64,000 bases of DNA from an uncultured Bacteroidales bacterium. Its GTDB lineage: Bacteria > Bacteroidota > Bacteroidia > Bacteroidales > PUMT01. How positions within the stretch are numbered: the stretch's first letter is position 1; each line of letters opens with the position of its first letter. The stretch spans positions 2,774 to 66,773 of the forward strand of contig CAYQXY010000008.1 in assembly GCA_964421595.1 (NCBI GenBank). Reading direction: 5' to 3'. Made by a program: the position numbers and the translations under genes. This document shows positions 1-64,000 of this stretch, one piece after another. Under the pieces are notes generated by a model that was given only the letters and a program-made list of their open reading frames with translations, did not search any database and was not told where the DNA came from.

Positions 1-2
1 CC

Positions 3-725
3 CATAATCCGACGGTTCATTTCTTCAACGGTAAATATTACCTCTACTACACCGGCAATTTTGGCGATGGTGAAATCACCAGTCCGCAGTTAAACTGGAC
101 ACACCGAAACAATCAGCGTATCGGGGTTGCCATTGCCGAAGACCCCAACGGACCCTGGAAACGGTTCGATAAACCAATCATTGATATTTCTCCGGATACA
201 ACCGCCCACGATGCACTGATGGTGGCCAATCCATCGGTAACTCAAATGCCTGATGGCCGTTTCCTGATGGTTTACAAAGCAGTTGCCCGTGAAAGACCTC
301 AGCCTTTTGGTGGTCCGGTTGTACATCTCACTGCCATCGCCAGGAATCCCGAAGGGCCATTCGTGAAACAAAACAAACCCATTTTTCTTGCTGAAGATGT
401 TGATTTTCCTGCAGAAGATCCATTTGTGTGGAATCATGACAATTGTTACTATGCGATTGTCAAGGATATGAATGGGGCTTTTACTGATGCCGGTCGCAGC
501 ATGGTGCTTTTTTATTCGCTTGATGGACTGGATTGGAATCTGGCTAAAAATCCGTTGGTTTCTGATCTGAATATCAAATGGCAGAATGGGGTTACTCAAA
601 AACTTCATGCGCTCGAACGCCCCCAGCTATTCTTCGAAAATGGCAAACTGGCGGCCTTGCTATGTGCCGTAAACGAAACACTTGAGCATTCGTACAATGT
701 GCAGATACCGTTAAATCAAAAATAA
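3..725 (+). CDS. C-terminal part of a five-bladed beta-propeller glycoside hydrolase (GH43/GH117-like); the 5' end lies outside the window
   Basis: Frame 3 is open from nt 3 (HNPTVHFFNGKYYLYYTGN...IGVAIAEDPNGPW...ERPQLFF) and is continuous with listed ORF 219..725. The motif pattern resembles GH43-clan propellers. Family assigned by eye only. Confidence 0.55.
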   Translation, partial: HNPTVHFFNGKYYLYYTGNFGDGEITSPQLNWTHRNNQRIGVAIAEDPNGPWKRFDKPIIDISPDTTAHDALMVANPSVTQMPDGRFLMVYKAVARERPQPFGGPVVHLTAIARNPEGPFVKQNKPIFLAEDVDFPAEDPFVWNHDNCYYAIVKDMNGAFTDAGRSMVLFYSLDGLDWNLAKNPLVSDLNIKWQNGVTQKLHALERPQLFFENGKLAALLCAVNETLEHSYNVQIPLNQK

Positions 726-732
726 ATGTTTA

Positions 733-937
733 TAAAAAACACTGCACTGCAAGAGCTTTTATTGATTTCTGGATTAATTATACTTGCCATTCCTTAAGGG
801 CACAAGTAGTCACTGAAAGTAACGGTTTTATTACCGTGAACACTGAGAACTATACTATGGCTATTGAAAAGGATGAATTTAGGCATGAATGTCATCTTCC
901 CCGACAGGGGATTTGCCAATATTCAGAGTATTTCGTT
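733..937 (+). pseudogene. Dead 5' stub of a GH31-like gene, a partial duplicate of the 17269..19533 gene
   Basis: nt 733-897 align at high nucleotide identity to 17254-17413, and nt 893-931 to 17797-17830. The ATG is mutated (caATGcaa becomes caCTGcaa). About 385 bp are deleted relative to the intact copy. Confidence 0.8.
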
Positions 938-996
938 TGAGTTGGGATATAATAATGGTTAATATTTGCTAGTTGCATGATTTGCACCAATAGCCG

Positions 997-1101
997 TTAA
1001 ATCCCCTGTCTGATATCATATTTATCATTAAAGGCCCCTGATATTGTAGAGATTGCCAGGTTTAACCCTTTCGCAATAGCCTTTGTAGTTATATGTTTCA
1101 T
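997..1101 (-). pseudogene. Truncated LacI-family regulator; only the N-terminal helix-turn-helix remains (34 codons then a stop)
   Basis: The minus strand reads MKHITTKAIAKGLNLAISTISGAFNDKYDIRQGI*. This matches the typical LacI/GalR HTH start (MK.iTikdIAk.l.lS.sTVSraln). The whole ligand-binding domain is missing. Confidence 0.6.
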
Positions 1102-1179
1102 TTATTAGGCTTTATTTCTCGTAAATCAGGTTTGAATAATTGCATTCATTCATGGTGGTTAAAAGTAATTATTTATTTT

Positions 1180-1193
1180 CGGAAACGTTTCCG
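1180..1193. promoter_or_regulatory. Perfect 14-bp palindrome CGGAAACGTTTCCG, a candidate LacI-family operator (copy 1)
   Basis: The sequence is self-complementary with a central CG, as in LacI/CcpA-type operators (TGnAAnCGnTTnCA). It lies inside a 20-bp direct repeat. Confidence 0.5.
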
Positions 1194-1210
1194 GAATAAA
1201 ACAACGTTTT

Positions 1211-1224
1211 CGGAAACGTTTCCG
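1211..1224. promoter_or_regulatory. Perfect 14-bp palindrome CGGAAACGTTTCCG, a candidate LacI-family operator (copy 2)
   Basis: Identical to copy 1 and 31 bp downstream. It sits between the LacI stub and the symporter relic. Confidence 0.5.
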
Positions 1225-1304
1225 GAGCAAATCTACTGTTATTAGTTGTATAAAATAGTATGCCATTGTATTATTGCTACATGATCTAAAAATTGAAATA
1301 GAAA

Positions 1305-1865
1305 ATGGGGCATATTGATATTTGGGTGATTATTGTTTTTTCTACTCCAGTTTTTATCTGTAGTATGTCCTTTGCCATTGCCGGTTTAATTATAGGTTTT
1401 CATATAGCGCCCCGCTGGCGCAAAACAGGTGCATTAACAGCAGCGCAATTCATTACAGAAAGATTGGGCTATAAAACCCAAAAAGTTGATACGTATCTAT
1501 TCCTTTTTATATCCATTTTTACGACCGTATTTTTTCTTTACCCCGTTGCGAAAATTGTTGCGGTCCTTGGCCTGTTGATTTTGGTCTATACGGCTGTAGG
1601 GGGGCTATGGGCTGTTATTGTTAAAGATGTGTTGCAATTTGTGGTTTTAACTGCTGCAGTGTTTATTCTGGTTCCTCTTTCTTTCAACGCTATTGGTGGG
1701 ATAGATGAGTTTGTAACCGGGGCCCCTGAAGGTTTTTCCTCTTTGGTTTCTGGTGAGTACTCCTGGGAATTTGTAATTGCCTTCGGGTTTTACAATTTTC
1801 CTTTCCTATGTGTAAGTCCCATTTTTAATCCTAAAATCTCTAAAAATTATGAAAAAAAAACCTAA
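1305..1865 (+). pseudogene. Relic of a sodium:solute symporter (SSS family), internally deleted and truncated
   Basis: Only 186 aa. It contains SSS-like segments (APRWRKTGALTAAQFITERLGYK; LILVYTAVGGLWAVIVKDVLQFVVL). It lacks most of the roughly 500-aa, 13-14 TM architecture and runs into the susC start. Confidence 0.6.
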
Positions 1866-4800
1866 CCCTGAAATCTTTTTCTTTAAATGGAAAAGGAGAA
1901 AAATTCCACTAACTATGAAATTGCTGTTATGTTTTATTCTGTTTTCTGTGCTGAATGTTTCGGGCAGCACCGATGAAGTATTAAATAAATTTATTCAGGA
2001 AAACACCGTTACCGGGAGGGTGACTGAATCCGGCACAGGGCTTCCACTACCTGGAGTAACAATTATGATTAGAGGTACTTCAACAGGAACCGTTACTGAT
2101 ATTGAAGGACTTTATAAACTTTCTAATGTTACACCTGAAAACGTCTTGGTATTTTCTTATGTAGGTATGAGAACCCAGGAAGTTAATATTGGTTCACTGA
2201 CTGAAATAAATATTGAACTTGAAAATGAAGCACTATTACTTGATGAAATTGTTGCTATTGGCTATGGTACTGCCAGAAAGAGCGATATAACAGGTTCTGT
2301 TACATCCGTTTCAGGAAATCAAGTAACAGAAAGGAGAACAAATCAATTGTCTCAAGCTTTGCAAGGATCGATGGCGGGAGTTACTGTAACAAGAAATAAT
2401 AATGCTCCGGGTGCATCCTCAACTATTAGAATTCGTGGTATTACCACTATCGGTGATAGCAGCCCTTTAATTATTGTAGATGGTGTGCCGGTAGATAATA
2501 TCAATTGGGTAAACCCTTCTGATGTGGAAAGTATTTCGGTCTTAAAAGATGCAGCTTCAGCTTCCATATATGGGTCAAGAGCAGCTGCAGGCGTTATTCT
2601 TATTACTACCAAAAGGGCTAGAACAGGTCAGTTGAGTTTGGAGTTTACAACGGAATACGGGTTTGAAACACCGACTGCGATGCCTGAATATGTCGATGTC
2701 ACCAGATATATGCAAATGAAGAATGAATTGAGATGGAATGATAATGGAAATGATGCAAATGAGTTTCCCCGTTTTCCAAGTGACCTTGTGAATAACTATA
2801 TGTCACTCAATGCTGAAAATCCTGACAGATATCCCAACACTGATTGGGTTGACCTGGTCTTGAATGATAATGCGCCAAGACAGTCTCATAACCTTAGAGT
2901 ATCGGCCGGGACTGAAGCAATTCGTTCGACATTCTCACTTGCATATGATAAGACTGATGGTTTATATATGGACAGAACATATGAACGACTCTCTACCAGG
3001 TTTAATAATAATGTCGTAATTAATAATTTTATATCAGCTAACCTGGACTTACATTACAGGAGGTCAATTAGTCAGCAGCCAAGTGTAAATCCGATTTATA
3101 GTATGCTTGTAGCTGCCCCGATATATGCTGCAGAATGGTCTGATGGCCGCGTTGCCGGAGGGAAAGATGGTAACAATATCTATGGACAAATAAAATATGG
3201 TGGTTCACAAAGTAATTGGTGGAATCAGGTTGGGGGTAAACTTTCGATAGATTTGACTCCTATGGAGGGATTGCAATTTTCGGCTGTTGTTGCTCCTAAT
3301 ATTAATTTCGACAAGGCAAAGAATCACCAGTTGAAGGTCCCCTATACTCCATGGGATGATCCAACAAGAGTTCAGGGCACATTGCAGTGGGCAAATTCAA
3401 CTGACCTTTATGAAAACAGGAATGATAATCATCAGATTACTACCCAGTTTTTGGCAAATTATTCAAAAGACATCCAAGGACACACTATAAATCTACTGGG
3501 AGGGTATGAGAATTATTATGCTTTTTATGAAAGCCTTGGTGCTTCCAGGCAGCAATATGAACTAACTTCATTTCCTTATTTGAATCTGGGACCTCTGACC
3601 TATCGTGGGAACAGTGGAAGTGCTTATGAGAATGCCTACCGGTCATGGTTTGGCCGGGCAATGTACAATTATATGAACAGGTATTTCCTTCAGGCTAATC
3701 TGCGTTATGATGCATCTTCCCGGTTTCATGAGGATTACCGATGGGGAGCCTTCCCATCCTTGTCAGCTGGCTGGGTCTTGACAGAAGAGACTTTTATGCA
3801 GAATATTCCTGTCTTATCATATCTTAAAATGCGAGCTTCATGGGGCACTTTGGGAAATGAGAGAATTGGCAATTACCCCTATCAGGCCACTATCGGGTTT
3901 AGTAATGCATTGTTTCATCAGGGTTCAAATGTTGTTGCCGCACAATCAGCAGCTCAGTGGCAATACGCAATTCATAATATAACCTGGGAAACTACCGAGA
4001 CAATTGGGTTTGGACTGGATCTTGCTTTTTTTGAAAACAAATTGAGTTTAATTGCTGATTATTATCAGAAAACTACCAGCGACATGTTATTGGCTTTGGA
4101 GATTCCCAATTATATTGGTTATGATAACCCGGATCAGAATACTGGTAATATGTACACTAAAGGATGGGAATTAGAAGCTATTTATAACAATCGCGTTGGT
4201 GAATTCAATTATTCTGTTGGTTTTAATATTTCTGATTATAAAACCAGAATGGGAGATCTTGGAGGTACCGAATTTATCGGTGCTCAGATAGTCCGTGAAG
4301 GTAGTGAATTTCAGGAATGGTATGGATACCGCTCCGACGGATTGTTTCAATCTCAGGAGGATGTTTTGAATTCACCGGTGACAAGTGGTTCTGTCAAACC
4401 TGGTGATATAAAATACAGAGATATTAGTGGCCCTGATGAAAGCGCGGATGGTATTATATCAGGTGCTTATGACCGTGTCCTGCTCGGCGGTTCTCTGCCC
4501 CGCTACCTTTATGGTGCAAATCTCCGCCTTGGATACAAAGGATTTGATTTCGGATTAGTTATTCAGGGAGTAGGAAAACAAAATAACCGCCTCAGTGGAT
4601 TAATGGTTGAGCCTATTCCTGAAAACTGGGGGCATATTCCCAAGATACTTGATGGAACTTATTGGAGTGTTTACAATACAGATCAACAAAATCTTGCAGC
4701 CCAATATCCCAGACTTTCACGCGTAAGCATGGGTAACAATTATGCAATGTCTGATTTCTGGTTAATTAATGGCGCCTATTTAAGGTTAAAAAATATCTCT

Positions 4801-4983
4801 GTTGGGTATACTCTTCCGAGAAGCTGGGCCCAGAGAGTGTCAATGCAGAACTTGAGACTTTATGCCACAGCAACAGATGTATATACATTTAACCATTATC
4901 CCGATGGATGGGATCCGGAAGTATCTGCCACCGGTTATCCAATTACTACATCTATAATTTTCGGAGTATCTGTGAATTTCTAA
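1849..4983 (+). CDS. susC: SusC/RagA-family TonB-dependent outer-membrane transporter
   Basis: 1044-aa ORF. It has a CarboxypepD_reg-like segment (VTGRVTE..GLPLPGVTIMIRGTSTGTVTDIEGLYKL), a plug (DEIVAIGYGTARKSDITGSV; IRIRGITTIGDSSPLIIVDGVP) and a terminal aromatic residue (..SVNF). It is followed directly by susD. The signal-peptide-like start MKLLLCF at 1915 is a likely alternative start. Confidence 0.93.
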   Translation: MKKKPNPEIFFFKWKRRKIPLTMKLLLCFILFSVLNVSGSTDEVLNKFIQENTVTGRVTESGTGLPLPGVTIMIRGTSTGTVTDIEGLYKLSNVTPENVLVFSYVGMRTQEVNIGSLTEINIELENEALLLDEIVAIGYGTARKSDITGSVTSVSGNQVTERRTNQLSQALQGSMAGVTVTRNNNAPGASSTIRIRGITTIGDSSPLIIVDGVPVDNINWVNPSDVESISVLKDAASASIYGSRAAAGVILITTKRARTGQLSLEFTTEYGFETPTAMPEYVDVTRYMQMKNELRWNDNGNDANEFPRFPSDLVNNYMSLNAENPDRYPNTDWVDLVLNDNAPRQSHNLRVSAGTEAIRSTFSLAYDKTDGLYMDRTYERLSTRFNNNVVINNFISANLDLHYRRSISQQPSVNPIYSMLVAAPIYAAEWSDGRVAGGKDGNNIYGQIKYGGSQSNWWNQVGGKLSIDLTPMEGLQFSAVVAPNINFDKAKNHQLKVPYTPWDDPTRVQGTLQWANSTDLYENRNDNHQITTQFLANYSKDIQGHTINLLGGYENYYAFYESLGASRQQYELTSFPYLNLGPLTYRGNSGSAYENAYRSWFGRAMYNYMNRYFLQANLRYDASSRFHEDYRWGAFPSLSAGWVLTEETFMQNIPVLSYLKMRASWGTLGNERIGNYPYQATIGFSNALFHQGSNVVAAQSAAQWQYAIHNITWETTETIGFGLDLAFFENKLSLIADYYQKTTSDMLLALEIPNYIGYDNPDQNTGNMYTKGWELEAIYNNRVGEFNYSVGFNISDYKTRMGDLGGTEFIGAQIVREGSEFQEWYGYRSDGLFQSQEDVLNSPVTSGSVKPGDIKYRDISGPDESADGIISGAYDRVLLGGSLPRYLYGANLRLGYKGFDFGLVIQGVGKQNNRLSGLMVEPIPENWGHIPKILDGTYWSVYNTDQQNLAAQYPRLSRVSMGNNYAMSDFWLINGAYLRLKNISVGYTLPRSWAQRVSMQNLRLYATATDVYTFNHYPDGWDPEVSATGYPITTSIIFGVSVNF

Positions 4984-4994
4984 AATATTATATT

Positions 4995-6686
4995 ATGAAA
5001 AAGAAATCATTATTAATAACCTTTATAACTGTTATTTTTATTACAGCTTGTACAGATCTTGATCTTAATCCGCTCTCTGAAGGATCCAGTCAAAATTGGT
5101 ACTCGAATCAGACTGAAGTTGAAATGGCAGTAAACGACCTGTTCAGGTCAGTTTTCTGGAATGAGGTAAGTGATGAACATACAGATAACTACACCCGACG
5201 TGAGTCATTAACTCCTATTACCGCAGGAACCATAACATCCGATTGGGGGGCGGTAAATTCTTATTGGTCAAATACATATAAAGCAGTTGTCAGATCAAAT
5301 CTGGTCATAAACAACTTGTCGAGAGTAGAAAATGACCTGCCGCAATTAATAGTTGACAAATATGCGGGAAATGCCTATTTTTCAAGAGCATCTCAATATT
5401 CTACCCTTATCTCGCTATTTGGTGATGCAATATTTTTTACAGAAGATCTTGATCTGGATGAGGCCTTTACAATGTCAAGGACAGACAAGAATATTATTTT
5501 GCAAAATATTTATGATGATTATGATACAGCCATTGAAAAGCTACCCTTATCTTATGGCAGTTCAGAGAATAATTATGCTACAAAAGGGGCAGCGATGGCT
5601 ATGAAGGCTCGCATTGCATTGTATATGAGTGACTGGCAAGTTGCAAGAGATGCTTCCAAAGCATGTATTGACCTTGGAGAATACGAATTGTATCCCGACT
5701 TTGAGACATTGTTTTTATCAAGTACAAGAAACCCAAACGAAGTCTTGTTTTCTATACCCCGCTCACGAGAGCTTGGTACTGTGAGAGGTGTAAGAGACTT
5801 TACTTCAAGACTGCCAGGTGGGTGGGGTGGAGCGCAAGCTCCTTCCTGGGATTTGATGAGTGCATTTCTTTGTTCTGATGGACTTCCAATCGATGAGTCA
5901 CCTCTGTATAATCCACGCGAACCTTTTGAAAATCGTGATCCTCGCCTTACTGCTACGATTGTAGAGTTTGGTACAGAACATCTTGGTTATGTTTATCAGC
6001 CACATCCTGATTCTCTGCAAGTATTGAATGTTAGTACAGGAAATCTTGTTACTAATAACGATACCCGTTCAAACGCTGCTTTTGCCTCATTTAACGGACT
6101 CTTATGGAATAAGGGTGTAGATGAAGAATGGTTAGTTAATCATCAGGTGGATGATGATATAATTATTATGAGGTATGCTGATGTTTTGTTGATGTATGCA
6201 GAAGCCAAAATTGAGTTAGATGAAATAGATCAATCTGTGCTGGATGCAATTAACCAGGTTCGTGCACGTGCCTATGGTGTTGACTACATAAATACAGGAG
6301 TATATCCTGCAGTTACTACAACAAACCAGGCAGACCTCAGAAAGATTATCCGCATGGAGCGCCGTATGGAACTTGCTTTTGAGAATCGGCGTTATATGGA
6401 TATAATTCGCTGGAGGATTGCTGAACAGGTTTTAAATACTGATATTTATGGTATGTTAGATGTGTCTGATCTTCGGGAAAGGGTTATAGAACCTGGCCTG
6501 TGGTTCTTCCCTGATATTCCCACTATTGATGAAAACGGGATTCCGGATTTGTCACCAATGTACGAAACCGGACTTGTAAGAAGGCTTGCCCAAAGAAGAT
6601 TTGATGCCACAAGGCAGTATTTGTGGCCTCTGCCGACTTCGGATATTATGATAAACGAGAATCTGATTCAGAATCCTGGTTATTAA
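4995..6686 (+). CDS. susD: SusD/RagB-family glycan-binding lipoprotein
   Basis: Start is placed at MKKKSLLITFITVIFITAC (lipobox Cys), 12 nt after the susC stop. The C-terminal region carries the SusD hallmark (IRMERRMELAFENRRYMDIIRW). Confidence 0.9.
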   Translation: MKKKSLLITFITVIFITACTDLDLNPLSEGSSQNWYSNQTEVEMAVNDLFRSVFWNEVSDEHTDNYTRRESLTPITAGTITSDWGAVNSYWSNTYKAVVRSNLVINNLSRVENDLPQLIVDKYAGNAYFSRASQYSTLISLFGDAIFFTEDLDLDEAFTMSRTDKNIILQNIYDDYDTAIEKLPLSYGSSENNYATKGAAMAMKARIALYMSDWQVARDASKACIDLGEYELYPDFETLFLSSTRNPNEVLFSIPRSRELGTVRGVRDFTSRLPGGWGGAQAPSWDLMSAFLCSDGLPIDESPLYNPREPFENRDPRLTATIVEFGTEHLGYVYQPHPDSLQVLNVSTGNLVTNNDTRSNAAFASFNGLLWNKGVDEEWLVNHQVDDDIIIMRYADVLLMYAEAKIELDEIDQSVLDAINQVRARAYGVDYINTGVYPAVTTTNQADLRKIIRMERRMELAFENRRYMDIIRWRIAEQVLNTDIYGMLDVSDLRERVIEPGLWFFPDIPTIDENGIPDLSPMYETGLVRRLAQRRFDATRQYLWPLPTSDIMINENLIQNPGY

Positions 6687-6697
6687 GTTTATGTGAT

Positions 6698-6734
6698 ATT
6701 AACAAAGCCCGTATGAAATGCGGGCTTTGTTAAT
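6698..6734 (+). terminator. Stem-loop after susD, a likely intrinsic terminator
   Basis: Perfect 14-bp stem, attaacaaagcccg (6698-6711) with cgggctttgttaat (6721-6734), and a 9-nt loop. An AT-rich tail follows. Further imperfect pairing extends the structure to 6692/6743. Confidence 0.6.
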
Positions 6735-6842
6735 ATTATCACAAATAATTATTATGAGAAGCTGATTTATATTATCCTTTTTTTGCATTTTCACCTATTT
6801 AATCTGCATTCTCAGGAGTCAGACAGTCCTTTTTCAGTCAGT

Positions 6843-6992
6843 GGTGTTTTTCCTTCCCTGACTATGACTGCAAACCATTTTCCGCGGACTGAAGCAGGAA
6901 TTGGTGCTTAATTGCCCTGGTCTGACCATCTTTGGGTGATAACCTGGTGGGGTGTACTTATGATGCACTGGAAGAACCGGGCAACAGGCTAA
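6843..6992 (+). pseudogene. Decayed fragment of a paralogue of the 855-aa protein encoded at 11915..14482
   Basis: Translation is SGVFPSLTMTANHFPRTEAGIGA*LPWSDHLWVITWWG. The intact gene reads SGRYPHLTMFNNGNECGIGAVVPWADRLWTITYSPH. There is an in-frame TAA at 6909-6911 and no start codon. Confidence 0.55.
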
Positions 6993-7087
6993 CGGCCGAT
7001 CCAACAGACGAGGAGATGCTTGATGTCTGGTAACACAAGCTTTTCGGAACGGGGTATAAACGTGTTTATTAATTAAATAGAATCAAT

Positions 7088-8962
7088 ATGAAAAAGCAAA
7101 TTTGTTATTTTTTACCTGTCTTCATTTTATTTTTTCTGCAGGTAAACCTTCAGTCACAGAACTCTGTTCTTGTTGAAACTGAGAGTTTTACCAATAAGGG
7201 AGGCTGGGTAGTGGATCAGCAGTTCATGGACTTGATGGGTTCGCCCTATCTTTTGGCACATGGAATGGGCATTCCTGTGGAAGATGCAACAACAGAGGTA
7301 AAATTTCCCTCTACAGGGGACTATAGGGTTTATGTCCGCACTTTCAACTGGACGGCACCATGGTATTCAGGTGAAGGTCCCGGACAATTCCATTTGCTTG
7401 TTAATGGTGAACCTGTTGGTGAAATACTAGGTAATAAAGGTGATGAATGGATGTGGCAGGAGGTTGGAATGGTTAATATTAAAAATAGATCTTCCAGTAT
7501 TTCTCTTAGAGATTTGACAGGTTTTAATGGACGATGCGATGCCATATTTTTTACAAAAGAGAATATGTTGCCTCCAAGCGATCCTGACGCCCTTGAAGCA
7601 TTTCGCAGAAAGCATTCTGCACTTCCCAAAAAGCCTGATGAAGCAGGCAGTTTTGATTTTGTAGTTGTAGGTGGCGGAGTTGCTGGTACTGCAGCTGCGA
7701 TATCTGCTGCCCGGTTAGGATTAAAAGTTGCACTAATTCAGGACCGTCCTGTTTTGGGAGGAAATAACAGTTCTGAGGTAAGGGTCCATCTGGGGGGGCA
7801 TATCAATGTTGAACCATACCCTGCACTTGGAGAGGTAGTAAAAGAAATAGGCCCATCCCGCGGAGGAAACGCCCGGCCAGCAGATTATTATGAAGATGAG
7901 AAAAAAACAGATATGGTTCTGGCAGAGGAAAATATTTCACTTTTCCTTAATTACAGGGCATTTGCTGTAGAAATGGATGGCAATGAAATAGATCAGGTGC
8001 TGGCAAGAAATATTGAGACAGGAGAAGAGCTTGCATTTAAAGCTCCCGTGTTTGCAGATTGTACAGGAGATGGCACAATAGGATACCTTGCCGGGGCAGA
8101 TTATCAAATGGGAAGAGAAGGAAGGGCTGAATTTGGAGAACCCACAGCACCTGAGATAGCCGACAAGATGACAATGGGCTCTTCAGTACAATGGTATTCC
8201 ATTGAAGAAAAGGAAGAGAGCACTTTTCCCTTGTTTGTTTACGGGGTTGAATTCAATGAAGATAGTAGCGAAAAGGTCACTATGGGGGAATGGACATGGG
8301 AGACCGGAATGAATTTTAATCAGATATATGATTTTGAACGAATCAGGGACTATGGACTGCTTGTTGTTTACTCAAACTGGTCTTATCTGAAAAATTTGAG
8401 TTCCGTCAGAAATGATTACAGTAACCGTCGTCTTGATTGGGTTGCCTACATTGCAGGGAAAAGAGAATCAAGGAGGTTGCTTGGTGATCATATATTGACA
8501 GAGCTTGATCTGACAAACTTTGTTATTTATCCTGATGCTTCCGCTCCTACTACATGGACAATTGATCTGCATTATCCTGATCCGAAGAATACCGTTCACT
8601 TCCCCGGTATCGAGTTCAAGTCGATAGCCGTACATCAGCCTATTCATCCTTATCCGATTCCTTACCGCTGTTTTTACTCAAGAAATGTTGATAATCTCTT
8701 TATGGCAGGCAGGAATATCAGCGTAACCCATGTAGCACTGGGAACTGTTCGCGTCATGCGCACAACCGGCATGATGGGTGAGGTAGTCGGAATGGCTGCT
8801 TCTGTTGCTGTCAATAATAAAACCAAACCCCGTGGGGTTTATCAGGATCATCTGGATGAATTAAAGTCTTTAATGGGTTTAGGTGTTGGGAAGTATGATG
8901 TGGAAGATGCACAGAATTATAATCGTGGAAGAACTTTAGAGCCCAGGGAGATAGATCTTTAA
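7088..8962 (+). CDS. Exported FAD-dependent oxidoreductase with an N-terminal beta-sandwich (CBM-like) domain
   Basis: It has a signal peptide (MKKQICYFLPVFILFFLQVNLQSQ) and a dinucleotide-binding motif (FDFVVVGGGVAGTAAAISAARLGLKVALIQDRPVLGGNNSSE). The length and layout match the FAD_oxidored-type proteins common in PULs. Confidence 0.8.
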   Translation: MKKQICYFLPVFILFFLQVNLQSQNSVLVETESFTNKGGWVVDQQFMDLMGSPYLLAHGMGIPVEDATTEVKFPSTGDYRVYVRTFNWTAPWYSGEGPGQFHLLVNGEPVGEILGNKGDEWMWQEVGMVNIKNRSSSISLRDLTGFNGRCDAIFFTKENMLPPSDPDALEAFRRKHSALPKKPDEAGSFDFVVVGGGVAGTAAAISAARLGLKVALIQDRPVLGGNNSSEVRVHLGGHINVEPYPALGEVVKEIGPSRGGNARPADYYEDEKKTDMVLAEENISLFLNYRAFAVEMDGNEIDQVLARNIETGEELAFKAPVFADCTGDGTIGYLAGADYQMGREGRAEFGEPTAPEIADKMTMGSSVQWYSIEEKEESTFPLFVYGVEFNEDSSEKVTMGEWTWETGMNFNQIYDFERIRDYGLLVVYSNWSYLKNLSSVRNDYSNRRLDWVAYIAGKRESRRLLGDHILTELDLTNFVIYPDASAPTTWTIDLHYPDPKNTVHFPGIEFKSIAVHQPIHPYPIPYRCFYSRNVDNLFMAGRNISVTHVALGTVRVMRTTGMMGEVVGMAASVAVNNKTKPRGVYQDHLDELKSLMGLGVGKYDVEDAQNYNRGRTLEPREIDL

Positions 8963-8968
8963 TAAAAG

Positions 8969-8997
8969 ACTTCCCCGGGGATCTGCCACGGGGAAGT
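8969..8997 (+). terminator. Intrinsic-terminator-like hairpin after the FAD oxidoreductase
   Basis: acttccccg (8969-8977) pairs with cggggaagt (8989-8997). The loop is 11 nt and is followed by ttatt. Confidence 0.6.
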
Positions 8998-9059
8998 TTA
9001 TTATATTTATTTGTACGTGTGATATTATATTAACAGGTAACCTGATCAAAAGCCGGTAT

Positions 9060-10160
9060 ATGAAGTTGGGAATTATAAGTGTAGTTATTGGCAGCTTTAT
9101 CATGGTATTTATCCCATTTAATCTTTTTTCCGGGTCATTACAATCGGAAGGCGTTGATTACTGGTCAATGGAAGGAGTTTTAATTGAACACGAGTTTAAC
9201 GATTCGCTCGATCTGTTATCGGATCAGGTAATATTCGAATTACAGGATAAAAACGGACTTCCTGCATGGTTTGGGCGCTATATTTTCAAAGATGTATGTA
9301 TTCTGGGGCAGTGCCGGATGGTAAGCATATGGTTGTTTTGGGATGGTGCCGGAAACTATCTTGGTATTCAGCTTCTGGATGATGAACCTCTTACCAAATC
9401 TGATCATACAGAATTTGAGCCGGAAGATTATTCAAAGCTGGAATCAATTCTGAAAAACCCAAATTCAATTCTTAAGGATACAAAATCAGAAGATCTGACT
9501 TTGAAACCGGAATCGGATAATCCGTTTGAAGTGGACGGTTATTCAGGTGCCACTCAGCCTGCATTGGCTGATGTTGTTGTTAATGATGCCGTTTATTCCT
9601 GTCACACTTTGTGGCATACCGTTTACGGGCCAACTATGGATAAAATAATGGATATTCTGGAGGAACGGGTTGATGAAGATTACCTTAAGATGATGTTCGA
9701 AAGCGGTAAACCGGACTTTGTGATATGGGGAATAAGAAGTATTAAGCAATTCCCCCTATACCATGATTCATTTTATCATTTTATTGTGGAAGAAATAAAA
9801 TCAGACTATGATCGACTATATGAAGAGGCAATAGGTTATTTCGGGCCCGATAAAATGGAAGATCATACTGTTCAGATGGAGCTTGTGAGTTTAATTCCGG
9901 GATTGGCGACCCAGAAAAAATATGATATAATATGGAAGTTTATTGAAACGGACCTGGTATATGAAGAAGTTGTTGAAGCCTTACTGGAGTTTTTTCAAGA
10001 TAGTTATATCGGTGTTGGTGCGCTTAATCTAATTTATCGTGTTGTAAATAAAGAACATATAGAAAATAACCAGAATATAAACCGCATAATTCGGGATCTT
10101 GCAGAACATGAAAATGCTTATGTACGTAATCTAACCTTAAGACTCATAAACAGCAACTGA
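9060..10160 (+). CDS. Membrane-anchored hypothetical protein with an FMN-binding-like domain and a C-terminal helical-repeat region
   Basis: It has an N-terminal TM helix. The motif VDGYSGATQPAL (nt 9534-9554) fits the Dxx[ST]GA[ST] flavinylation motif of FMN_bind domains. The C-terminal half is helical and HEAT-like (ENAYVRNLTLRLI). Confidence 0.5.
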   Translation: MKLGIISVVIGSFIMVFIPFNLFSGSLQSEGVDYWSMEGVLIEHEFNDSLDLLSDQVIFELQDKNGLPAWFGRYIFKDVCILGQCRMVSIWLFWDGAGNYLGIQLLDDEPLTKSDHTEFEPEDYSKLESILKNPNSILKDTKSEDLTLKPESDNPFEVDGYSGATQPALADVVVNDAVYSCHTLWHTVYGPTMDKIMDILEERVDEDYLKMMFESGKPDFVIWGIRSIKQFPLYHDSFYHFIVEEIKSDYDRLYEEAIGYFGPDKMEDHTVQMELVSLIPGLATQKKYDIIWKFIETDLVYEEVVEALLEFFQDSYIGVGALNLIYRVVNKEHIENNQNINRIIRDLAEHENAYVRNLTLRLINSN

Positions 10161-10231
10161 ATATATGAAGTATTTTTTTACGATCTGTTTTTTGCCCTAC
10201 AATCAATAAAATCAACCAATTATAATAGTTA

Positions 10232-11668
10232 ATGATTACACTCATAATATGCACGATTGTTCTGATACTTGGTTATATTTTTTATTCCAGGTATGTTGTA
10301 AAGGTTTTCGGGGCTGATGCTAATCGCTCCACCCCGGCAAATACAATGACTGATGGTGTTGATTATTTGCCATTGCCATGGTGGAAGGTTTTTTTGATAC
10401 AGTTCCTCAACATTGCCGGCCTGGGGCCTATTTTCGGTGCAGTTGCTGGTGCTATGTGGGGTCCGGTTGCATATATCTGGATTGTGCTGGGCGCTGTTTT
10501 TGCTGGAGGGGTGCACGATTATTTCTCAGGGATGTTATCTGTCAAGCACAATGGGTTAAGCATAACCGAAATCGTCGGTATTTATATGGGCAGGCCTGTA
10601 ATGCAATTTATGCGGGGCTTCACGGTTTTACTTATGGTTATTGTCGGGGCAGTATTCATAATGGGACCCGCCAGGATACTGGCCGGTTTTACTCCCGACT
10701 TAAATTCCATGACCTTTTGGGTTTGGCTGATTTTTATTTACTATATAGTGGCTACAATGCTACCAATAAACAAAATCATTGGTCGCTTATATCCTGTTTT
10801 TGGATTTGCCCTTTTTTTTATGGCCATTGGATTGATCTCTGCGCTTTTGGTAAAGGGATACCATATGCCTGAATTAACCTTTGACTCTCTTCGTAACTTT
10901 CATTCAGAAGGAACCCGGTTCCCGATATTTCCCATGCTGTTTATCACCATTGCCTGCGGTGCAATATCAGGTTTCCATGCAACTCAATCCCCTTTAATGG
11001 CGCGTTGCCTGAACAATGAGAATCATGGCAGGAGAGTTTTCTACGGCGCCATGATTACAGAAGGAATCGTTGCACTTATCTGGGCCACTATCAGTATGAG
11101 TATTTTTGGTGGAGTAAATGAACTCAACGACATAATGTATGAACATCAGGGTAATGCTGCATGGGTGGTGAATGAAATATCAAATTCATTACTTGGCAGA
11201 TTCGGGGCTGTCCTTGCATTATTAGGGGTTGTTGCAGCACCAATAACTTCTGGAGACACTGCATTTCGAAGTGCTCGTTTGATAGTTGCTGATTTTTTGA
11301 AATTAAAACAAAAACCAATTTTCAACCGCCTGATAATTAGTATCCCATTATTTGGAATTGGTTATTTACTTACCCTGATAGACTTCAGTGTGGTCTGGAG
11401 GTATTTTGCATGGTCAAATCAGACACTTGCAACAGTAGTCTTGTGGACAATTACAGTATATCTGGTTAAAAACAAGAAGAATTTCTGGATAACATTACTG
11501 CCGGCTGTTTTCATGACTTCAGTTGTTTCTGTGTATATTCTTCTGGCTCCTGAGGGATTAAATTTATCAAAAGAACTATCCTACCCTATAGGTTTTTTAG
11601 TTACTCTGATATCGATAATCAGCTTTATGCTATTTTTTAATAAGGAAAGACAATTGGGCAGTAAATAA
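10232..11668 (+). CDS. cstA: Carbon starvation protein CstA-family transporter (short form)
   Basis: 478-aa polytopic protein. Its N-terminus is typical of CstA (ILGYIFYSRYV..VFG; PANTMTDGVDYLPLPWWKVFLIQFLNIAGLGPIFGAVAGAMWGP). Confidence 0.85.
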   Translation: MITLIICTIVLILGYIFYSRYVVKVFGADANRSTPANTMTDGVDYLPLPWWKVFLIQFLNIAGLGPIFGAVAGAMWGPVAYIWIVLGAVFAGGVHDYFSGMLSVKHNGLSITEIVGIYMGRPVMQFMRGFTVLLMVIVGAVFIMGPARILAGFTPDLNSMTFWVWLIFIYYIVATMLPINKIIGRLYPVFGFALFFMAIGLISALLVKGYHMPELTFDSLRNFHSEGTRFPIFPMLFITIACGAISGFHATQSPLMARCLNNENHGRRVFYGAMITEGIVALIWATISMSIFGGVNELNDIMYEHQGNAAWVVNEISNSLLGRFGAVLALLGVVAAPITSGDTAFRSARLIVADFLKLKQKPIFNRLIISIPLFGIGYLLTLIDFSVVWRYFAWSNQTLATVVLWTITVYLVKNKKNFWITLLPAVFMTSVVSVYILLAPEGLNLSKELSYPIGFLVTLISIISFMLFFNKERQLGSK

Positions 11669-11914
11669 ATGTTTTAGCTATACCTGTGATTTGATTTGCA
11701 GCTTTATGAAAACGATATAAAAACAGGTGAAAGCAGGGAAAAATTAATTTTGATAAATCTATTTATGTATAAAAAGTACCATCACAAGATCTATAGAAAT
11801 TAAGAAGCAGAGTTAAATTAGTATTCCGTAGGGCATACTATTAAATGAATAGAGTCGGTAATAATTTCTGTGCAAAATATTAAAATTGAATTTACAAATT
11901 AATTAGAAGTACTA

Positions 11915-14482
11915 ATGGGAACAAATATGAACAAGAAAACTCAGAACATCTCAAGACGAAATTTTTGCAAAAACACCTCATTATTAGTAGGTGGGGGAAT
12001 GCTTTTAAACACACTACCTTTATTTGGAAATGATAGTTTCATGGTTAGTGAGTTAATTAGGGCAAGGATTAGCGGACGATACCCTCATCTGACTATGTTC
12101 AATAATGGGAATGAATGTGGCATTGGTGCTGTTGTGCCGTGGGCGGATCGTTTATGGACTATTACTTATAGCCCGCATGATCCCAGGGGGAATAATCATG
12201 ACGGTCTTTATGAGATAACTCCTGATCTTGAGATTATCAAAAGAGAAGAATCGGTTGGTGGAACGCCTGCCGGCCGGATGATTCACCGGGAGTCGGAGCA
12301 GTTGTTTATTGGCCCTTATGCTATTGATAAGAACCGGAATGTACGTGTCATACCCTACGAAAGAATGCCGGGTCGGCATACTGCAATTGCGCGTCATCTG
12401 ACACAACCTGATACAAAAATCTACTACTTCACCATGGAGGAAGGGATGTATGAAGTGGATGTGAATTCGTTGGAAGTTACAACATTATATCTGGACTCGA
12501 ATGTAACTCCCGGAGGTAATGACGGAGGTCCGAGATTGCCAGGTTACCATGGCAAGGGTGCCTATTCAAGTCAGGGGTTGGTTGTAATTTCAAATAATGG
12601 CAGGATTGGAACAGGAGGAGTTGGCGGAGACGGATTAATAGATTTCAGACTACCCGGCGGGTGTCTGGCCTCATGGAATGGTGATTGGGGAGGAAAATTA
12701 TCGCCGAAAGGCTGGCAGGTAATCAACGACAATCAATTCACCGAAGTCACAGGCCCCGGAGGAATTCACGGTAATGAGACAACAGATGCACCGCTGTGGA
12801 GTATGGGCTGGGACCACAGGTCATTGATATTAAAGTTATTGGACAAAGGTGAGTGGAGTACATTCCGTTTGCCGAAAGCTGATTACAGCTATGAAGGATT
12901 GCATGGCTGGCATGTGGAATGGCCCCGTATTCGTCAGGTTGGCCCTAAAGGAGAGTATCTGATGAATCATCACGGGATGTGGTTTGATTTTCCGGGAAGG
13001 TTTTCCAAAGATTATCATCCGGCTCCGCGCCCCATAGCAAGTCATTTGAAAATAACCGGTGATTTTGCCAGGTGGCAGGATCAGGTAGTCTTTGGTTGTG
13101 ATGATAATGCCCGTAGCAGATTCGGTCTTGGAACACCATTAACAGATCAGTCTCATTCAAACCTTTGGTTTTCAAAGTGGGACAAGCTGAAGGATAATGG
13201 TCGTCCATATGGATGGGGAGGTCCCTGGGTACATGACAAGGTTCAAAAAGGTGTGGCATCTGAACCATTAGCATTTCCGGGTTATACTCACAGGCAGTTG
13301 CATTTAAGCAATATCAATAACCATTCAATTACCTTTAAAGTTGAAATAGACACCAGTGGCAGAGGATATTGGGAGGAGCTGGTAAATTTGACCGTACCGG
13401 CACATGGATATATCCATCATGAGTTTTCGGATGATATCAATGCTGAATGGATTCGCCTGACACCGGATGCAAGCGGGAATTATGTTACTGCTTATTTCCA
13501 TTTCGGGAAAGGCGGGGGAGTGCAGAATGATCCGTCTATGTTCGAAGCCCTGGCACCTGCCAGTCCCAATACACCACGAAGTGTAGGCGTGCTTTATACT
13601 GCCGGACAAGATAAAGGAATCCTGCAGTTTGCGGCCTGGACCGTCGATAATAATGGCAGGGCATCGGAGGCCGGGTATTATGAGATGGATCAGGATTTAA
13701 AGCTAATAAAGGCTGAGAATCCGGAATTGCACAGGGAGATAAAACAAAAAGCAGAAATTGATACTTCAGAATTTCGCGTTGATGAGGCGTCAGTAATTGT
13801 ATTGGATCATTGGGGAAACCGGTTTCGCCTGCCAAAGGGTGACCTGTCCTTTGATAATCCTACAGAATTTGGTATTCCCAGGCTAAGAAGGGAACTGGCC
13901 ACAGAGCGTGACATTTTTAATGTTCACGGCACATTATACTGTCTCCCGCGTTCGAATTCAGGGGATATTGCAAACATAAAACCCATTGCAACGCATAATA
14001 AAAGGTTTACAGATTTTTGTCCCTGGCGGGGTCTGGTGGTTATAGCCGGTTGCAGAAGTGATTTGCAGCAGGATAGTGAGCATTTTCGCGTTAGTGATGA
14101 TGGTAAAACAGGGTTGTGGCTTGGAGATTACGATGATCTCTGGAAACTCGGAAAACCAGTTGGAACAGGTGGCCCCTTAAAAAATACAGATGTTCATGCT
14201 AATATACCATCTGATCCATATCTAATGACAGGTTATGATAAGAAGAAAGTGCATATATCTCATAATTCCACCAGCCCTGTTGAATTCTCCATTGAAATAT
14301 GCGTAATAATGAACTTGATTGCTGTGAGTGATGAATTTGGTGTTTGGAATGGTTATAAAAAAATCAGCGTAAATCCAGGAGAGGAAACAGAATTTATTTT
14401 TCCGGAAGGATTTAGTGCTCATTGGGTAAGGCTGGTGGCTGACAAAGATTGTACTGCCACGGCTATATTTACTTATTCCTGA
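11915..14482 (+). CDS. Exported (TAT-signal) 855-aa protein of unknown family, a candidate novel carbohydrate-active enzyme
   Basis: It has a twin-arginine motif (NISRRNFCKNTSLLVGGGMLL). I recognise no known catalytic signature. It is embedded between PUL genes and has a decayed paralogue at 6843-6992. Confidence 0.6.
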   Translation: MGTNMNKKTQNISRRNFCKNTSLLVGGGMLLNTLPLFGNDSFMVSELIRARISGRYPHLTMFNNGNECGIGAVVPWADRLWTITYSPHDPRGNNHDGLYEITPDLEIIKREESVGGTPAGRMIHRESEQLFIGPYAIDKNRNVRVIPYERMPGRHTAIARHLTQPDTKIYYFTMEEGMYEVDVNSLEVTTLYLDSNVTPGGNDGGPRLPGYHGKGAYSSQGLVVISNNGRIGTGGVGGDGLIDFRLPGGCLASWNGDWGGKLSPKGWQVINDNQFTEVTGPGGIHGNETTDAPLWSMGWDHRSLILKLLDKGEWSTFRLPKADYSYEGLHGWHVEWPRIRQVGPKGEYLMNHHGMWFDFPGRFSKDYHPAPRPIASHLKITGDFARWQDQVVFGCDDNARSRFGLGTPLTDQSHSNLWFSKWDKLKDNGRPYGWGGPWVHDKVQKGVASEPLAFPGYTHRQLHLSNINNHSITFKVEIDTSGRGYWEELVNLTVPAHGYIHHEFSDDINAEWIRLTPDASGNYVTAYFHFGKGGGVQNDPSMFEALAPASPNTPRSVGVLYTAGQDKGILQFAAWTVDNNGRASEAGYYEMDQDLKLIKAENPELHREIKQKAEIDTSEFRVDEASVIVLDHWGNRFRLPKGDLSFDNPTEFGIPRLRRELATERDIFNVHGTLYCLPRSNSGDIANIKPIATHNKRFTDFCPWRGLVVIAGCRSDLQQDSEHFRVSDDGKTGLWLGDYDDLWKLGKPVGTGGPLKNTDVHANIPSDPYLMTGYDKKKVHISHNSTSPVEFSIEICVIMNLIAVSDEFGVWNGYKKISVNPGEETEFIFPEGFSAHWVRLVADKDCTATAIFTYS

Positions 14483-14656
14483 TTTATGTAAAAAGAATTT
14501 TTCAGATTCTAAACTAAAAAAAAACAGGATTTACTGAGAACACTGTGTTATTAATATAGAGCTTCCAATAAGAGAGGACTTTTTGTTTTGAACTGTCTAA
14601 AATAGGTTATGGTTTTGTAGATTAGTTTCAGGTTAGGTTGGGTTAGGTAGAAAGCC

Positions 14657-14712
14657 GAAAACACCCTGTATAAAGAAGGTATGGTAGTTCCTTTAGAAAA
14701 CAGGGTGTTTTC
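14657..14712 (+). terminator. Long stem-loop between the 855-aa gene and GH95, either a terminator or another structured element
   Basis: Perfect 13-bp stem, gaaaacaccctgt (14657-14669) with acagggtgttttc (14700-14712). The 30-nt loop can pair internally (gaagg/cctt). A T-run follows at about 14729-14737. Confidence 0.4.
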
Positions 14713-14874
14713 TATTTAAAATATTGTTTTTTTTTGGGTTCTCTGGTTCTGATAACTTCTACCCATACTCAGGACTCTTTTTAAGGTGAAAGGTGTTGAA
14801 GAGAAATGGCTGGTATTCCATATGATCGGAAGATTTGATAAAAGACAGACTAATTTTAATATAAAACTGCTATT

Positions 14875-17184
14875 ATGAAACTTTTTCAACTTTTTTTATT
14901 TGTGCTTTTCTTAACTGGTTGCAACAGACTGGAAGATAAAAATAATTCTTTCTGGAAACTTTGGTATGATAAGCCTGCATCTGAATGGACTGAAGCGCTG
15001 CCATTGGGAAACGGACGCATTGGTGCTATGGTTTTCGGCGGAACTGAAAAAGAACAAATACAGTTTAACGAGGAAACCCTGTGGACAGGTGAACCCCACA
15101 ACTATGCCAATGAAGGTGCATGGCAATATCTCGAACAAATCCGCAATCTCCTGAACCAGTGTAAGCAGCAGGAGGCTACTAATCTGGCGATGGAAAACTT
15201 TATGAGTATCCCGTTGAGACAAAAAGCCTACCAGCCCTTTGGCGACTTGTTGATAACCTTTCCTGGTCATAAGGGAGCTACCGGTTACTATCGTGAGTTG
15301 AATCTCTCTACGGCAAAAGTTAATGTTTCATATTTACTGGACGGTGTTAAGTTCAAACGTTCCTATTTTGTAAGTCAGCCTGACCAGGTTTTAGTTGCCG
15401 GTTTTTCGGCCGACAAAAAGAGCTCCCTTTCTTTTAATGTTGCACTTACTGCCGAACATAAGAATTATCAGACAGAAATTATAAACGGGAATGAACTTTC
15501 CCTGACTGTAAAGGTTGAAAACGGGGCCATGGAAGGTTATGCCTTGTTGAAAATTATTCAGGAGGACGGTGAAATTTCAGTGGAAAACAATAAAATTATA
15601 GTTAAAAATGCAACAAGTGCCCTGCTCACCCTTACTGCTGCCACCAATTTTGAAAACCCAAAAGAGTTAACTGCCGATCCACATCAAAAATGCCGTGAAA
15701 TAATAGATTTGATAAATTCAACTGACAGATATAATGAATTTGAAAAAAGGCACCTTGCCGAATACCAATCTTATTTCAACCGGTTTGATCTAAGCTTCGG
15801 TGGTGCAGAGAACGACACGATACCAACGGACCGGAGAATTATAAATAAGCTGAAAACATCCGATCCGCACCTGGCAGCACTTTATGTCCAGTTTGGCCGC
15901 TACCTTCTGATTGCCAGTAGCCGTCCAAACACATACCCCGCCAACCTCCAGGGCATATGGAATAAGGACCTTTCACCCTCATGGGACAGCAAATATACGG
16001 TGAACATCAACACACAAATGAATTACTGGCCTGCAGAGGTTCTTAATCTTCCTGAATTACATGATCCGCTGTTCACACTGATCGATGAAGTTGCTGCTTC
16101 GGGTGAGATTACCGCAAAAGAGCATTACAATTTACCCGGATGGGTATTGCATCACAACACTGATCAGTGGCGCGGTACAGCTCCCATAAATCACGCCAAC
16201 CATGGGATCTGGCCTACAGGTGGTGCCTGGCTGTGCCATCATATCTGGGAACATTACCTATATAACCTTGATACAGATTTTTTATTTGAAAAATATCCTG
16301 TCCTTCGAGATGCTGCCCTTTTCTTCAGAGATTTCCTTATTCTTGATGAAGAAACCGGATGGTTTATTAGTTCACCATCCAATTCACCCGAAACCGGTGG
16401 GTTAGTAGCTGGACCTACCATGGATCATTCTATTATCCGAAGCTTGTTTGAAATTGTGGTAAAAGCTTCTGAAATTTTACAGACAGACAAGGAGTTTGCC
16501 GGGCAATTGAATGAAATGATCCCACAGATTGCACCCTACCAGATAGGGAAATACGGACAATTACAGGAATGGTTGGAGGATAAAGACGATCCGCAAAACA
16601 AACACCGGCATGTTTCTCATTTGTGGGCGGTTCATCCCGGCAACGAGATTAATTGGAAAGAAACACCTGAATTGATGGAAGCCGCCAGGCAATCGCTGAT
16701 TTTTCGCGGCGATGAAGGTACAGGATGGAGCCTCGCGTGGAAGATTAACTTCTGGGCTAGGTTTAAAGACGGAAATCACGCATGGACAATGGTCAATACA
16801 TTGCTGCAGCCGGCCGAATATCCCGGGCGGGATATCCGAGGCGGTTCCTATCCTAACCTTTTCGATGCCCATCCGCCGTTTCAGATCGACGGAAATTTTG
16901 GTGGGGCAGCCGGTATAATGGAAATGTTGATGCACAGTCATCTGGACGGGATTGAGCTTCTACCGGCATTGCCTGATGAGCTTTCTTTGGGATGGGTGAA
17001 AGGAGTGCGGGCACGTGGTGGCTTTGAGCTTGAATTTTCCTGGGAAAACGGTGAACTTTTGCATGTAAATGTATTGTCACTGGCCGGCGAACCTTTGAAA
17101 ATCGTAAATGGAAATAACCTTTTGGAAATGAATACCCGGGAAGGACAACGACTGAAATTTGACGGGATGCTGCAACAGTTATAG
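14875..17184 (+). CDS. GH95 glycoside hydrolase (alpha-L-fucosidase / alpha-L-galactosidase type)
   Basis: It carries the GH95 N-terminal hallmark (WYDKPASEWTEALPLGNGRIGAMVFGG..EETLWTGEP). It is 769 aa with a lipoprotein-like start (FLTGCN). Confidence 0.88.
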   Translation: MKLFQLFLFVLFLTGCNRLEDKNNSFWKLWYDKPASEWTEALPLGNGRIGAMVFGGTEKEQIQFNEETLWTGEPHNYANEGAWQYLEQIRNLLNQCKQQEATNLAMENFMSIPLRQKAYQPFGDLLITFPGHKGATGYYRELNLSTAKVNVSYLLDGVKFKRSYFVSQPDQVLVAGFSADKKSSLSFNVALTAEHKNYQTEIINGNELSLTVKVENGAMEGYALLKIIQEDGEISVENNKIIVKNATSALLTLTAATNFENPKELTADPHQKCREIIDLINSTDRYNEFEKRHLAEYQSYFNRFDLSFGGAENDTIPTDRRIINKLKTSDPHLAALYVQFGRYLLIASSRPNTYPANLQGIWNKDLSPSWDSKYTVNINTQMNYWPAEVLNLPELHDPLFTLIDEVAASGEITAKEHYNLPGWVLHHNTDQWRGTAPINHANHGIWPTGGAWLCHHIWEHYLYNLDTDFLFEKYPVLRDAALFFRDFLILDEETGWFISSPSNSPETGGLVAGPTMDHSIIRSLFEIVVKASEILQTDKEFAGQLNEMIPQIAPYQIGKYGQLQEWLEDKDDPQNKHRHVSHLWAVHPGNEINWKETPELMEAARQSLIFRGDEGTGWSLAWKINFWARFKDGNHAWTMVNTLLQPAEYPGRDIRGGSYPNLFDAHPPFQIDGNFGGAAGIMEMLMHSHLDGIELLPALPDELSLGWVKGVRARGGFELEFSWENGELLHVNVLSLAGEPLKIVNGNNLLEMNTREGQRLKFDGMLQQL

Positions 17185-17268
17185 ATCGGATTGCGCATCT
17201 TCAGATTATAGCTGATTGTTATAAATTACCATTGTCATGTCAATCATGAATTCATAAAAAACAGTGCA

Positions 17269-19533
17269 ATGCAAAAGCTTTTATTGATTTTTGGATTAAT
17301 TATACTTGCCATTTCCGTTAGTGCACAAGTAATAACTGAAAGTAACGGTTTTATTACAGTGAAAACAGAGAACTATACTATTGTTATCGAAAAGGATGGA
17401 TTCCGGTATGAATTCAGGCAACCGGATGGAAAAGTTATAGCTTCTGCACACGAACAGTCTGGTATTCAGATCGGTTCAGACCCTGAAAATTTAAAAGATG
17501 TTATTTCAACGAGTTATACTGGCTATGAAAATCAAATCCTGAACTTTAAAGTCTATACCATTGAAGGCGTAGCTGCAGATGTAAAAATTGATGTGCATCC
17601 AGATTGGGCCAGATTTTCCGTTGAACCAGAAGGTAAAGAGAAGTATTCGATCATTGCCCGGACAGGTGGGATAACCCCTGCTTATGGTTTGGCTGATCAC
17701 TCAATTATTGATGTAAATTCTTCGGATGTTACTGGTTTTAAATCGGAAAATTTTACATCCCGGGGTGGGGATATACGTTTGATCAGCAATTTTGTCATCT
17801 TCCCCGACAGGGGATTTGCCAATATTAACATCGAGCCGCTTCCCAAGATAGTAAGAGTTACTGAAAAGGAGAATGTCCAGGGAGTGCGTGAAGGGACTGC
17901 CATGCCATCATTGTATTATTTTATCGGTTCACCATATACAATATATCAATCGCTCAGGGAAGTGAGAAATATCGAAGGTTACCCCTTAAAGAAACCAAAG
18001 TATCAGTTATTTGGTGTTGGCTGGGAAGCTTTTGGGGCGCTTGCCTGGAACACCAATGAGAAATCGGTACGTGAAAACATAAATCAATATCTTGAACTGG
18101 ACTTTCCATTACAGTGGATGGTTATCGGTTCGGGATTCTGGCCTGGTTTGAAAGATGAGTTTGATGAAGAAGGATTTCGACACGGGGGCCAAAGAACAGG
18201 AGATAAAACCTTAAGTGAAACAGAAGTTTTGCAGGCAACTACAAGTTTTGGAATGTGGGATAAAGATAAATACCCGGATCCGGAGGGAATGATCGCTCAC
18301 TTTAAAGATCATGGTTTGACAATATTATTGGGACTGCGGATTGGATTTATTCCCGGAGGTCCATTTACAGGTAAAGGACTGGAAAACAATTTTTTTATAA
18401 AAGATGATAAAGGAAAGGCAAAACTGTTTGACGTTAGTTTTCCGGTGCCTCCGGTTTATTTGCTGGATGCCAAAAATCAGGCAGCAACTGACTGGTATGT
18501 GGAACTTAGTCAAAAATGGTTAGACTTTGGTATTGACGGTTTTAAGGAGGACCTTTTTGGGTATCCGGGCTCTTTACCCAATGATTTTATTGACCCGGTA
18601 AACAGGACCTTCATGGAACGTGGAGTCTATATAATGGGCCGCAACATGTATTTCGGTTCACCCGCCGATATCCATCGTTTTAATGACTTTAATTACAATC
18701 AGTTGCAGGATCGTGGCCCAATCAATGGTTTGGCTTATGCCTATTCTGGTTTCCCGTATGTATACCCTGATATTTCCGGGGGAACCGGATTGGCTACCGG
18801 ACGTTTTGGAGATGAACCGCAAGACCGGCTTGCAGTTTACCTGATGCGATATGCCGAATATGCGGCTTTGCATCCCGCCATGTCTTTTGGTTATGGTCCC
18901 TGGAATTTTGGCGATGAAGTTGTTCAGGTAACCCGTAATGCTGCCATGCTCCATGACAGGCTGCAACCTTATACCTACAGCTACGCAATCAAGGCCTACG
19001 AAACCGGTTTCCCCTATCCTATGACCCCGCTCCCGCTCGTTTATCCGGACGATCCGGGGGTTTACGGTCTGGCTGATACGACTCGTCGCAGCTATCAGTG
19101 GCTGATCGGGGAATCCCTTCTGGCAACTCCGCTGTATGGAGATGACTATGATACGGCAACCAGCCGGGATGTTTACCTGCCTGAGGGCACATGGATGGAA
19201 TATGAAAGTGGTGAAATACATCAGGGACCAGCTACATTGCTGAATTATCCGCTTCCAATAGGCAAAACTCCATTATTTGTGGGAGGCATCGGTATTGTCG
19301 TGGAGAAAATTAACGGAGAGCTGAAAGGGCGGCTTTATCCGGTTACCGACAATGCCACGATGGTTTTTTATGATAAGGATGGAGAAACTACGAGTACGAT
19401 CACCCTTGCTGATCCGGACTGGGATAATCCGACAGTGGTAAACCAAAGCACGGGAGTACAGGTAAGTGGAACCTGGAACCGGCATGCTTATGAATTTGTG
19501 TTTACTCCCGGAAATAATTACAGAGTTGAATAA
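17269..19533 (+). CDS. GH31-like glycoside hydrolase (divergent subfamily), copy A
   Basis: Signal peptide present. GH31-like blocks include GIDGFKEDLFG, YPDISGG, LRYAEYAALHPAMSF, LQPYTYSYAIKAYETGFPYPMTPL, SRDVYLPEGTWMEYESGE and PLFVGGIGIV. Confidence 0.7.
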   Translation: MQKLLLIFGLIILAISVSAQVITESNGFITVKTENYTIVIEKDGFRYEFRQPDGKVIASAHEQSGIQIGSDPENLKDVISTSYTGYENQILNFKVYTIEGVAADVKIDVHPDWARFSVEPEGKEKYSIIARTGGITPAYGLADHSIIDVNSSDVTGFKSENFTSRGGDIRLISNFVIFPDRGFANINIEPLPKIVRVTEKENVQGVREGTAMPSLYYFIGSPYTIYQSLREVRNIEGYPLKKPKYQLFGVGWEAFGALAWNTNEKSVRENINQYLELDFPLQWMVIGSGFWPGLKDEFDEEGFRHGGQRTGDKTLSETEVLQATTSFGMWDKDKYPDPEGMIAHFKDHGLTILLGLRIGFIPGGPFTGKGLENNFFIKDDKGKAKLFDVSFPVPPVYLLDAKNQAATDWYVELSQKWLDFGIDGFKEDLFGYPGSLPNDFIDPVNRTFMERGVYIMGRNMYFGSPADIHRFNDFNYNQLQDRGPINGLAYAYSGFPYVYPDISGGTGLATGRFGDEPQDRLAVYLMRYAEYAALHPAMSFGYGPWNFGDEVVQVTRNAAMLHDRLQPYTYSYAIKAYETGFPYPMTPLPLVYPDDPGVYGLADTTRRSYQWLIGESLLATPLYGDDYDTATSRDVYLPEGTWMEYESGEIHQGPATLLNYPLPIGKTPLFVGGIGIVVEKINGELKGRLYPVTDNATMVFYDKDGETTSTITLADPDWDNPTVVNQSTGVQVSGTWNRHAYEFVFTPGNNYRVE

Positions 19534-19613
19534 ATGTATGGATTGAAAAACAAAACATTCAAATCACGAATTAGTAACACATTGCTAAACAAACGACTAA
19601 CTATACTTAACGA

Positions 19614-22076
19614 ATGAGATTAATTCTTAATCGTAATAATAATATAAACATGAACTACAAAAACATAACAGTAATACTGCTGATATCATTTACGCTTTTA
19701 AATTCCTGTGGCTTCGATGCTTACAATGTTGTAACCGAAACAGATGAAAAGATCGAGATTTCTCATGTAAATTATAAGATCTCTATAGAAAAGGAGGGCT
19801 TTAAATATTCCTTCCAAAAATCAGATGGTACAGTTATTGCCGATAAACATCCTGTCTCTGGATTACGATTTACAGAAGCCGGCGGAAGCGAATTAATTGA
19901 TGCTCTATTTACGGATCTTTTAGCGCATAATAATGACCATGTTAGCATGCTTGTAACGACATCAGGTGGTGATCAGGCTAATGTAATAATTGATCTTTTT
20001 GAGAATTATGTAAAATTCAGTATTATTCCTTATGCAAATGAACTAACTGCTAACGATGAAGGAGAATCGGCTAATAGTGGAACAAACAATCAGAAAGCAT
20101 TCTATATCATTGATGCACGGACTGCTTCATTAGATCCTGTATATGGTTTAGGCGATTATGGCTCTCACGCCAATGAGTTTAATGATGTAGATGCTCCCTG
20201 TGGATTTCATGTTACTGCAAGAGATGCTGCCAATGTGATGGGTTTGGTAAGGGATGAAATTACAAACCAGGGAAGCTGCAGAAGATTTATTTCAAATTTT
20301 GCAATCTTTCCGGCACATGGCTTTGCCCAGGTGCTGTTTGATGACGGTAAGAAAAGAGTGGGATTTACAGAAGACGAAAATCGCATAGGTGTAGCTGATG
20401 TGGAAAAAGTGAATACCCTGTATTACTTCATTGGGGATGATATGGAGAAAATCTATGCCGACTATAAGAATGTAAGAACGGAAGAAGGCTACCTGGATGT
20501 AAAACCGCGTTATACCATGTTTAATGTAGGTTGGGAGGCGTATGGAGCGCTTGGCTGGAATACATACCAATCTTCTGTAATGGAGAACATTGAAACATAT
20601 CTTGATAAAGGTTTCCCTCTTAAATGGGGTGTTGTTGGCTCCGGATTTTGGATAGGTGCACGCAGTTCAGGGAATGAAGGGACAACTGTAAGCTTCGGGA
20701 TGTGGGACAATACGCCAACTCCAAGAAATGACGGCCTGCCAAACCCAAGGTACCCTGACCCGGAAGCACTTAAGAAGTTATTCTCGGAAAACGAAATAAG
20801 TTTACTAATAGGTATTAGAAACCATTTTAAAGATCCAACAAGTGAAAGGTACAATGAGCAAAATGATGGTTTATTCCCTGTTGAAGCACTTGAGAAAAAT
20901 TATCTTTTGAGGAACCGTGAAGGAATGTTAGTCAGATCGACAAACAATTCATTCCCGGGTGGGCCAATATTTTTTCTTGATAGCTTTAATGAACAAGCAA
21001 TGAAATGGTTTAAAGAAAACTTTGACCTTTGGGGTGTGGATGGCCTAAAAGAAGACGCTATGATTTATGATAAACATTATCAGGATGCCATGTGGAATCC
21101 CTTTAACAAATATCTTTCAGATAATGATTATTTGGTGATTGTTCGAAATGCTGCTTATTCTGTACCGGGCGATCTTATCAGAATTAATGATTCTTATGCC
21201 GGAGCCGGAGAGCATTATCATGCCGACCCTCATCGTATTCCCCTCAATTTATTAAATAATGCGGCCAGTGGCGCAGCAAACGGATATCCGGATATCATAG
21301 GAGGAACACCTGTAACCGGAACCACAAATGATACTTTCAGGAAGTATTATGTGAGAAATGTTATTCTTGCGGCTGTAACACCGGGAATGTCTTTCGGAAG
21401 AGGCCCCTGGTTGATGGAACACCAGGAGTATGAAGAAATTGCATTAAAAGCAGCATTATGGCACGACAAGTATGCTCCTTATATTTATAGCGCAGCCATT
21501 GACAGTTACAATTCAGGATACCCGCATACTATGACACCTTTGCATATAGCCTTTCCCAAAGATGAAAATACGTATAATCTTATAAGCCGTGATAAAAAAC
21601 AGTATCACTGGATGCTTGGGCCGTCAATGCTGGCAACACCTTTATTTGGTACAGACTTCGAAACAGCTGTTTCACGGGATGTGTATCTTCCTGAAGGAAA
21701 ATGGATTGATTATGAAACAGGAAAAGTGTTTTATGGACCAACCACGCTTGAAGCTTATAACTTTCCGGAAAATAAAATCCCTGTTTTTATTGGTGGCAAA
21801 GGTGTAGTCGTATCGAAAGTCAGTCAAAAGTCTGAGAATTTAAATGCAGAAATATTTCCGATTGCTAAAGACGGATCATCTTATACATTCACTTATATTG
21901 ATGGAGAAACAACCTCTACGATCACTAATAATAATTATGGATGGAATCCTGAAACAATGGTGATCAATGATACCACAACAGGTGAAATGGTTGATTTTGA
22001 TTACAATGATACTTCAGGATCATTTAAATTTGCCTTAACGCCAGAGAATAATTACGAATTAACTGGAGGTGAATAA
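19614..22076 (+). CDS. GH31-like glycoside hydrolase (divergent subfamily), copy B, a tandem paralogue of copy A
   Basis: It has the same block order as copy A (GVDGLKEDAMIYD, YPDIIGG, YAPYIYSAAIDSYNSGYPHTMTPL, SRDVYLPEGKWIDYETGK). The probable true start is MNYKNITVILLISFTLLNSCG at 19650 (lipobox). Confidence 0.7.
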   Translation: MRLILNRNNNINMNYKNITVILLISFTLLNSCGFDAYNVVTETDEKIEISHVNYKISIEKEGFKYSFQKSDGTVIADKHPVSGLRFTEAGGSELIDALFTDLLAHNNDHVSMLVTTSGGDQANVIIDLFENYVKFSIIPYANELTANDEGESANSGTNNQKAFYIIDARTASLDPVYGLGDYGSHANEFNDVDAPCGFHVTARDAANVMGLVRDEITNQGSCRRFISNFAIFPAHGFAQVLFDDGKKRVGFTEDENRIGVADVEKVNTLYYFIGDDMEKIYADYKNVRTEEGYLDVKPRYTMFNVGWEAYGALGWNTYQSSVMENIETYLDKGFPLKWGVVGSGFWIGARSSGNEGTTVSFGMWDNTPTPRNDGLPNPRYPDPEALKKLFSENEISLLIGIRNHFKDPTSERYNEQNDGLFPVEALEKNYLLRNREGMLVRSTNNSFPGGPIFFLDSFNEQAMKWFKENFDLWGVDGLKEDAMIYDKHYQDAMWNPFNKYLSDNDYLVIVRNAAYSVPGDLIRINDSYAGAGEHYHADPHRIPLNLLNNAASGAANGYPDIIGGTPVTGTTNDTFRKYYVRNVILAAVTPGMSFGRGPWLMEHQEYEEIALKAALWHDKYAPYIYSAAIDSYNSGYPHTMTPLHIAFPKDENTYNLISRDKKQYHWMLGPSMLATPLFGTDFETAVSRDVYLPEGKWIDYETGKVFYGPTTLEAYNFPENKIPVFIGGKGVVVSKVSQKSENLNAEIFPIAKDGSSYTFTYIDGETTSTITNNNYGWNPETMVINDTTTGEMVDFDYNDTSGSFKFALTPENNYELTGGE

Positions 22077-22244
22077 GGCTATTTATTTAGAAGCGCCGAT
22101 GGCGATCAGTAAGATTCCGGAAAGAATATTTAAATCCATAATTACAAGGTTATAGAAATCATCTCTGCCAGGTTGAGCCTGTCAGTTGCAACCGGGCATA
22201 CGATCAATCAGAACCGACAGGAGCATTTCAAATAAAAAATGATC

Positions 22245-23402
22245 CTACTTCAAAATCATTTGTGTAACACAAACTGCCCGTGGAACAACCAACTCGGTTC
22301 CCGTATAGTTAAGTGCACCCGTTAAAGGGTCCCGGCGAAACACTACGATATGGTTACTATCCCTGTTGGCAACAAAAACCAGTTCCCCGCTTTCATCGAT
22401 CATAAAATTACGGGGATGCTGGCCTGTGGTTGGTTCATGTCCTGCCAGGCTGAGCTCACCCGTGGACTCATCAATAGAAAAAATCACAATACTTTCGTGC
22501 CCTCTGTTGGAAGCATAGAGAAATTTTCCGTCAGGAGAGACATGGATATCAGCGGCGGTGTTACTGCCCTGAAAATCACCTGGAAGCATTGATACCCGCT
22601 GTACCTGCTGCATAGCCCCGCTCTTCTTATCTACGCTAAGCACTGCAATGGTTGAACTGAGTTCTTCCGCCGAATAGGCGTATGCACCATCCGGACGAAA
22701 TGATAAATGCCGGGGGCCAGATCCGGGTGTATTCTCAAACCAGGGGGTGGATGCCGAAGAGAGAGCCCTCTTTTGACGGTCAACTTCATAGATCATGATT
22801 CTATCCAGGCCCAGATCAGAGACATAGACAAATCTGCCGTCGGGCGAGGGATCTGCTGCATGTGCATGGGCAGTTTGTTGTCGTGTGGGATGGATGCTGC
22901 TGCCTCTATGCTGAACAACATCAGAAGCTATATCCAAACCACCGTCATCGCGGATGGGAAGCATGATTGCATTACCGGAAGTGTAGTTGGAGACATAAAC
23001 AAACGATCCCAGCGGGTCAACACTTACATGAGCAGGACCTATTCCCATTACCGATTGTTCATTAATCAATGACAGCATTCCAGTATCCGTGTTGGCCCGG
23101 TAAGCCCCAATGGAATGATGATCGTTTTGATCGGATATCGGTGAACGGCTTGCAGAATATACTACCGGCATTGTTGGGTGAACGGCCTGAAACGATGGTG
23201 ACAACCTGTCGGAAATTGTGTGAAGAAGTTCAAAGCTGAGGTTTTCCCGGTCAAAAGAAAATACATAGAGTCCTTCACCGCCTTCACCATCAAACGTTCC
23301 GGCAATAATAAGCTCTTTGGTCTCATTCTGCAAACATCCGCCAAAGCCAGATAACATGGCAAATACTATCACCACGGCAGCTATTTTGTTCTGAAACTTC
23401 AT
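22245..23402 (-). CDS. Seven-bladed beta-propeller lactonase-family protein (6-phosphogluconolactonase-like), a lipoprotein
   Basis: Lipobox SGFGGC. Repeated blade motifs are present (GPAHVSVDPLGSFVYVSNY; HAADPSPDGRFVYVSDLG; GPRHLSFRPDGAYAYSAEE; IHVSPDGKFLYASNRG; PRNFMIDESGELVFVANRD). Confidence 0.75.
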   Translation of the reverse strand: MKFQNKIAAVVIVFAMLSGFGGCLQNETKELIIAGTFDGEGGEGLYVFSFDRENLSFELLHTISDRLSPSFQAVHPTMPVVYSASRSPISDQNDHHSIGAYRANTDTGMLSLINEQSVMGIGPAHVSVDPLGSFVYVSNYTSGNAIMLPIRDDGGLDIASDVVQHRGSSIHPTRQQTAHAHAADPSPDGRFVYVSDLGLDRIMIYEVDRQKRALSSASTPWFENTPGSGPRHLSFRPDGAYAYSAEELSSTIAVLSVDKKSGAMQQVQRVSMLPGDFQGSNTAADIHVSPDGKFLYASNRGHESIVIFSIDESTGELSLAGHEPTTGQHPRNFMIDESGELVFVANRDSNHIVVFRRDPLTGALNYTGTELVVPRAVCVTQMILK

Positions 23403-23740
23403 AGAAAAATGATTTAGTTATGGGTAACTGAAACTGTTTCTAAAGGTTAATTCACCACCGAAATTTAATACAATTTTTCATTCCTTTGGGAATTATTACA
23501 ATGCTTCCGTTTCCACCAACATCTGTCCTTATGTTCATTCGGTTTCCTGTGTGATCTTTCCCTTCGTTAATCCACCCTGGGAGATGGGATTAACCTGCTA
23601 TGTAATCGGGCGCGCAAACTGGGATTACACCCGGCATGTCGCTTATCCAATTAATTCCCTTGATTCAAATTACCCGTAAAAAATAATTGATAGATGAATT
23701 GTTATTATTATTATTGTTATTATTATTTAAAACCCACATC

Positions 23741-25879
23741 ATGAATATGATCAGGATATTGCTGCCCTTTATTTTTATCATATCTGCCGGTGCACAAACC
23801 CCGGTATGGACAGAAATAGAAGCTGGAGTATGGAAAACTGTTATTGGAAATCCCGATGAATTCGACCTTCTAAAAGCCGCCGATGTTAATCCCCGTTCCA
23901 GGGCATTGGCAAACATGGGCCATGCTGATTTTCCCTTATCTCCAGAGGATATAACGGCTCAACAGTTTGACCTTAAAACTTATTTAAAGTTTCCGCTGGT
24001 AAGAGATGAGCAGATTTACGGCTTTGGCCTTAACTTCAAAACAGTGCAGCAGCGGGGAAGGATTATGCAACTGCATGTCGATCATTACGGGGGCCAGGAT
24101 AATGGCCGTACCCATGCACCTGTACCATTCTATGTCTCAAATTTGGGTTACGGAGTTTTTGTAAACAGCGCCAGGTATATCACAGTATACGCCGGGACGG
24201 CAGTCCGCCACGACAGTCCGGATGCACCAGAGCCGCTGGACCGTAATGTCGACAGGAACTGGACATCCAGCCCCTATTCTGATGCGGTTGAAATGGTTAT
24301 CCCTGCAGAAGGGGTGGAAATATATCTGTTTGCCGGACCGACTCCTCTGGATGTTGTAAGGCGGTTCAACCTTTTTAACGGGGGAGGTGCTTTGCCGCCC
24401 CGCTGGGGAATGGGATTTACTCACAGGGTGCCCCGCCTGTACACTGCCTCAGATGTTGGGCAGGAAGTCAGGGACTTTAATGAACGGGGTTTCCCGCTTG
24501 ATTTCATCGGACTTGAACCGGGATGGCAGAGCAAATCCTATCCCTGTACCTTCGAATGGGATAAAACACGTTTCCCTGATCCGGCAGGCTTTGTTGACGG
24601 TTTAAAGGCCATGGGGATAAGGCTCAATTTGTGGACCAATCCTTATATTTCTCCTGATTCACCAATATATGAACCTTTAAAGCCTTTTGTGGGTTCACAC
24701 ACTGTGTGGGGAGGCACAGTGCCTGATCTGACAATTCCTGAAGCCCGCAAAATCATAATTGACCAGATTGACAAAGATCAGGTCAGCATAGGCATCAGTG
24801 GTTACAAAATAGACGAAGTTGATGGTTACGACAGATGGCTGTGGCCTGATGTTGCCCGCTTCCCATCCGGAACGAGTGCTGAACAGTTGCGACAGACTTA
24901 TGGACTTCTGATTCAGAAAATGACAACTCAATTGTATCGTGAAAAGAATATACGGACATACGGACTGGTGCGGGCTTCCAACGGGGGAGGATCATCATTT
25001 CCTTATGTTATCTATAATGATTATTACAATCATGAAGATTTTATAACAGCACTTATCAATAGCAGTTTTTCAGGAGTCCTGTGGACACCTGAAGCACGCA
25101 ATTCCGGGTCGGCCGAAGAGTGGATCAGGCGTATGCAAACAGTGTGTTTTTCTCCGATGGCTATGATAAATGCATGGTCTTCCGGAACCAAACCCTGGTC
25201 ATTTGAGGAAGTAGAAGAAGAAGTAAGGCAGGTCGCCATGCTGCGCATGCAACTGATTCCTTATTTTTATTCCGAGTTTGCCAAATATCATTTTGAAGGA
25301 ACTCCTCCGTTCCGGGCGATGAACCTGGAGCCGGGATTTAATGTCAAAGCAACTACTGAACTGGTAAATGAAAATCTTACAGAAAATCCCTATACAGAAG
25401 CTGTAACCCGGGAAGTCAAAGACCAGTATATGGCAGGTGAATTTATATTGGTAGCCCCTTTGTTTTCAGGACAGACAACCCGTAATGTAATTTTACCACA
25501 GGGAAAATGGTATGATTTCTATACCGGTGATTATGTCGGAGAAGGTGAAATAATTTCGGTTTCTGCAGGACTGGATAAAATACCGTTGTTTGTAAAAGAT
25601 GGCGCTATTATTCCGATGACATCTCCGGCATTGCGTGCTTCCGCTGCAGATGAAAAATTTGATATTGAAGTCCGTCATTATGGCCATGAAAATGGGAGCT
25701 ACATGTTTTACGATGATGATGGTGAAACTTTTGATTATGAAAAAGGAATGTTTAGCTGGCGTGAACTGAAAATAGAAGATGCCGGAAATGGCCAGTTCAG
25801 AACAAGTATTTCTCCCGTGGGGAATGGTAAGCCTGACAATATTGGTAATGTTACATGGAGACACATGACTTCAAGATAG
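23741..25879 (+). CDS. GH31 glycoside hydrolase (alpha-glucosidase/xylosidase type)
   Basis: GH31 blocks include ISGYKIDEVDG, YGLVRASNGGGSSFPYV, WIRRMQTVCFSPMAMINAW, LIPYFYSEF and NVILPQGKWYDFYTGD..IPLFVKDGAIIP. Start is placed at MNMIRILLPFIFIISAGAQ. The listed 23687 start would add an odd poly-Leu stretch encoded by an ATT/TTA repeat. Confidence 0.8.
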   Translation: MNMIRILLPFIFIISAGAQTPVWTEIEAGVWKTVIGNPDEFDLLKAADVNPRSRALANMGHADFPLSPEDITAQQFDLKTYLKFPLVRDEQIYGFGLNFKTVQQRGRIMQLHVDHYGGQDNGRTHAPVPFYVSNLGYGVFVNSARYITVYAGTAVRHDSPDAPEPLDRNVDRNWTSSPYSDAVEMVIPAEGVEIYLFAGPTPLDVVRRFNLFNGGGALPPRWGMGFTHRVPRLYTASDVGQEVRDFNERGFPLDFIGLEPGWQSKSYPCTFEWDKTRFPDPAGFVDGLKAMGIRLNLWTNPYISPDSPIYEPLKPFVGSHTVWGGTVPDLTIPEARKIIIDQIDKDQVSIGISGYKIDEVDGYDRWLWPDVARFPSGTSAEQLRQTYGLLIQKMTTQLYREKNIRTYGLVRASNGGGSSFPYVIYNDYYNHEDFITALINSSFSGVLWTPEARNSGSAEEWIRRMQTVCFSPMAMINAWSSGTKPWSFEEVEEEVRQVAMLRMQLIPYFYSEFAKYHFEGTPPFRAMNLEPGFNVKATTELVNENLTENPYTEAVTREVKDQYMAGEFILVAPLFSGQTTRNVILPQGKWYDFYTGDYVGEGEIISVSAGLDKIPLFVKDGAIIPMTSPALRASAADEKFDIEVRHYGHENGSYMFYDDDGETFDYEKGMFSWRELKIEDAGNGQFRTSISPVGNGKPDNIGNVTWRHMTSR

Positions 25880-26085
25880 ATAATTTTTCCACGATAAAGT
25901 TGTTTGGGGAAATATTTTCGGGATGAGTTCCAGTATTAATCTAAATCTGATATGATGAAATGGTATATTTTTTATTGTAAACCTAATGATTACCGGTGCC
26001 TGTAATTTAACAAGAACCACATCCGGAGAGGTCCAATGGATAAAACCATGGTCATAAAATCCTTCTAATAAATTAGAATTCAGTT

Positions 26086-27555
26086 ATGAACAAAATCTTT
26101 TATTCTTCTCTAATTATTCCATTTTGTATTTACGGGTGCGCAGAATCAGGGCCGGAAGAAAAGCAGCCAAATGTGTTATTTATAGCCATTGATGATTTAA
26201 GACCTGAATTGGGAAGCTATGGCAATACAGTTGTAAAGTCGCCCAATATGGATAAACTTGCCGGATCAGCAAGTGTCTTCGCCAATCATTATGTAAATGT
26301 TCCGACCTGTGGAGCATCTCGTAACAGCTTATTAACCGGAATGCTTCCCCGGACAAGGTTTCATTTGGCAAATAACGTCATGAGGGATCTTATCTCCGGT
26401 GAACCTGAAACAGAAAGGCCCGAGACTTTCATTCATCATTTGCGAAGAAACGGCTATTATACGGTTGGGATTGGGAAGATCAGCCATTATCCTGAGGGTT
26501 TGTTGTATGAATACGAGGAACCGGTGGGGACATCCAGGGAACTGCCTCACAGCTGGGATGAGATACCTTTTGATGCAGGTATATGGGGAACCGGCTGGAA
26601 CGCTTTCTTTGGATATGCAGATGGTGAAAACCGTCAAAGCATGAACCGCCAGGTAAAACCATATGAAAAGGGTAATGTTGGTGATGATGATTACCCGGAT
26701 GGAATTATTGCAAACCTTGCTATAGGGAAGTTGCAGGAACTGGCAGAAAGGGATTCTCCTTTTTTTCTGGGAGTAGGATTTTTTAAACCTCACCTGCCTT
26801 TTAATGCCCCGGCCAAATACTGGGATATGTATAACAGGGAGGACATGCCTCTGTCTCCCAATCCTTATATTCCGGAAAATGTCAGTACCGCAAGCCTTCA
26901 CAGGAGTGGTGAATTTGGCAGTTACGAGCTTGGTGATGAAAATGCATCTCTTGATGGCCCCGTTTCTGACGAATATGCCCGCAAATTAATGCATGCATAT
27001 TTAGCCTGTGTTAGTTATATAGATGCCCTTGTCGGGGAATTAATTGATGAACTTGAAAGACTTGATTTAGCCGGTAATACAATAATAGTAATCTGGGGTG
27101 ATCATGGTTGGCATCTGGGAGATCACCTGATATGGGGTAAGCATACCGTTTTTGAAAGATCGCTGAGAAGCCCGCTTATAATCAAGGTGCCCGGACAAAA
27201 CGAAGGAAACGTAATCAAGAGGATAGTCAGCACAACTGATATTTATCCTTCAATAATAGAACTTTCCGGTGTGGATATGCCCCATGAGACAGATGGAAAA
27301 AGTCTGGTGCCATTAATGAAAAACCCCCTTTCTGAATGGGAAGATGCAGCTTACGGGTACTTCAGGAGTGGAATTTCTTTACGATCCAACAGGTACCGGA
27401 TGACAAAATATTTCAGGGAACAACAGCCGGTTATCGAATTATATGATCACAACAATGATCCGAATGAAACTAAAAATATTGCTGATGAAAACCCTGACAT
27501 AATCGAAAATCTGATGCCACTCTGGGAAAAAGGCAATACCGGTCTGTTTGATTAG
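26086..27555 (+). CDS. S1 sulfatase (Cys-type), with a CxAxR variant of the formylglycine motif
   Basis: PNVLFIAIDDLRPELGSYG and VPTCGASRNSLLTG, with CGASR at nt 26308-26322. Signal peptide present. Confidence 0.88.
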   Translation: MNKIFYSSLIIPFCIYGCAESGPEEKQPNVLFIAIDDLRPELGSYGNTVVKSPNMDKLAGSASVFANHYVNVPTCGASRNSLLTGMLPRTRFHLANNVMRDLISGEPETERPETFIHHLRRNGYYTVGIGKISHYPEGLLYEYEEPVGTSRELPHSWDEIPFDAGIWGTGWNAFFGYADGENRQSMNRQVKPYEKGNVGDDDYPDGIIANLAIGKLQELAERDSPFFLGVGFFKPHLPFNAPAKYWDMYNREDMPLSPNPYIPENVSTASLHRSGEFGSYELGDENASLDGPVSDEYARKLMHAYLACVSYIDALVGELIDELERLDLAGNTIIVIWGDHGWHLGDHLIWGKHTVFERSLRSPLIIKVPGQNEGNVIKRIVSTTDIYPSIIELSGVDMPHETDGKSLVPLMKNPLSEWEDAAYGYFRSGISLRSNRYRMTKYFREQQPVIELYDHNNDPNETKNIADENPDIIENLMPLWEKGNTGLFD

Positions 27556-27952
27556 ATCACGGATCCGCATCCGAGTTACGGAAATTAAGTTATTATTTCA
27601 ACTTGCCCACGAAAGTATTAGTAATAATTTTGACGCATTTCAATTGCCCCTGTTTTAACCTGAATTATTCGCAAACTCTAATTTTAAGCTCTTTGACAAT
27701 GAATTGCGGGCCATGGGGTTTGTTTTCTAATTGCAGGAACCACATGGAGGGCAAATGGTCTGAAAAGTTTATGAATTAATCAGGTTAGTCAACAAAGAGA
27801 ATAGAAAGAGATATTTTCTGGCAGTACCTCAATTAAAGGGCTTGCCGCCGCGGGGAGCGCTTAGTCGGGATTCTTTTTTTTCTCACCATATAAACACATA
27901 TTTTGGCCTATATTGTATGTCCGTTGATTTAAGGGACCAATACACTGCAGTC

Positions 27953-29354
27953 CTATTTTTCAACAGATAATAAAGCCACCCAGTTCCCGAAAAACCGGGG
28001 TTTAAGCTCAATTTCAACACCGCCAATAATTGTTTCACTTCCTTCCCACACCGCCGCTTCAATATTTAACCATTTAAGATTATAAGTACCGGGATAATCA
28101 GTGAGATTAAGAATAACATTACCCCCATCAGGAAAATATACTACAATATCGTTAAAACTGTTTTTCGCAAGGTATGCTTCATCCGGATCCCTGTCTAGAA
28201 GTAATGTTGAATTTACATCCGGCAAACTCGTAAAAAAATTTTACTCATTGGCCAGTACTGATGCACTAAGCATATGCTTTTGAGCTCTTTCTGATATGCC
28301 GATACCATACGGTGGCCGGTGAAACCTTACAGAGGCTGCTCCTCCGATAATACTGCGCCAAAAACGTTCTATACCATGGGTTGGTCCGCTTGTCCATGAT
28401 CCAATTAAACCACCATACAACTTAACATGGTTAATGGGCCGGGGATCTGGTGCGATATAATTCCTGACCCACTGAAGGTAAACCCAATGTTCCTGATTGG
28501 AATTAAATGAATTCTGAGACAATTCAATATAAGAGTACTTGTCTGGAAAATCAAGCGAGGCCTTATGCTGATCATGTTTGATATCAACAGTTTGAAACAT
28601 TTCGGTAACCTCTATGCCGATTCCGGCAACTTTGGCCTTTTCTCTTATATAATCACTCCAATACCAGCCCCATTCAGGTGAATACTGAGAAAAGATCTCG
28701 TTGGTTATACAATACAGAACATGATCAAATTTTAAAGAAATTGACATGAGTTTATCTACGAATTTTTGCTGATAGGAAAGCAACAACTTATCATTGTTTA
28801 GTTTCGGAACAGACCTGAAAAAATGACTTATATAGGTGGGTCTGTGCCCATAAGGCTCACTTTTCAACTTTGTATTTGTTTCTGTAAACAGGGTATTATT
28901 CGACGGATTCCATGGATTATCAGGCCAATATCCAGTAAAATCATGAAATGCATATTTCAATCTGAACAAATATATTTCGTTCAGCTGATAACTCTAAAAG
29001 CCTTTCGAACCTGTTCCAATATTCTTCATTAAAAGAATCAGGATTATACATATCACCCGATTTGATAAAAGGCGCTTCATTATTCTCATCACGGCAACTC
29101 ATCGTATTGCGTATATAATTGCCTCCATTTAACCGGATTAGGTCAAGTTCACTTTCAAGATTTTCAATTTGAAATAAATTATCATCACTGCTCCCACCGA
29201 TAAGTAAAACAGGCCGGCCATCGTATTGCCAAAAATATTGATTTTGTAAATAAGGTTGTATTCGCCGCTGGTCATAACTTTGTGCAACAATAAGGTTGGC
29301 AGAGCTTAAGATCAGCCATGTAAAGAGGAATATTTTTTTCATTGATATTATCAT
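27953..29354 (-). pseudogene. Disrupted TIM-barrel glycoside-hydrolase-like gene with a C-terminal beta-sandwich; one frameshift and one in-frame stop
   Basis: Three consecutive minus-strand ORFs read as one protein (29354..28941, 28969..28241, 28225..27953). ORF1 to ORF2 needs a +1 shift near 28960-28985. ORF2 and ORF3 are in the same frame and are separated by a TAA at 28241-28243 (..SVLANE*NFFTSLPDVNST..). Signal peptide present. The family is uncertain. Confidence 0.65.
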
Positions 29355-29374
29355 ATTTAGTTAGTTGATAAATT

Positions 29375-29490
29375 CATAACATCATTTACACTTTCGAAGC
29401 ATAACACCGTTTACACTTTATTCTGATTTTGTAGCATAAGATCGTTTGCAATTTTAATTTCATACATATAGCATAACTTCGTTTACACTT
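29375..29490. repeat. Four direct copies of a roughly 19-bp motif (CATAAnnnCnTTTaCAcTT)
   Basis: The copies are cataacatcatttacactt (29375-29393), cataacaccgtttacactt (29400-29418), cataagatcgtttgcaatt (29435-29453) and cataacttcgtttacactt (29472-29490). They lie in the 148-bp gap between the sulfatase stop (29503) and the pseudogene start (29354). Confidence 0.75.
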
Positions 29491-29502
29491 AGTTCTATTA
29501 AA

Positions 29503-31257
29503 TTAATTCTTTCCATTTCTCAATCGTTTTACTTCAACAAAATACGCCCCTCTTGAAGTTCCGTCATCATCAATCAACCAGGTTTTTATTTCCGTGTCAC
29601 CTGCAACAAGTTCAACCTCAAACTTAACTGCCGTCGCTCCTATCATTACTGGTTTAGTTTCATCAACCATATTCTCAATATATAACCGTGCTGTGGTAGC
29701 TGAAAGCGGAAAACCCGCGACTTCAGGTCTTTCCATCAAAGTAAAAGTATAACGGCCGGCATCTGCTACCCGAACCCTCCATGGGCCGTTACTCTTTGGA
29801 CGTTCCATTATATGTGGTTGATTCCATGGGGGTAATTCATCCATTATCCAGTCGTGTGCATTAAGTTGAACGGGGTTCTGTTGTTCCGCCCCGATATACA
29901 AGGGTGTAATTTCATGGAATCGCCGGCCGATATCATCCCACCATAGATCATACTCAAGACTCAGCTTTTCAGCCACATCAGGATGGTTTTCTATGATATT
30001 GTTTTGCTGGCCAGGATCCCTTTTAATGTCATATAGCTGAGTTTTATCTATCAGACGCCAACGATCAGTCATGACAGAGGTCTCTTTCCACTTAATGGGA
30101 TCCACTACACGTTGATTGTGAACAAAAAGCGTTCGGTCAGGCCACTCTTTATATGTGCCGGTAAGCAACGGTACAAGAGATGTTCCGTCGAATTTAACAT
30201 TTGCTGGTTTGGGGATATCGCAAAGCTCCATCAGTGTAGGCATCAAATCAATGTGTGCGGTGATCTGGTTAATTTCACGGCCTCCTTCAATCCCGGCAGA
30301 CGGAAAATAAACATATCCAAATACGCGATGCCCGCCATCGTAATGTGAGCCTTTACTACCTCGCATACCGTTATTATAAAGGTCAGACCAGTCAGCTCTT
30401 TCATTTTCCGGCCAAATATTTGGCCCCATGCAAGTTCCGTTGTCTCCTATAAAAATCAGTATGGTATTATCCAGAAGTCTCCAATTCTCCAACCGATCCA
30501 TCATAACACCAAGGTTATCATCAATATTGGTTATCATTCCCCAAAATATTTTAAGCCGGTCACTTGTGTTTATATCCTTGTAAATGTCCTGGTATCGCTC
30601 AGGCACATGCGGACGGGTCTGATGTGCAGCGTTGGTTGGTAAATAAAGAAAAAACGGTTGTTCCTTACTTTCACCTATAAAACGCAAGGCCTCACTGAAC
30701 CAGACATCGGTGCAATAACCCTGAAATCGACGCCAATCTCCATTGTGGTTGTAGTGATCTTCAAAATAGTCGTTACCCCAAAAATCAGGGGTCTGCCCTA
30801 CTCCGCCAGCGCCATGAACAATGGCTTCATCGAAACCCCTGAATCTGGCAGCATAAGGATAAGAATCACCCAGATGCCATTTCCCGAATATACCAGTACG
30901 ATAGCCTGCCTCGTGAAATACTTCCGCCAGGGTGGTTTCATCCTCCCGGAGAAGGTTTCTTCCGTTTACCGTATGCCATACTCCCGCCCGTGCTGAATAA
31001 CGGCCGGTCATCAATGATGCCCGGCTCGGAGCACAGGTGGGATCAACATGGAAGTTCTCCAGCCGAACACTTAAGTCACGAAGCCTGTCCATATTTGGTG
31101 TGATCACATGTGGGTGTCCGTGTGAAGCAATATCGCCGTAACCCTGGTCATCTGTAAGTATGATAATGACATTTGGTTTTTGTGTATCCTCCTGTGCACT
31201 TGTAGCCAGCCCCAGTAATGCAAAAGGGATTGCTGACAGGCTGTTTAATAATTTCAT
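29503..31257 (-). CDS. S1 sulfatase (Cys-type) with an extra C-terminal domain
   Basis: KPNVIIILTDDQGYGDIASHGHP and DPTCAPSRASLMTGRY. Signal peptide present. 584 aa. Confidence 0.9.
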   Translation of the reverse strand: MKLLNSLSAIPFALLGLATSAQEDTQKPNVIIILTDDQGYGDIASHGHPHVITPNMDRLRDLSVRLENFHVDPTCAPSRASLMTGRYSARAGVWHTVNGRNLLREDETTLAEVFHEAGYRTGIFGKWHLGDSYPYAARFRGFDEAIVHGAGGVGQTPDFWGNDYFEDHYNHNGDWRRFQGYCTDVWFSEALRFIGESKEQPFFLYLPTNAAHQTRPHVPERYQDIYKDINTSDRLKIFWGMITNIDDNLGVMMDRLENWRLLDNTILIFIGDNGTCMGPNIWPENERADWSDLYNNGMRGSKGSHYDGGHRVFGYVYFPSAGIEGGREINQITAHIDLMPTLMELCDIPKPANVKFDGTSLVPLLTGTYKEWPDRTLFVHNQRVVDPIKWKETSVMTDRWRLIDKTQLYDIKRDPGQQNNIIENHPDVAEKLSLEYDLWWDDIGRRFHEITPLYIGAEQQNPVQLNAHDWIMDELPPWNQPHIMERPKSNGPWRVRVADAGRYTFTLMERPEVAGFPLSATTARLYIENMVDETKPVMIGATAVKFEVELVAGDTEIKTWLIDDDGTSRGAYFVEVKRLRNGKN

Positions 31258-31978
31258 TTTTCACTTATTTAATTTACTGACACAATATTTATCTGAGCCT
31301 AATCAGCCAAATATCCCGAATACATCAGGAATGCCTAATCTGCAAACGCCAGTCCATTAAACATCAGGGTATAGGCCGGAATCCTAAATTCATTGAATAG
31401 CCCACGGACCTGACCACCCCCACCTGTCTTCTGTTTAATGAGCGGGACAGAATCAAATATAGTTTTTAATCATTACTAAAGAAATACTTTCACTTTGTTT
31501 TGAAGGAAATTAAATCGTTTAAGAAACTATGAAGCATTCAGTATCGTTGAAATGAGCGTTCAGGCAAGTGATAAATATAGTAACTATCATTGTTTAATTA
31601 TATTTGCCAGGTTTCCTTGTTCAATGGTTTGTTAAACTTTAACATAAAAATCTGACTTTCAATGAAATAAGTGTCGAAATAATGTAATTAAATTCCTGAC
31701 AATCTGCAACTTATAAGTTAACCACAATCTGATACTGGTTACAACACCGTTTTAAAGGCAATAAAGAAATTTATTTTACATCTGTATTTTTAATAACCAT
31801 AAAGAAAAAATTGATTTTGCAGGATTGTTTTAAAGTTGTATTTTGGTTACTTCAAGTCACATTCACGATACTCTCATTATTCAATAACAATTAGATGTGA
31901 AGTACAGGGTTTGAAAAATTGAGTAGTGGTATATTATGAATTTGGAACATATTAATTAATTACCCTAAATTATGCTTT

Positions 31979-33376
31979 ATGCAAATGAAACTTGATAATC
32001 CAAAATTAATAGGTCTTTCACTTGCCGGATTAATAGTGTTTCCATTTGGATGCCAGGAGGAAAGAGGTACAGAAATCACAGTTCCGGAGAAACCCAATAT
32101 ATTAATTATATTACCAGATGACCTTGGGTGGGCTGATGTGGGTTACCATGGTTCAGATGTCAGAACACCGAATATTGATAAGCTGGCTAAAACAGGAATC
32201 ATGATGAGCCAGCATTATGTAATGCCTACCTGTACACCCAGCCGGGTGAGTCTTATGACAGGTCTTTATGCCAGTAGATACGGAGTTTTAGGGCCAGCTT
32301 ACGGAGAAGTAATTGACCTGGGTGATCCTACGTTGCCATCCATCCTTAGTGAACACGGTTATTTTACGGCTATAGACGGGAAATGGCATATGGGCTCACC
32401 ACCATATACTCCTTTGAAGTACGGATTTAAATCTTCCTATGGATATTTTGATGGTCAGATTGATCCCTACACCCATGAATATAAAACCGAGACCGAGTTA
32501 ACTGACCGGCGATCATGGCACCGCGATGATCAATATCTTGACGAAAGCGGGACTCATGTTACCGACCTTATTACAGCCGAAGCTATAAGAATTATTGAGG
32601 AAGACCGGGAAGAACCGTTCTTCCTTTATGTAGCACATCACGTACCGCATTTCCCCCTTGATGAACCCGATGAATGGATGTCCGTATATGATGATGTTCC
32701 CCTGATGCATTCTTCACGCCGGTTGTTTGCGGCCAGCGTCACTCATATGGATGATGCAATTGGAAAAATCATTGATGCACTGGAGAGGACGGGAAAACGT
32801 GAAAATACGATCATCATATTTATAAGCGATAACGGAGGTCAGTTCAGCTGGCACAGTGAGACCGAATACCACGGGGATTATGCCGATAAACCACATAGTG
32901 TACTGGGGAACAATTATCCTTTGCGTGGTTGGAAAGGTCAATTATATGAGGGGGGCATCCGTGTACCTGCACTGATAAACTGGCCGGGGCAACTTGAGCC
33001 AGGCATATTTGAATTCCCTGTCCATGTCTCTGACTGGTTGCCGACAATTTGTGCTTTAGCAGGCATTAAGCAGAATCTGAGGCCTGATCTGGATGGTCAA
33101 AATATCTGGCCCATGCTGACAGGTGAGCAGTCTGCAACCGGGAACCGGACTTTATATTGGAAAACCAACCAAACCTACGCTGTACGGGCTGGAAATTGGA
33201 AAATGCTGGTGAACAGAAATAATGATAATGTTGAATTATTTGATCTTGAAAACGATTTCCGGGAAAACCAGAACCTTAGAGATGCTAATCCTCAAAAAGT
33301 GGAAGAATTGATGGAAATACTGGAAGAATTTAAAAAAGGTGACAGGGAGCTTGAAAGCGCTCCAATGGCTATTTAA
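31979..33376 (+). CDS. S1 sulfatase (Cys-type; arylsulfatase B-like)
   Basis: KPNILIILPDDLGWADVGYHGS and MPTCTPSRVSLMTGLY. Confidence 0.9.
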   Translation: MQMKLDNPKLIGLSLAGLIVFPFGCQEERGTEITVPEKPNILIILPDDLGWADVGYHGSDVRTPNIDKLAKTGIMMSQHYVMPTCTPSRVSLMTGLYASRYGVLGPAYGEVIDLGDPTLPSILSEHGYFTAIDGKWHMGSPPYTPLKYGFKSSYGYFDGQIDPYTHEYKTETELTDRRSWHRDDQYLDESGTHVTDLITAEAIRIIEEDREEPFFLYVAHHVPHFPLDEPDEWMSVYDDVPLMHSSRRLFAASVTHMDDAIGKIIDALERTGKRENTIIIFISDNGGQFSWHSETEYHGDYADKPHSVLGNNYPLRGWKGQLYEGGIRVPALINWPGQLEPGIFEFPVHVSDWLPTICALAGIKQNLRPDLDGQNIWPMLTGEQSATGNRTLYWKTNQTYAVRAGNWKMLVNRNNDNVELFDLENDFRENQNLRDANPQKVEELMEILEEFKKGDRELESAPMAI

Positions 33377-33489
33377 GATTTCTATGGGAGGGCCGCAGGT
33401 GATTCAGATATATTCATCCGCCCTCTCCTATTGAAAGCTGCCGATTCCTCTCACTGCTGAATCTTTTAATATCTAAAATTAATAAATTT

Positions 33490-35124
33490 ATGAAGCCACT
33501 TGTTCTTGCCTCGTTAACCCTTGCAACAGTTCAGATATCCGGATGCGGCAGTCAGCAGACAGAAGAATACAAACGTCCCAATATCCTTTTTGCCATTAGC
33601 GACGATCAGTCATTCGGGCATACCAGCTTTTCCGGGAGTAATTTTATCAATACTCCTGCATTTGACCGTGTGGCTGGTGAAGGGATATATTTTGCAAACG
33701 CCTTTGCCGGCTCGCCAGGGTGCGCCCCTTCCCGTAGCGCTTTAGTTACAGGCCGCTATCACTGGCAAAATGAACATTCAGGACAGCATGCATCTTCCTG
33801 GATGAAGAAACATGTACCATTTGTAGATCTGCTCAACACAAACGGATATGTTACAGGTCGTACGGGGAAAGGGGTTTCCCCTTTCCGTTATGCACGTGAT
33901 GAGAATGATTCATTATGGCGTGAAACAGATGCCGGCGGAATTGCACACAGTAATATACGATATGAGCCCGGGACGCCAGGTGATGAAAGAACAGCTGACC
34001 TGATCAGCCTGGTGAATTATTTTGAAAACTTCAAATATTTCATGGAAAATGTGAGGGACGATAAACCGTTTTTCTTTTGGTATGGCGCCAGTGAACCGCA
34101 CCGTAATTATGAACAGGATTCCTGGAAACGAACTGATAAGAAACTGCCAGATGTCGATCTTCCCGGGTTTTTTCCTGACCATGAAATTGTAAGGGGAGAT
34201 ATGCTTGATTATGCAGTGGAGATTGAATGGTTTGATATGCATTTGGAACGGATGCTGAATTACCTGGAAGAAATCGGAGAACTTGACAATACTGTAGTAA
34301 TTGTTACCTCCGATAATGGAATGCCATTTCCACGGGCTAAAGCCAACTGTTATGAATATGGTATTCATGTACCTCTTGCCATCAGGTTTCCAAATGAGTT
34401 TCCCGGTGGAAGAGTCGTAGAAGATCTGGTAAGTTTTTCAGATTTTGCACCAACTTTTCTGGAATTAACCCAAACCAGTCCGGAGGGAATGTTGCCGGTT
34501 TCCGGGAAGAGTTTTTTACACATCCTGCGATCAAAAAAGCAGGGAATAGTTGATGAATCCAAAGAATATGTTTTTGCAGGCCGGGAGCGCCATTCCTCTT
34601 CAAGATATCTCAACTGGGGCTATCCGCAACGGGCAATCCGCAGCAGGGACCATCTTCTGATCTGGAATATGAAGCCCGAACGCTGGCCTGCGGGAGCACC
34701 ACAGCGAATAAAACCAGATACAAAAGATGAGCTTTTTCCCATGTACGGGATCGATGAAAATGGAGTACACCATTCAGAGTGGGCATTTACCGACATAGAT
34801 GCAGCACCCACAAAATCCTATATTATTGAAAATATGGAGGATGAGGCCGTAAGGTCCTATTTTGACTGGACACATGCCAAACGCCCTGAATTTGAGCTTT
34901 TTGACATAAATAACGATCCCTACAACCTTACCAACCTTTCAGGAAATCCGGCTTACGCTCAAGTGGAGAAGGAGTTGAAAGATGCTTTGCTTCAGGAACT
35001 CACAAATTCCGGCGATCCGCGTGTAGTCGGACCCGACAAGGAAATATTTGATTCTTACATCCGTTACAGTCCGATACGTGAATTTCCGGAACCGGACCGG
35101 AGCAACTTTCCCGAGAAGAACTGA
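33490..35124 (+). CDS. S1 sulfatase (Cys-type), a lipoprotein
   Basis: Lipobox ISGCGS. RPNILFAISDDQSFGHTSF and SPGCAPSRSALVTGRY. Confidence 0.9.
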   Translation: MKPLVLASLTLATVQISGCGSQQTEEYKRPNILFAISDDQSFGHTSFSGSNFINTPAFDRVAGEGIYFANAFAGSPGCAPSRSALVTGRYHWQNEHSGQHASSWMKKHVPFVDLLNTNGYVTGRTGKGVSPFRYARDENDSLWRETDAGGIAHSNIRYEPGTPGDERTADLISLVNYFENFKYFMENVRDDKPFFFWYGASEPHRNYEQDSWKRTDKKLPDVDLPGFFPDHEIVRGDMLDYAVEIEWFDMHLERMLNYLEEIGELDNTVVIVTSDNGMPFPRAKANCYEYGIHVPLAIRFPNEFPGGRVVEDLVSFSDFAPTFLELTQTSPEGMLPVSGKSFLHILRSKKQGIVDESKEYVFAGRERHSSSRYLNWGYPQRAIRSRDHLLIWNMKPERWPAGAPQRIKPDTKDELFPMYGIDENGVHHSEWAFTDIDAAPTKSYIIENMEDEAVRSYFDWTHAKRPEFELFDINNDPYNLTNLSGNPAYAQVEKELKDALLQELTNSGDPRVVGPDKEIFDSYIRYSPIREFPEPDRSNFPEKN

Positions 35125-35163
35125 CGCGATTCAACGGGTCATATTATCAACCATGTAAGGTCA

Positions 35164-36693
35164 TCATAATTGAATGATGTCATCAAGCAGTCCTCTTGTT
35201 TCAGTCAAAATTTCAGGATTGTCGGATGCAATATTGATCGTTTCTCCCGGATCACTATTCAGATCATATAGCTGTTCCTCAGCTTTAAACCCGGTTTCAA
35301 TCCCGGTACCCCAGGGAACAAGTTCAGGGCCATCATGGGCAGAAATATATTTATAACCATCATTCCTGACATATGTGAGAACATTCTGAATTGCTTCCTG
35401 AACCAATCCATCACGCCCATTCAAATCTTTCCCAATCAGGGCATCCCAGTGGTCCCTGCTGTCCTTTGCATCTATAGAATTGAATTCCTGTCCGGTAAAA
35501 GCGGCAAATGAAGCCAGCATGTCCACCTGGCTGAACAAGGCAGGGGAAACACTTCCCTTCTCAACCCTGCCTGGCCATTTGACGATCATAGGTACCCGGG
35601 TCCCTGCTTCAAAAGCGCTGTACTTTCCTCCCCTGAGCTCTCCCCATGGCTCATGATCACCTATCTTCTCAACGGCATAATCCACATACCCGTCATCCAG
35701 TACCGGTCCGTTATCAGAAGAGAAGATAACCATAGTATTTCCGGCCAGTCCCCGCTCTTCCAATGCCTCCATTAATGCACCCACCTGCCAGTCAAGCTGC
35801 ACAATCATATCTCCTCGTGGTCCGTAAGGTGTAATACCTTGAAAACGCTCATGAACGATTCGCGGAACATGGATATCAACAGGAGAATAATAAACAAAGA
35901 ACGGATCTCCTTTAGTTTCATCAATAAAATTTATTGCTTTTTCGATGAGCACATCAGCAATATCTTCATCTCTCCACAAAGCAGACTCACCGCCCTGCAT
36001 ATAGCCAATACGACTTATACCGTTGGTAATGGTATGGTTGTGGCCATGTGACCACATCATCTTCAGTAATTCAGGGTTATCCCTGCCTGTTGGGCGATCA
36101 CTGATATTTTCCTGAAAACTAACCTTTATTGGATCGTCCGCATCCAGGTTTGCAACAACATGGTTATCAATATAAACCGTCGGCACCCGGTCATTGGTAG
36201 CCGGTATAAGCCAGGAGTAATCAAAGCCTATCTCTAGTGGGCCTGGTGTTATCTTGCCGTTCCAGTCGGGTCCGTCATCGCCTCCAAGGCCGAGATGCCA
36301 TTTTCCTATGACAGAAGTACGGTATCCGGCACGCTGCATAACAGATGGCCATGTTTCTTTCCCTGGAAGAACAAGTGCCGGAGCATCTCCTCTGGCCACA
36401 CCTGTCCCCGGCTGACGCCAGGCATATTCTCCTGTCAGCAAGGAGAATCTGGATGGTGTACAGGTAGCTGCAGTGGTATATGCATTGGTGAACATAATCC
36501 CGTCCCGGGCCAGTTGATCTATATTGGGAGTTGGAACTTTCCCTCCGTAAATACCAATATCACCATAGCCTATATCATCGGAGTAAATCACAATGACATT
36601 AGGCCTGTCTTCTGATGCGTCATTCCTTGCACTCTGCTGCGCACATGAACTCACGAGCCCTGCAGTAATCAGTGGATATAAAAAAACCTTCAT
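35164..36693 (-). CDS. S1 sulfatase (Cys-type)
   Basis: RPNVIVIYSDDIGYGDIGIYGG and AATCTPSRFSLLTGEY. Lipobox-like VSSCAQ. Confidence 0.9.
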   Translation of the reverse strand: MKVFLYPLITAGLVSSCAQQSARNDASEDRPNVIVIYSDDIGYGDIGIYGGKVPTPNIDQLARDGIMFTNAYTTAATCTPSRFSLLTGEYAWRQPGTGVARGDAPALVLPGKETWPSVMQRAGYRTSVIGKWHLGLGGDDGPDWNGKITPGPLEIGFDYSWLIPATNDRVPTVYIDNHVVANLDADDPIKVSFQENISDRPTGRDNPELLKMMWSHGHNHTITNGISRIGYMQGGESALWRDEDIADVLIEKAINFIDETKGDPFFVYYSPVDIHVPRIVHERFQGITPYGPRGDMIVQLDWQVGALMEALEERGLAGNTMVIFSSDNGPVLDDGYVDYAVEKIGDHEPWGELRGGKYSAFEAGTRVPMIVKWPGRVEKGSVSPALFSQVDMLASFAAFTGQEFNSIDAKDSRDHWDALIGKDLNGRDGLVQEAIQNVLTYVRNDGYKYISAHDGPELVPWGTGIETGFKAEEQLYDLNSDPGETINIASDNPEILTETRGLLDDIIQL

Positions 36694-36746
36694 AATTAAT
36701 TAAATATTAGATGTTTAAGCTTTAAATGTATTTACTGATTATTAAA

Positions 36747-37622
36747 CTAAGGCATATTAGGGTTTTCAGGTAATCCATGACGTTTGAAAAAATCAGCAGG
36801 TGGCTCTAATAAAGGGGTCGTGTGATCGAATTCCCTTCCCAGATTCTCATAATTTTGCCTTCTCGCCCGGATATCATCATATAATTCCATATATGCAATT
36901 TGTCCTACCCTTACAGCCACCCTTCGGGGCACAACTACAACCCCGTCTGAATTGGCAACAACTATATCGCCCGGGTGAACCAATACACCGCCTACTACAA
37001 CAGGTGTTTGAACATCGATTATTTCATTCCTGCCTATTCTCTCTCCACGACCTCTTTTATAGTAATTTGTATATACAGGATTCTTTTGAAGTATTATTTC
37101 ATCTATATCCCTTATACCTCCGGCTGTAACTAATCCAACAGCCCCATTTTCCTGCCAGTCCATAATGTTTTTAGAACCTGTAGTGCCGGTATCATTGTCA
37201 TCTTTATTATCCATAACAATTACGGATCCTGGCTTTATGTACTCTCCGAAAGGTTCAGTTGACAACTGGGAATACCACATTCCTCTCCACTTGCGATACT
37301 CCTGATAGTTTTCAGGATTTGTAAGATCAGCACCAGGATGCATTGGTCTGTTGGTAGGACCATACCTTACTGTTACAGCTATACCGGAAAATGCATGACT
37401 CATATCATTCACATCACGCCACAAAGGAGATATTTCCGGATCCATGACTCCTACATCCATATATCCACAAGTAACCATTCCATCTACAACATCAGTTACT
37501 CTGGCTCCCTTATATAATTCCAGCAATACCTCATCAGACACATCTTGCTGACCAATGGCTAATTGGCCGCACAATAAATATGCTAAAATTCCAGAAATAG
37601 TTATGATAAATTGTTTTTTCAT
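36747..37622 (-). CDS. RraA-family protein (RraA / HMG-CHA aldolase fold) carrying an N-terminal signal peptide
   Basis: GAVGLVTAGGIRDIDEI..PVVVGGVLVHPGDIVVANSDGVVVVP matches the RraA-family core. The N-terminus MKKQFIITISGILAYLLCGQLAIGQQ looks like a secretion signal. Confidence 0.7.
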   Translation of the reverse strand: MKKQFIITISGILAYLLCGQLAIGQQDVSDEVLLELYKGARVTDVVDGMVTCGYMDVGVMDPEISPLWRDVNDMSHAFSGIAVTVRYGPTNRPMHPGADLTNPENYQEYRKWRGMWYSQLSTEPFGEYIKPGSVIVMDNKDDNDTGTTGSKNIMDWQENGAVGLVTAGGIRDIDEIILQKNPVYTNYYKRGRGERIGRNEIIDVQTPVVVGGVLVHPGDIVVANSDGVVVVPRRVAVRVGQIAYMELYDDIRARRQNYENLGREFDHTTPLLEPPADFFKRHGLPENPNMP

Positions 37623-37760
37623 AAAAAAAATTTAATGGTTATATTAATTCCGGATACATTATCTAATAACCTCATTATATTTTATTCACAGCCGGCGGAG
37701 GTTTCAGTGAAGTCATAAATTTACACTGAAATAAGCTTAAGGAGATAAATAGTTTCATTC

Positions 37761-38813
37761 TTAAGGTCTTTCTGCAATTTCATAATTATCAATTGCATTA
37801 AAAAAATCATTAATTATACCGTAAATGTCAAACCACTCCCAGACAATGATCTTCCTTTCATTTTCAGGCCTTTCAACCCACTGACCGTCAGTGAAAACAG
37901 GTGCAGGGTGCTCATAGCTTTCAGCCCATTCAGGATTTTTCACTATTGCAACAGCGGCCTGATCGAACAATGGTCTTGCAGGAGGAGAGCCCTCCATTCT
38001 GTAATTCTCGAACAGGTTTACGGAATAATCACCCCAATTGTCGAACTGCCCACCGTGTCGGCCTGTTATGGGCTCTGATATTCTTGGGCCTTTGCCCGGC
38101 ATCCTGTGAAGTATCTGTGCCTGTGTAACACTCACCGCAGTTGTGCCGGACGGCTCGCCGTACCGGACTGTTACCATCTCAAATGGGACATCCACGTCAA
38201 GTATGTAATTCATAGCTGGAATATCATGATTCTGGTTATGTTCACCTGGCTTGGGATAATTTGAGCCTAACCATACTATCCTTATGTTTTCAGCAATGGC
38301 GGGCTCTTTTTTGAGGGCAAGTGCGATATTGGTCAGTTTGCCGACCGGTAGCAGTATAAGTTCCTGTCCACGATCCCTGAGGGCTTGTTCAATAATAAAA
38401 TCAACTGCTTCATGTCCGTCAAATTCAGGAGAATCCAGGTAACCTTTTATCTCTTCAAAAGAACCGTTTGCACCTTTATATAGCGGTATATCTCCATATA
38501 CAGTAGATAACCTCATAATTCGTTCTGCTTCTTCATAGTCTCTGTCTACATGGCCAATTGTTTTATTGACAGTGACACCTTCAACAGCGAAAACGTCGCC
38601 ACTAAAAAGAAGATAGGCCAATGCGTGCTGGTCGTCAATTTCGTTATTTGCATCTGTATCAAAAATAACGTGATGCCTGAATGTATTTTCCTGAGATTGC
38701 TCAACAGTTTCTGTACATGAGACTAGAGCAAATACCGGGATAATGATTAATACCTTAAATATTAGAGGCCAGAGTGGCAAAGGTTTGATTTGATTGAAGT
38801 TTTTTATTTTCAT
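37761..38813 (-). CDS. Nucleoside-hydrolase-like (IUNH fold) lipoprotein
   Basis: The DxDxxxDD-type motif VIFDTDANNEIDDQHALAYLL is present. Lipobox ALVSCTE. Confidence 0.65.
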   Translation of the reverse strand: MKIKNFNQIKPLPLWPLIFKVLIIIPVFALVSCTETVEQSQENTFRHHVIFDTDANNEIDDQHALAYLLFSGDVFAVEGVTVNKTIGHVDRDYEEAERIMRLSTVYGDIPLYKGANGSFEEIKGYLDSPEFDGHEAVDFIIEQALRDRGQELILLPVGKLTNIALALKKEPAIAENIRIVWLGSNYPKPGEHNQNHDIPAMNYILDVDVPFEMVTVRYGEPSGTTAVSVTQAQILHRMPGKGPRISEPITGRHGGQFDNWGDYSVNLFENYRMEGSPPARPLFDQAAVAIVKNPEWAESYEHPAPVFTDGQWVERPENERKIIVWEWFDIYGIINDFFNAIDNYEIAERP

Positions 38814-39042
38814 AGTTTAAGGTTTTGTCCTATTATTGAATTATTATGCAGATCGGATTACCTTTCTTCCAATCGAAGGGATTATGGAAAGGCAATATCG
38901 TTAAAATATTTACTAAATTCAATAGACTGGTTTTTGTTTATATTCTCATCGCAAAAAAACGACCGGATTAGGATGTATTTAAGTCATATGATTTTTCGGA
39001 AACGGATCGGCAAATTGACGAATGATCATCATATATTTTAAT

Positions 39043-40611
39043 CTATTCTGATTCCACCTCAAATCTTCTCTGAACATTAATATAATTATTCTCCATCACA
39101 GTTGTCCGACCGGTATATTTATCTGCCATATTATTAATCTCGGTAGGATCATCTTTCATATTATACAATTCCCATGGCTCGTCATTCTTCCTTACTATTT
39201 TCCAGTCACCTTCACGATACATCCTGAATCTATCTGTCCAACCTGAAATAATAAACCCTGGATCTTCACGCTCTTGTCCCAGCAGGATGGGCATTAATGA
39301 GCTTCCCTGAAGTTTCTGGGGCTGGTGGCCGTTTATATTTTCAGGATATTCGATTCCTATGGCTTCCAGAATGGTAGGAAACAGATCAACAATATGTGCC
39401 GGCTGATGGCTAATACTTCCTGCCTGAATTTTTGAAGGCCACCACATCAATGCATGCACAAGAGCTCCTCCTTCATGCCCGTACTGTTTGAAATACCTGA
39501 AAGGTGTATTGCTGGCATTGGACCAGGCCGTGGACTGGCATCTGTACCCATCGGGGTGCCCCGGCGGGTAATCAAAATCACTATTGGAATCATAAGGACA
39601 GGCACCATTATCAGTCAAATAAATTATGATTGTGTTGTCCAGTTGGCCCTCATCTTCCAGTTTTTGCAAGACACGTCCTATGTTTTGATCCATATTGTCA
39701 ATCATAGCTGCATACACGGCCATCTCCAGATCAAGCTCTTCTTTTTCCTTATCAGACAAGTCATCCCAGGGGCGGTATAGAGGAATCTTTGCCCTCCTTT
39801 CTTCATCTCCCCCGGGGTGCCCCCTGAACTCATTCACATTTGAAGAGGGTGGACTGAGTACCACATCTTCAGAAATCAGTCCTATTTCTTTAAGACGTAG
39901 GAAGCGTTCCAGCCGTATCTGATCCCATCCCTTAAGATAGGAACCACGGTATCTGGCAATATCTTCGGGCCTTGCCTGTAAGGGGTAATGCGGGGCATGA
40001 TATCCCAGAAAGAGAAAAAACGGTTGATCACGGCTGACAGGTTCATCCAGCCATCTTAAGGCATTGTCCGTAGCCGCATCCTCTTTATGGAAGGGCTTCT
40101 TTTCATGATAAATCTGATCAATACCCACTTCTTCACCATTTAAAATAAATGGCCTTTGAAATTCCCCGGATGGTGGCTCAAAATACTCAGTGGTAGCCCA
40201 AAAGGTCAGTGACCGGTCATTCACATTGGCTGCGTAAGCGCTCTCCGGCACCCAGTTCATAAAATGCTCCTTTCCTGCATGTATAGCATAGTAACCCTGG
40301 TCACGCAGGATTTGAACAAAGTTAACGGCACGGTCACCACCCTGGTAGAGTCCGGTAAAAAGGGCAGATCTGGATGGTTCACATTTTGCTCCTGAATAGA
40401 AACGGGAAAACCTTACTCCTTCATATCCAAGCTTATCGATGTTGGGTGTATTGATCTCCGAACCAAAACAACCAATATCGGAGTAACCGGCATCATCCGA
40501 CATAATTACAATTATATTGGGCAACTGATTTTCAGCTTTCTCTACATTGCAAGAAAAAACACCCGCTCCCAAAGCAAGAAAAGCCATTGAATTCGGTGAT
40601 ATCATTTTCAT
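39043..40611 (-). CDS. S1 sulfatase (Cys-type)
   Basis: LPNIIVIMSDDAGYSDIGCFGS and GAKCEPSRSALFTGLY. Start is placed at MKMISPNSMAFLALGAGVFSCN, which avoids overlap with the upstream GH16 stop. The listed ORF extends to 40686. Confidence 0.88.
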   Translation of the reverse strand: MKMISPNSMAFLALGAGVFSCNVEKAENQLPNIIVIMSDDAGYSDIGCFGSEINTPNIDKLGYEGVRFSRFYSGAKCEPSRSALFTGLYQGGDRAVNFVQILRDQGYYAIHAGKEHFMNWVPESAYAANVNDRSLTFWATTEYFEPPSGEFQRPFILNGEEVGIDQIYHEKKPFHKEDAATDNALRWLDEPVSRDQPFFLFLGYHAPHYPLQARPEDIARYRGSYLKGWDQIRLERFLRLKEIGLISEDVVLSPPSSNVNEFRGHPGGDEERRAKIPLYRPWDDLSDKEKEELDLEMAVYAAMIDNMDQNIGRVLQKLEDEGQLDNTIIIYLTDNGACPYDSNSDFDYPPGHPDGYRCQSTAWSNASNTPFRYFKQYGHEGGALVHALMWWPSKIQAGSISHQPAHIVDLFPTILEAIGIEYPENINGHQPQKLQGSSLMPILLGQEREDPGFIISGWTDRFRMYREGDWKIVRKNDEPWELYNMKDDPTEINNMADKYTGRTTVMENNYINVQRRFEVESE

Positions 40612-40648
40612 ATTGATTCTTGATATTAAATGAACAATTCCACAACTT

Positions 40649-41524
40649 CTACTTATCCTGGTAAACCCTGACGTAGTCAACCTCATATTTTACCGGGAAT
40701 TCAGTTCCTGAGGGATCACCCCCGTTGGAGCCAATTGCAAGATTAAGCAGGATATAATGAGGCTGGAGGAAGGGATTGAAACCGTCGGGATTTACTGTTT
40801 CGGCAACCGATACAGAATTCAATAAAACATCGTCAAGATAAAGACTTATCGACTCCTCATCCCAGTCCATTCTCCAGATATGGAACTTATCTGCCCATTC
40901 GGGGTCAGCAGCAATAAAATCTGCGAGCGGGATTTTACGGTCAACCCATTCGGGTGTTCTTTCATCGGCCGACAACCAGGCAAAATTGGCCAGAATTGTA
41001 GGGACTCCCTCAACACGATACAGCTCCATAATATCAATCTCACCATTTGCCGGCCACCTCCTGTCAACACCCAATGTCCATATTGCCGGCCAGTATCCCT
41101 TTACAGTGTCAATTCTGGCCCGTATCTCAAACCTGCCGAATTGCCATTCATGCAGTCCCCTTGTGTTAATGCTTGATGAAGTATATTCTGCATACTCAGC
41201 CGTGCGCCAGTCGTCGCTATCAGGATCGTAACGGGGATTCTCAATTTTCTCCCTTCTTCCTTCAATAACCAGCAGGCCATCTGTCACAGACGCATTATCC
41301 TCCTGATAAAACTGCAATTCCCGGTTTCTTACAAGGCCGTTTTCATATCTCCAGCTGGATGGATCAGGTTTACCATCATTGTTGAACTCTTCGTTCCATA
41401 CTAGTTTCATGCCCGGTAATTCGGCCGGGGGACTATTATCGGGTTTGTAAGGATCAACCTGGTCTTTTTCTGAACACGACATGCATATTATGGCTAACAG
41501 CCCGGCTAGAATAAGGAATCTCAT
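40649..41524 (-). CDS. GH16 glycoside hydrolase, a lipoprotein
   Basis: The GH16 catalytic motif EIDIME occurs in PANGEIDIMEL. LVWNEEFN and WPAIWTLG are also present. Lipobox CMSCSE. Confidence 0.88.
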   Translation of the reverse strand: MRFLILAGLLAIICMSCSEKDQVDPYKPDNSPPAELPGMKLVWNEEFNNDGKPDPSSWRYENGLVRNRELQFYQEDNASVTDGLLVIEGRREKIENPRYDPDSDDWRTAEYAEYTSSSINTRGLHEWQFGRFEIRARIDTVKGYWPAIWTLGVDRRWPANGEIDIMELYRVEGVPTILANFAWLSADERTPEWVDRKIPLADFIAADPEWADKFHIWRMDWDEESISLYLDDVLLNSVSVAETVNPDGFNPFLQPHYILLNLAIGSNGGDPSGTEFPVKYEVDYVRVYQDK

Positions 41525-41539
41525 TATTATGAATTTTAG

Positions 41540-42955
41540 TTATTTTTCCAATTCAAGTTCATCGTTCATCTCCTTCTGAAGGTTTAAAAGATTAATGAAT
41601 AACTCATTTCTTACATCCTCATAATCTGGATTATCTGAAAGATCATTCATCTCCAGGGGGTCATTCTCAAGGTCGAATAGCAATGTCTTATCTGCCTCAG
41701 GATAAACAATGAGTTTGAACCCGTCTTTCCTTATCATTCTTTGAAGGTCCATATAACAACCATAAATAGCATCGTAATATGATTCGGTTCTCTCCCCTCT
41801 TGCCAGATCCATAACACTATTAAAATCAACATATTCTGACTTTTCAATTCCCGCAATTTCAAGTGAAGAGGCCATAATATCCTGGTAATAGATATCGGCA
41901 CTTACTTTATTGTTTCCAGGGATATCAGGACCCGAAACTATAAACGGAACACGAATACTATGATCATACATATTTTGTTTCCCTAAAAGGCCATGCTGGC
42001 CAACTGCCAGTCCGTGATCGGAAGTAAAGAAAATATACGTGTTATCATCTTTACCTGATTTCTCAAGTTCATCCAGTATAATGCCAACCTGCTCATCCAA
42101 ATGGGTGATGATAGCATAATACTCCTGCCGGTTTACCTTTACGGCATATTCCGTACGCGGAAAAGGAGCGAGCCGTTCATCCCGCAGGTTTTCCCCGCTG
42201 CCCATCTCTTCCCTGTAGGGATAACGGGGTTGAAAATTTTCGGGTACCGAAATATTCTCCAGAGGATACATATCAACAAACTCTTTTGGTGACTGTCTGG
42301 GATCATGAGGAGCATTGAAGGCAAGGTACATAAAAAATGGCTTGTCAGACTCCCCGGCGCTATTTATAAATGACACCGCATCTTCAGCCACCACTTCACT
42401 CCAGTGAGTGCCTCCTTCCCAGAAACCTCCCCATTTTTCATCCCAGGGCTGCCATATGGTGTCATTTTCATTTAGCGGACGGTTATACCCTTCGGGAAAG
42501 TCCTCAGGCATTCCCGGCCTCACATTTTTTACATGATCAAAAACATCGAGGGGATCTCTTTTTACATGCCACTTCCCTGTAAAATACGTTTCATAACCTG
42601 CCTGTTGCATAAGATTGCCCCACATGGGACGGGATAATGGTTCATCCTGGTTCCTGTATTCATTTTCATATTGGTACGCATCCCAGATAAATGAACCGGT
42701 AATCAGCATTGCTCTTGATGCAATGCATACAGCCCCGTTCCAGGCACCCATATTATAGGCATGGGTAAATGTTGTACCATTTCTGGCAAGCCTGTCAAGA
42801 TTGGGAGTTTTTACCTCTCCATCCAAATGACCCATTGCCTGGAAGCATTGATCATCGGCAAGGATTAAAATAATATTCGAAGGAGTTATTTCCTTTTCCA
42901 CGGTTGTGCAACCGGATAAAATGGAACTTCCTATTAGCAGATATGAAATTTTCAT
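41540..42955 (-). CDS. S1 sulfatase (Cys-type), with a CxAxR variant of the formylglycine motif
   Basis: PSNIILILADDQ and NGAVCIASRAMLITG, with CIASR encoded at 42727..42713. Lipobox LSGCTT. Confidence 0.85.
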   Translation of the reverse strand: MKISYLLIGSSILSGCTTVEKEITPSNIILILADDQCFQAMGHLDGEVKTPNLDRLARNGTTFTHAYNMGAWNGAVCIASRAMLITGSFIWDAYQYENEYRNQDEPLSRPMWGNLMQQAGYETYFTGKWHVKRDPLDVFDHVKNVRPGMPEDFPEGYNRPLNENDTIWQPWDEKWGGFWEGGTHWSEVVAEDAVSFINSAGESDKPFFMYLAFNAPHDPRQSPKEFVDMYPLENISVPENFQPRYPYREEMGSGENLRDERLAPFPRTEYAVKVNRQEYYAIITHLDEQVGIILDELEKSGKDDNTYIFFTSDHGLAVGQHGLLGKQNMYDHSIRVPFIVSGPDIPGNNKVSADIYYQDIMASSLEIAGIEKSEYVDFNSVMDLARGERTESYYDAIYGCYMDLQRMIRKDGFKLIVYPEADKTLLFDLENDPLEMNDLSDNPDYEDVRNELFINLLNLQKEMNDELELEK

Positions 42956-43176
42956 AAGTTATTGTAAGTTAAAGATAACTGTTATACATCTTTTCGATTC
43001 CAGGAAAAGATATTTATGGTTTAACTGGCACATATTTTCGCTGGTCAACAAAAACCGTTTTTTTTCAAAATAAATGTAAACAAAAAACTATAATATTAAT
43101 TTATGTTTAACATTAATCTTTGTCAGAGATACTATCTTTGAAAAATAAATATTGTAAATCTTTAAAAATACCTCCA

Positions 43177-44286
43177 ATGCGACTAAAGAGAAAAGGGAAT
43201 TCGAAAATATCCATCACCGCAAGGTTATATTCAAAAATCTCTGCTACAGTTTTGATAATTATCATTATATCTTCTGCCTGCGGCTCGAAGTGGGAGATTG
43301 TAAATCCCTACGAAAGTATTGACTGGGAGACTCATACTCAGTACAAGGCCAATTTCCATACCCATACTACCAGGAGTGATGGCAGGCTGAATCCTCATGT
43401 GGTAGTTGACCGATATCATCAGCTTGACTATGATATCCTGGCGATTACAGATCATAATGAGGTTACTTATCCGTGGACCGCTTTCGCGGAATTGACAGCA
43501 AGCCAGACTTCGCATAACCGGATGAATGATGCACCTGAATCAATGCCTGAGAATTTTGACTACGAGAACCGTGATCCGGTTTCATTACAACTGGTAGATA
43601 TCCAGGCCAACGAGTTGTCCAGACACCACCACATGGGTAGTTTTTTTAACGACCACAATGGTACTGAAACTGAGGATGAGTCACTTGCAGCGACAGCAAT
43701 AAAGAATGGAATTACCATGCTATACCACCCGGGCCGTTACCAGGCAAGAAATCCTGAAACTTATAACCTGCAATGGTACGTTGATGCTTACGGAAACTAT
43801 GCCCATCTGTTCGGTCTGGAGGTTTACAATCAGGGCGACCGGTATCCGAACGACCGACATATGTGGGATTCAATTCTAACGGTTATGATGCCCGATCGGC
43901 CTGTCTGGGGATATTCCAACGATGATATGCATACCCAACCTCATATTGGCCGTAACTGGAATCTTTTGGTACTGCCGGAACTTAATCATGACCAGGTCCG
44001 CCAGGGAATGGAGAACGGATTGAGCTTCTTTGTATACGCTCCTCAGGGTCACGATGGACCACGTCCTCCGGTTATTGAGTCAATCATGGTAGATGAAAGA
44101 AGAGGGACCATTGAAATATCTGCAACAGGATACGATTCGGTCACCTGGATCTCCGGAGGAAAAGTTATTCATGAAGGAATCACTATCAATCTCAATGAAC
44201 TTGATAATAGCTATTCGTATGTAAGGGCCAAACTTCACGGACCAGGGGGTACCGTTAAAGGAACCCAGCCCTTTGGCATCAGATAG
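43177..44286 (+). CDS. PHP-domain (polymerase/histidinol-phosphatase-like) metal-dependent hydrolase, a lipoprotein
   Basis: ANFHTHTTRSDGRLNPHVVVDRYHQLDYDILAITDHNE. Lipobox ISSACGS. The listed ORF begins at a TTG at 43120; the ATG at 43177 is preferred. Confidence 0.65.
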   Translation: MRLKRKGNSKISITARLYSKISATVLIIIIISSACGSKWEIVNPYESIDWETHTQYKANFHTHTTRSDGRLNPHVVVDRYHQLDYDILAITDHNEVTYPWTAFAELTASQTSHNRMNDAPESMPENFDYENRDPVSLQLVDIQANELSRHHHMGSFFNDHNGTETEDESLAATAIKNGITMLYHPGRYQARNPETYNLQWYVDAYGNYAHLFGLEVYNQGDRYPNDRHMWDSILTVMMPDRPVWGYSNDDMHTQPHIGRNWNLLVLPELNHDQVRQGMENGLSFFVYAPQGHDGPRPPVIESIMVDERRGTIEISATGYDSVTWISGGKVIHEGITINLNELDNSYSYVRAKLHGPGGTVKGTQPFGIR

Positions 44287-44678
44287 ATTATTTGACAGGG
44301 ATTGTACCATTATTCAAACAGTATTGATGTTACTGCCTGTAACATTACTCATTTTATTATCGTAATAATTATAAAACACCTCCTAAATATCCAATAAACA
44401 AAATCCAAATTCCAAACAGTTATTTAATTGATTATCAATAATAATGTTTCAACATTCAAAGCTATACATATTTTGAAAAAAATATACCCAAAAATAATGA
44501 GTACTGAACAGCATGAAATATATTGAATTAATTGTGATATAATTAAGAGCAATCGAAACTAATGAAAACTTGTGGTAATTATACATAATTAGATAAGATA
44601 CTGAACCATTGTATACAAGCAATATATTAATGATTTATAACCATTTATTTATTTCAATCATTCACAATCACAACGCGT

Positions 44679-45215
44679 ATGAAAAAAATTTTACTGATTG
44701 CCTTAATTATTACAGTTTCAAACGTTTCGAAAGCACAGGTCTTCAATACCGGACAGACACTTAGCCCCGGAACATTTTCAGTGGGAATACAACCAGCAGT
44801 TCTGATTAATGGGAATAGCAATTTTATGCTTTTCCTCCATGGTGGCTATGGCGTTACCAGGGGGATCGATTTTGCTTTAAAGCTGGGTGTATTAGGTAAT
44901 AAAAATTATTTCGGGGCTGACGTTGAATTTGCTTTAGACAGAAATATGTCAGTGTCATTTGGTGCTCACGATTTTGGAGTATTTGGATTGGATGGAACTT
45001 TTTTGATTGATATTCCATTACGAAATGATGTTCGATTATTTACCGGGGCAGATCTGGATATCAATTTCGCAAATGAAACCCAGATTCTATTTTGGCTGCC
45101 TATTGGTATTGAGATCGGCTTAAAAAGCAATATGAACTTTATTTTTGAATCATCAATAGGGTTAACCGACCCTGCCTATAATATAATTGGTGGGGGACTT
45201 AATTTCTACTTCTGA
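44679..45215 (+). CDS. Small signal-peptide protein, possibly an outer-membrane beta-barrel
   Basis: It has a signal peptide ending SKAQ and an alternating hydrophobic pattern rich in Gly and aromatics. The terminal residues are ..GGLNFYF. Confidence 0.4.
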   Translation: MKKILLIALIITVSNVSKAQVFNTGQTLSPGTFSVGIQPAVLINGNSNFMLFLHGGYGVTRGIDFALKLGVLGNKNYFGADVEFALDRNMSVSFGAHDFGVFGLDGTFLIDIPLRNDVRLFTGADLDINFANETQILFWLPIGIEIGLKSNMNFIFESSIGLTDPAYNIIGGGLNFYF

Positions 45216-45236
45216 GTTTAACCTTATTCAGCTTCT

Positions 45237-45266
45237 AATTTGCGGAACTTAAATGTTCCGCAAATT
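45237..45266 (+). terminator. Perfect 12-bp hairpin after the small OMP-like gene
   Basis: aatttgcggaac (45237-45248), loop ttaaat, then gttccgcaaatt (45255-45266). Confidence 0.55.
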
Positions 45267-45587
45267 TCCACTTCATTCTACATTAATTAAATATCTATCA
45301 ATTGAAAATCGATTAAGGCTTAGGAATACACTGAGTAACTGACTCACTCTCACTTAACCATCTATCCAATTTTAGAGCATTTGCAGTTGCAGCCTGGTGC
45401 ACCGCCTTGTCCCTGATTCTTCAGTGTAGCTGAATAATATTTAGCTAAAACAGGATTCAATAAACTGATTCTTCAGCCCCGATCATTGGCAAAATGAACA
45501 ATCAGGCCAGCATACTTATATAAAAGCATCTGTCTTCAATCAGATTCTTTTCTGGTTGGTTCTTATATATTAACCAAAAAAAATACC

Positions 45588-46934
45588 TTAGGAAGGTGCT
45601 GTTCCGGGTACAGGTGGTATCCTTGGTACTTCCTCGTGACTGATAGGGCCCAGGCTATATTCAGGGGGGCCCATTCGCAAATTAGAGACCATCATTTCAT
45701 CCCAGGTAACTTCCCTGCCGGTGTATGCTGACTCACGACCCATAATTGCTGCCATATTTGATTCACAAATTCCTACAACCTGATTGATATAATTATCTGT
45801 ACGGATTGCAGTCACCAGGTGGATATGTTCCTGAACATAGGGACTAATTGCAACACTGTTTCTCGGCTGACCGTCATCGCCCAGAGGATATTCATATTGC
45901 CAGATGATGTTCCCCTGGTGGTCCATTATCTGGTTCCGTGCATTGGTATAACCTTTTGTTCCGAAAATCAGCTCCGATACGTTATTGGAACATCCGTCAA
46001 TCTGCCGGCACATTGCATGAAAATGGCGGCCATCATCAAATTCATAATCTACGCTGAAGTGATCATATTGATTGCCGGTAGGCCTGTGGTGCTTGCCTCC
46101 GAACCCAACTGCTTTTACAGGATGTTTTTCAAAGAACCAGGTTATAATATCAATATTATGAACATGCTGATCGAGGATATGATCACCATTAAGCCAGCTC
46201 CAACTAAAGAAGTCGCGTAACATAGCTTCCATATCCGACCAGCCCGGCTCTGGAAATGTATGTCTTATCAATCCCTGGTTCCAGTAACAATTAGCAGACA
46301 CCAGCTCGCCTATGGCACCATTTTTAACCATCTCAAATGTCTTCACATAATCATGCTGATGACGTCTTTGTGTACCTACAACAACATTCAGCCCTGCTGA
46401 TTCGGCCATTTTGCCTGATGCCATTGCAGAGCGTATTCCAACCGGATCAACCGCAACACACTTTTCGGCAAATACATGTTTGCGGTTTTGTATGGCATAG
46501 CTTAAACTCTCGGCCCGGAAGTGGCTTGGTTCACATAATAGAACAATATCAATGTCCGAGTCAATCACTTTCCTGTAGGAATCAAAACCAAGAAAACAAT
46601 TCTCATCAGGAATTTCCACACCTTTTCTTTCTTTAAGCTGGGCCCGGCAATGGTCCATTTTATCCTGGAGAACATCACCAAGGGCTACTATCTGGAGGTT
46701 AGGGCCCGCATCCAAAAAGTTCATAGATGCACCTGTGCCACGACTTCCACAACCTATCAGTCCGGCTCTTAAAACCGGACCATCAGGGGCCTGTTCGGGA
46801 AATACAGGTGTGGTATATTGTGGTTTCCTATTACAGGATGCTAATGCCCCAACACCGAGGGCTCCTATTGCGCTGATGGCGGCGGCATCGGTAAGAAATT
46901 TACGTCTGCTTAAATTGTTTTTTCTGTTTTCCAT
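45588..46934 (-). CDS. TAT-signal Gfo/Idh/MocA-family NAD-dependent enzyme (GH109-like architecture)
   Basis: It has a twin-arginine signal (NLSRRKFLTDAAAISAIGALGVGALASC) and a Rossmann motif (LRAGLIGCGSRGTGA). At 448 aa it matches the size and layout of GH109-type enzymes. Confidence 0.7.
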   Translation of the reverse strand: MENRKNNLSRRKFLTDAAAISAIGALGVGALASCNRKPQYTTPVFPEQAPDGPVLRAGLIGCGSRGTGASMNFLDAGPNLQIVALGDVLQDKMDHCRAQLKERKGVEIPDENCFLGFDSYRKVIDSDIDIVLLCEPSHFRAESLSYAIQNRKHVFAEKCVAVDPVGIRSAMASGKMAESAGLNVVVGTQRRHQHDYVKTFEMVKNGAIGELVSANCYWNQGLIRHTFPEPGWSDMEAMLRDFFSWSWLNGDHILDQHVHNIDIITWFFEKHPVKAVGFGGKHHRPTGNQYDHFSVDYEFDDGRHFHAMCRQIDGCSNNVSELIFGTKGYTNARNQIMDHQGNIIWQYEYPLGDDGQPRNSVAISPYVQEHIHLVTAIRTDNYINQVVGICESNMAAIMGRESAYTGREVTWDEMMVSNLRMGPPEYSLGPISHEEVPRIPPVPGTAPS

Positions 46935-47242
46935 TTTGTTTATTTGATATTAAAAATAGCCCCCGATTAATCGGACTTTTATCCAGATGGTTAAACAAAC
47001 ATACATTTCTTGATTTAAATTTGCAACAGAAAAGAACAACTGATGTCGAATATTAATCCATTGACCGGGGAATAGTTTTGACAATTACAGCCTGTAGTAC
47101 ATCTATAAAAACGAATTCATATATTTACAAAATCGTCTTAGATTTTCATTAACAGGAATTTGCATCTATCTATCATCAATGTTGTAATGTTTTCTGACTA
47201 ATAAAACAATGCCCATATTCAATTAATTGAGACTTAAAATAA

Positions 47243-49027
47243 TCAAAATATTTTGAAATGCCGGTAGACTGATAGTGGGTGTAATCGATGTTGCGCTATT
47301 AGACATCTATGTTGGGCTCTGGCAGTGGCCCCGGCATTATAATAGGCTTCTATCACCGGAAACATCATTACATCATATTTTACCCTGTCAGTTGGCATCA
47401 GCTCCATGCAACGGTCCAGTACTTCAACTGCAAGCCCAAATTTATTTTCTTCAGTGAAAGCATCAGCAAGTCGGGCAAACTTATGTCTTAATCTAAGTAT
47501 ACTTAAAGTCTGCAGATTATAAAAACAAAGATGTACATCGGGTTCATTCATCCTGCCCCAGGTAAACTTGTTCATGAAATTATCATACATTACACTTGTA
47601 TTGATGCGTCCATACTCAGGAAAATCTCCCTCTGTATGTACTGGCACCAACCTGTATGCAAACCCCTCCATTTGAAAGTAATCTTCCAGTCCCATAACAT
47701 CGGCTGTCCCGCCATTTGTGAAATAAACGGGTCTCTCCCAATTGTTAGAAGCCAGGATATCAAGTATGATCATCTGATCTTTTATCAAATAATTATCTTC
47801 AATATCAATATTTACTGTCGAAACTATTTCATCTCTCAATTCCGGTGGCACAGTGCCATTTTCAATAACCCTGCCGGCATCAACACTTATCCCGATTTTC
47901 CTTGCAGGCAAATAATCGATCATCCTGTTACCCGAAACACGGGCTTTACTCTTATCCCTGTCATCAACACAAAAATCTATCAACTGTCTGGCATCGATTC
48001 GATTTTCTGTTCTTTCCCATATGGGAACCTGATCATTAGTACCGTCAACATGTTTATGCCGTGGTATTGATATTGGAAGCGGCGGCGAATTATTCTTTTT
48101 TCTTTTCATCTGTTCGATGTACCAGTCCGCGTTCAAAAATCCCAGAACTACCACTCTTACATCTGTACGTATTCCTTCAACCTCCTGAGCGTACCATAAG
48201 GGAAAAGTATCATTGTCGCCATGGGTAAAGAGTATTGAATCAGGCTCGGTGCTGTTCAGGTAATTAATGGCAAAGTCCCTTGCCGTAAACCTTCCTGAAC
48301 GATTATGATCATCCAGGTTCTCAGCAGCCATCAGTCCGGGAACAAGAATAAAGGAAATAATGGTACCTGCTATACTGCTGAATATTTTAGGCAGAATCTT
48401 TTGCAACCATTCAATCAGGGCCAGCACTCCCATTCCTATCCAGACAGAAAAGGCCATGAATGAACCTGCATAGGTATAATCCCTTTCCCTCGGCTGCATC
48501 GGATACTGGTTCAGGTAAATTATTATTGCCAGTCCGGTGAAGAAAAAAAGCAGGAGTATAACCGTAAAATCACTTTTACGCTTTCTGTAATGGTAGAACA
48601 TACCGGCTAAACCTACCAACAAAGGCAAACTATAGTAGGTGTTCCGTGCCGGATGGCCGGCAATGTGCTGGGGAAGGTTGATCTGGGGTCCCAACCGCCA
48701 CTCATCAATAAACCGTATACCACTCAACCAGTTACCATCCAGCAGACCTCCATGACCCTGTTTGTCATTCTGTCTTCCAGCGAAGTTCCACATGAAATAC
48801 CTTCCGTACATATGCCAAACCTGGTAACGCAAAAAGAATACTAAGTTTTCCACGAAAGTGGGACGAATTATAAGTTGCTGCTCTCCGTCTATAACAACCC
48901 TGACCTTTCTGCCTTTAATATTGGCCATCTTGAATTTTATAATCAGCATGATGTTGAATGGGAGGTTTTTGAAGATATTGAGGGAGGCGAATTCTTTGAT
49001 GAACAGGTCAGGTACTTCTGGCAACAC
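47243..49027 (-). pseudogene. DUF2723-family membrane protein truncated at both ends
   Basis: The central DUF2723 hallmark is present (PTFVENLVFFLRYQVWHMYGRYFMWNFAGRQNDKQGHG). The N-terminal TM and catalytic region and the C-terminal tail seen in roughly 1000-aa homologues are absent. Homology appears to stop near 48930. Confidence 0.55.
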
Positions 49028-49219
49028 GTTAAGATAATTGCAAGAGATTTCCGGACCTCCATATTTCTAAATGACGAGCAGGTTTACGAAATGACCTTCA
49101 GCGAAGATATTGGCGAAATATCAGGCATAAACTTTAACTTCACCGGAATCGGAATCATAGATTTTGTTAGGTTATACAGCAATGATGACCTTCTGGTCTA
49201 TGGAACAGATTTTAAATAA
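48960..49219 (+). pseudogene. Orphan 3' end of an unidentified plus-strand gene abutting the truncated DUF2723 gene
   Basis: The reading frame (..VKIIARDFRTSIFLNDEQVYEMTFSEDIGEISGINFNFTGIGIIDFVRLYSNDDLLVYGTDFK*) looks like a genuine C-terminus. It has no plausible N-terminal region and overlaps the opposite-strand ORF. Confidence 0.35.
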
Positions 49220-49284
49220 CCGGGGAACTTCTCAAACAGCACATAACGGGTGTGTCATGATTCTTTGAAACCTGGATTAACTTT

Positions 49285-49785
49285 CTACATAGCCTGTACC
49301 CGTACAGGATGGATTGAAGAATGAAAATGTACAATCTTCCAGCCATTAGCCGACTTGACCCAGACTTTAGTGATCACTTCCCTCTTGAACGAAGAGGGAT
49401 CGTCGTCGGCCGGTTCTATATCGATGGTCCTGACGAAATGAACAGCATTCTCAGATAACACAAAAAAGTTATCATTGATTTCAGATGTCGCACCCTCTCC
49501 GCTGAATGGGCGAGGTATCTTTCTACAGAACTCAAGGAGTTCCAGTGTATCGACCAGCCTTCCCATCCTGTAAATGGTGGCTTCATCATCATAAAACGAA
49601 ATAACTGTTTCGCAATCCCCTTCGATGAAAGCTTTCTGCTCCAGTTGATGCTGTTCCCGTATTTCTGCCAGAACCATTGCTTTGATTTCATCCGTAACCA
49701 ATTGCGCCTGGCATATATCTGGTAGTGTGATCACTGAGATCAGGTATAAAATAATCAAATTGGAACGTGTTGTGAGTGTTTTCAT
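49285..49785 (-). CDS. NTF2-like (SnoaL/DUF4440-type) secreted protein
   Basis: 166 aa with a signal peptide. The NTF2-like pattern is EQKAFIEGDCETVISFYDDEATIY ... WKIVHFHSS. Confidence 0.6.
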   Translation of the reverse strand: MKTLTTRSNLIILYLISVITLPDICQAQLVTDEIKAMVLAEIREQHQLEQKAFIEGDCETVISFYDDEATIYRMGRLVDTLELLEFCRKIPRPFSGEGATSEINDNFFVLSENAVHFVRTIDIEPADDDPSSFKREVITKVWVKSANGWKIVHFHSSIHPVRVQAM

Positions 49786-49792
49786 AGGATGA

Positions 49793-49800
49793 CAAATTTA
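49793..49800 (-). promoter_or_regulatory. TAAATTTG box (Bacteroidota -7 consensus TAnnTTTG) 7 nt upstream of the ATG
   Basis: The minus strand reads CCCATAAATTTGTCATCCTATGAAAAC. The same block recurs at 59100-59107 and 62082-62089. Confidence 0.45.
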
Positions 49801-49851
49801 TGGGTAAGCATTAAGTTATAACACCATATTTTATGTGTTGCTTTTTTAGCC

Positions 49852-50934
49852 TCACAACCTCGATAGTTCATCAAATAATTCATTAGATACAGGCCTTAAA
49901 AACTCATTATTCCAAAGAATAACGATTCTATTGCTGTCTTTGAATCTTATCATAATATTTGAAGACCCGATACCTGCTCCGCTATGCCCTATTGCTGAAG
50001 CAGTATCTCCATTATCGTGAGGAAGTTCATAAATATTACTCCCATATCCATAAGGGAAATAATGTGGTCCAAAATCTCTGAAAGCTTCTTCAGGCAGGGA
50101 ATGTTTCTGAAACATGATTTCCCAGCTTTCAGGTCTTAATAATTTCTCAGAGCCCAGGGCCACCATAAATTTGTGAAGATCCTCCAATGTAGATTTTGAA
50201 CCTCCATCACCCCTGTAATTGCTGTGGGGAAAGGGTGTTGCAGGACTCCCATCCTGTCGGTAATACACTGGAGCCCCCGGACCGTAAACAGACGTAGAAT
50301 TATATGTGTTTTTCATATTCAGAGGTTTATAAATTTGATCTTGCAGTATATTGTAAAAATCATCATTGTAATATTTCATGATTATTTCCCCTAAAAGAAG
50401 AAACCCTGTATTGCAATAATCATAGCCTGTACCTGGCTCAAAATTCAATCCTAGTTGTGCCATTCTATCCAAAACCTCTCTCTGGGTTATAAAAAAGTCC
50501 AGGTTGCCTTCTAATTGTTCTCTAAAATATCCTTTAAGACCCGAGCGGTGCGACAGCAGTTGATGGATAGTAATATCACCTGCCCTGGGGTGATTAAACC
50601 ATGGTAAATGCTTTGAGACAGGATCGTGTAAAGAAATCAAATCATCTTCTACCAATCGCAAAGTCAATATTGCGGTAAACATTTTTTCCATACTATTAAT
50701 GGTGAACCGGGTCTTACTCGTATTAGGGATCTCCAACGTTCGATCGGCCATTCCAAAGGCATTTTGGTAAATTATATTTTCACCCTCGGCAATAAGCACT
50801 CCCCCATGAATCTTTCCGTCTTCATAGAGTTTTTCTATTATGTCAATAATCCTGGAAAAATGCGTAGTATCCAATTGTGCTGTGGAATTCTGGATGGTTA
50901 GAAGCCAAAAGAAAATATGAATAATATATTTCAT
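49852..50934 (-). CDS. Beta-lactamase-fold serine hydrolase
   Basis: The SxxK motif occurs in FTINSMEKMFTA. Signal peptide present. 360 aa. Confidence 0.75.
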   Translation of the reverse strand: MKYIIHIFFWLLTIQNSTAQLDTTHFSRIIDIIEKLYEDGKIHGGVLIAEGENIIYQNAFGMADRTLEIPNTSKTRFTINSMEKMFTAILTLRLVEDDLISLHDPVSKHLPWFNHPRAGDITIHQLLSHRSGLKGYFREQLEGNLDFFITQREVLDRMAQLGLNFEPGTGYDYCNTGFLLLGEIIMKYYNDDFYNILQDQIYKPLNMKNTYNSTSVYGPGAPVYYRQDGSPATPFPHSNYRGDGGSKSTLEDLHKFMVALGSEKLLRPESWEIMFQKHSLPEEAFRDFGPHYFPYGYGSNIYELPHDNGDTASAIGHSGAGIGSSNIMIRFKDSNRIVILWNNEFLRPVSNELFDELSRL

Positions 50935-50949
50935 CCAAATAATGTTATT

Positions 50950-51058
50950 ATATTAACTACAAGTAATTTATATTTCCATTTGGCCATGCGACGCACCAGA
51001 ACATAATCGGCATAGGTGTGGTAACCCAGCAGCCTTGCCATTTCATGTCGCAGATTTA
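50950..51058 (-). pseudogene. Roughly 110-bp stub of an M3 peptidase (Dcp) paralogue
   Basis: nt 50982-51058 align to 54479-54555 of the intact dcp gene with about 11 mismatches in 77 nt. It encodes ..EMARLLGYHTYADYVLVRRMA, compared with FEMARLLGYDTYADYILERCMA in the intact gene. Confidence 0.75.
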
Positions 51059-51059
51059 C

Positions 51060-51261
51060 TCCGAAAATCATTGGAAAGAAAATTTGGTAATCTATCGTTG
51101 TACCTGTTATCACCCATCCCTGTTGCCCAAAGTGAATGGAAACGCAGGTAACTTTCGGCATAATCATCAAATATTTTTTCTAATTTCTTTGATTCATCTA
51201 AACCAGGCTGGATACATGATAAAAGAATAAAAACAAGGGAAAAAAATGCTATATTTTTCAT
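51060..51261 (-). pseudogene. N-terminal stub of a DUF885-family protein fused to the Dcp stub
   Basis: MKNIAFFSLVFILLSCIQP...IFDDYAESYLRFHSLWATGMGDNRYNDRLPNFLSNDF resembles DUF885 N-termini. The reading frame ends after 72 codons. Confidence 0.5.
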
Positions 51262-51308
51262 AACCCAATATGGTGATTAGTTCATAGTGGATAATTGATT
51301 CTTTTACT

Positions 51309-53219
51309 TTATTCTCCATTTTTCCAAACATTGTCTGCTTTATTTACATCAATGTCATTGTCTCCAAGCGATACCTGTTTTATTTTACCGGCTGATTTAT
51401 AATTTAACGAAATGGTTTCCGGATTACCTTTCCAGATATATGCTGATTTATAATCTTCCAGAATTTCACCATTTTCAAACTCAGCTTTTAATGCAACAGG
51501 CAACGGTAATTTTCCGGGATTGGAAATCAAAACTTCAATATTATCCTTGTCTTGTTTAACATTTTCAATTCTCAGATCAGTTGCACTGAATTCGAAATAC
51601 CAGGGGTTCCAGTACCAGCTTAAATCCTCACCCAGCAATTCTTCCATTGTGAAAAAATAATCATAAGATATAGGATGCTTGTATTTCCATCGTTCCATAA
51701 ACTTTTTTAACGGATTGGGAATCCCCTGTTCTTCTAAAATGTCAAACAGGTATGCGAACGCCGCTGATGATTTTGCATAATAATTAAATCCCACACCGCG
51801 AACGTTCATGTAGCTGGATGGAGTGTGGAGTGGAATGTCATTTTCCGAGTTCCAAATTAATTCTCCCCCTGAAGGAATTGAAAGCCCCAAGCTTTTTAAA
51901 AACGAATGGCTGATATATGTAACCCATCCTTCATCCATCCATGCATATTTTTCTTCATTGGTAAGGATAAAAAAAGGAAAATAGGAATGGGCAATTTCAT
52001 GTGCTGTCAGGTCCACCATTATAACAGAATCCGAAGGCAACCCATTGGCGGCCATCATCGGAAATTCCATTCCGCCGGGATTTCTCTGAGTAAAAAATGT
52101 AGTTTGTTTTTGAAAAGGAAAGGGTATTCCCGGGAATTCGGTGGAAAAGTAATGAATGGATTGTTTTGCTGTTTCTGCAACTGTTTTGTACTCGTTTGTA
52201 TCAGGATGATAAACTACATTGACCCAGGTACGGCTGTTGTTTATTGTATCAGTAACCACACTGGTTGCATCCCATATGGAATTATTGCTTACAGCAAACG
52301 CAAAATCAGTTACTTTTTCGGCCTTAAAATGCCAGATGTGTGACATATTCTTTTGAATAACATTATTTTTCTTTAAATCCTCTTTAGATATTAATTGCAC
52401 AATTTCATCTGCCTGTTTCGATTCTTCAACTTTTGCAATAAATTCTGTATGATATATTTCCTCCGGGTTCTGTAAATCTCCTGTTGCCCAAACCAGATAT
52501 TCCACCGGAATTTCGAGGTATACGTCGAAATGTGAAACATCGTTGTAGGTTTCCTGTATCCCTGTAAAAAAAGCATTGTCCCATCCAATTAAATCATCGT
52601 AAACTACAATTTGTGGAAACCAGTACCCGATAAAAAATGCAGAATCGTTTGATCTTCCGAATCTATGTTCAAACTGATAGGGTATTTCTAAGCTCCATTC
52701 AACTTCAATTTTTGTTGTAGAATGAGGTAAAATAAATTGAGAACTATCAATATGTAGCTGCATTCCTGTGGCAAAAAATCTTAATTTCTCTTGATTGTCC
52801 AAATGAATAGTGTCATTTTCAAAAACTACAGAGTGGATCGATACACCATCAGTTAAATTTTGTTCTAAAACAGGAAAATCTCGCATGGCACCTTTTTTAT
52901 ACATATTTTGTTTCAGCATAAACCTGATGAAATTTAGGGTATCAGGACTGTTGTTTTGATATTCAATTATTTCCTTACCGGTTATTTTTACGCTATCCGG
53001 GTCAAAACGGGCATTGATAGTATAGCTGGCTGAATTTTGCCAGTATTTTGGTCCGGGATTTCCATCCCATGAACGGGATTGATTATCATAAGCTTTTCTT
53101 ATCTCTTTTGTCATATATAATTTTTCTGACTGGGAAAAGCTTTGAAGAGAAAGAAAAAATATAATCATTGATGTAATGGCCAACTTATATTTCATGTTTC
53201 TAAGTGTTGTGATTAACAT
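51309..53219 (-). CDS. M1-family zinc metallopeptidase
   Basis: HEIAHSYF...WMDEGW gives HExxH-X18-E. Signal peptide present. An alternative start, MKYKLAIT, is at 53195. Confidence 0.8.
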   Translation of the reverse strand: MLITTLRNMKYKLAITSMIIFFLSLQSFSQSEKLYMTKEIRKAYDNQSRSWDGNPGPKYWQNSASYTINARFDPDSVKITGKEIIEYQNNSPDTLNFIRFMLKQNMYKKGAMRDFPVLEQNLTDGVSIHSVVFENDTIHLDNQEKLRFFATGMQLHIDSSQFILPHSTTKIEVEWSLEIPYQFEHRFGRSNDSAFFIGYWFPQIVVYDDLIGWDNAFFTGIQETYNDVSHFDVYLEIPVEYLVWATGDLQNPEEIYHTEFIAKVEESKQADEIVQLISKEDLKKNNVIQKNMSHIWHFKAEKVTDFAFAVSNNSIWDATSVVTDTINNSRTWVNVVYHPDTNEYKTVAETAKQSIHYFSTEFPGIPFPFQKQTTFFTQRNPGGMEFPMMAANGLPSDSVIMVDLTAHEIAHSYFPFFILTNEEKYAWMDEGWVTYISHSFLKSLGLSIPSGGELIWNSENDIPLHTPSSYMNVRGVGFNYYAKSSAAFAYLFDILEEQGIPNPLKKFMERWKYKHPISYDYFFTMEELLGEDLSWYWNPWYFEFSATDLRIENVKQDKDNIEVLISNPGKLPLPVALKAEFENGEILEDYKSAYIWKGNPETISLNYKSAGKIKQVSLGDNDIDVNKADNVWKNGE

Positions 53220-53310
53220 TTATAATTTTAAGAAACTCATCATTGTTTGGCCAATTACTTATTCTGATGTTTCAACAGGCCATAAATAGCTGCCACCTAT
53301 TTATAAAATC

Positions 53311-55398
53311 CTACTTCAACCCGCTGCGTTCCAGAAGTGCATCAACGGTTGGTTCCTGCCCGCGGAATCGCTTGTAAAGCACCATTGGGTGTTCGGTGCC
53401 GCCTTTTTCAAGGATGTGCTCTCTTAATGACTGGGCTACTTCCTTGTTGAACAGGCCTTTTTCCTTAAACAGGCTGAAAGCATCGGCATCAAGCACCTGG
53501 GCCCACTGATAACCGTAGAAACCGGCGGCATAACCTCCGGCAAAGATGTGTTGGAACTGGGTGCTCAATGCTATCTGATCAATAACCGGAAATATCTGTG
53601 TTTTTTTCCATGCCTCCTCCTCGAACTGTTTTACATCGCCGTCAAATGGTTCCCTTTGCGTGTGCCAGGCCATATCGAGCAGACCACCACCCATCTGGCT
53701 CATAATAAAGTATCCGGCCTGGAAATTTTCGGATGCCTTGATACTTTCCACCAGATTGGATGGAATGGGTTCCCCGGTTTCGTAGTGGCGGGCAAAACTG
53801 TCGAGAAACTCTTTCTCAACGGCCCAATTCTCTAATAGTTGAGATGGAAGTTCAATAAAGTCGCGCCAAACACTAAGACCTGAAAGGCTGGCATAATCTG
53901 AATTGGCAAAAATTCCGTGCAGGGCATGCCCGAACTCGTGCAGAAAAATTTCCATTTCTTTGAAGGTAAGAAGTGCAGGTCTGGTTTCGGTGGGGCGCGT
54001 AAAATTCATAACGATGATAATGTGCGGTCTTGAATTTCTGCCATCCTCTATCCACTGTCTCTTGAACATACCCATCCGGGCACCTTCCCGCTTGCCTGGG
54101 CGCGGGTGAAAATCAGCATACAGTACCGATAAAAATGAACCGTCCTTGTCGTACACTTCGTATGGAATGACTTCTTCGTGGTAAACCGGTATTTCCCTGT
54201 TTTCAGTGAAAGTGATGCCAAAGAGTTCTGTGGCAAGTCCAAAAACTCCGTCAATAACGTTTTTCAGCTCAAAATAGGGTTTCAGCATTTCATCGTTTAT
54301 GTTGAACTTTTCTTCTTTCAGCTTTTCACTGTAATAGAGGCGATCCCAAGGCATAATTTCTTCAGAAAACCCAATTTTTTCTGCAAACTTCTGTAACTCT
54401 TCTTTATCTTTCTGAGCCATTTTATAAGAAGTTTCATACAAATCGTCCAGCAGTTTGTAAACGCCCTCCGTATTCATGGCCATGCAGCGCTCCAGAATAT
54501 AATCGGCGTAGGTGTCGTAACCTAGCAGCCTGGCCATTTCAAATCGCAGATTTACAATTTTTATAATGTTGTCCTGATTGTCGAGTTCATCGCCTTTAAA
54601 CGATTTCGACATGTTGGCAAGAAATAGTTCTTCTCGCAAATCGCGGTTTTCGGCATTTCTCAACACTGGTATGAAGCTGGGTACGGTGAGGTCAAACACC
54701 CAGCCTTCTTTATCCATGCTCTTTGCCTTTTGTGCTGCGGCTTCAAGTTCACTGGCGGGCAAACCCGCCAGCTTGCTCTTATCGGTAATGTGCATTTCGT
54801 ACCTGTTGGTTTCCTTCAGCACGTTTTCACCGAACATAAGGGACAGCTGTGATAATTCGGTACTGATTTCTCTGAATCTTTCCTTTTCGGCCTCCGAAAG
54901 ACTGGCTCCCTGACGAACGAAATCAGTGTAGGTTTTTTCCACCAGGGTTTGCTGTTCCGGGGTGAGATTCAGCCCATCCTTTTTATTATAAACGGCTTTA
55001 ATGCGTTCAAAAAGTAACGGATTCAGCTTAATATCGTTTTGAAATATAGTTAGTTTTGGAGAAACTTCCCGGGCAAGCTGCTGCAGTTCATCATTAGTTT
55101 CGGCATTAAGCAGGTTAAAAAAAATGAGTGCTATGCGGTCCAGTAATTTTCCCGAGCGTTCCAGTTGTTCAATCGTATTTTCAAAAGTGGGAGAAGCCGG
55201 ATTATCAGTCACTGCTTTCACTTCAGCCTCTCCTTGTTTTATGGCTTCTTCAAAGGCGGGTAAAAAATGTTCAGTTTTGATTATATCAAACGGAGCCGTT
55301 TCATGAGGTGTATTAAATTCCTGAAGCAACGGATTATCCTGTGCAATAACCATCACCGAAAACAGACTTATAACAATTATTAGCTTTATTTTTTTCAT
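53311..55398 (-). CDS. dcp: M3-family peptidyl-dipeptidase (Dcp-like)
   Basis: It has the HEFGHALH zinc motif, is about 695 aa and has a signal peptide. The listed start at 55404 is a TTG; the ATG at 55398 (MKKIKLIIV) is preferred. Confidence 0.85.
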   Translation of the reverse strand: MKKIKLIIVISLFSVMVIAQDNPLLQEFNTPHETAPFDIIKTEHFLPAFEEAIKQGEAEVKAVTDNPASPTFENTIEQLERSGKLLDRIALIFFNLLNAETNDELQQLAREVSPKLTIFQNDIKLNPLLFERIKAVYNKKDGLNLTPEQQTLVEKTYTDFVRQGASLSEAEKERFREISTELSQLSLMFGENVLKETNRYEMHITDKSKLAGLPASELEAAAQKAKSMDKEGWVFDLTVPSFIPVLRNAENRDLREELFLANMSKSFKGDELDNQDNIIKIVNLRFEMARLLGYDTYADYILERCMAMNTEGVYKLLDDLYETSYKMAQKDKEELQKFAEKIGFSEEIMPWDRLYYSEKLKEEKFNINDEMLKPYFELKNVIDGVFGLATELFGITFTENREIPVYHEEVIPYEVYDKDGSFLSVLYADFHPRPGKREGARMGMFKRQWIEDGRNSRPHIIIVMNFTRPTETRPALLTFKEMEIFLHEFGHALHGIFANSDYASLSGLSVWRDFIELPSQLLENWAVEKEFLDSFARHYETGEPIPSNLVESIKASENFQAGYFIMSQMGGGLLDMAWHTQREPFDGDVKQFEEEAWKKTQIFPVIDQIALSTQFQHIFAGGYAAGFYGYQWAQVLDADAFSLFKEKGLFNKEVAQSLREHILEKGGTEHPMVLYKRFRGQEPTVDALLERSGLK

Positions 55399-55406
55399 TT
55401 TCAATG

Positions 55407-55757
55407 CTATTTAAATTTATTATAGTCGTATTGAAAGATTATGATCTTCGAGACGACAGGATATAAATAGGTGTCTATGGCAAATTCGATAATGAGTTTT
55501 TTGTGAATTACATGTGGGCACATAAAAATTACACCTTTGGCAGGTTCCCACTCAGCGACGACGCGATTTTTATTGAAGTGATAAAAATCAGATGGTTTAG
55601 ATGTGTCAACAGTATCCTTTTTGATACCAGAGGAGAATAAAAATAAAACTGCGAAAAAAGCGGTAGCTATAAATGGTAATATATTTTTAACAACAACCGG
55701 ATAACCGGTTAGTTTACTGCAGGTAAAACTTCTTAGTATGGCTGATTTTACTTTCAC
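55407..55757 (-). pseudogene. Possible N-terminal stub of an agmatine-deiminase / PAD-family protein
   Basis: VVAEWEPAKGVIFMCPH resembles the conserved (M)PAEWEPH..WP H start of that family. The ORF is only 116 aa and ends 2 nt before the listed dcp ORF (55404), or 8 nt before the preferred ATG at 55398. Confidence 0.3.
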
Positions 55758-55899
55758 ATCAAAGGTGCATTATCCTGATAAAGTGAGAATGCATTTCCTT
55801 GTATCAAATAGCCAGATTATTCAGCCTTATAAAATTAAATCTTAATTAGATTAATTAAAAAAAATATAATTAAAAATTTGTTATTAATTGTTGTAGTTG

Positions 55900-56090
55900 T
55901 TTAGGAGACAAACAGATTTGTAAACAGTGTTGATAAATGCTGATTATGAGTTAATTTTGCGAGATAATTTCCATACGACCTGATGTTTGAGCAAAAAGAG
56001 TCGTTACAGATAATGAGGTGACGAAGAAAGAAATGAAAGTGTTTTAATCGGATTATAGCTTTATGGGTAAACTTTCGTTCTGTCATTACC
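55900..56090 (-). pseudogene. Degenerate copy of the shared promoter / signal-peptide / N-module, with the start codon lost
   Basis: 55990-56085 (gcaaaaagagtcgttacagataatgaggtgacgaagaaagaaatgaaagtgttttaatcgg..ctttatgggtaaac) aligns with 59036-59115 (gcgaaaaaagttgttacagataaaaagaggatgaagaaaagagatgtaggtgttttcatagg..atttatgggcaaac). CAT has become AAT at the start codon. Confidence 0.6.
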
Positions 56091-56209
56091 TAATAAATAT
56101 CCATTGCGAATAGTTCGTCAAATAAGACCTAACTTTCTTACCAGATTTTTTTCTAATGGCAGTTCTTACAGACAGAAATATTAACTTATGGTTTTTAATC
56201 TAAGAATAG

Positions 56210-57076
56210 TCAAAATGTTTCAGATACCAACATTTTCTTATTCGCAAAAAAATATTTATTGTCTGCAATAATTATAACAATCGCTGCCATCATAAACACT
56301 AACATGATTATGAGATATCCATACTGGGTGTATAATACCGGGAATATCCAGAAAAACAAATTCATTTGTGTATGCAGAACCAGCGCTGCCAGGATACTTC
56401 CGTTTGTTTTGTAAAGTATCCAGGTATACATAAAATTGGCGGACATCACTGTCAGAATAAAAGACCAGACAGGGGTTACATAAAACATACCTGTAAGATC
56501 TTTTGGAACCAGAAATTGTGGCCAGTGCCAGATTGCCCAAAAGAATCCAAGAATTATGGAAGAATAAAATGGAGAGAATTTATTCAGTAATCGGGGAAGG
56601 GCATAGCCTCTCCAGCCAAATTCTTCCTGAAAAGGTCCCGAAGTAAACATTACAGCGAAAAAAATAAACGGAATAAAATAATACATTCCGGCTGCTTCAG
56701 ATGTCGGTCTGTCTTGATCAAAAAGTATACTTATGTAATAAGAAAATATGATTAATAATGGAAATACCAGAAATATAAAAAGCCACCATTTAGCTTCAAA
56801 ATCTTTATCCAATCCTCTTTTAAATAGTTTTTTGAGCCCTGACTTTCCTGACTCTTTCAATGTAAGAATTATTGCAGCTACCAGGGGTCCCAATGAACCA
56901 ATGACCCCGAGGCTGGTAAAGAATGATGAAGGCAGGGTGCCCCTTTTTGCAAGTGCATCAGGAATCCAGAATGCCCATGTAAATAAAAAAGAAATTAAGA
57001 AGAACAGAATTAAGTTACTGGAAATGCCTGACACTTTCATTGAATTACTTTTGTTATTATTGATAGCAGATCTCAC
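56210..57076 (-). CDS. CPBP-family (CAAX/Abi) intramembrane glutamic endopeptidase
   Basis: It is polytopic, with motifs FQEEFGWRGYALPRL and FWAIWHWPQF. It starts 12 nt after the upstream serine hydrolase stop. An alternative start, MKVSGISS, is at 57040. Confidence 0.8.
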   Translation of the reverse strand: MRSAINNNKSNSMKVSGISSNLILFFLISFLFTWAFWIPDALAKRGTLPSSFFTSLGVIGSLGPLVAAIILTLKESGKSGLKKLFKRGLDKDFEAKWWLFIFLVFPLLIIFSYYISILFDQDRPTSEAAGMYYFIPFIFFAVMFTSGPFQEEFGWRGYALPRLLNKFSPFYSSIILGFFWAIWHWPQFLVPKDLTGMFYVTPVWSFILTVMSANFMYTWILYKTNGSILAALVLHTQMNLFFWIFPVLYTQYGYLIIMLVFMMAAIVIIIADNKYFFANKKMLVSETF

Positions 57077-57088
57077 TTCTCGATCAGT

Positions 57089-59092
57089 TCAAAAACGAGC
57101 TCTCAAAAACAGCACATCCCGGGTGCGGCCGCTGGAGGCGTTGAAACCGGTAATTTCTCCGTTTTCATTTCGTAAAAAGTTAACCGAAGTTAGAGGAAAT
57201 TCTGATCCGAACGTATCTTCAGAGGTAGCACTGAGTTCCAGGTCGTCATCCATCTGGTAGTTCTCTATGTACAGGCTGCCTTCTTTCAACACAACAGTGT
57301 AAAGGGTTTCAATCTCCTCGCTGTAATAGCGTCCGGCATACTCTTCCATCTTTTCCGGTTCTAACATAAACTCAATCTTCCTTGCGATGTGGTTTCCGTT
57401 TTGATGGAGGGTGAGAGAATCTGCTGTGGCATCATCGTTCAAATGAAAGGTGACAGAAGCAGGCACTCCGACGATGCTGAAGGTGGAGTCGGATGTTGCA
57501 GACAGATCTACTTCCGGCTGATTTGTTGCCTGTGTGTAGATACGGTCTCCGTCGCGGGAAAAAGTAAGGATAAATCCGGGCATAGCATCCATCTCATACC
57601 GGCCGGTCAGCAGGTCAAAATTTGCAGATTCATATACAAACTCTTCCCCGGTAAGGGATATTTCTTCTTCCTGCTCTTCAGGCTCCTCTCCGTTTTCCAG
57701 GTACTCCTCTAAAAAGAGATCTGCAAGCTGGTTTGTGATACCAAAGATGTAAGAGGCATTATTGCTCTGTGTTACCACGGCAGCATTAATACCGGGGAAC
57801 ATCATCAACATTGATCGATGCGCCATATCTGCACCACCGTGATGATAATACGATATTCCCTTATATTCCTGAATATACAACCCAAGTCCGTACTCCGTAA
57901 ATGACCCGTCATTTAATTCAAAAGGTGTTGTCATCTCGTCAATCATGGAGGCAGTTCCAACAGTCGGGTTATTCATATTTTTGATCCATTTGGCCAGATC
58001 ACCCATTGTTGAGTGGATGCCACCTGCACCGGCCGCTCCGCCGAGGTCGGTCACCTCTCTATACCCACCCTCGTTATCAGGTGCATATCCTGCCGACCGG
58101 TTTTTTACGATCTGATTCGGGCTGGTGCGTACTACGGTGTTATGCATTTCCAAAGGCCCAAACACATTCTGTTTCATCCACTCCGGAAAAGGTGTACCGG
58201 TAACCCGGTTGATCACTTCGGTTATAAGGGCAAAGCCTGTGTTGTTGTAATTAAATTCACTACCGGGAACATTCTGTAGTTCGGGCTGACGCTGAACAAT
58301 TTTAATAATCTTTTCTATGTCAAGGTCAGTGCTCACATTACGGCCGCTCATTGCAACCAGATTGATGAACTCGCGGTATCCGCTGGTATGGTTCACCAAA
58401 TGCCTGAGTGTAACGGTGTGGTCAAATTCCGGAAGTTCGGGGATGTATTCACGTATATCATCATCTAGAGAGAGTTTGCCTTCTTCCTGCAGCAGCAATA
58501 GTCCAAATGTAAGAAACTGTTTAGAGGTAGAGCCGATGTTGTGAACGGTGTTTTCATCCATAGGAATACCATGGGTGAGATTGCTCATACCATAATTTTT
58601 AAGGAAATGTATCTCACCTTCTTTAATTACCATCACTGCCGCACCGGGAACGTCTTCTCCGGTATAATGCAGCATCAACTGATCTGTGCGTCCGGCCGGA
58701 TCAGCGGCCAGCGGTTCAGCAATGGAAACAAGGATAGTATAATCACCCTCTTCCTCTTCAAAAGGGGATACCTCAATTCGGTACACTCCACCAGATTTGG
58801 TTACAAACTGAAAGGATTCCTTTCCCCGGGCAGGTCCATCAAACTCTCCGGTTTTGACGCCTTCCGGGTCAAAAACAGTTACTACCACATCGACAGATTC
58901 CTGGTTGACAAACCCATAAACGATATGATCTGGCTCAAGCTCTATATTATAGGCATGAACACTTCCGGAAGTGAGCGATTTCTGAATGCTATAACCAACA
59001 GTTATAACTGTTTCTGTGCGGTCTGATGTCTGGGCGAAAAAAGTTGTTACAGATAAAAAGAGGATGAAGAAAAGAGATGTAGGTGTTTTCAT
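57089..59092 (-). CDS. Secreted beta-lactamase-fold serine hydrolase with an N-terminal beta-sandwich module and a C-terminal domain
   Basis: SxxK occurs in IGSTSKQFLTFGLL. Signal peptide MKTPTSLFFILFLSVTTFFAQ. The N-module is HAYNIELEPDHIVYGFVNQESVDVVVTVFDPEG..YRIEVSPFEEEEGDYTILV. Confidence 0.8.
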   Translation of the reverse strand: MKTPTSLFFILFLSVTTFFAQTSDRTETVITVGYSIQKSLTSGSVHAYNIELEPDHIVYGFVNQESVDVVVTVFDPEGVKTGEFDGPARGKESFQFVTKSGGVYRIEVSPFEEEEGDYTILVSIAEPLAADPAGRTDQLMLHYTGEDVPGAAVMVIKEGEIHFLKNYGMSNLTHGIPMDENTVHNIGSTSKQFLTFGLLLLQEEGKLSLDDDIREYIPELPEFDHTVTLRHLVNHTSGYREFINLVAMSGRNVSTDLDIEKIIKIVQRQPELQNVPGSEFNYNNTGFALITEVINRVTGTPFPEWMKQNVFGPLEMHNTVVRTSPNQIVKNRSAGYAPDNEGGYREVTDLGGAAGAGGIHSTMGDLAKWIKNMNNPTVGTASMIDEMTTPFELNDGSFTEYGLGLYIQEYKGISYYHHGGADMAHRSMLMMFPGINAAVVTQSNNASYIFGITNQLADLFLEEYLENGEEPEEQEEEISLTGEEFVYESANFDLLTGRYEMDAMPGFILTFSRDGDRIYTQATNQPEVDLSATSDSTFSIVGVPASVTFHLNDDATADSLTLHQNGNHIARKIEFMLEPEKMEEYAGRYYSEEIETLYTVVLKEGSLYIENYQMDDDLELSATSEDTFGSEFPLTSVNFLRNENGEITGFNASSGRTRDVLFLRARF

Positions 59093-59099
59093 AGGTTGA

Positions 59100-59107
59100 C
59101 AAATTTA
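59100..59107 (-). promoter_or_regulatory. TAAATTTG box 7 nt upstream of the ATG (shared cassette promoter)
   Basis: The minus strand reads CCCATAAATTTGTCAACCTATGAAAAC. Confidence 0.45.
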
Positions 59108-59249
59108 TGGGCAAACATTCTGCATAAACTATTGAACAATCACAAATGAATAACCCGTGTTATCGGTAATTTTTCAAAACATAGAATTTAATGAACAAAC
59201 ATTGAATAACCTTTATTCGATAATTTTATGTCTTAACAAATATTCTTTA

Positions 59250-60317
59250 CTAAAGGTATCCATAAAATTGATTATGATAATCTTTTTTCTTCCACATTTT
59301 GCTATTAAACACAAAAAACAGCATTAAAATAATTGCAAGAACAGTCATTACAACAGGAGAGTAACTGATAAATCCACTACTAAAATTTATCGATGTGTGT
59401 AAAATTATGAGTGTAAGAATTGAATATTCCGATCTATTATAAAACCAGGTAAAAAGTATCGTAACAGGTATAGCCTGGATGAATCTTGGCAGTAAGTCAA
59501 TAAATCCACCTGTTGAATAAAGCCCATTATAATGCAAAGGCAAATGCCAAAGAGCCCAAAAAAAAGCAATAACAAGTGATGTAAAAAGTGGATTGGTTAA
59601 CTTTTGCAATTCTTTTTGCATGAATCCACGCCAACCAAATTCTTCATTTCCTCCGGTAAAGAAAAAAGTAGTAAAAAAAGGAATGACTACAAAATAAAAA
59701 GGAAAGTTAATACCTGTAGCTTCACTCTTTTCGATGTTAATCAAATCAGCCACAAAATAACTTGTAATAAAAAGCAAAGGAAAAAGCAAAAGAGCAAATA
59801 TATACCAACCTATATAATCAGGTTTAAATTTAAGTGTTTTGAAAAAGTTTTCTCTGATATGGCTATCACTCACTTTGCTAAATCCCAATGCGGGAATCAA
59901 TGCTAAAAGCAGATATAAAGCCCATCCTACCCAGGTGATGTCTTTGAAAGCAGGCATCAGTCCTTTTAAATAGGGTATATATTCTATGTAATAATTACCT
60001 GCTTCCTTTGATGAAAGTAAAATTCTGAAAAAAAGTACCGTAAATGCGAAAATCAAAATGGAATAGAATACCGGTTTACTCCCTATTTTGATTCGGGCCT
60101 CTGATTGAATTGCCAATACTATAAACGCGGAAATCATTGGACCGAACATCCCCAAAAGTATCAGAAAGAAAACTATTTCAGTTGAAAACGATGTAATTAC
60201 AGGTAAAAACCAACTTATATAGCTAATAGCATAAGTCAGAATCAGATAACTTATAATTGAATACTTTTGGACAAAAATTTTCATAGCGTAAATAGCATAT
60301 AGGTTAATCTTTGGCAA
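59250..60317 (-). CDS. CPBP-family (CAAX/Abi) intramembrane glutamic endopeptidase
   Basis: It is polytopic, with motifs GNEEFGWRGFMQKEL and FWALWHLPLH. The likely start, MKIFVQKY, is at 60284. Confidence 0.8.
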   Translation of the reverse strand: MPKINLYAIYAMKIFVQKYSIISYLILTYAISYISWFLPVITSFSTEIVFFLILLGMFGPMISAFIVLAIQSEARIKIGSKPVFYSILIFAFTVLFFRILLSSKEAGNYYIEYIPYLKGLMPAFKDITWVGWALYLLLALIPALGFSKVSDSHIRENFFKTLKFKPDYIGWYIFALLLFPLLFITSYFVADLINIEKSEATGINFPFYFVVIPFFTTFFFTGGNEEFGWRGFMQKELQKLTNPLFTSLVIAFFWALWHLPLHYNGLYSTGGFIDLLPRFIQAIPVTILFTWFYNRSEYSILTLIILHTSINFSSGFISYSPVVMTVLAIILMLFFVFNSKMWKKKDYHNQFYGYL

Positions 60318-60475
60318 CCTAACTCGGGTAAACTCTTATATTATGTTGTCAATCAGTGAAAACTCCATCGTTCCGATTTTGCATGAGAATATGGTACCCC
60401 TTCGAGTGTGATTGCGAGATATTCATATGAAATTATCAATCTATCACGCCTTGTGATCAAATGCGAACACATTGC

Positions 60476-62074
60476 TCACCGGTTATCAGAAAGGTTGGTA
60501 CGGATCCGTTCCCTTACCTCCTCTAACAGCGCGATCATGTCTGCGACCGTTGTGTCTGGTTGGTTATTGTAAACCCCGAGCGGATTCCCTTGCTGTCGAT
60601 CCGGAAGGCGGTCGGTGATCGTGAAGATCAGATCCAGAAGGGCAGGCGGGACATTATTGTAGCCTGATGGTCTATGCCCTGTAACCTGTTGCGCAATCTC
60701 AGCGGCTGCACATCGCAGGCTGTATTGATCGGCCCCTGTGGGACATGGTCCTGGCACGTCCGTCGGATTCCAAGTACCAGGCTTGGAGAGCAGCTCGATC
60801 GTGTTGTTGATAATTCGCAGATCCTGCTCACTATATATCAGACCGGGCTGACCGCAGTCATCGCCGCAATCGACGGATGCTACCGACTCGCCCGCCACAA
60901 CCGCCGCTACCCAGTCGCGAAGCGGGTGGCCGTTAGTATGATAGTGGTAAAAGGTTTCACGGGTTAAAACCGTATGCTGATAGCCACCCGCTGTGAAGGA
61001 ACGGAACTCCGGCACCTGTTCGAGAATGGACTGTCTGTTGGCACGTAAATGGTGACTAACATCAGTGAGCTCGGCATTAGCCAGCTCCAGGTAAAAGCGT
61101 TGGGCTTCGTCGTGAGCATGATCAAACTGGTAGAGACCCAGGTTGGGAACGCTTCGTGCGGCATGGATATATAGCTTCTCAATTCCCGCGTTATCTTCGA
61201 ACTCCTCCCACCCCCGGTGACGACGCATGACGTCGGGAATACCCCACTGTCCGACGTCGGAGCCGGTCATCGCCTCGCTCCCATAGCTGCCGGAATCATC
61301 TCCGAGACCGGCTACACGAGCCTCCGGATAATGCTGCGCCAGCAAGCTGGCGTAGAAAGGTGTTCCTATGGAGCCCGCACTTGATCCGGCCACGAAAATC
61401 TCCTGTGGCGATTCGAAGTTGGCGTAGATCCAGTCCATGACGGCCATGGTATTTGTCTGACCGCGGTGGTGGATCTTGAATTGCCTGGTTTCGCCTGAAT
61501 CCGTCTTCAGGGTGTATGTCACATCGCGATCACCTAAGAAGGCGTCACCTGTGCATACCGGTACCGCAACGAATGAATATCCCGCCACCGGGTTGTCCGG
61601 ATGGTCCAGGTCGAAGATTCCGTTTTGCTCCGCGGGATGCATAGCCGGTTCGATCGTAGAAGTGTATGTATAGCTTTCCCGCTCTGGATCACAGGTCTCG
61701 GCATCCCAGCATCCGCCACCGCCGTAGAGATACACAACCAATCGGTTGCGATCGGCTGCCCGAACCCAGAAGTGAAAGTCGTCCCCGAGGGCACAGGTAG
61801 TCTCCCCGCTGGGGTACAGAGTATTCCAGCCGTCGTCTAGCCCGATGAGATCAGGAAGCGAATCACCCACCGCATCCATGGTTTCCTTATTGATAAGCCC
61901 ATATACGAAATGATCATGATCCAATTCAATATATGCATGATTACTCTGGGAAGCAAGTGTATTCTGAATGCGATCACCACATTCTATAACCCATTCCGAA
62001 CGGTCTGATGTCCGGGCGGTAAGAGTTATTACAGATAAAAAGAGGATTAAGAAAAGAGATGTAGTTGCTTTCAT
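60476..62074 (-). CDS. Chimeric secreted esterase: a native N-module (about 70 aa) fused to a high-GC pectin-acetylesterase (PAE/Notum)-like body
   Basis: LVVYLYGGGGCWDAETC resembles the PAE-family GGGxC block. The N-terminus MKATTSLFLILFLSVITLTARTSDRSEWVIECGDRIQNTLASQSNHAYIELDHDHFVYGLINKETMDAV is homologous to the 57089..59092 N-terminus. GC content jumps at about 61880. Confidence 0.7.
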   Translation of the reverse strand: MKATTSLFLILFLSVITLTARTSDRSEWVIECGDRIQNTLASQSNHAYIELDHDHFVYGLINKETMDAVGDSLPDLIGLDDGWNTLYPSGETTCALGDDFHFWVRAADRNRLVVYLYGGGGCWDAETCDPERESYTYTSTIEPAMHPAEQNGIFDLDHPDNPVAGYSFVAVPVCTGDAFLGDRDVTYTLKTDSGETRQFKIHHRGQTNTMAVMDWIYANFESPQEIFVAGSSAGSIGTPFYASLLAQHYPEARVAGLGDDSGSYGSEAMTGSDVGQWGIPDVMRRHRGWEEFEDNAGIEKLYIHAARSVPNLGLYQFDHAHDEAQRFYLELANAELTDVSHHLRANRQSILEQVPEFRSFTAGGYQHTVLTRETFYHYHTNGHPLRDWVAAVVAGESVASVDCGDDCGQPGLIYSEQDLRIINNTIELLSKPGTWNPTDVPGPCPTGADQYSLRCAAAEIAQQVTGHRPSGYNNVPPALLDLIFTITDRLPDRQQGNPLGVYNNQPDTTVADMIALLEEVRERIRTNLSDNR

Positions 62075-62081
62075 AGGATGA

Positions 62082-62089
62082 CAAATTTA
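62082..62089 (-). promoter_or_regulatory. TAAATTTG box 7 nt upstream of the ATG (shared cassette promoter)
   Basis: The minus strand reads AACATAAATTTGTCATCCTATGAAAGC. Confidence 0.45.
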
Positions 62090-62320
62090 TGTTTACACTT
62101 TGAATAATCTGTTTATACTTTTCCTAAACTGATCATTTTGCCTGTCCCTTATATATGGGTAAATTAGCAATTACTGCTAATCATAAATGCATTTAATCCT
62201 GAAACGATTGGGTCTGCATATTTTAACTAATCATTTACTATTACCAGTTTTTATGTTTAAATGGAGAATAGGCAATCAAGGCACTTTAAAATCAGTTTTA
62301 ATTCATATGAAGCACAAAAT

Positions 62321-63546
62321 TTAAAGATTCGTGACCGGTTTTGCTTCCGGCACCAGTATCCAGAAATCATAACTATTTATAAGCTCCCGAACAGGTTGTA
62401 TTGCCTGAGTTGGAAGCTTACGTAATGGTCTGAAATCAAGCAAAAACCAACCATCATCAGGAGAGTAACCAGCTACAGATTCCATAATTGCAGGGTGTAT
62501 AGATTCGGAGTTATCAAAAGACTGAGGTGGCCCCATGAAACCCTTAGCACTTCCCTTTATTCCGGTTATTCTGAAGCTTATAGCTTTCATTTCATTCATT
62601 TCGGCCAGTTCGAATGCCAGGTTACCAAGATCAAACTGGTTGTACATGGAGAGCCCACGCATGGTATGTGTTAGCCCAAAACGGAATACGACCCGGGGCA
62701 GCTCATCATCTTGTTTGGCTTGCCGGTAATATTTCATAAACTGCCGTTTAATAAGTCTTACCCGGGTATAGTTGTTTTCATAATGATTCCCTTGCATCCA
62801 CAATGAATATATTTGCTGACTTTCCTTTAAGCCATTAATAATTTTAACAGTTTCACGAGATGAGTCTGTTCCGAATGCACCATAAAGATTATGAAAGTCA
62901 TCATCTGTTAGTTGTACCATCATTAGATTTCCGGGATTGCCTGTTTCAGTAAATTTTACAAAAGCAGACTGAGCTTTTTCATAATATTCTTTTGCCATTT
63001 GCCTGGCATTGTCATCAGGTGCCATTTCCGATAGCTGACTAAAAAGTAACCGTGGAGTCCCAGAAAAACCTGATCAACACCCCACAATACTGGATTATGG
63101 GCGGTACTGAGACTTAAAGCAGTTTGTAACAGTTTCAAATCTTCCTTTGTGGAATAAAACGGGACACCTCCGGGGTAGGTTTTTATAAATTCAAGAATAG
63201 CTTCCTGTGATTTACGGATTGTACTTTCGAGTTCTTTTGCAACGAAAGGATCGGTTTCAATAGCTAAATAAGTATACTGGTATTGTATTGCCTCACGAAA
63301 TAAGGCATCAGTAAATAAAGCGGGCTCTGATATGCCATGCTGTTCACCAATAAGAAGAAATTGTGAACCGGGAATAATATCTTTTAAAACAGAGGCACCC
63401 CTACCTGCAAAAACACCATTTTCAACCTTGAATTGATATAGATTCTCTTCTATCGCTTTTACCAGAACACTATCATTGGTCTGGCCAAAAACTGGTATAT
63501 AGCTAAATAAAAGTATAGAAATAATATAAGAGAATCGTGTGATCAT
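62321..63546 (-). pseudogene. Frameshifted secreted protein (ChaN/Tiki/erythromycin-esterase-like by eye)
   Basis: ORFs 63546..62956 and 63025..62321 read as one protein if a 1-nt shift is made near the A5 run at 63064-63068 (..HNPVLWGVDQV | FSGTPRLLFSQLSEMAPDDNARQMAKEYY..). It has a signal peptide and a LLIGEQHG motif. Confidence 0.55.
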
Positions 63547-64000
63547 ACTAAATCAGGATTCTGTATTATTGATAAAGATTGTTTCCCTGGAGAATCACCA
63601 TTATGAAAACTCATGATAGCAAAATAATGAGTTGCTTTACCAAAACTAATTTATAATCATTAAAAATAATGATTAATAAAATCTTAACCAAATAAAAGTC
63701 TGTAGAATAATTGTGGCTTAAATTACTTTATTATTGAATTGGCCAGTGGAGTATCTGCCGTAAGGCAAAAGTTTGGCATTATCTGTGGAAATAAGCGATT
63801 GTGCGCATTGCTTTTAATTGATAAGGCACTCAAAACCTCAGATTTTCACCATCCATTTGAAGAAAACCATGCTTGCCCGAAACAAGTAAAAAATCGCTAA
63901 AACCGGACTAGCCACCCCCAGAGTAATTGGTTTTAAGTCCGATTTTGCTTCGTACCACGAGTTTTTTTAACGCACAAGCCTTTCAGGCAAAGCCCCGCCA

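What the first reader, a model, noticed from the sequence alone, without database searches (positions are those of the whole stretch)
11915..14482. 855-aa TAT-exported protein of unknown family at the core of the PUL
It has a clear twin-arginine signal (SRRNF), which implies export in a folded and possibly cofactor-loaded state. I recognise no catalytic motif. The sequence is rich in Gly, Trp and aromatics, compatible with a beta-propeller or beta-sandwich architecture. It lies between cstA and GH95, and a second, decayed copy follows susD. It is the best candidate in this window for a new enzyme family such as a glycosidase, lyase or cofactor-dependent enzyme.
Basis: partly seen in the sequence, partly recalled or inferred. 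Interest (0 to 1): 0.7.

Follow-up and report, generated by a model that had tools for sequence, protein, structure and literature searches.

The report
Uncharacterised sulfatase-linked propeller protein family
The 855-residue exported protein is real and belongs to a very large, unnamed family of two-lobed beta-propeller proteins that sit at the core of bacterial sugar-harvesting gene clusters, next to or fused with sulfate-removing enzymes, so it is a strong candidate for a new enzyme family that breaks down sulfated sugars, though no activity has been shown.

Summary
ORF 11915-14482 encodes 855 aa with a Tat motif (SRRNFCK), lies between cstA and GH95, and a short decayed second copy follows susD (6717-6947). 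There is no match in Pfam, NCBIfam or PDB sequences. AlphaFold (pLDDT 88) gives a 7-bladed beta-propeller plus discoidin-like sandwich, followed by a degenerate duplicate of that unit. Foldseek finds only generic propellers (TM<=0.52). The family is not GH150 (hhalign probability 0.5%).

The family is large: >6,500 clusters at 90% identity, >=597 species, and 45-50% identity across Bacteroidota, Planctomycetota, Verrucomicrobiota, Acidobacteriota and Armatimonadota. In Bacteroidota it follows SusC/SusD, sometimes as the only enzyme-like gene. S1 sulfatases are directly adjacent far more often than chance (9 vs 1.9 expected) and are fused to it in five proteins. It is also coupled to a PF12831 flavoprotein, a probable ApbE-flavinylated relay protein (window U366) and GFO/IDH/MocA oxidoreductases.

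Tat export is lineage-specific and most members use Sec or lipoprotein signals, so a cofactor does not follow from it.

Best reading: a new family of carbohydrate-active enzymes acting on sulfated glycans together with a sulfatase. The chemistry (hydrolase, lyase or redox-assisted) is unresolved.

The parts
11915..14482 (+). Target gene, 855 aa, member of a large unannotated family
   Evidence: ORF; >6,598 homolog clusters, top 120 full-length at 46-93% identity, all 'hypothetical'; 2,090 clusters at 50% identity
11951..11971 (+). Twin-arginine motif S-R-R-N-F-C-K (residues 13-19) within the signal peptide (about residues 1-40)
   Evidence: conserved only in the closest clade and a few other lineages
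12077..13189 (+). N-terminal 7-bladed beta-propeller (about residues 55-425), the most conserved part, with many invariant Arg/His/Glu/Asp/Trp
   Evidence: AF2 whole protein pLDDT 88; domain alone pLDDT 90, pTM 0.92; invariant columns; Foldseek gives only generic 7-bladed propellers, TMq <=0.52
13196..13507 (+). Beta-sandwich 1 (about residues 428-531), discoidin/F5-8-type-C-like
   Evidence: DSSP; homologous to sandwich 2 (blastp E 8e-12); PF00754 weak hits in 6/41 members
13547..14149 (+). Second, reduced propeller-like lobe (about residues 545-745; about 4 four-stranded sheets), a degenerate duplicate of blades 5-7
   Evidence: DSSP; in P0162/P0175/P0196 this region matches profile positions 58-330, i.e. 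a fuller second propeller; FRLPKADYSY (317-326) vs FRLPKGDLSF (637-646), read directly from the sequence
14150..14479 (+). Beta-sandwich 2 (about residues 746-855)
6717..6947 (+). Pseudogene relic of a second family member (Sec-type signal plus the first ~37 mature residues, in-frame stop at 6909-6911, then truncated), at the canonical SusD->family gene->FADox position
   Evidence: tblastn E 2e-5 and family HMM hit; translation; best match to the paralog subtype L047_9328, 63%; canonical gene order in other genomes
1849..6686 (+). SusC (1849-4983) and SusD (probable start 4995, end 6686) pair of the PUL
   Evidence: Pfam; SusC/SusD precede the family gene in 19-21 of 82 loci
7088..8962 (+). 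Conserved cassette partner: exported PF12831 FAD-dependent oxidoreductase with an N-terminal CBM-like domain and a Sec signal
   Evidence: Pfam E 1e-72; present in 15/82 loci and directly adjacent 5 times vs 0.84 expected
9060..10160 (+). Conserved cassette partner U366: membrane-anchored protein with no Pfam family, carrying an ApbE-type flavinylation motif DGYSGAT (nt 9534-9554)
   Evidence: motif D[GA]x[ST]GAT conserved in 9 of 11 homologs; ApbE gene follows it in Halalkalibaculum
10232..11668 (+). CstA-family inner-membrane transporter, part of the U366-CstA-target block
   Evidence: Pfam; the same block occurs in the 93%-identical relative L090 and in L062/L076
45588..46934 (-). Tat-lipoprotein GFO/IDH/MocA oxidoreductase, a recurrent neighbour of the family elsewhere
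   Evidence: Pfam; RRKFL motif; adjacent to family members 5 times vs 0.71 expected

Best explanation
The gene encodes an exported all-beta protein. It has a 7-bladed beta-propeller plus a discoidin-like sandwich, followed by a shrunken duplicate of that unit. It belongs to a very large, so far unnamed family, and I judge it most likely to be a new family of carbohydrate-active enzymes. Proposed working: after SusC/SusD capture a sulfated, deoxyhexose-bearing glycan, this enzyme binds an anionic (sulfated or carboxylated) sugar. Binding would occur in a basic/acidic pocket on the conserved face of the N-terminal propeller, probably at the cleft with the second lobe. There it cleaves or transforms a linkage in obligatory cooperation with an S1 sulfatase, which removes the sulfate just before or just after. 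The small product then goes to periplasmic oxidoreductases (the PF12831 flavoprotein wired to the flavinylated relay U366, and GFO-type enzymes) and is imported by CstA or SSF transporters. Shown: the ORF, the signal, the predicted fold, the internal duplication, the family size and taxonomic spread, the conserved synteny, the sulfatase adjacency and fusions. Inferred: that it is catalytic, that its substrate is a sulfated glycan, where the active site lies, and the order of steps. Whether it is a hydrolase or a lyase is not resolved.
For: (1) Strong purifying constraint typical of enzymes: 45-50% identity over ~800 aa between phyla, and >100 invariant columns including many Arg/His/Lys/Glu/Asp/Trp. 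(2) PUL core position: SusC-SusD-family gene in 19-21 of 82 loci, and as the only enzyme-like gene in minimal PULs (Spirosoma; Rhodocytophaga L040). (3) Sulfatase coupling across five phyla: directly adjacent in 9 loci vs 1.9 expected (P<0.0005); N-terminal S1 sulfatase fused to the family domain in P0122, P0129, P0140, P0152 and P0160, with intact CxPxR formylglycine motifs. Two sulfatase subfamilies recur, one being S1_8, whose characterised members are galactose-2-sulfate sulfohydrolases. (4) Companion CAZymes for 6-deoxyhexoses: GH95 in the window and 4 loci, GH78 in 3 loci plus Chondrinema. (5) Confident AF2 model with discoidin-like sandwiches. Propeller-plus-CBM-like sandwich architectures occur among known glycosidases, and GH43 and GH181 are among the whole-model Foldseek hits. 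(6) Lipoprotein or Sec signals in Bacteroidota and Tat here place it in the periplasm or at the cell surface.
Against: No catalytic motif or residue arrangement could be tied to any known mechanism. Foldseek finds only generic, mostly non-enzymatic propellers. Many family members, especially in Planctomycetota and Verrucomicrobiota, have no sulfatase or CAZyme within 10 kb. The gene directly after susD is also the classical position of non-catalytic surface glycan-binding proteins. Links to oxidoreductases (FADox, GFO, DUF1080) are as significant as some CAZyme links and may point to different chemistry. Other fusion partners (M14-like peptidase, WD40) do not fit a simple glycosidase picture.
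Confidence: 0.5

Rival explanations
1. It is a step in a periplasmic redox-assisted (non-Koshland) pathway. A flavin (PF12831) or NAD (GFO/IDH/MocA) dehydrogenase oxidises the sugar to a keto-sugar. The propeller protein then performs the beta-elimination or hydration that breaks the glycosidic bond (or expels sulfate), or else it generates the substrate for those oxidoreductases.
For: Direct adjacency to GFO (5 vs 0.71 expected, P~0.0005), FADox (5 vs 0.84, P~0.0015) and DUF1080 3-keto-disaccharide hydrolase (2 vs 0.25, P~0.02). Conserved operon order target-FADox-U367 in many Bacteroidota. U366/U367 carries a conserved ApbE flavinylation motif, and ApbE is encoded in the Halalkalibaculum cassette, so a real extracytosolic electron-transfer module is present. 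GFO plus DUF1080 form a known periplasmic 3-keto-glycoside pathway (PMC8121099; bioRxiv 10.1101/2024.03.25.586180). The target and GFO are the only Tat substrates in the window.
Against: GFO, DUF1080 and PF12831 genes are very numerous in these phyla (general knowledge) and the absolute counts are small. Most family loci have no oxidoreductase nearby. Sulfatase coupling is stronger and includes fusions, whereas no fusion to an oxidoreductase was seen. The known eliminases and hydratases of such pathways have other folds (recalled from the literature, not checked here).
Confidence: 0.17
2. It is a non-catalytic glycan-binding or scaffold protein: a surface glycan-binding protein of the Sus-like machinery and, in fusions, a substrate-targeting module for sulfatases.
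For: The gene sits directly after susD, the usual place of SusE/F-like binding proteins. Many Bacteroidota copies have lipoprotein signals. The best whole-model Foldseek hit is the heparin-binding sensor domain of BT4663, and all others are scaffold propellers. Two discoidin/CBM32-like sandwiches are present. No catalytic motif was found.
Against: Surface glycan-binding proteins are generally poorly conserved (general knowledge), whereas this family keeps 45-50% identity and >100 invariant residues across phyla. It is abundant in phyla without SusC/D (Planctomycetota, Verrucomicrobiota, Acidobacteriota). An 800-aa binding module conserved to this degree would be unusual. Tat export and periplasmic (non-lipoprotein) forms exist.
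Confidence: 0.15
3. It is a cofactor- or metal-dependent enzyme that must fold and load its cofactor before export, as the first reader inferred from the Tat signal. An example would be a copper or other metal-centre oxidoreductase on a propeller scaffold.
For: A clear Tat motif here and in Balneolales, Acidobacteriota and some others, selectively, since other exported proteins in the window use Sec. Five invariant His in different blades and three Cys conserved in 40/41 members. His is enriched. From general knowledge, propeller metalloenzymes such as NosZ occur in both Tat and Sec versions, so Sec export elsewhere does not exclude a periplasmically assembled metal site.
Against: Most of the family uses Sec or lipoprotein export (31/32 Bacteroidota, 0/12 Planctomycetota with RR). 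There is no known cofactor-binding motif. There is no structural similarity to galactose oxidase, NosZ, PQQ or cd1-type propellers among the top Foldseek hits. No cofactor-maturation genes are linked specifically to the target.
Confidence: 0.08
4. It acts on something other than glycans, for example a peptidase-like or other hydrolase acting on glycoprotein backbones or unrelated polymers imported by SusC/D-like systems.
For: Fusions to M14-like metallopeptidase domains in P0169 and P0150. The best domain-level Foldseek hit is the propeller of acylaminoacyl peptidase. The CstA neighbour belongs to a family annotated as a pyruvate/peptide transporter.
Against: There is no peptidase catalytic domain or motif in the protein itself. 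The dominant partners are sulfatases, GH95, GH78, GH31 and SusC/D. Peptidase propellers are gating domains, not catalytic ones.
Confidence: 0.05

Closest known systems
GH150 lambda-carrageenase (CglA; Pfam PF25290-PF25292)
   Same: A large (~900 aa) multi-domain, propeller-rich exported protein from sulfated-galactan loci that works with S1_8 sulfatases. It has no crystal structure, and its active site is proposed to lie in a cleft between two lobes (PMC12549532). Some sulfatases adjacent to my family are S1_8.
   Different: No sequence relationship: hhalign of the family profile against CglA, GH150B and a 22-sequence GH150 profile gives probabilities of 0.4-0.8%. None of 41 members hits the GH150 Pfam models even at E<=1. 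GH150 has far fewer relatives in the protein collection (193 hits, vs >6,500) and these are mostly from marine taxa. My family also occurs in soil and freshwater taxa.
Generic 7-bladed beta-propellers (E. coli YncE, Bub3/WD40, propeller of acylaminoacyl peptidase)
   Same: Same topology: seven four-stranded blades. These are the best Foldseek matches for the isolated N-terminal domain (TMq 0.44-0.52).
   Different: Only fold-level similarity (8-15% identity, RMSD 6-10 A). None carries the discoidin sandwich, the second reduced lobe or the family's invariant residues, and none is a PUL enzyme.
Propeller-based CAZymes with appended beta-sandwich modules (e.g. GH43+CBM35 exo-beta-1,3-galactanase 7byv; GH181 sialidase 9eob; by general knowledge also PL24/PL25 ulvan lyases, GH145, PL42)
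   Same: An exported propeller catalytic domain plus CBM-like sandwich in glycan-degrading loci. GH43 and GH181 structures appear among the whole-model Foldseek hits.
   Different: Weak matches (TM to target ~0.3). None appears in the top 50 for the propeller alone. There is no Pfam or sequence similarity. Blade number and domain order differ.
Periplasmic sensor domain of the hybrid two-component system BT4663 (4a2m)
   Same: The best whole-model Foldseek hit. It has two consecutive propeller lobes and binds a sulfated glycan (heparin/heparan sulfate) in a Bacteroides PUL.
   Different: TM only 0.23-0.26 with RMSD ~31 A. BT4663 is a non-catalytic sensor attached to kinase and regulator domains, which are absent here. 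There is no sequence similarity.
Extracytosolic flavinylated electron-transfer modules (ApbE substrates: NqrC/RnfG-type FMN-binding proteins, flavinylated reductases)
   Same: This applies to the cassette partners, not the target. U366 has the [S/T]GA[S/T] motif in the D-x-x-[ST]-G-A-T form, is membrane-anchored and sits beside an exported FAD enzyme, and ApbE lies in the Halalkalibaculum cassette (motif definition from PMC11334425).
   Different: U366 matches no Pfam FMN-binding family. Text searches of two survey papers on flavinylated systems found no mention of polysaccharides or of this kind of flavoprotein. Flavinylation here is predicted, not shown.

Membership tests
GH150 (lambda-carrageenase) | Sequence similarity to CglA / match to the GH150 Pfam models PF25290, PF25291, PF25292 | tested here: not met
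   hhalign of family profile A1 vs CglA (probability 0.4%), vs GH150B (0.8%), vs GH150 profile A3 (0.5%); no PF2529x hit in any of 41 members at E<=1
GH150 (lambda-carrageenase) | Endo-hydrolysis of beta-1,4 linkages in lambda-carrageenan | not testable with these tools
   Needs an enzyme assay
Any Pfam-A / NCBIfam family | Score above the curated threshold for any model | tested here: not met
   0 families at E<=0.01. At E<=1 across 41 members only weak F5_F8_type_C (6/41) and PLipase_C_C (6/41) sandwich hits
Any protein with a solved structure (sequence level) | phmmer or hmmsearch match to a PDB chain | tested here: not met
   Single sequence: best E 0.34, a spurious 47-residue match. Family profile: 0 matches at E<=10
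Known propeller CAZyme folds (GH43, GH181, GH33, GH74, GH145, PL22/24/25/42) and propeller metalloenzymes (galactose oxidase AA5, NosZ) | Specific structural similarity (TM well above the generic-propeller level) to a solved member | tested here: not met
   Whole model: GH43 7byv and GH181 9eob with TMt ~0.31 only. Propeller alone: the top 50 are all YncE, WD40 or peptidase propellers and strictosidine synthase, TMq <=0.52. Only the top 50 of 711 matches were visible, so lower-ranked matches cannot be excluded
Tat-exported cofactor-containing enzymes | Twin-arginine signal conserved across the family | tested here: not met
   A Tat motif is present here and in the nearest clade, but absent in 31/32 Bacteroidota and 12/12 Planctomycetota copies
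Tat-exported cofactor-containing enzymes | Recognisable cofactor-binding motif (CxxCH, flavinylation site, dinucleotide fold, zincin HExxH) | tested here: not met
   None found in the sequence; no Rossmann or cofactor Pfam hit
Polysaccharide utilisation locus (Sus-like) component | Encoded next to a SusC/SusD pair, with conserved synteny in other genomes | tested here: met
   Window SusC 1849-4983 and SusD to 6686. SusC-SusD-family gene in 19-21 of 82 loci, in PGAP-annotated Chondrinema and Spirosoma records and in Fodinibius and Halalkalibaculum
Carbohydrate-active enzyme (new family) | Demonstrated bond-cleaving activity on a carbohydrate by at least one member | not testable with these tools
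   No characterised member was found in Pfam, NCBIfam, the PDB or the searched literature
New CAZy families of the 2026 PUL-screen preprint (GH_New1, GH_New2, PL_New1, PL_New2) | Fold of the founding members | tested here: not met
   They are described as a TIM barrel, GH36/27-like, a beta-helix and a beta-jelly roll respectively. The target is a beta-propeller. Compared by fold description only, not by sequence

The most novel reading that the evidence does not exclude
The family is the missing bond-breaking component of a periplasmic, respiration-linked oxidative pathway for sulfated glycans built into PULs. An exported PF12831 flavoenzyme, electrically wired to the membrane through the ApbE-flavinylated relay U366 (or, in PVC bacteria, a Tat-exported GFO dehydrogenase), oxidises or reduces the sugar. 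The two-lobed propeller enzyme then catalyses the elimination or hydration that releases the aglycone or the sulfate. This would be a non-Koshland route to desulfation and depolymerisation that works alongside classical S1 sulfatases.
Probability: 0.12. Interest if true: 0.85.

Novelty: new variant of a known kind. Interest (0 to 1): 0.62.

Why it matters
Sulfated algal, microbial and host glycans are a large and recalcitrant carbon pool, and many PULs that target them still contain conserved proteins of unknown function. This family is among the larger ones still unnamed: more than 6,500 clusters at 90% identity, at least 597 species, and six or more phyla spanning marine, soda-lake, soil and freshwater habitats. 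It is tied to sulfatases by gene fusion, one of the strongest genomic signs of a shared pathway. If it is catalytic it would found a new CAZy family, fill a gap in predicted degradation cascades for sulfated fucose- and rhamnose-containing glycans, and improve the annotation of thousands of Planctomycetota, Verrucomicrobiota and Bacteroidota genomes. The attached flavoprotein and flavinylated-relay module would, if confirmed, show that extracytosolic flavin-based electron transfer is built into polysaccharide utilisation loci.

Tried and rejected
1. Direct family assignment gave nothing: Pfam, NCBIfam, PDB phmmer and PDB profile search.
2. ORF 9060-10160 is not the 'second copy'; it has no similarity to the target. 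The real relic lies in the intergenic region 6717-6947.
3. GH150 hypothesis rejected. I fetched cglA and GH150B from the P. carrageenovora plasmid NZ_CP027525.1 (an accession guess failed), built a GH150 profile and found no relationship.
4. Whole-model and domain-only Foldseek against the PDB returned only generic propellers. The viral structure library was not searched because it was judged irrelevant.
5. Tat as evidence for a cofactor was rejected at family level, although Tat is selective within this window.
6. Literature searches for PF12831, PUL flavoproteins, new propeller GH families, the Planctomycetota fucoidan paper and a 2026 PUL-screening preprint found no description of this family.
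7. The sigma-70 promoter and terminator scan around the gene was uninformative, and Bacteroidota-type promoters are not covered by it.
8. No ApbE gene was found in the window or in the other loci, apart from Halalkalibaculum L088.
9. My first neighbour clustering merged some sulfatases into the target cluster through the fusion proteins. I corrected this with HMM-based assignment before doing the statistics.
Full report
**Observation.** The ORF at 11915-14482 (+) is real: 855 aa with an ATG start. Its N-terminus reads MGTNMNKKTQNISRRNFCKNTSLLVGGGMLL and contains S-R-R-N-F-C-K, a near-consensus twin-arginine motif. In this window only this protein and a GFO/IDH/MocA oxidoreductase (45588-46934, RRKFL followed by a lipobox) have such a motif. 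GH95, the three GH31s, GH16, all sulfatases and the flavoprotein have Sec or lipoprotein signals. The gene lies between a CstA transporter (10232-11668) and GH95 (14875-17184), downstream of SusC/SusD (1849-6686). The surrounding locus is large and also holds three GH31, a 7-bladed lactonase, GH16, eight S1 sulfatases, an exported RraA-like protein and a nucleoside-hydrolase-like protein. Gly, Trp and His are enriched relative to the other window proteins; Tyr and Phe are not.

**The decayed second copy.** The two ORFs after susD are a PF12831 flavoprotein and an unrelated 366-aa protein. But tblastn and the family HMM against the six-frame window found a relic in the susD-FADox spacer. It has a Sec-like signal followed by VSGVFPSLTMTANHFPRTEAGIGA*LPWSDHLWVITW (6837-6947). 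This is 51% identical to target residues 52-85 (E 2e-5), has an in-frame stop, and is truncated after about 65 codons. It best matches (63%, ungapped) a paralog subtype that sits directly after SusD in Membranihabitans. That is the canonical position of the family gene in other genomes.

**What the protein is.** There is no hit in Pfam-A or NCBIfam and none in PDB sequences, either with the single sequence or with a 41-sequence family profile. AlphaFold2 with that alignment gives a confident all-beta model (pLDDT 88.2, pTM 0.88). The strand pattern reads as follows:
- seven four-stranded blades (about residues 55-425);
- a beta-sandwich (about 428-531);
- about four further blade-like sheets (545-745);
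- a second beta-sandwich (746-855).

The two sandwiches are homologous (25% identity, E 8e-12 pairwise). The motif FRLPKADYSY (317-326) recurs as FRLPKGDLSF (637-646). In some relatives (P0162, P0175, P0196) the middle region matches the profile of the N-terminal propeller. The protein is therefore an ancient tandem duplication of [propeller + sandwich] whose second propeller has shrunk. Weak but recurrent F5/8-type-C hits (6 of 41 members, best 8e-6) mark the sandwiches as discoidin/galactose-binding-like. The N-terminal propeller folds confidently on its own (pLDDT 90, pTM 0.92).

Foldseek against the PDB gives only generic propellers. For the whole model the best hits are double-propeller scaffolds and the BT4663 heparin sensor (TM <=0.26). 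For the propeller alone they are YncE, Bub3, other WD40 proteins and the acylaminoacyl-peptidase propeller (TMq <=0.52, 8-15% identity). No CAZyme or metalloenzyme propeller stands out.

**Family size and spread.** The word-indexed search found more than 6,598 clusters at 90% identity. The best 120 are full-length, 46-93% identical, all unnamed or 'hypothetical', and without Pfam domains. The exhaustive profile search found 2,090 clusters at 50% identity. A scan of one genome per species found at least 597 species. These include Balneolales, Cytophagales (Dyadobacter, Runella, Larkinella, Spirosoma, Cyclobacterium, Algoriphagus), Marinilabiliales, Planctomycetota, Verrucomicrobiota, Kiritimatiellota, Acidobacteriota, Armatimonadota and Chloroflexota. 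The closest relatives (93%, 77%) come from soda-lake sediment metagenomes and Balneolaceae MAGs. Conservation is striking: about 50% identity between phyla and more than 100 invariant columns, rich in Arg, His, Lys, Glu, Asp and Trp. Three Cys are conserved in 40 of 41 sequences.

**Tat.** The twin-arginine motif is conserved in the Balneolales/Salinibacter-like clade, in Acidobacteriota (3-4 of 4) and sporadically elsewhere. By contrast, 31 of 32 Bacteroidota copies have lipoprotein or Sec signals and none of 12 Planctomycetota copies has an RR motif. The family as such does not need Tat, so a cytoplasmically loaded cofactor cannot be inferred. No haem, flavinylation, dinucleotide or zincin motif is present. 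A periplasmically assembled metal site cannot be excluded.

**Genomic context.** I called ORFs in 82 loci, clustered the neighbours and identified the clusters with Pfam. The recurrent neighbours are listed below.

| Neighbour | Loci (of 82) |
|---|---|
| SusD | 21 |
| SusC | 19 |
| S1 sulfatase | 18 |
| PF12831 FAD-dependent oxidoreductase | 14-15 |
| GFO/IDH/MocA oxidoreductase | 11-14 |
| ECF sigma | 12 |
| FecR | 11 |
| Unnamed ~367-aa family (homolog of window ORF 9060-10160) | 8 |
| DUF1080 3-keto-disaccharide hydrolase | 5-6 |
| SSF transporter | 4 |
| CstA transporter | 4 |
| GH95 | 4 |
| GH78 | 3 |

The typical Bacteroidota order is (ECF-FecR-)SusC-SusD-(sulfatase-)TARGET(-TARGET)-FADox-U367-(CstA/SSF)-(GFO). 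In Spirosoma oryzicola the PUL is just SusC-SusD-TARGET. In Chondrinema, Fodinibius and Halalkalibaculum it is SusC-SusD-sulfatase-TARGET.

Conditional on being present in the flank, direct adjacency (gap <=300 nt) is enriched over a uniform-placement null.

| Neighbour | Observed adjacent | Expected | P |
|---|---|---|---|
| Sulfatase | 9 | 1.9 | <0.0005 |
| GFO | 5 | 0.71 | ~0.0005 |
| FADox | 5 | 0.84 | ~0.0015 |
| DUF1080 | 2 | 0.25 | ~0.02 |

**Fusions.** Among about 30 long family members, five (P0122, P0129, P0140, P0152, P0160) have an N-terminal S1 sulfatase fused to the family domain, all with an intact C-x-P-x-R motif. The coupled sulfatases fall into two recurrent groups. One is nearest to GlcNAc-6-sulfatase and ulvan rhamnose-sulfatase structures. 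The other is S1_8, whose characterised members are galactose-2-sulfate 2-O-sulfohydrolases of the lambda-carrageenan cascade (PMC12549532). Other partners are M14-like peptidase domains (2), WD40, TSP3, and weak CBM4_9 and GH5-like regions.

**Testing the obvious known candidate.** GH150 lambda-carrageenase is a ~940-aa propeller-rich enzyme without a solved structure, so Foldseek against the PDB could not see it, and it works with S1_8 sulfatases. I located cglA and GH150B on the P. carrageenovora plasmid, built a 22-sequence GH150 profile and compared it with the family. hhalign probabilities were 0.4-0.8%. No family member hits the GH150 Pfam models even at E<=1. The family is not GH150. 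The four new CAZy families of a 2026 PUL-screening preprint have other folds: a TIM barrel, GH36/27-like, a beta-helix and a jelly roll.

**The cassette partners.** The flavoprotein (7088-8962) has a Sec signal, an N-terminal CBM-like domain and an intact GxGxxG motif. U366 (9060-10160) has an N-terminal membrane anchor and the sequence DGYSGAT. The motif D-[GA]-x-[ST]-G-A-T is conserved in 9 of 11 homologs. It matches the [S/T]GA[S/T] site that the flavin transferase ApbE modifies (PMC11334425). In Halalkalibaculum an ApbE gene directly follows U366. FADox, U366 and ApbE therefore look like an extracytosolic flavin-based electron-transfer module embedded in a PUL. Text searches of two survey papers on flavinylated systems found no mention of polysaccharides or of this kind of flavoprotein.

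**How it most likely works.** I commit to the following, at about 0.5 confidence. The protein is the catalytic, glycan-processing core of a PUL module for sulfated, deoxyhexose-containing glycans. It binds an anionic sugar on the conserved face of the N-terminal propeller. Many invariant acidic and basic residues fall in the loops that link the propeller strands: E67, H88, R154, E175, H212/K214, N227/N228, D300, E335/R338/R340 and H353. I take these loops to form one face of the propeller, but this is read from strand positions and was not checked on coordinates. The site probably lies against the second lobe. The protein cleaves or transforms a linkage in concert with an S1 sulfatase. Products then go to periplasmic oxidoreductases and to CstA or SSF importers. 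The very high cross-phylum conservation suggests a small, invariant substrate epitope (exo-type or oligosaccharide-level action) rather than a variable polymer surface.

Shown: the gene, the signal, the predicted fold, the duplication, the family, the synteny, the adjacency and the fusions. Inferred: catalysis, substrate class and active-site location. Unresolved: hydrolase versus lyase versus redox-assisted eliminase.

Rivals and their confidences:
- a role inside a redox-assisted non-Koshland pathway (0.17);
- a non-catalytic binding or scaffold protein (0.15);
- a cofactor- or metal-dependent enzyme (0.08);
- a non-glycan function (0.05).

**Comparison with the known, and novelty.** It works like a PUL-encoded propeller CAZyme, but it fails every membership test I could run for known families. 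I rate it a new variant of a known kind: a new family within the known class of PUL glycan-processing proteins. Interest is 0.62. Unknown PUL proteins are common. However, the size of this family, its cross-phylum conservation, its fusion to sulfatases and its link to a predicted flavinylated redox module make it an unusually well-motivated target.

**Locus history.** The window's FADox and CstA are 73-76% identical to those of Mariniphaga cassettes, whereas the target is only 43-45% identical to the Mariniphaga copies. The target is 72-77% identical to Balneolales copies, whose flavoproteins are only 36-41% identical to the window's. Together with the relic after susD and a truncated SSF gene at 1305-1865, this suggests that the cassette's own Sec-type copy decayed. 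The Tat-type copy now downstream of cstA would then supply the function.

Noticed in passing
window 9060-10160 (motif at 9534-9554); L088 18513-20741: The unnamed 366-aa membrane-anchored protein next to the PF12831 flavoprotein carries a conserved ApbE-type flavinylation motif (DGYSGAT; D[GA]x[ST]GAT in 9 of 11 homologs). In Halalkalibaculum an ApbE flavin-transferase gene follows it. This suggests an extracytosolic flavin electron-transfer module built into PULs, with no Pfam family for the relay protein.
   Followed up: partly
window 7088-8962: The PF12831 FAD-dependent oxidoreductase has an intact GxGxxG motif but a Sec-type (not Tat) signal peptide and an N-terminal ~160-aa CBM-like domain (weak Golvesin_C hit). 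How it would acquire FAD outside the cytoplasm is unexplained. There is no solved relative beyond the dinucleotide-binding motif.
   Followed up: partly
window 1305-1865: This is a truncated sodium:solute symporter gene. It covers only residues ~1-27 and ~79-255 of the ~556-aa SSF found in related cassettes (78% identical to the L090 copy). It is probably a pseudogene relic just upstream of SusC and a second sign of rearrangement in this PUL.
   Followed up: partly
window 7088-11668 vs L076, L062, L035: The cassette is a mosaic. FADox and CstA are 73-76% identical to those of Mariniphaga (Marinilabiliales), but the target is only 43-45% identical to the Mariniphaga copies. Balneolales relatives show the reverse pattern (target 72-77%, FADox 36-41%). 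This suggests lateral transfer of the FADox-U366-CstA block or replacement by a paralog.
   Followed up: partly
window 36747-37622 (-) and 37761-38813 (-): An RraA/aldolase-like protein and an inosine-uridine nucleoside-hydrolase-like protein both carry N-terminal signal peptides and lie among the sulfatases. Exported versions of these normally cytoplasmic families are unusual and may be unrecognised glycan-active enzymes.
   Followed up: no
window 39043-41524 (-): The GH16 gene (40649-41524) overlaps the start of the downstream sulfatase ORF (39043-40686) by 38 nt as called. The sulfatase's long N-terminal extension suggests that its true start is further downstream.
   Followed up: no
window 47243-49027 (-): This 594-aa ORF (GTG start) next to the GFO oxidoreductase has no Pfam family and is another unannotated protein in the locus.
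   Followed up: no
L090 11380-13659; L059 19428-21731; L004 3825-4511: A second recurrent sub-cassette lies near family members: SSF transporter, a longer (~760 aa) PF12831 flavoprotein, and a ~760-aa protein with an N-terminal F5/8-type-C domain and no other recognised domain.
   Followed up: no
P0162, P0175, P0196 (family members of 1,094-1,178 aa): In these relatives the middle region matches the N-terminal propeller profile (positions ~58-330), i.e. a complete second propeller. They may represent the ancestral undegraded duplicate architecture.
   Followed up: partly
L008 169-3522, L039 2078-4759, L058 21-2906: A ~960-aa PQQ_2/BamB-like propeller protein recurs near family members in three loci. 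PGAP gives GH150 CglA a similar 'PQQ-binding-like beta-propeller' name, so these might be GH150-like enzymes. This was not tested.
   Followed up: no
L089 1645-3564 (-): In the contig of a 79%-identical relative (P0007), an ulvan-lyase-like gene pair (PF25840/PF25841), a sulfatase and a PhoD-like protein lie next to the family gene. This is a possible hint towards sulfated rhamnose/uronate glycans.
   Followed up: no

Follow-up and report, generated by a model that had tools for sequence, protein, structure and literature searches.

The DNA analysed here, a stretch of 64,000 nt (the window), comes from an AT-rich host (GC 41%), probably Balneolales-like, that is marked as a member of the Bacteroidota, taken broadly, by the SusC/SusD pair, the GH95 and the sulfatases encoded in it. 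The genes of interest lie on the reverse strand and are, read in their own direction: a frameshifted copy of a gene for a 408-residue protein; a 532-codon gene in which a short N-terminal stub precedes a pectin acetylesterase (PAE)/Notum-like body; CPBP1, a membrane protease gene; BLA, the gene of a resident 667-residue serine hydrolase; and CPBP2, the conserved partner of BLA, followed by a degraded relic (Table 1).

Table 1. Features of the locus, with positions in the window
Feature	Position	Strand	Basis
Chimeric ORF, 532 aa: resident-type leader stub and foreign PAE/Notum-like body	60476..62074	-	ORF listing, AF2
Conserved 17 nt 5′ of the ATG (CATAAATTTGTCATCCT)	62075..62091	-	common to BLA upstream region
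Stub, codons 1-69: signal-peptide-like residues 1-20 and PPC-like beta-sandwich strands 1-4 of 9	61868..62074	-	identity to BLA N-module
Foreign block, codons 70-532 and stop codon	60476..61867	-	composition; homologue alignments from residue ~68-70 to C-terminus
PAE/Notum-like alpha/beta-hydrolase domain, residues ~80-410; GGGGCW (118-123), Ser232, AHD322EAQ325, His367	60845..61837	-	Pfam, profile, Foldseek
Helical C-terminal domain, residues ~411-532, weakly DUF6197-like	60479..60844	-	sub-cut-off Pfam; AF2 confident
3.2-kb segment absent from L089: AT-rich spacer, stub-PAE, CPBP1, second spacer	59123..62317	-	L089 alignment
Left flank of insertion: frameshifted copy of 408-aa gene	62321..63546	-	ORF listing; intact in L089
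CPBP1, Rce1-like/CPBP membrane protease gene, 355 aa, GC 0.32	59250..60317	-	Pfam, composition
BLA, 667-aa serine hydrolase: PPC-like sandwich, beta-lactamase/DAP-like domain, DUF3471	57089..59092	-	Pfam, AF2, Foldseek
CPBP2, conserved BLA partner gene	56210..57076	-	Pfam, synteny
Relic 3′ of CPBP2: degraded 3′ end of 408-aa gene, -7-like box, N-module codons 1 to ~32, ATG lost	55890..56140	-	alignment

The 532-codon gene changes composition within its own reading frame. Hand counts in the initial annotation had given 65 G+C per 100 nt at 61201-61300 and 30 per 100 at 59281-59380, and a recount returns exactly these figures. In 200-nt intervals, GC is 0.52-0.62 across 60500-61899 and 0.25-0.40 to either side; the most GC-rich 1400 nt of the 64 kb start at 60501 (GC 0.561), and the best 1400-nt interval outside 59000-63000 reaches 0.479. 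Compared with the 31 other long ORFs in the window (GC 0.423, sd 0.037; GC3 0.386, sd 0.050), the PAE body (GC 0.561, GC3 0.603) is an outlier, with z of ~3.7 for GC and ~4.3 for GC3; a profile resembling the background, named in the initial annotation as evidence against a foreign block, is not seen in the sliding-window and codon-usage analysis proposed there. All three codon positions are elevated (GC1/GC2/GC3 of 0.63/0.45/0.60 vs 0.51/0.38/0.39 in the background), and the stub has a GC of 0.39 and a GC3 of 0.33. One composition change-point, at 60473, adjoins the stop codon (60476); the other, at 61844, adjoins the point where homology to the BLA N-module stops, in agreement with the switch that had been placed at about 61880.

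Homology divides at the same place. DNA similarity to BLA extends from 17 nt 5′ of the ATG to codon 69 (window 61868), with 76-80% nucleotide identity between the stub and the 5′ end of BLA and 60% amino acid identity between residues 1-69 of the ORF and residues 1-70 of BLA (E 4e-20). The junction lies between codons 69 and 70 (61868/61867): residues 1-69 match the BLA family only and residues 70-532 the PAE family only, in one uninterrupted ORF. The stub groups with the N-modules of BLA from this genome and from its nearest relatives, and sampled BLA orthologues resemble it no more closely (the best, P0127, at 64% identity) than the resident BLA does. These observations support an in-frame fusion of a foreign body to a diverged copy of the resident leader, and they bear out the proposal that the N-terminal partner is a native module.

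BLA, the representative of the source family in the window, combines a PPC (PF04151)-like sandwich with a class-C beta-lactamase/D-aminopeptidase-like hydrolase domain and DUF3471 (“CubicO group peptidase”). Full-length orthologues are found in Balneolaceae, Cyclonatronaceae, Rhodohalobacter, Gracilimonas and other taxa; because this 667-residue architecture is so widely conserved, the N-module can be regarded as native to BLA. The spread was revealed by a search with full-length BLA, a word-index search with the 140-residue N-module, of low sensitivity, having returned only 3 proteins. PF04151 falls below cut-off on the BLA N-module (E 0.036), and some orthologues have a precomputed PF04151 match. 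In the AF2 model, the N-terminal domain of BLA has nine strands (residues 26-127, pLDDT ~85-93), of which the stub keeps only strands 1-4: it is cut after strand 4 and ends at the start of strand 5, so the breakpoint falls, as had been recognized from the sequence, inside a sandwich that remains intact in the paralogue.

The stub differs from its source in other respects as well. Its dN/dS against BLA is 0.72, vs 0.15-0.22 for BLA orthologues; its dS is 0.38 to the BLA genes of the window and of a close relative, L087, and 0.56 to that of a second relative, L089 (window-L089 BLA dS 0.51-0.64). The AF2 model of the 532-residue protein has a mean pLDDT of 85.8, with stub residues 18-69 below 50, a low value that may be owed in part to the shallow alignment there. 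The N-terminus consists of MK, a hydrophobic run at residues 4-18 that the model shows as a helix, and LTA|R; A20-Q21 hardly varies among BLA orthologues, but the stub carries R21 and has lost the +1 Gln, the residue that follows the predicted SPase I cleavage site (Ala-Gln) under the Q-rule of Bacteroidetes (PMC5837995).

The 17-nt segment upstream of the ATG is common to the BLA upstream regions of the window, L087 and L089. Within it lies TAAATTTG, which we take to fit the Bacteroidota -7 promoter consensus TAnnTTTG; this pattern occurs 47 times in 128 kb (both strands of the window). Scans with sigma-70 promoter and terminator models, which do not apply to Bacteroidota promoters, stayed at chance level. 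The conserved upstream box with its start codon, sought as an exact pattern, had no match in a metagenome collection that evidently lacks the sample of L087, and when metagenomes were scanned with residues 1-152 for junction-spanning relatives, none of the 209 pattern hits was confirmed. The initial annotation had seen here a catalytic body captured behind a resident promoter and signal-peptide cassette. The copied segment does include the conserved 17 nt, but the cassette is a diverged copy rather than the original, and BLA keeps its own.

What does the borrowed leader precede? Several lines of evidence support the PAE/Notum-like fold attributed earlier to the high-GC part and point to a serine esterase with Ser232 as the candidate nucleophile. 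Pfam PF03283 (PAE) matches residues 107-264 (E 3e-14, 53.2 bits vs a cut-off of 26.6), over profile positions 40-188 of 355 only. The AF2 model of the body has pLDDT mostly above 90, and its top 50 Foldseek matches in the PDB are all Notum (best E 6e-13, overall ~1e-12; target-normalised TM-score 0.55-0.63); a family profile matches Notum at E 3e-10, with GSSAG aligned to Notum LAGSSAGG. In enzymes of this type, the nucleophilic Ser sits in G-x-S-x-G (GCSxG in plants, GSSAG in Notum), the Asp in a motif of the NxAYDxxQ type and the catalytic His, in plants, in HCQ (PMC5465549). The sequence G230-S-S232-A-G234 is invariant in 43 homologues; No variation is seen at A320, D322 or H367, and next to none at Q325 (invariant in a 19-sequence set). 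AHD322EAQ325 agrees with the AYDxxQ pattern, although the sequence alignment to Notum ends upstream of D322 and H367.

With Notum (PF03283; CAZy CE13; human and fly NOTUM, PDB 4UYU/4UZA), the window protein shares the alpha/beta-hydrolase fold, the GGxxCW oxyanion-region motif and GSSAG; it also contains an A-[HY]-D-x-x-Q motif and a conserved His, as well as a predicted leader for export. Identity is only ~18%, however, and the window protein has an additional Cys-rich helical C-terminal domain of ~120 residues, in which PF19698 (DUF6197) scores below cut-off (E 0.002) and many homologues have a precomputed PF19698 match; Cys403, Cys407, Cys444 and Cys455 are conserved. Unlike Notum, it belongs to a bacterial subfamily without a characterised member: no characterised close relative of the body was found, and no NCBIfam model matches the protein. 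The enzyme would O-deacetylate or deacylate an extracytoplasmic substrate.

Members of this subfamily, annotated as “pectin acetylesterase-family hydrolase” with DUF6197, include Wenzhouxiangella sp. XN201 G4Y73_02965, Antarcticibacterium flavum FHG64_06625 and proteins from Gemmatimonadota and Mariniphaga MAGs. They are 59-72% identical to the window protein over residues ~68-532 and share its domain order and invariant residues. Their N-termini differ: the alignment of homologues begins at residue ~68-70, directly after their own short signal peptides, and several have an N-terminal SnoaL/DUF4440 domain instead, whereas a BLA-derived stub is seen in the window protein alone among the sampled members. 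Swapped N-terminal domains also occur in other members of the PAE family.

Table 2. GC of PAE genes and of their flanks
Source	Gene GC	Flank GC
Gemmatimonadota MAG (L003)	0.68	0.69
Longimicrobiales MAG (L006)	0.71	0.69
Metagenome contig (L085)	0.68	0.69
Mariniphaga MAG (L002)	0.58	0.45
Flavobacteriaceae MAG (L004)	0.56	0.45
Antarcticibacterium flavum (L082)	0.49	0.44

In Gemmatimonadota-type contigs the PAE gene has the GC content of its flanks, and in other AT-rich Bacteroidota it forms a GC island, as in the window (Table 2); a GC-island body with an AT-rich leader is also found in unrelated Bacteroidota contigs, e.g., in Mariniphaga. The most similar PAE sequences are GC-rich and native-looking, of the Gemmatimonadota type, most matches being without taxonomy. 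The search for a donor of residues ~70-532, which the initial annotation had suggested, did find these high-GC relatives; the closest homologues are 70-72% identical, and with none of those sampled above 72%, the donor would be an unsampled lineage. A neighbor-joining tree (distance only) places the window protein with flavobacterial-type copies (78% bootstrap), apart from the most similar high-GC sequences; no close plasmid homologue was found. Since the body is an outlier in composition, its high-GC homologues match their own flanks and the segment is absent from L089, horizontal acquisition from another bacterial lineage is supported, and we infer its direction and route. A nearest homologue from Bacteroidota with similar GC had been thought to speak against a foreign origin. 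The Mariniphaga gene is such a match, but because it, too, stands out as a GC island from a contig of 45% GC, it refines the story of the transfer rather than refuting it.

When did the body arrive? In L089, a metagenome contig, the 408-aa gene adjoins BLA directly: L089 4736-6175 corresponds to window 63755-62318 and L089 6193-9198 to window 59122-56134. L087, a closer relative from another sample, has PAE at the same place (90% nucleotide identity; BLA 93-95%). Its contig starts at PAE codon ~120, with ~150 nt left to the 5′ junction, and covers the 3′ side only, where the PAE body is contiguous with a remnant of CPBP1, most of which is deleted, and BLA. The ancestral order is recorded in the relic 3′ of CPBP2 (local alignment score 66 vs a shuffle maximum of 33), in which the end of the 408-aa gene leads into the N-module with nothing between, an arrangement common to the window and L089; the N-module cassette is present in three copies at the locus (BLA, the PAE stub and the decayed relic). 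Acquisition after the split of the L089 lineage and before the window/L087 split is supported, with the insertion polarised by the relic and by composition rather than by a true outgroup. The description of the body as recently acquired holds in this relative sense only: it is absent in L089 and present in L087, and it is under purifying selection (PAE dN/dS of 0.16 between the window and L087). The polarised changes in PAE comprise 45 GC→AT and 3 AT→GC, a count that the GC-rich outgroups bias toward GC→AT.

The inserted segment is not flanked by a mobile-element signature, and no flanking inverted or direct repeats besides the N-module copies were found; a possible direct repeat of ~15 nt, taken from the intergenic sequence and lying at either end of the insertion, does not stand out against shuffled sequence. 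CPBP1 and a 215-nt AT-rich spacer also lie inside the segment and are not accounted for by the transfer of PAE. Co-transfer of PAE and CPBP1 is unsupported, with no CPBP1-like neighbour of PAE homologues among the fetched loci, and at only 32% identity between CPBP1 and CPBP2, the stub-PAE/CPBP1 pair is ruled out as a recent tandem duplicate of BLA/CPBP2.

How might these pieces have come together? Most likely, a foreign PAE body was fused, in frame and in the lineage of the window, to a copied BLA 5′ end. From an ancestral order of 408-aa gene, BLA and CPBP2, the 3.2-kb segment would have been placed between the 408-aa gene and BLA; its core would be the stretch that encodes the mature protein, from codon ~70 to the stop, of a PAE/Notum-like serine esterase that came ultimately from a high-GC lineage, possibly via another Bacteroidota genome. 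Illegitimate recombination at codons 68-70, with microhomology of at most 2-4 nt, would have fused this body to a BLA copy reaching from ~17-20 nt 5′ of the ATG, including the -7-type box, to codon 69. Because it carries everything from the box through codon 69, the copy would provide the start signals for transcription and translation as well as a host-type Sec signal peptide, and the donor's own leader would have been replaced by a host-type one. Use of the promoter and export of the product are presumed, as is assembly of the chimera in situ rather than its import. The 49 residues of the broken sandwich would be unable to fold and would persist as a near-neutral, disordered N-terminal tail, while the body would be held by purifying selection as its synonymous sites drift toward the AT-rich composition of the host.

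The chimera could, however, have been made in another, related genome whose BLA was similar, perhaps already next to CPBP1, and the whole 3.2-kb unit imported through homology in the 408-aa gene or BLA. The stub is just 76% (nucleotide) and 61% (amino acid) identical to the resident N-module and up to 64% to that of an orthologue; the inserted segment is a mosaic of AT-rich spacer, GC-rich body and very AT-rich CPBP1; and dS values between the window and L087 are higher for PAE (0.33) and BLA (0.21) than for CPBP2 and M3 (0.10-0.11), a possible sign of recombination. Yet the high dN/dS of the stub accounts for its amino acid divergence with no need for a distant source, its dS of 0.38 to BLA of the window and L087 is lower than that between the BLA genes of the window and L089 and fits a copy made within the lineage, and the sampled genomes include no such donor; we consider import unlikely, if worth keeping in mind. 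An old acquisition, with stub-PAE-CPBP1 ancestral and lost from L089, is a rather improbable reading. The two N-modules are direct repeats ~3 kb apart, recombination between which would yield exactly the L089 arrangement, and deletions do happen at this locus, as in L087; against this, the relic common to the window and L089 keeps the adjacency of the 408-aa gene and the N-module without PAE or CPBP1, the L089 spacer resembles, in its proximal part, the upstream region of BLA and not that of PAE, and the GC3 of PAE, at 0.60, is still far from the 0.39 of the host, with substitutions strongly GC→AT.

An assembly chimera, in which a high-GC contig of another organism was misjoined into the MAG contig, is brought to mind by the metagenomic source, by the abrupt switch in GC and by the break of L087 ~150 nt before the 5′ junction. 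Both joins would then have to yield one in-frame ORF that ends at the normal C-terminus of the family; moreover, the independent L087 contig links the PAE body to the CPBP1 remnant and BLA, the 10% divergence from it under purifying selection implies evolution within the lineage, and the pattern of a GC island behind an AT-rich leader recurs in unrelated Bacteroidota contigs. The identical 532-residue protein is also recorded on two contigs, not known to be independent. All this makes a misjoin highly improbable. The same low odds apply to a native gene whose GC reflects the amino acid composition of the family or selection. Because GC1 and GC2 are high in all PAE+DUF6197 members, including the ameliorated copy of A. 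flavum (0.59/0.43), part of the GC excess is indeed protein-driven; GC3 is nonetheless 0.60 in the window PAE vs 0.45 in the A. flavum orthologue and 0.39 in the background, L089 lacks the gene at the syntenic site, and the leader of the window PAE was demonstrably taken from another gene. The view that the body is foreign and was fused to a BLA copy in the window's lineage is the one we follow below.

Mosaic genes and the replacement of leaders after transfer are known in bacteria, and the locus is a clear but ordinary case of a transferred gene gaining expression and export in a new host, not a new kind of system. HGT-chimeras, which unite horizontally acquired and resident sequence in one gene, have been described in arthropods (PMC13389597). 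They share with the window ORF a foreign coding fragment in frame with host sequence for expression and targeting; unlike them, the window case is one of transfer from bacterium to bacterium, its host piece includes a decaying, broken half-domain, and an insertion-free relative and a fossil duplicate document the states before and after. Intermediates that are normally inferred are thus captured at one locus (L089 without the insertion, L087 with it and the fossil duplicate of the ancestral order), which makes it a good case, for teaching or for comparison, of how a horizontally transferred gene captures a leader. Beyond this, it draws attention to a subfamily of bacterial Notum/PAE-like esterases with a DUF6197-type tail that is uncharacterised and is spreading between phyla. 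One may speculate, with considerable doubt, that box, signal peptide and half-domain form a re-usable cassette for expression and export, and that leader replacement is recurrent, possibly obligatory, when PAE moves out of high-GC phyla into AT-rich Bacteroidota; were this general, the PAE family would be a natural system in which to study the host-compatibility of transferred secreted enzymes. Within the single gene, a borrowed leader is decaying (dN/dS ~0.7) next to a catalytic body that is conserved (0.16) and still drifting toward the composition of its host.

The gene that stands out in base composition joins a short leader (the stub, codons 1-69) to a pectin acetylesterase (PAE)-like body (residues 70-532). 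The initial annotation read it as a high-GC foreign block fused in frame to a native N-terminal module; a transferred esterase body on a resident-type leader is indeed supported, with the refinement that the leader is a diverged copy. The G+C counts made by hand (65 of 100 nt at 61201-61300, 30 at 59281-59380) prove exact on recount. In 200-nt windows, GC is 0.52-0.62 across 60500-61899 and 0.25-0.40 on either side, with 0.413 for the whole window; the most GC-rich 1.4-kb stretch of the 64 kb (0.561) begins at 60501, and outside 59000-63000 the maximum is 0.479. The composition change-points, 60473 and 61844, lie at the stop codon (60476) and the homology junction. The 31 other long ORFs have a mean GC of 0.423 (sd 0.037) and GC3 of 0.386 (sd 0.050), and the PAE body is elevated at all three codon positions (GC1/GC2/GC3 0.63/0.45/0.60 vs 0.51/0.38/0.39). 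Part of this excess comes from the amino-acid composition of the family, because the ameliorated Antarcticibacterium flavum orthologue keeps GC1/GC2 near those of the PAE body (0.59/0.43), with a GC3 of just 0.45; the third-position excess does not.

Where does the leader come from? The neighbouring gene, BLA (57089..59092, minus strand), encodes a 667-aa serine hydrolase with a β-lactamase/D-aminopeptidase-like domain and DUF3471; full-length orthologues (52-88% identity, ~100% coverage) occur in Balneolaceae, Cyclonatronaceae, Rhodohalobacter, Gracilimonas, Fodinibius, and some Flavobacteriaceae. Judged by these taxa, the host of the window is probably Balneolales-like. In the AF2 model, BLA residues 26-127 form a nine-strand all-β domain (pLDDT ~85-93), the N-module; a PPC-domain match is precomputed on some orthologues, and BLA itself matches PPC weakly (E 0.036). 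Stub residues 1-69 are 60% identical to BLA residues 1-70 (E 4e-20), and the DNA is 76-80% similar from 17 nt upstream of the ATG (CATAAATTTGTCA[T/A]CCTATG) to codon 69 (61868). From codon 70 to the C-terminus, the product aligns with a family annotated "pectin acetylesterase-family hydrolase", in whose members the aligned part starts a few residues past their own signal peptides. The fusion is in frame and at the end of the N-module homology, as had been proposed, and the break does lie inside the predicted β-sandwich: the stub comprises a predicted signal peptide and strands 1-4, stopping at the start of strand 5. The junction codons (GCG GTG / GGT GAT) leave room for a few nucleotides of microhomology at most between BLA-type and PAE-type sequence. 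The conserved 17 nt contain TAAATTTG, which we take to fit the Bacteroidota -7 promoter consensus TAnnTTTG; this putative -7 box keeps a constant spacing to the ATG across the PAE copy, the BLA copy, and the BLA copies of two relatives.

Chimera residues 18-69, a segment with no alignment depth, are modelled with pLDDT < 50, and dN/dS between the stub and the resident N-module is 0.72, vs 0.15-0.22 among BLA orthologues, which fits a remnant freed from folded-domain constraint. The +1 Gln of the predicted cleavage site, the Bacteroidetes "Q-rule" residue (PMC5837995, PMC10653852), is lost in the stub (A-R vs A-Q in nearly all BLA orthologues). Over the predicted signal peptide (codons 1-21), stub and BLA show ~8 non-synonymous and no synonymous differences, an odd pattern on few sites; constraint on the nucleotide sequence itself around the start could be responsible, or gene conversion.

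Two relatives, found via the BLA protein, cover the same locus. L089 (JGI sample 3300074328; BLA 88% identical in aa) lacks any counterpart of the segment made up of spacer, stub-PAE, and CPBP1, a gene for an Rce1-like/CPBP membrane protease; its upstream 408-aa gene lies only 50 nt from BLA. L087 (JGI sample 3300076001; 94.6% identity over 8.2 kb of flank) carries the PAE body in the corresponding position (90-91% nt, 90% aa identity), on a contig that begins at PAE codon ~120, leaving the 5' junction outside. Which arrangement is older? A relic 3' of CPBP2, the protease gene partnering BLA, is present in both the window and L089: in the former, the -7 box and the first ~32 N-module codons survive with the ATG lost; in the latter, what survives is ~85 nt of the 408-aa gene, from its 3' end. 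Combined, they read [3' end of 408-aa gene][-7 box][N-module codons 1 to ~32], which indicates that the [408'-BLA-CPBP] unit was duplicated in tandem at an earlier time and that the relic is its fossil. Because the relic preserves the 408-to-BLA adjacency with nothing between, it argues that the L089 order is ancestral and that 3.2 kb were inserted in the window/L087 lineage. In the window, the 408-aa gene is frameshifted into two overlapping ORFs (196 and 234 aa, neither with a Pfam or NCBIfam match), either a pseudogene or a MAG sequencing error.

Could the fusion be an artefact? A chimeric assembly is scarcely credible as its maker: a mis-join would need two breakpoints yielding one uninterrupted in-frame ORF with a family-normal C-terminus, in the independent contig L087 PAE runs on into resident genes on its 3' side, the identical 532-aa product is recorded on two contigs, and the PAE copy has diverged within the lineage; two metagenome scans for the 5' junction (61868) gave no match. 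The window is identical to contig JBHJNM010000028.1 of GCA_050330815.1. The chimera may have been imported ready-made from a related genome rather than assembled in situ, a serious alternative that we consider unlikely. Synonymous distances, on few sites, agree with insertion in the window/L087 lineage (stub-window BLA 0.38, stub-L089 BLA 0.56, window BLA-L089 BLA 0.51-0.64). A mobile-element signature at the insertion and a plasmid relative were looked for and not found.

Is the transferred body an enzyme? The PAE/Notum-like fold initially proposed is borne out by the Pfam PAE domain (PF03283, residues 107-264, above threshold), by predicted structure, and by profile comparison. The AF2 model of the chimera (43 homologues; mean pLDDT 85.8, pTM 0.84) has high confidence throughout residues 70-532; all 50 of the listed lowest-E Foldseek matches in the PDB are Wnt deacylase Notum (E ~1e-12, target-normalised TM ~0.6), and the family profile matches Notum with E 3e-10. 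In that alignment, GGWYCF and the nucleophile motif GSSAG of Notum align with GGGGCW and GSSAG of the PAE body. Ser232, Asp322 (within AHDEAQ; cf. AYDxxQ in the plant enzymes and Notum, PMC5465549), and His367 are invariant in 43 sequences. Together, these features make the PAE body a credible active serine esterase. DUF6197 falls below threshold at residues 421-522 but is precomputed on many homologues; NCBIfam yielded no model for this bacterial subfamily, and no characterised member was found. Between the window and L087, PAE has dN 0.053, dS 0.33, and dN/dS 0.16; by these substitutions, purifying selection maintains it as a functional gene. Its dS is threefold that of CPBP2 (0.11) and the M3 peptidase (0.10), with BLA at 0.21, a gradient that may reflect amelioration of a foreign gene, or local recombination. 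Changes polarised with four outgroups, whose GC richness inflates the asymmetry, number 45 GC to AT vs 3 AT to GC, a direction consistent with a gene still ameliorating toward the 41% GC of its genome.

Who was the donor? The best homologues, 70-72% identical over residues ~68-532, are metagenome proteins P0003 and P0004 (contigs of 68-69% GC) and those of Gemmatimonadota and Mariniphaga MAGs; none of the sampled sequences is close enough to name it. A Wenzhouxiangella homologue is 68% identical. The gene matches its surroundings in GC in L003, L006, and L085 and is a GC island in L002 and L004 (table); in L002 (Mariniphaga), the first ~43 codons are AT-rich (0.41), a leader/body contrast as in the window, and the A. 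flavum gene is nearly ameliorated. The Mariniphaga gene formally touches the objection that the closest homologues might be Bacteroidota genes of similar composition, but it looks foreign in its own contig and thus refines, rather than refutes, the transfer. In a neighbour-joining tree (455 columns, 200 bootstraps), the window groups with flavobacterial-type copies (78%), and Mariniphaga joins at 42%. A high-GC lineage is plausibly the ultimate source, and the direct donor could be a different member of the Bacteroidota. N-terminal remodelling is recurrent in the family.

Features of the locus and PAE genes in fetched loci (window positions unless a locus is named)
Feature	Position	Strand	Gene GC	Flank GC	GC3	Remark
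Chimeric ORF	60476..62074	-				encodes 532 aa
PAE body			0.561		0.603	
PAE, synonymous-divergence comparison	60476-61717; L087 3-1244					
Stub signal peptide	62012-62074	-				
BLA signal peptide	59030-59092	-				
Inserted segment	59123-62317					
408-aa gene	62321-63546	-				intact in L089 (4946-6172)
Two hydrolase-protease pairs	56210-60317	-				
Relic	~55890-56140	-				L089 9212-9297
116-aa ORF	55407-55757	-				
SusC/SusD, GH95, sulfatases	1849-6686, 14875-17184, 33490-36693					25-60 kb from PAE
Gemmatimonadota MAG	L003		0.68	0.69	0.82	
Longimicrobiales MAG	L006		0.71	0.69	0.87	
Metagenome contig	L085		0.68	0.69	0.83	
Mariniphaga MAG, body	L002 3664-5190		0.58	0.45	0.63	
Flavobacteriaceae MAG	L004 2-1243		0.56	0.45	0.61	
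A. flavum	L082		0.49	0.44	0.45	
P0012	L083 1445-3001					

The PAE catalytic family is already known, and leader replacement after transfer is a known phenomenon. Fusions of transferred and resident sequence have also been described, e.g., HGT-chimeras (PMC13389597). This locus is unusually well documented: one relative has the insertion, another does not, and a fossil records the ancestral order. It also draws attention to a subfamily of Notum/PAE-like esterases that is uncharacterised and mobile between phyla. Several homologues (P0005, P0019, P0022, P0025) carry an N-terminal SnoaL/DUF4440 domain, of which P0012 has just a fragment (INEAAVRAEVEEQH) after a Bacteroidota-type signal peptide; P0044, P0091, and P0120 are fused to esterase or metallo-β-lactamase domains.

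CPBP1, within the inserted segment, has the lowest GC in the window (0.32) and is 32% identical to CPBP2. In L087, a 755-bp deletion at 1436 (window 60284 to 59529) reduces it to a 103-aa remnant and leaves the upstream PAE intact, so PAE seems independent of CPBP1; in the fetched loci, no CPBP gene lies next to a PAE homologue. Several frameshifts interrupt BLA and the M3 peptidase in L087 as well. Twice in the window, the gene of a putatively secreted hydrolase precedes one for an Rce1-like/CPBP membrane protease (PAE+CPBP1, BLA+CPBP2); the second pair is kept in L087 and L089, and distant BLA orthologues (L090, L091) are without a CPBP neighbour. Between the relic and the M3 peptidase lies a 116-aa ORF that matches no family; its positional counterpart in L087 encodes 112 aa. 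Genes elsewhere in the window for a SusC/SusD pair, a fucosidase-type GH95 enzyme, and two sulfatases indicate a context of polysaccharide utilisation and mark the host as Bacteroidota in the broad sense.
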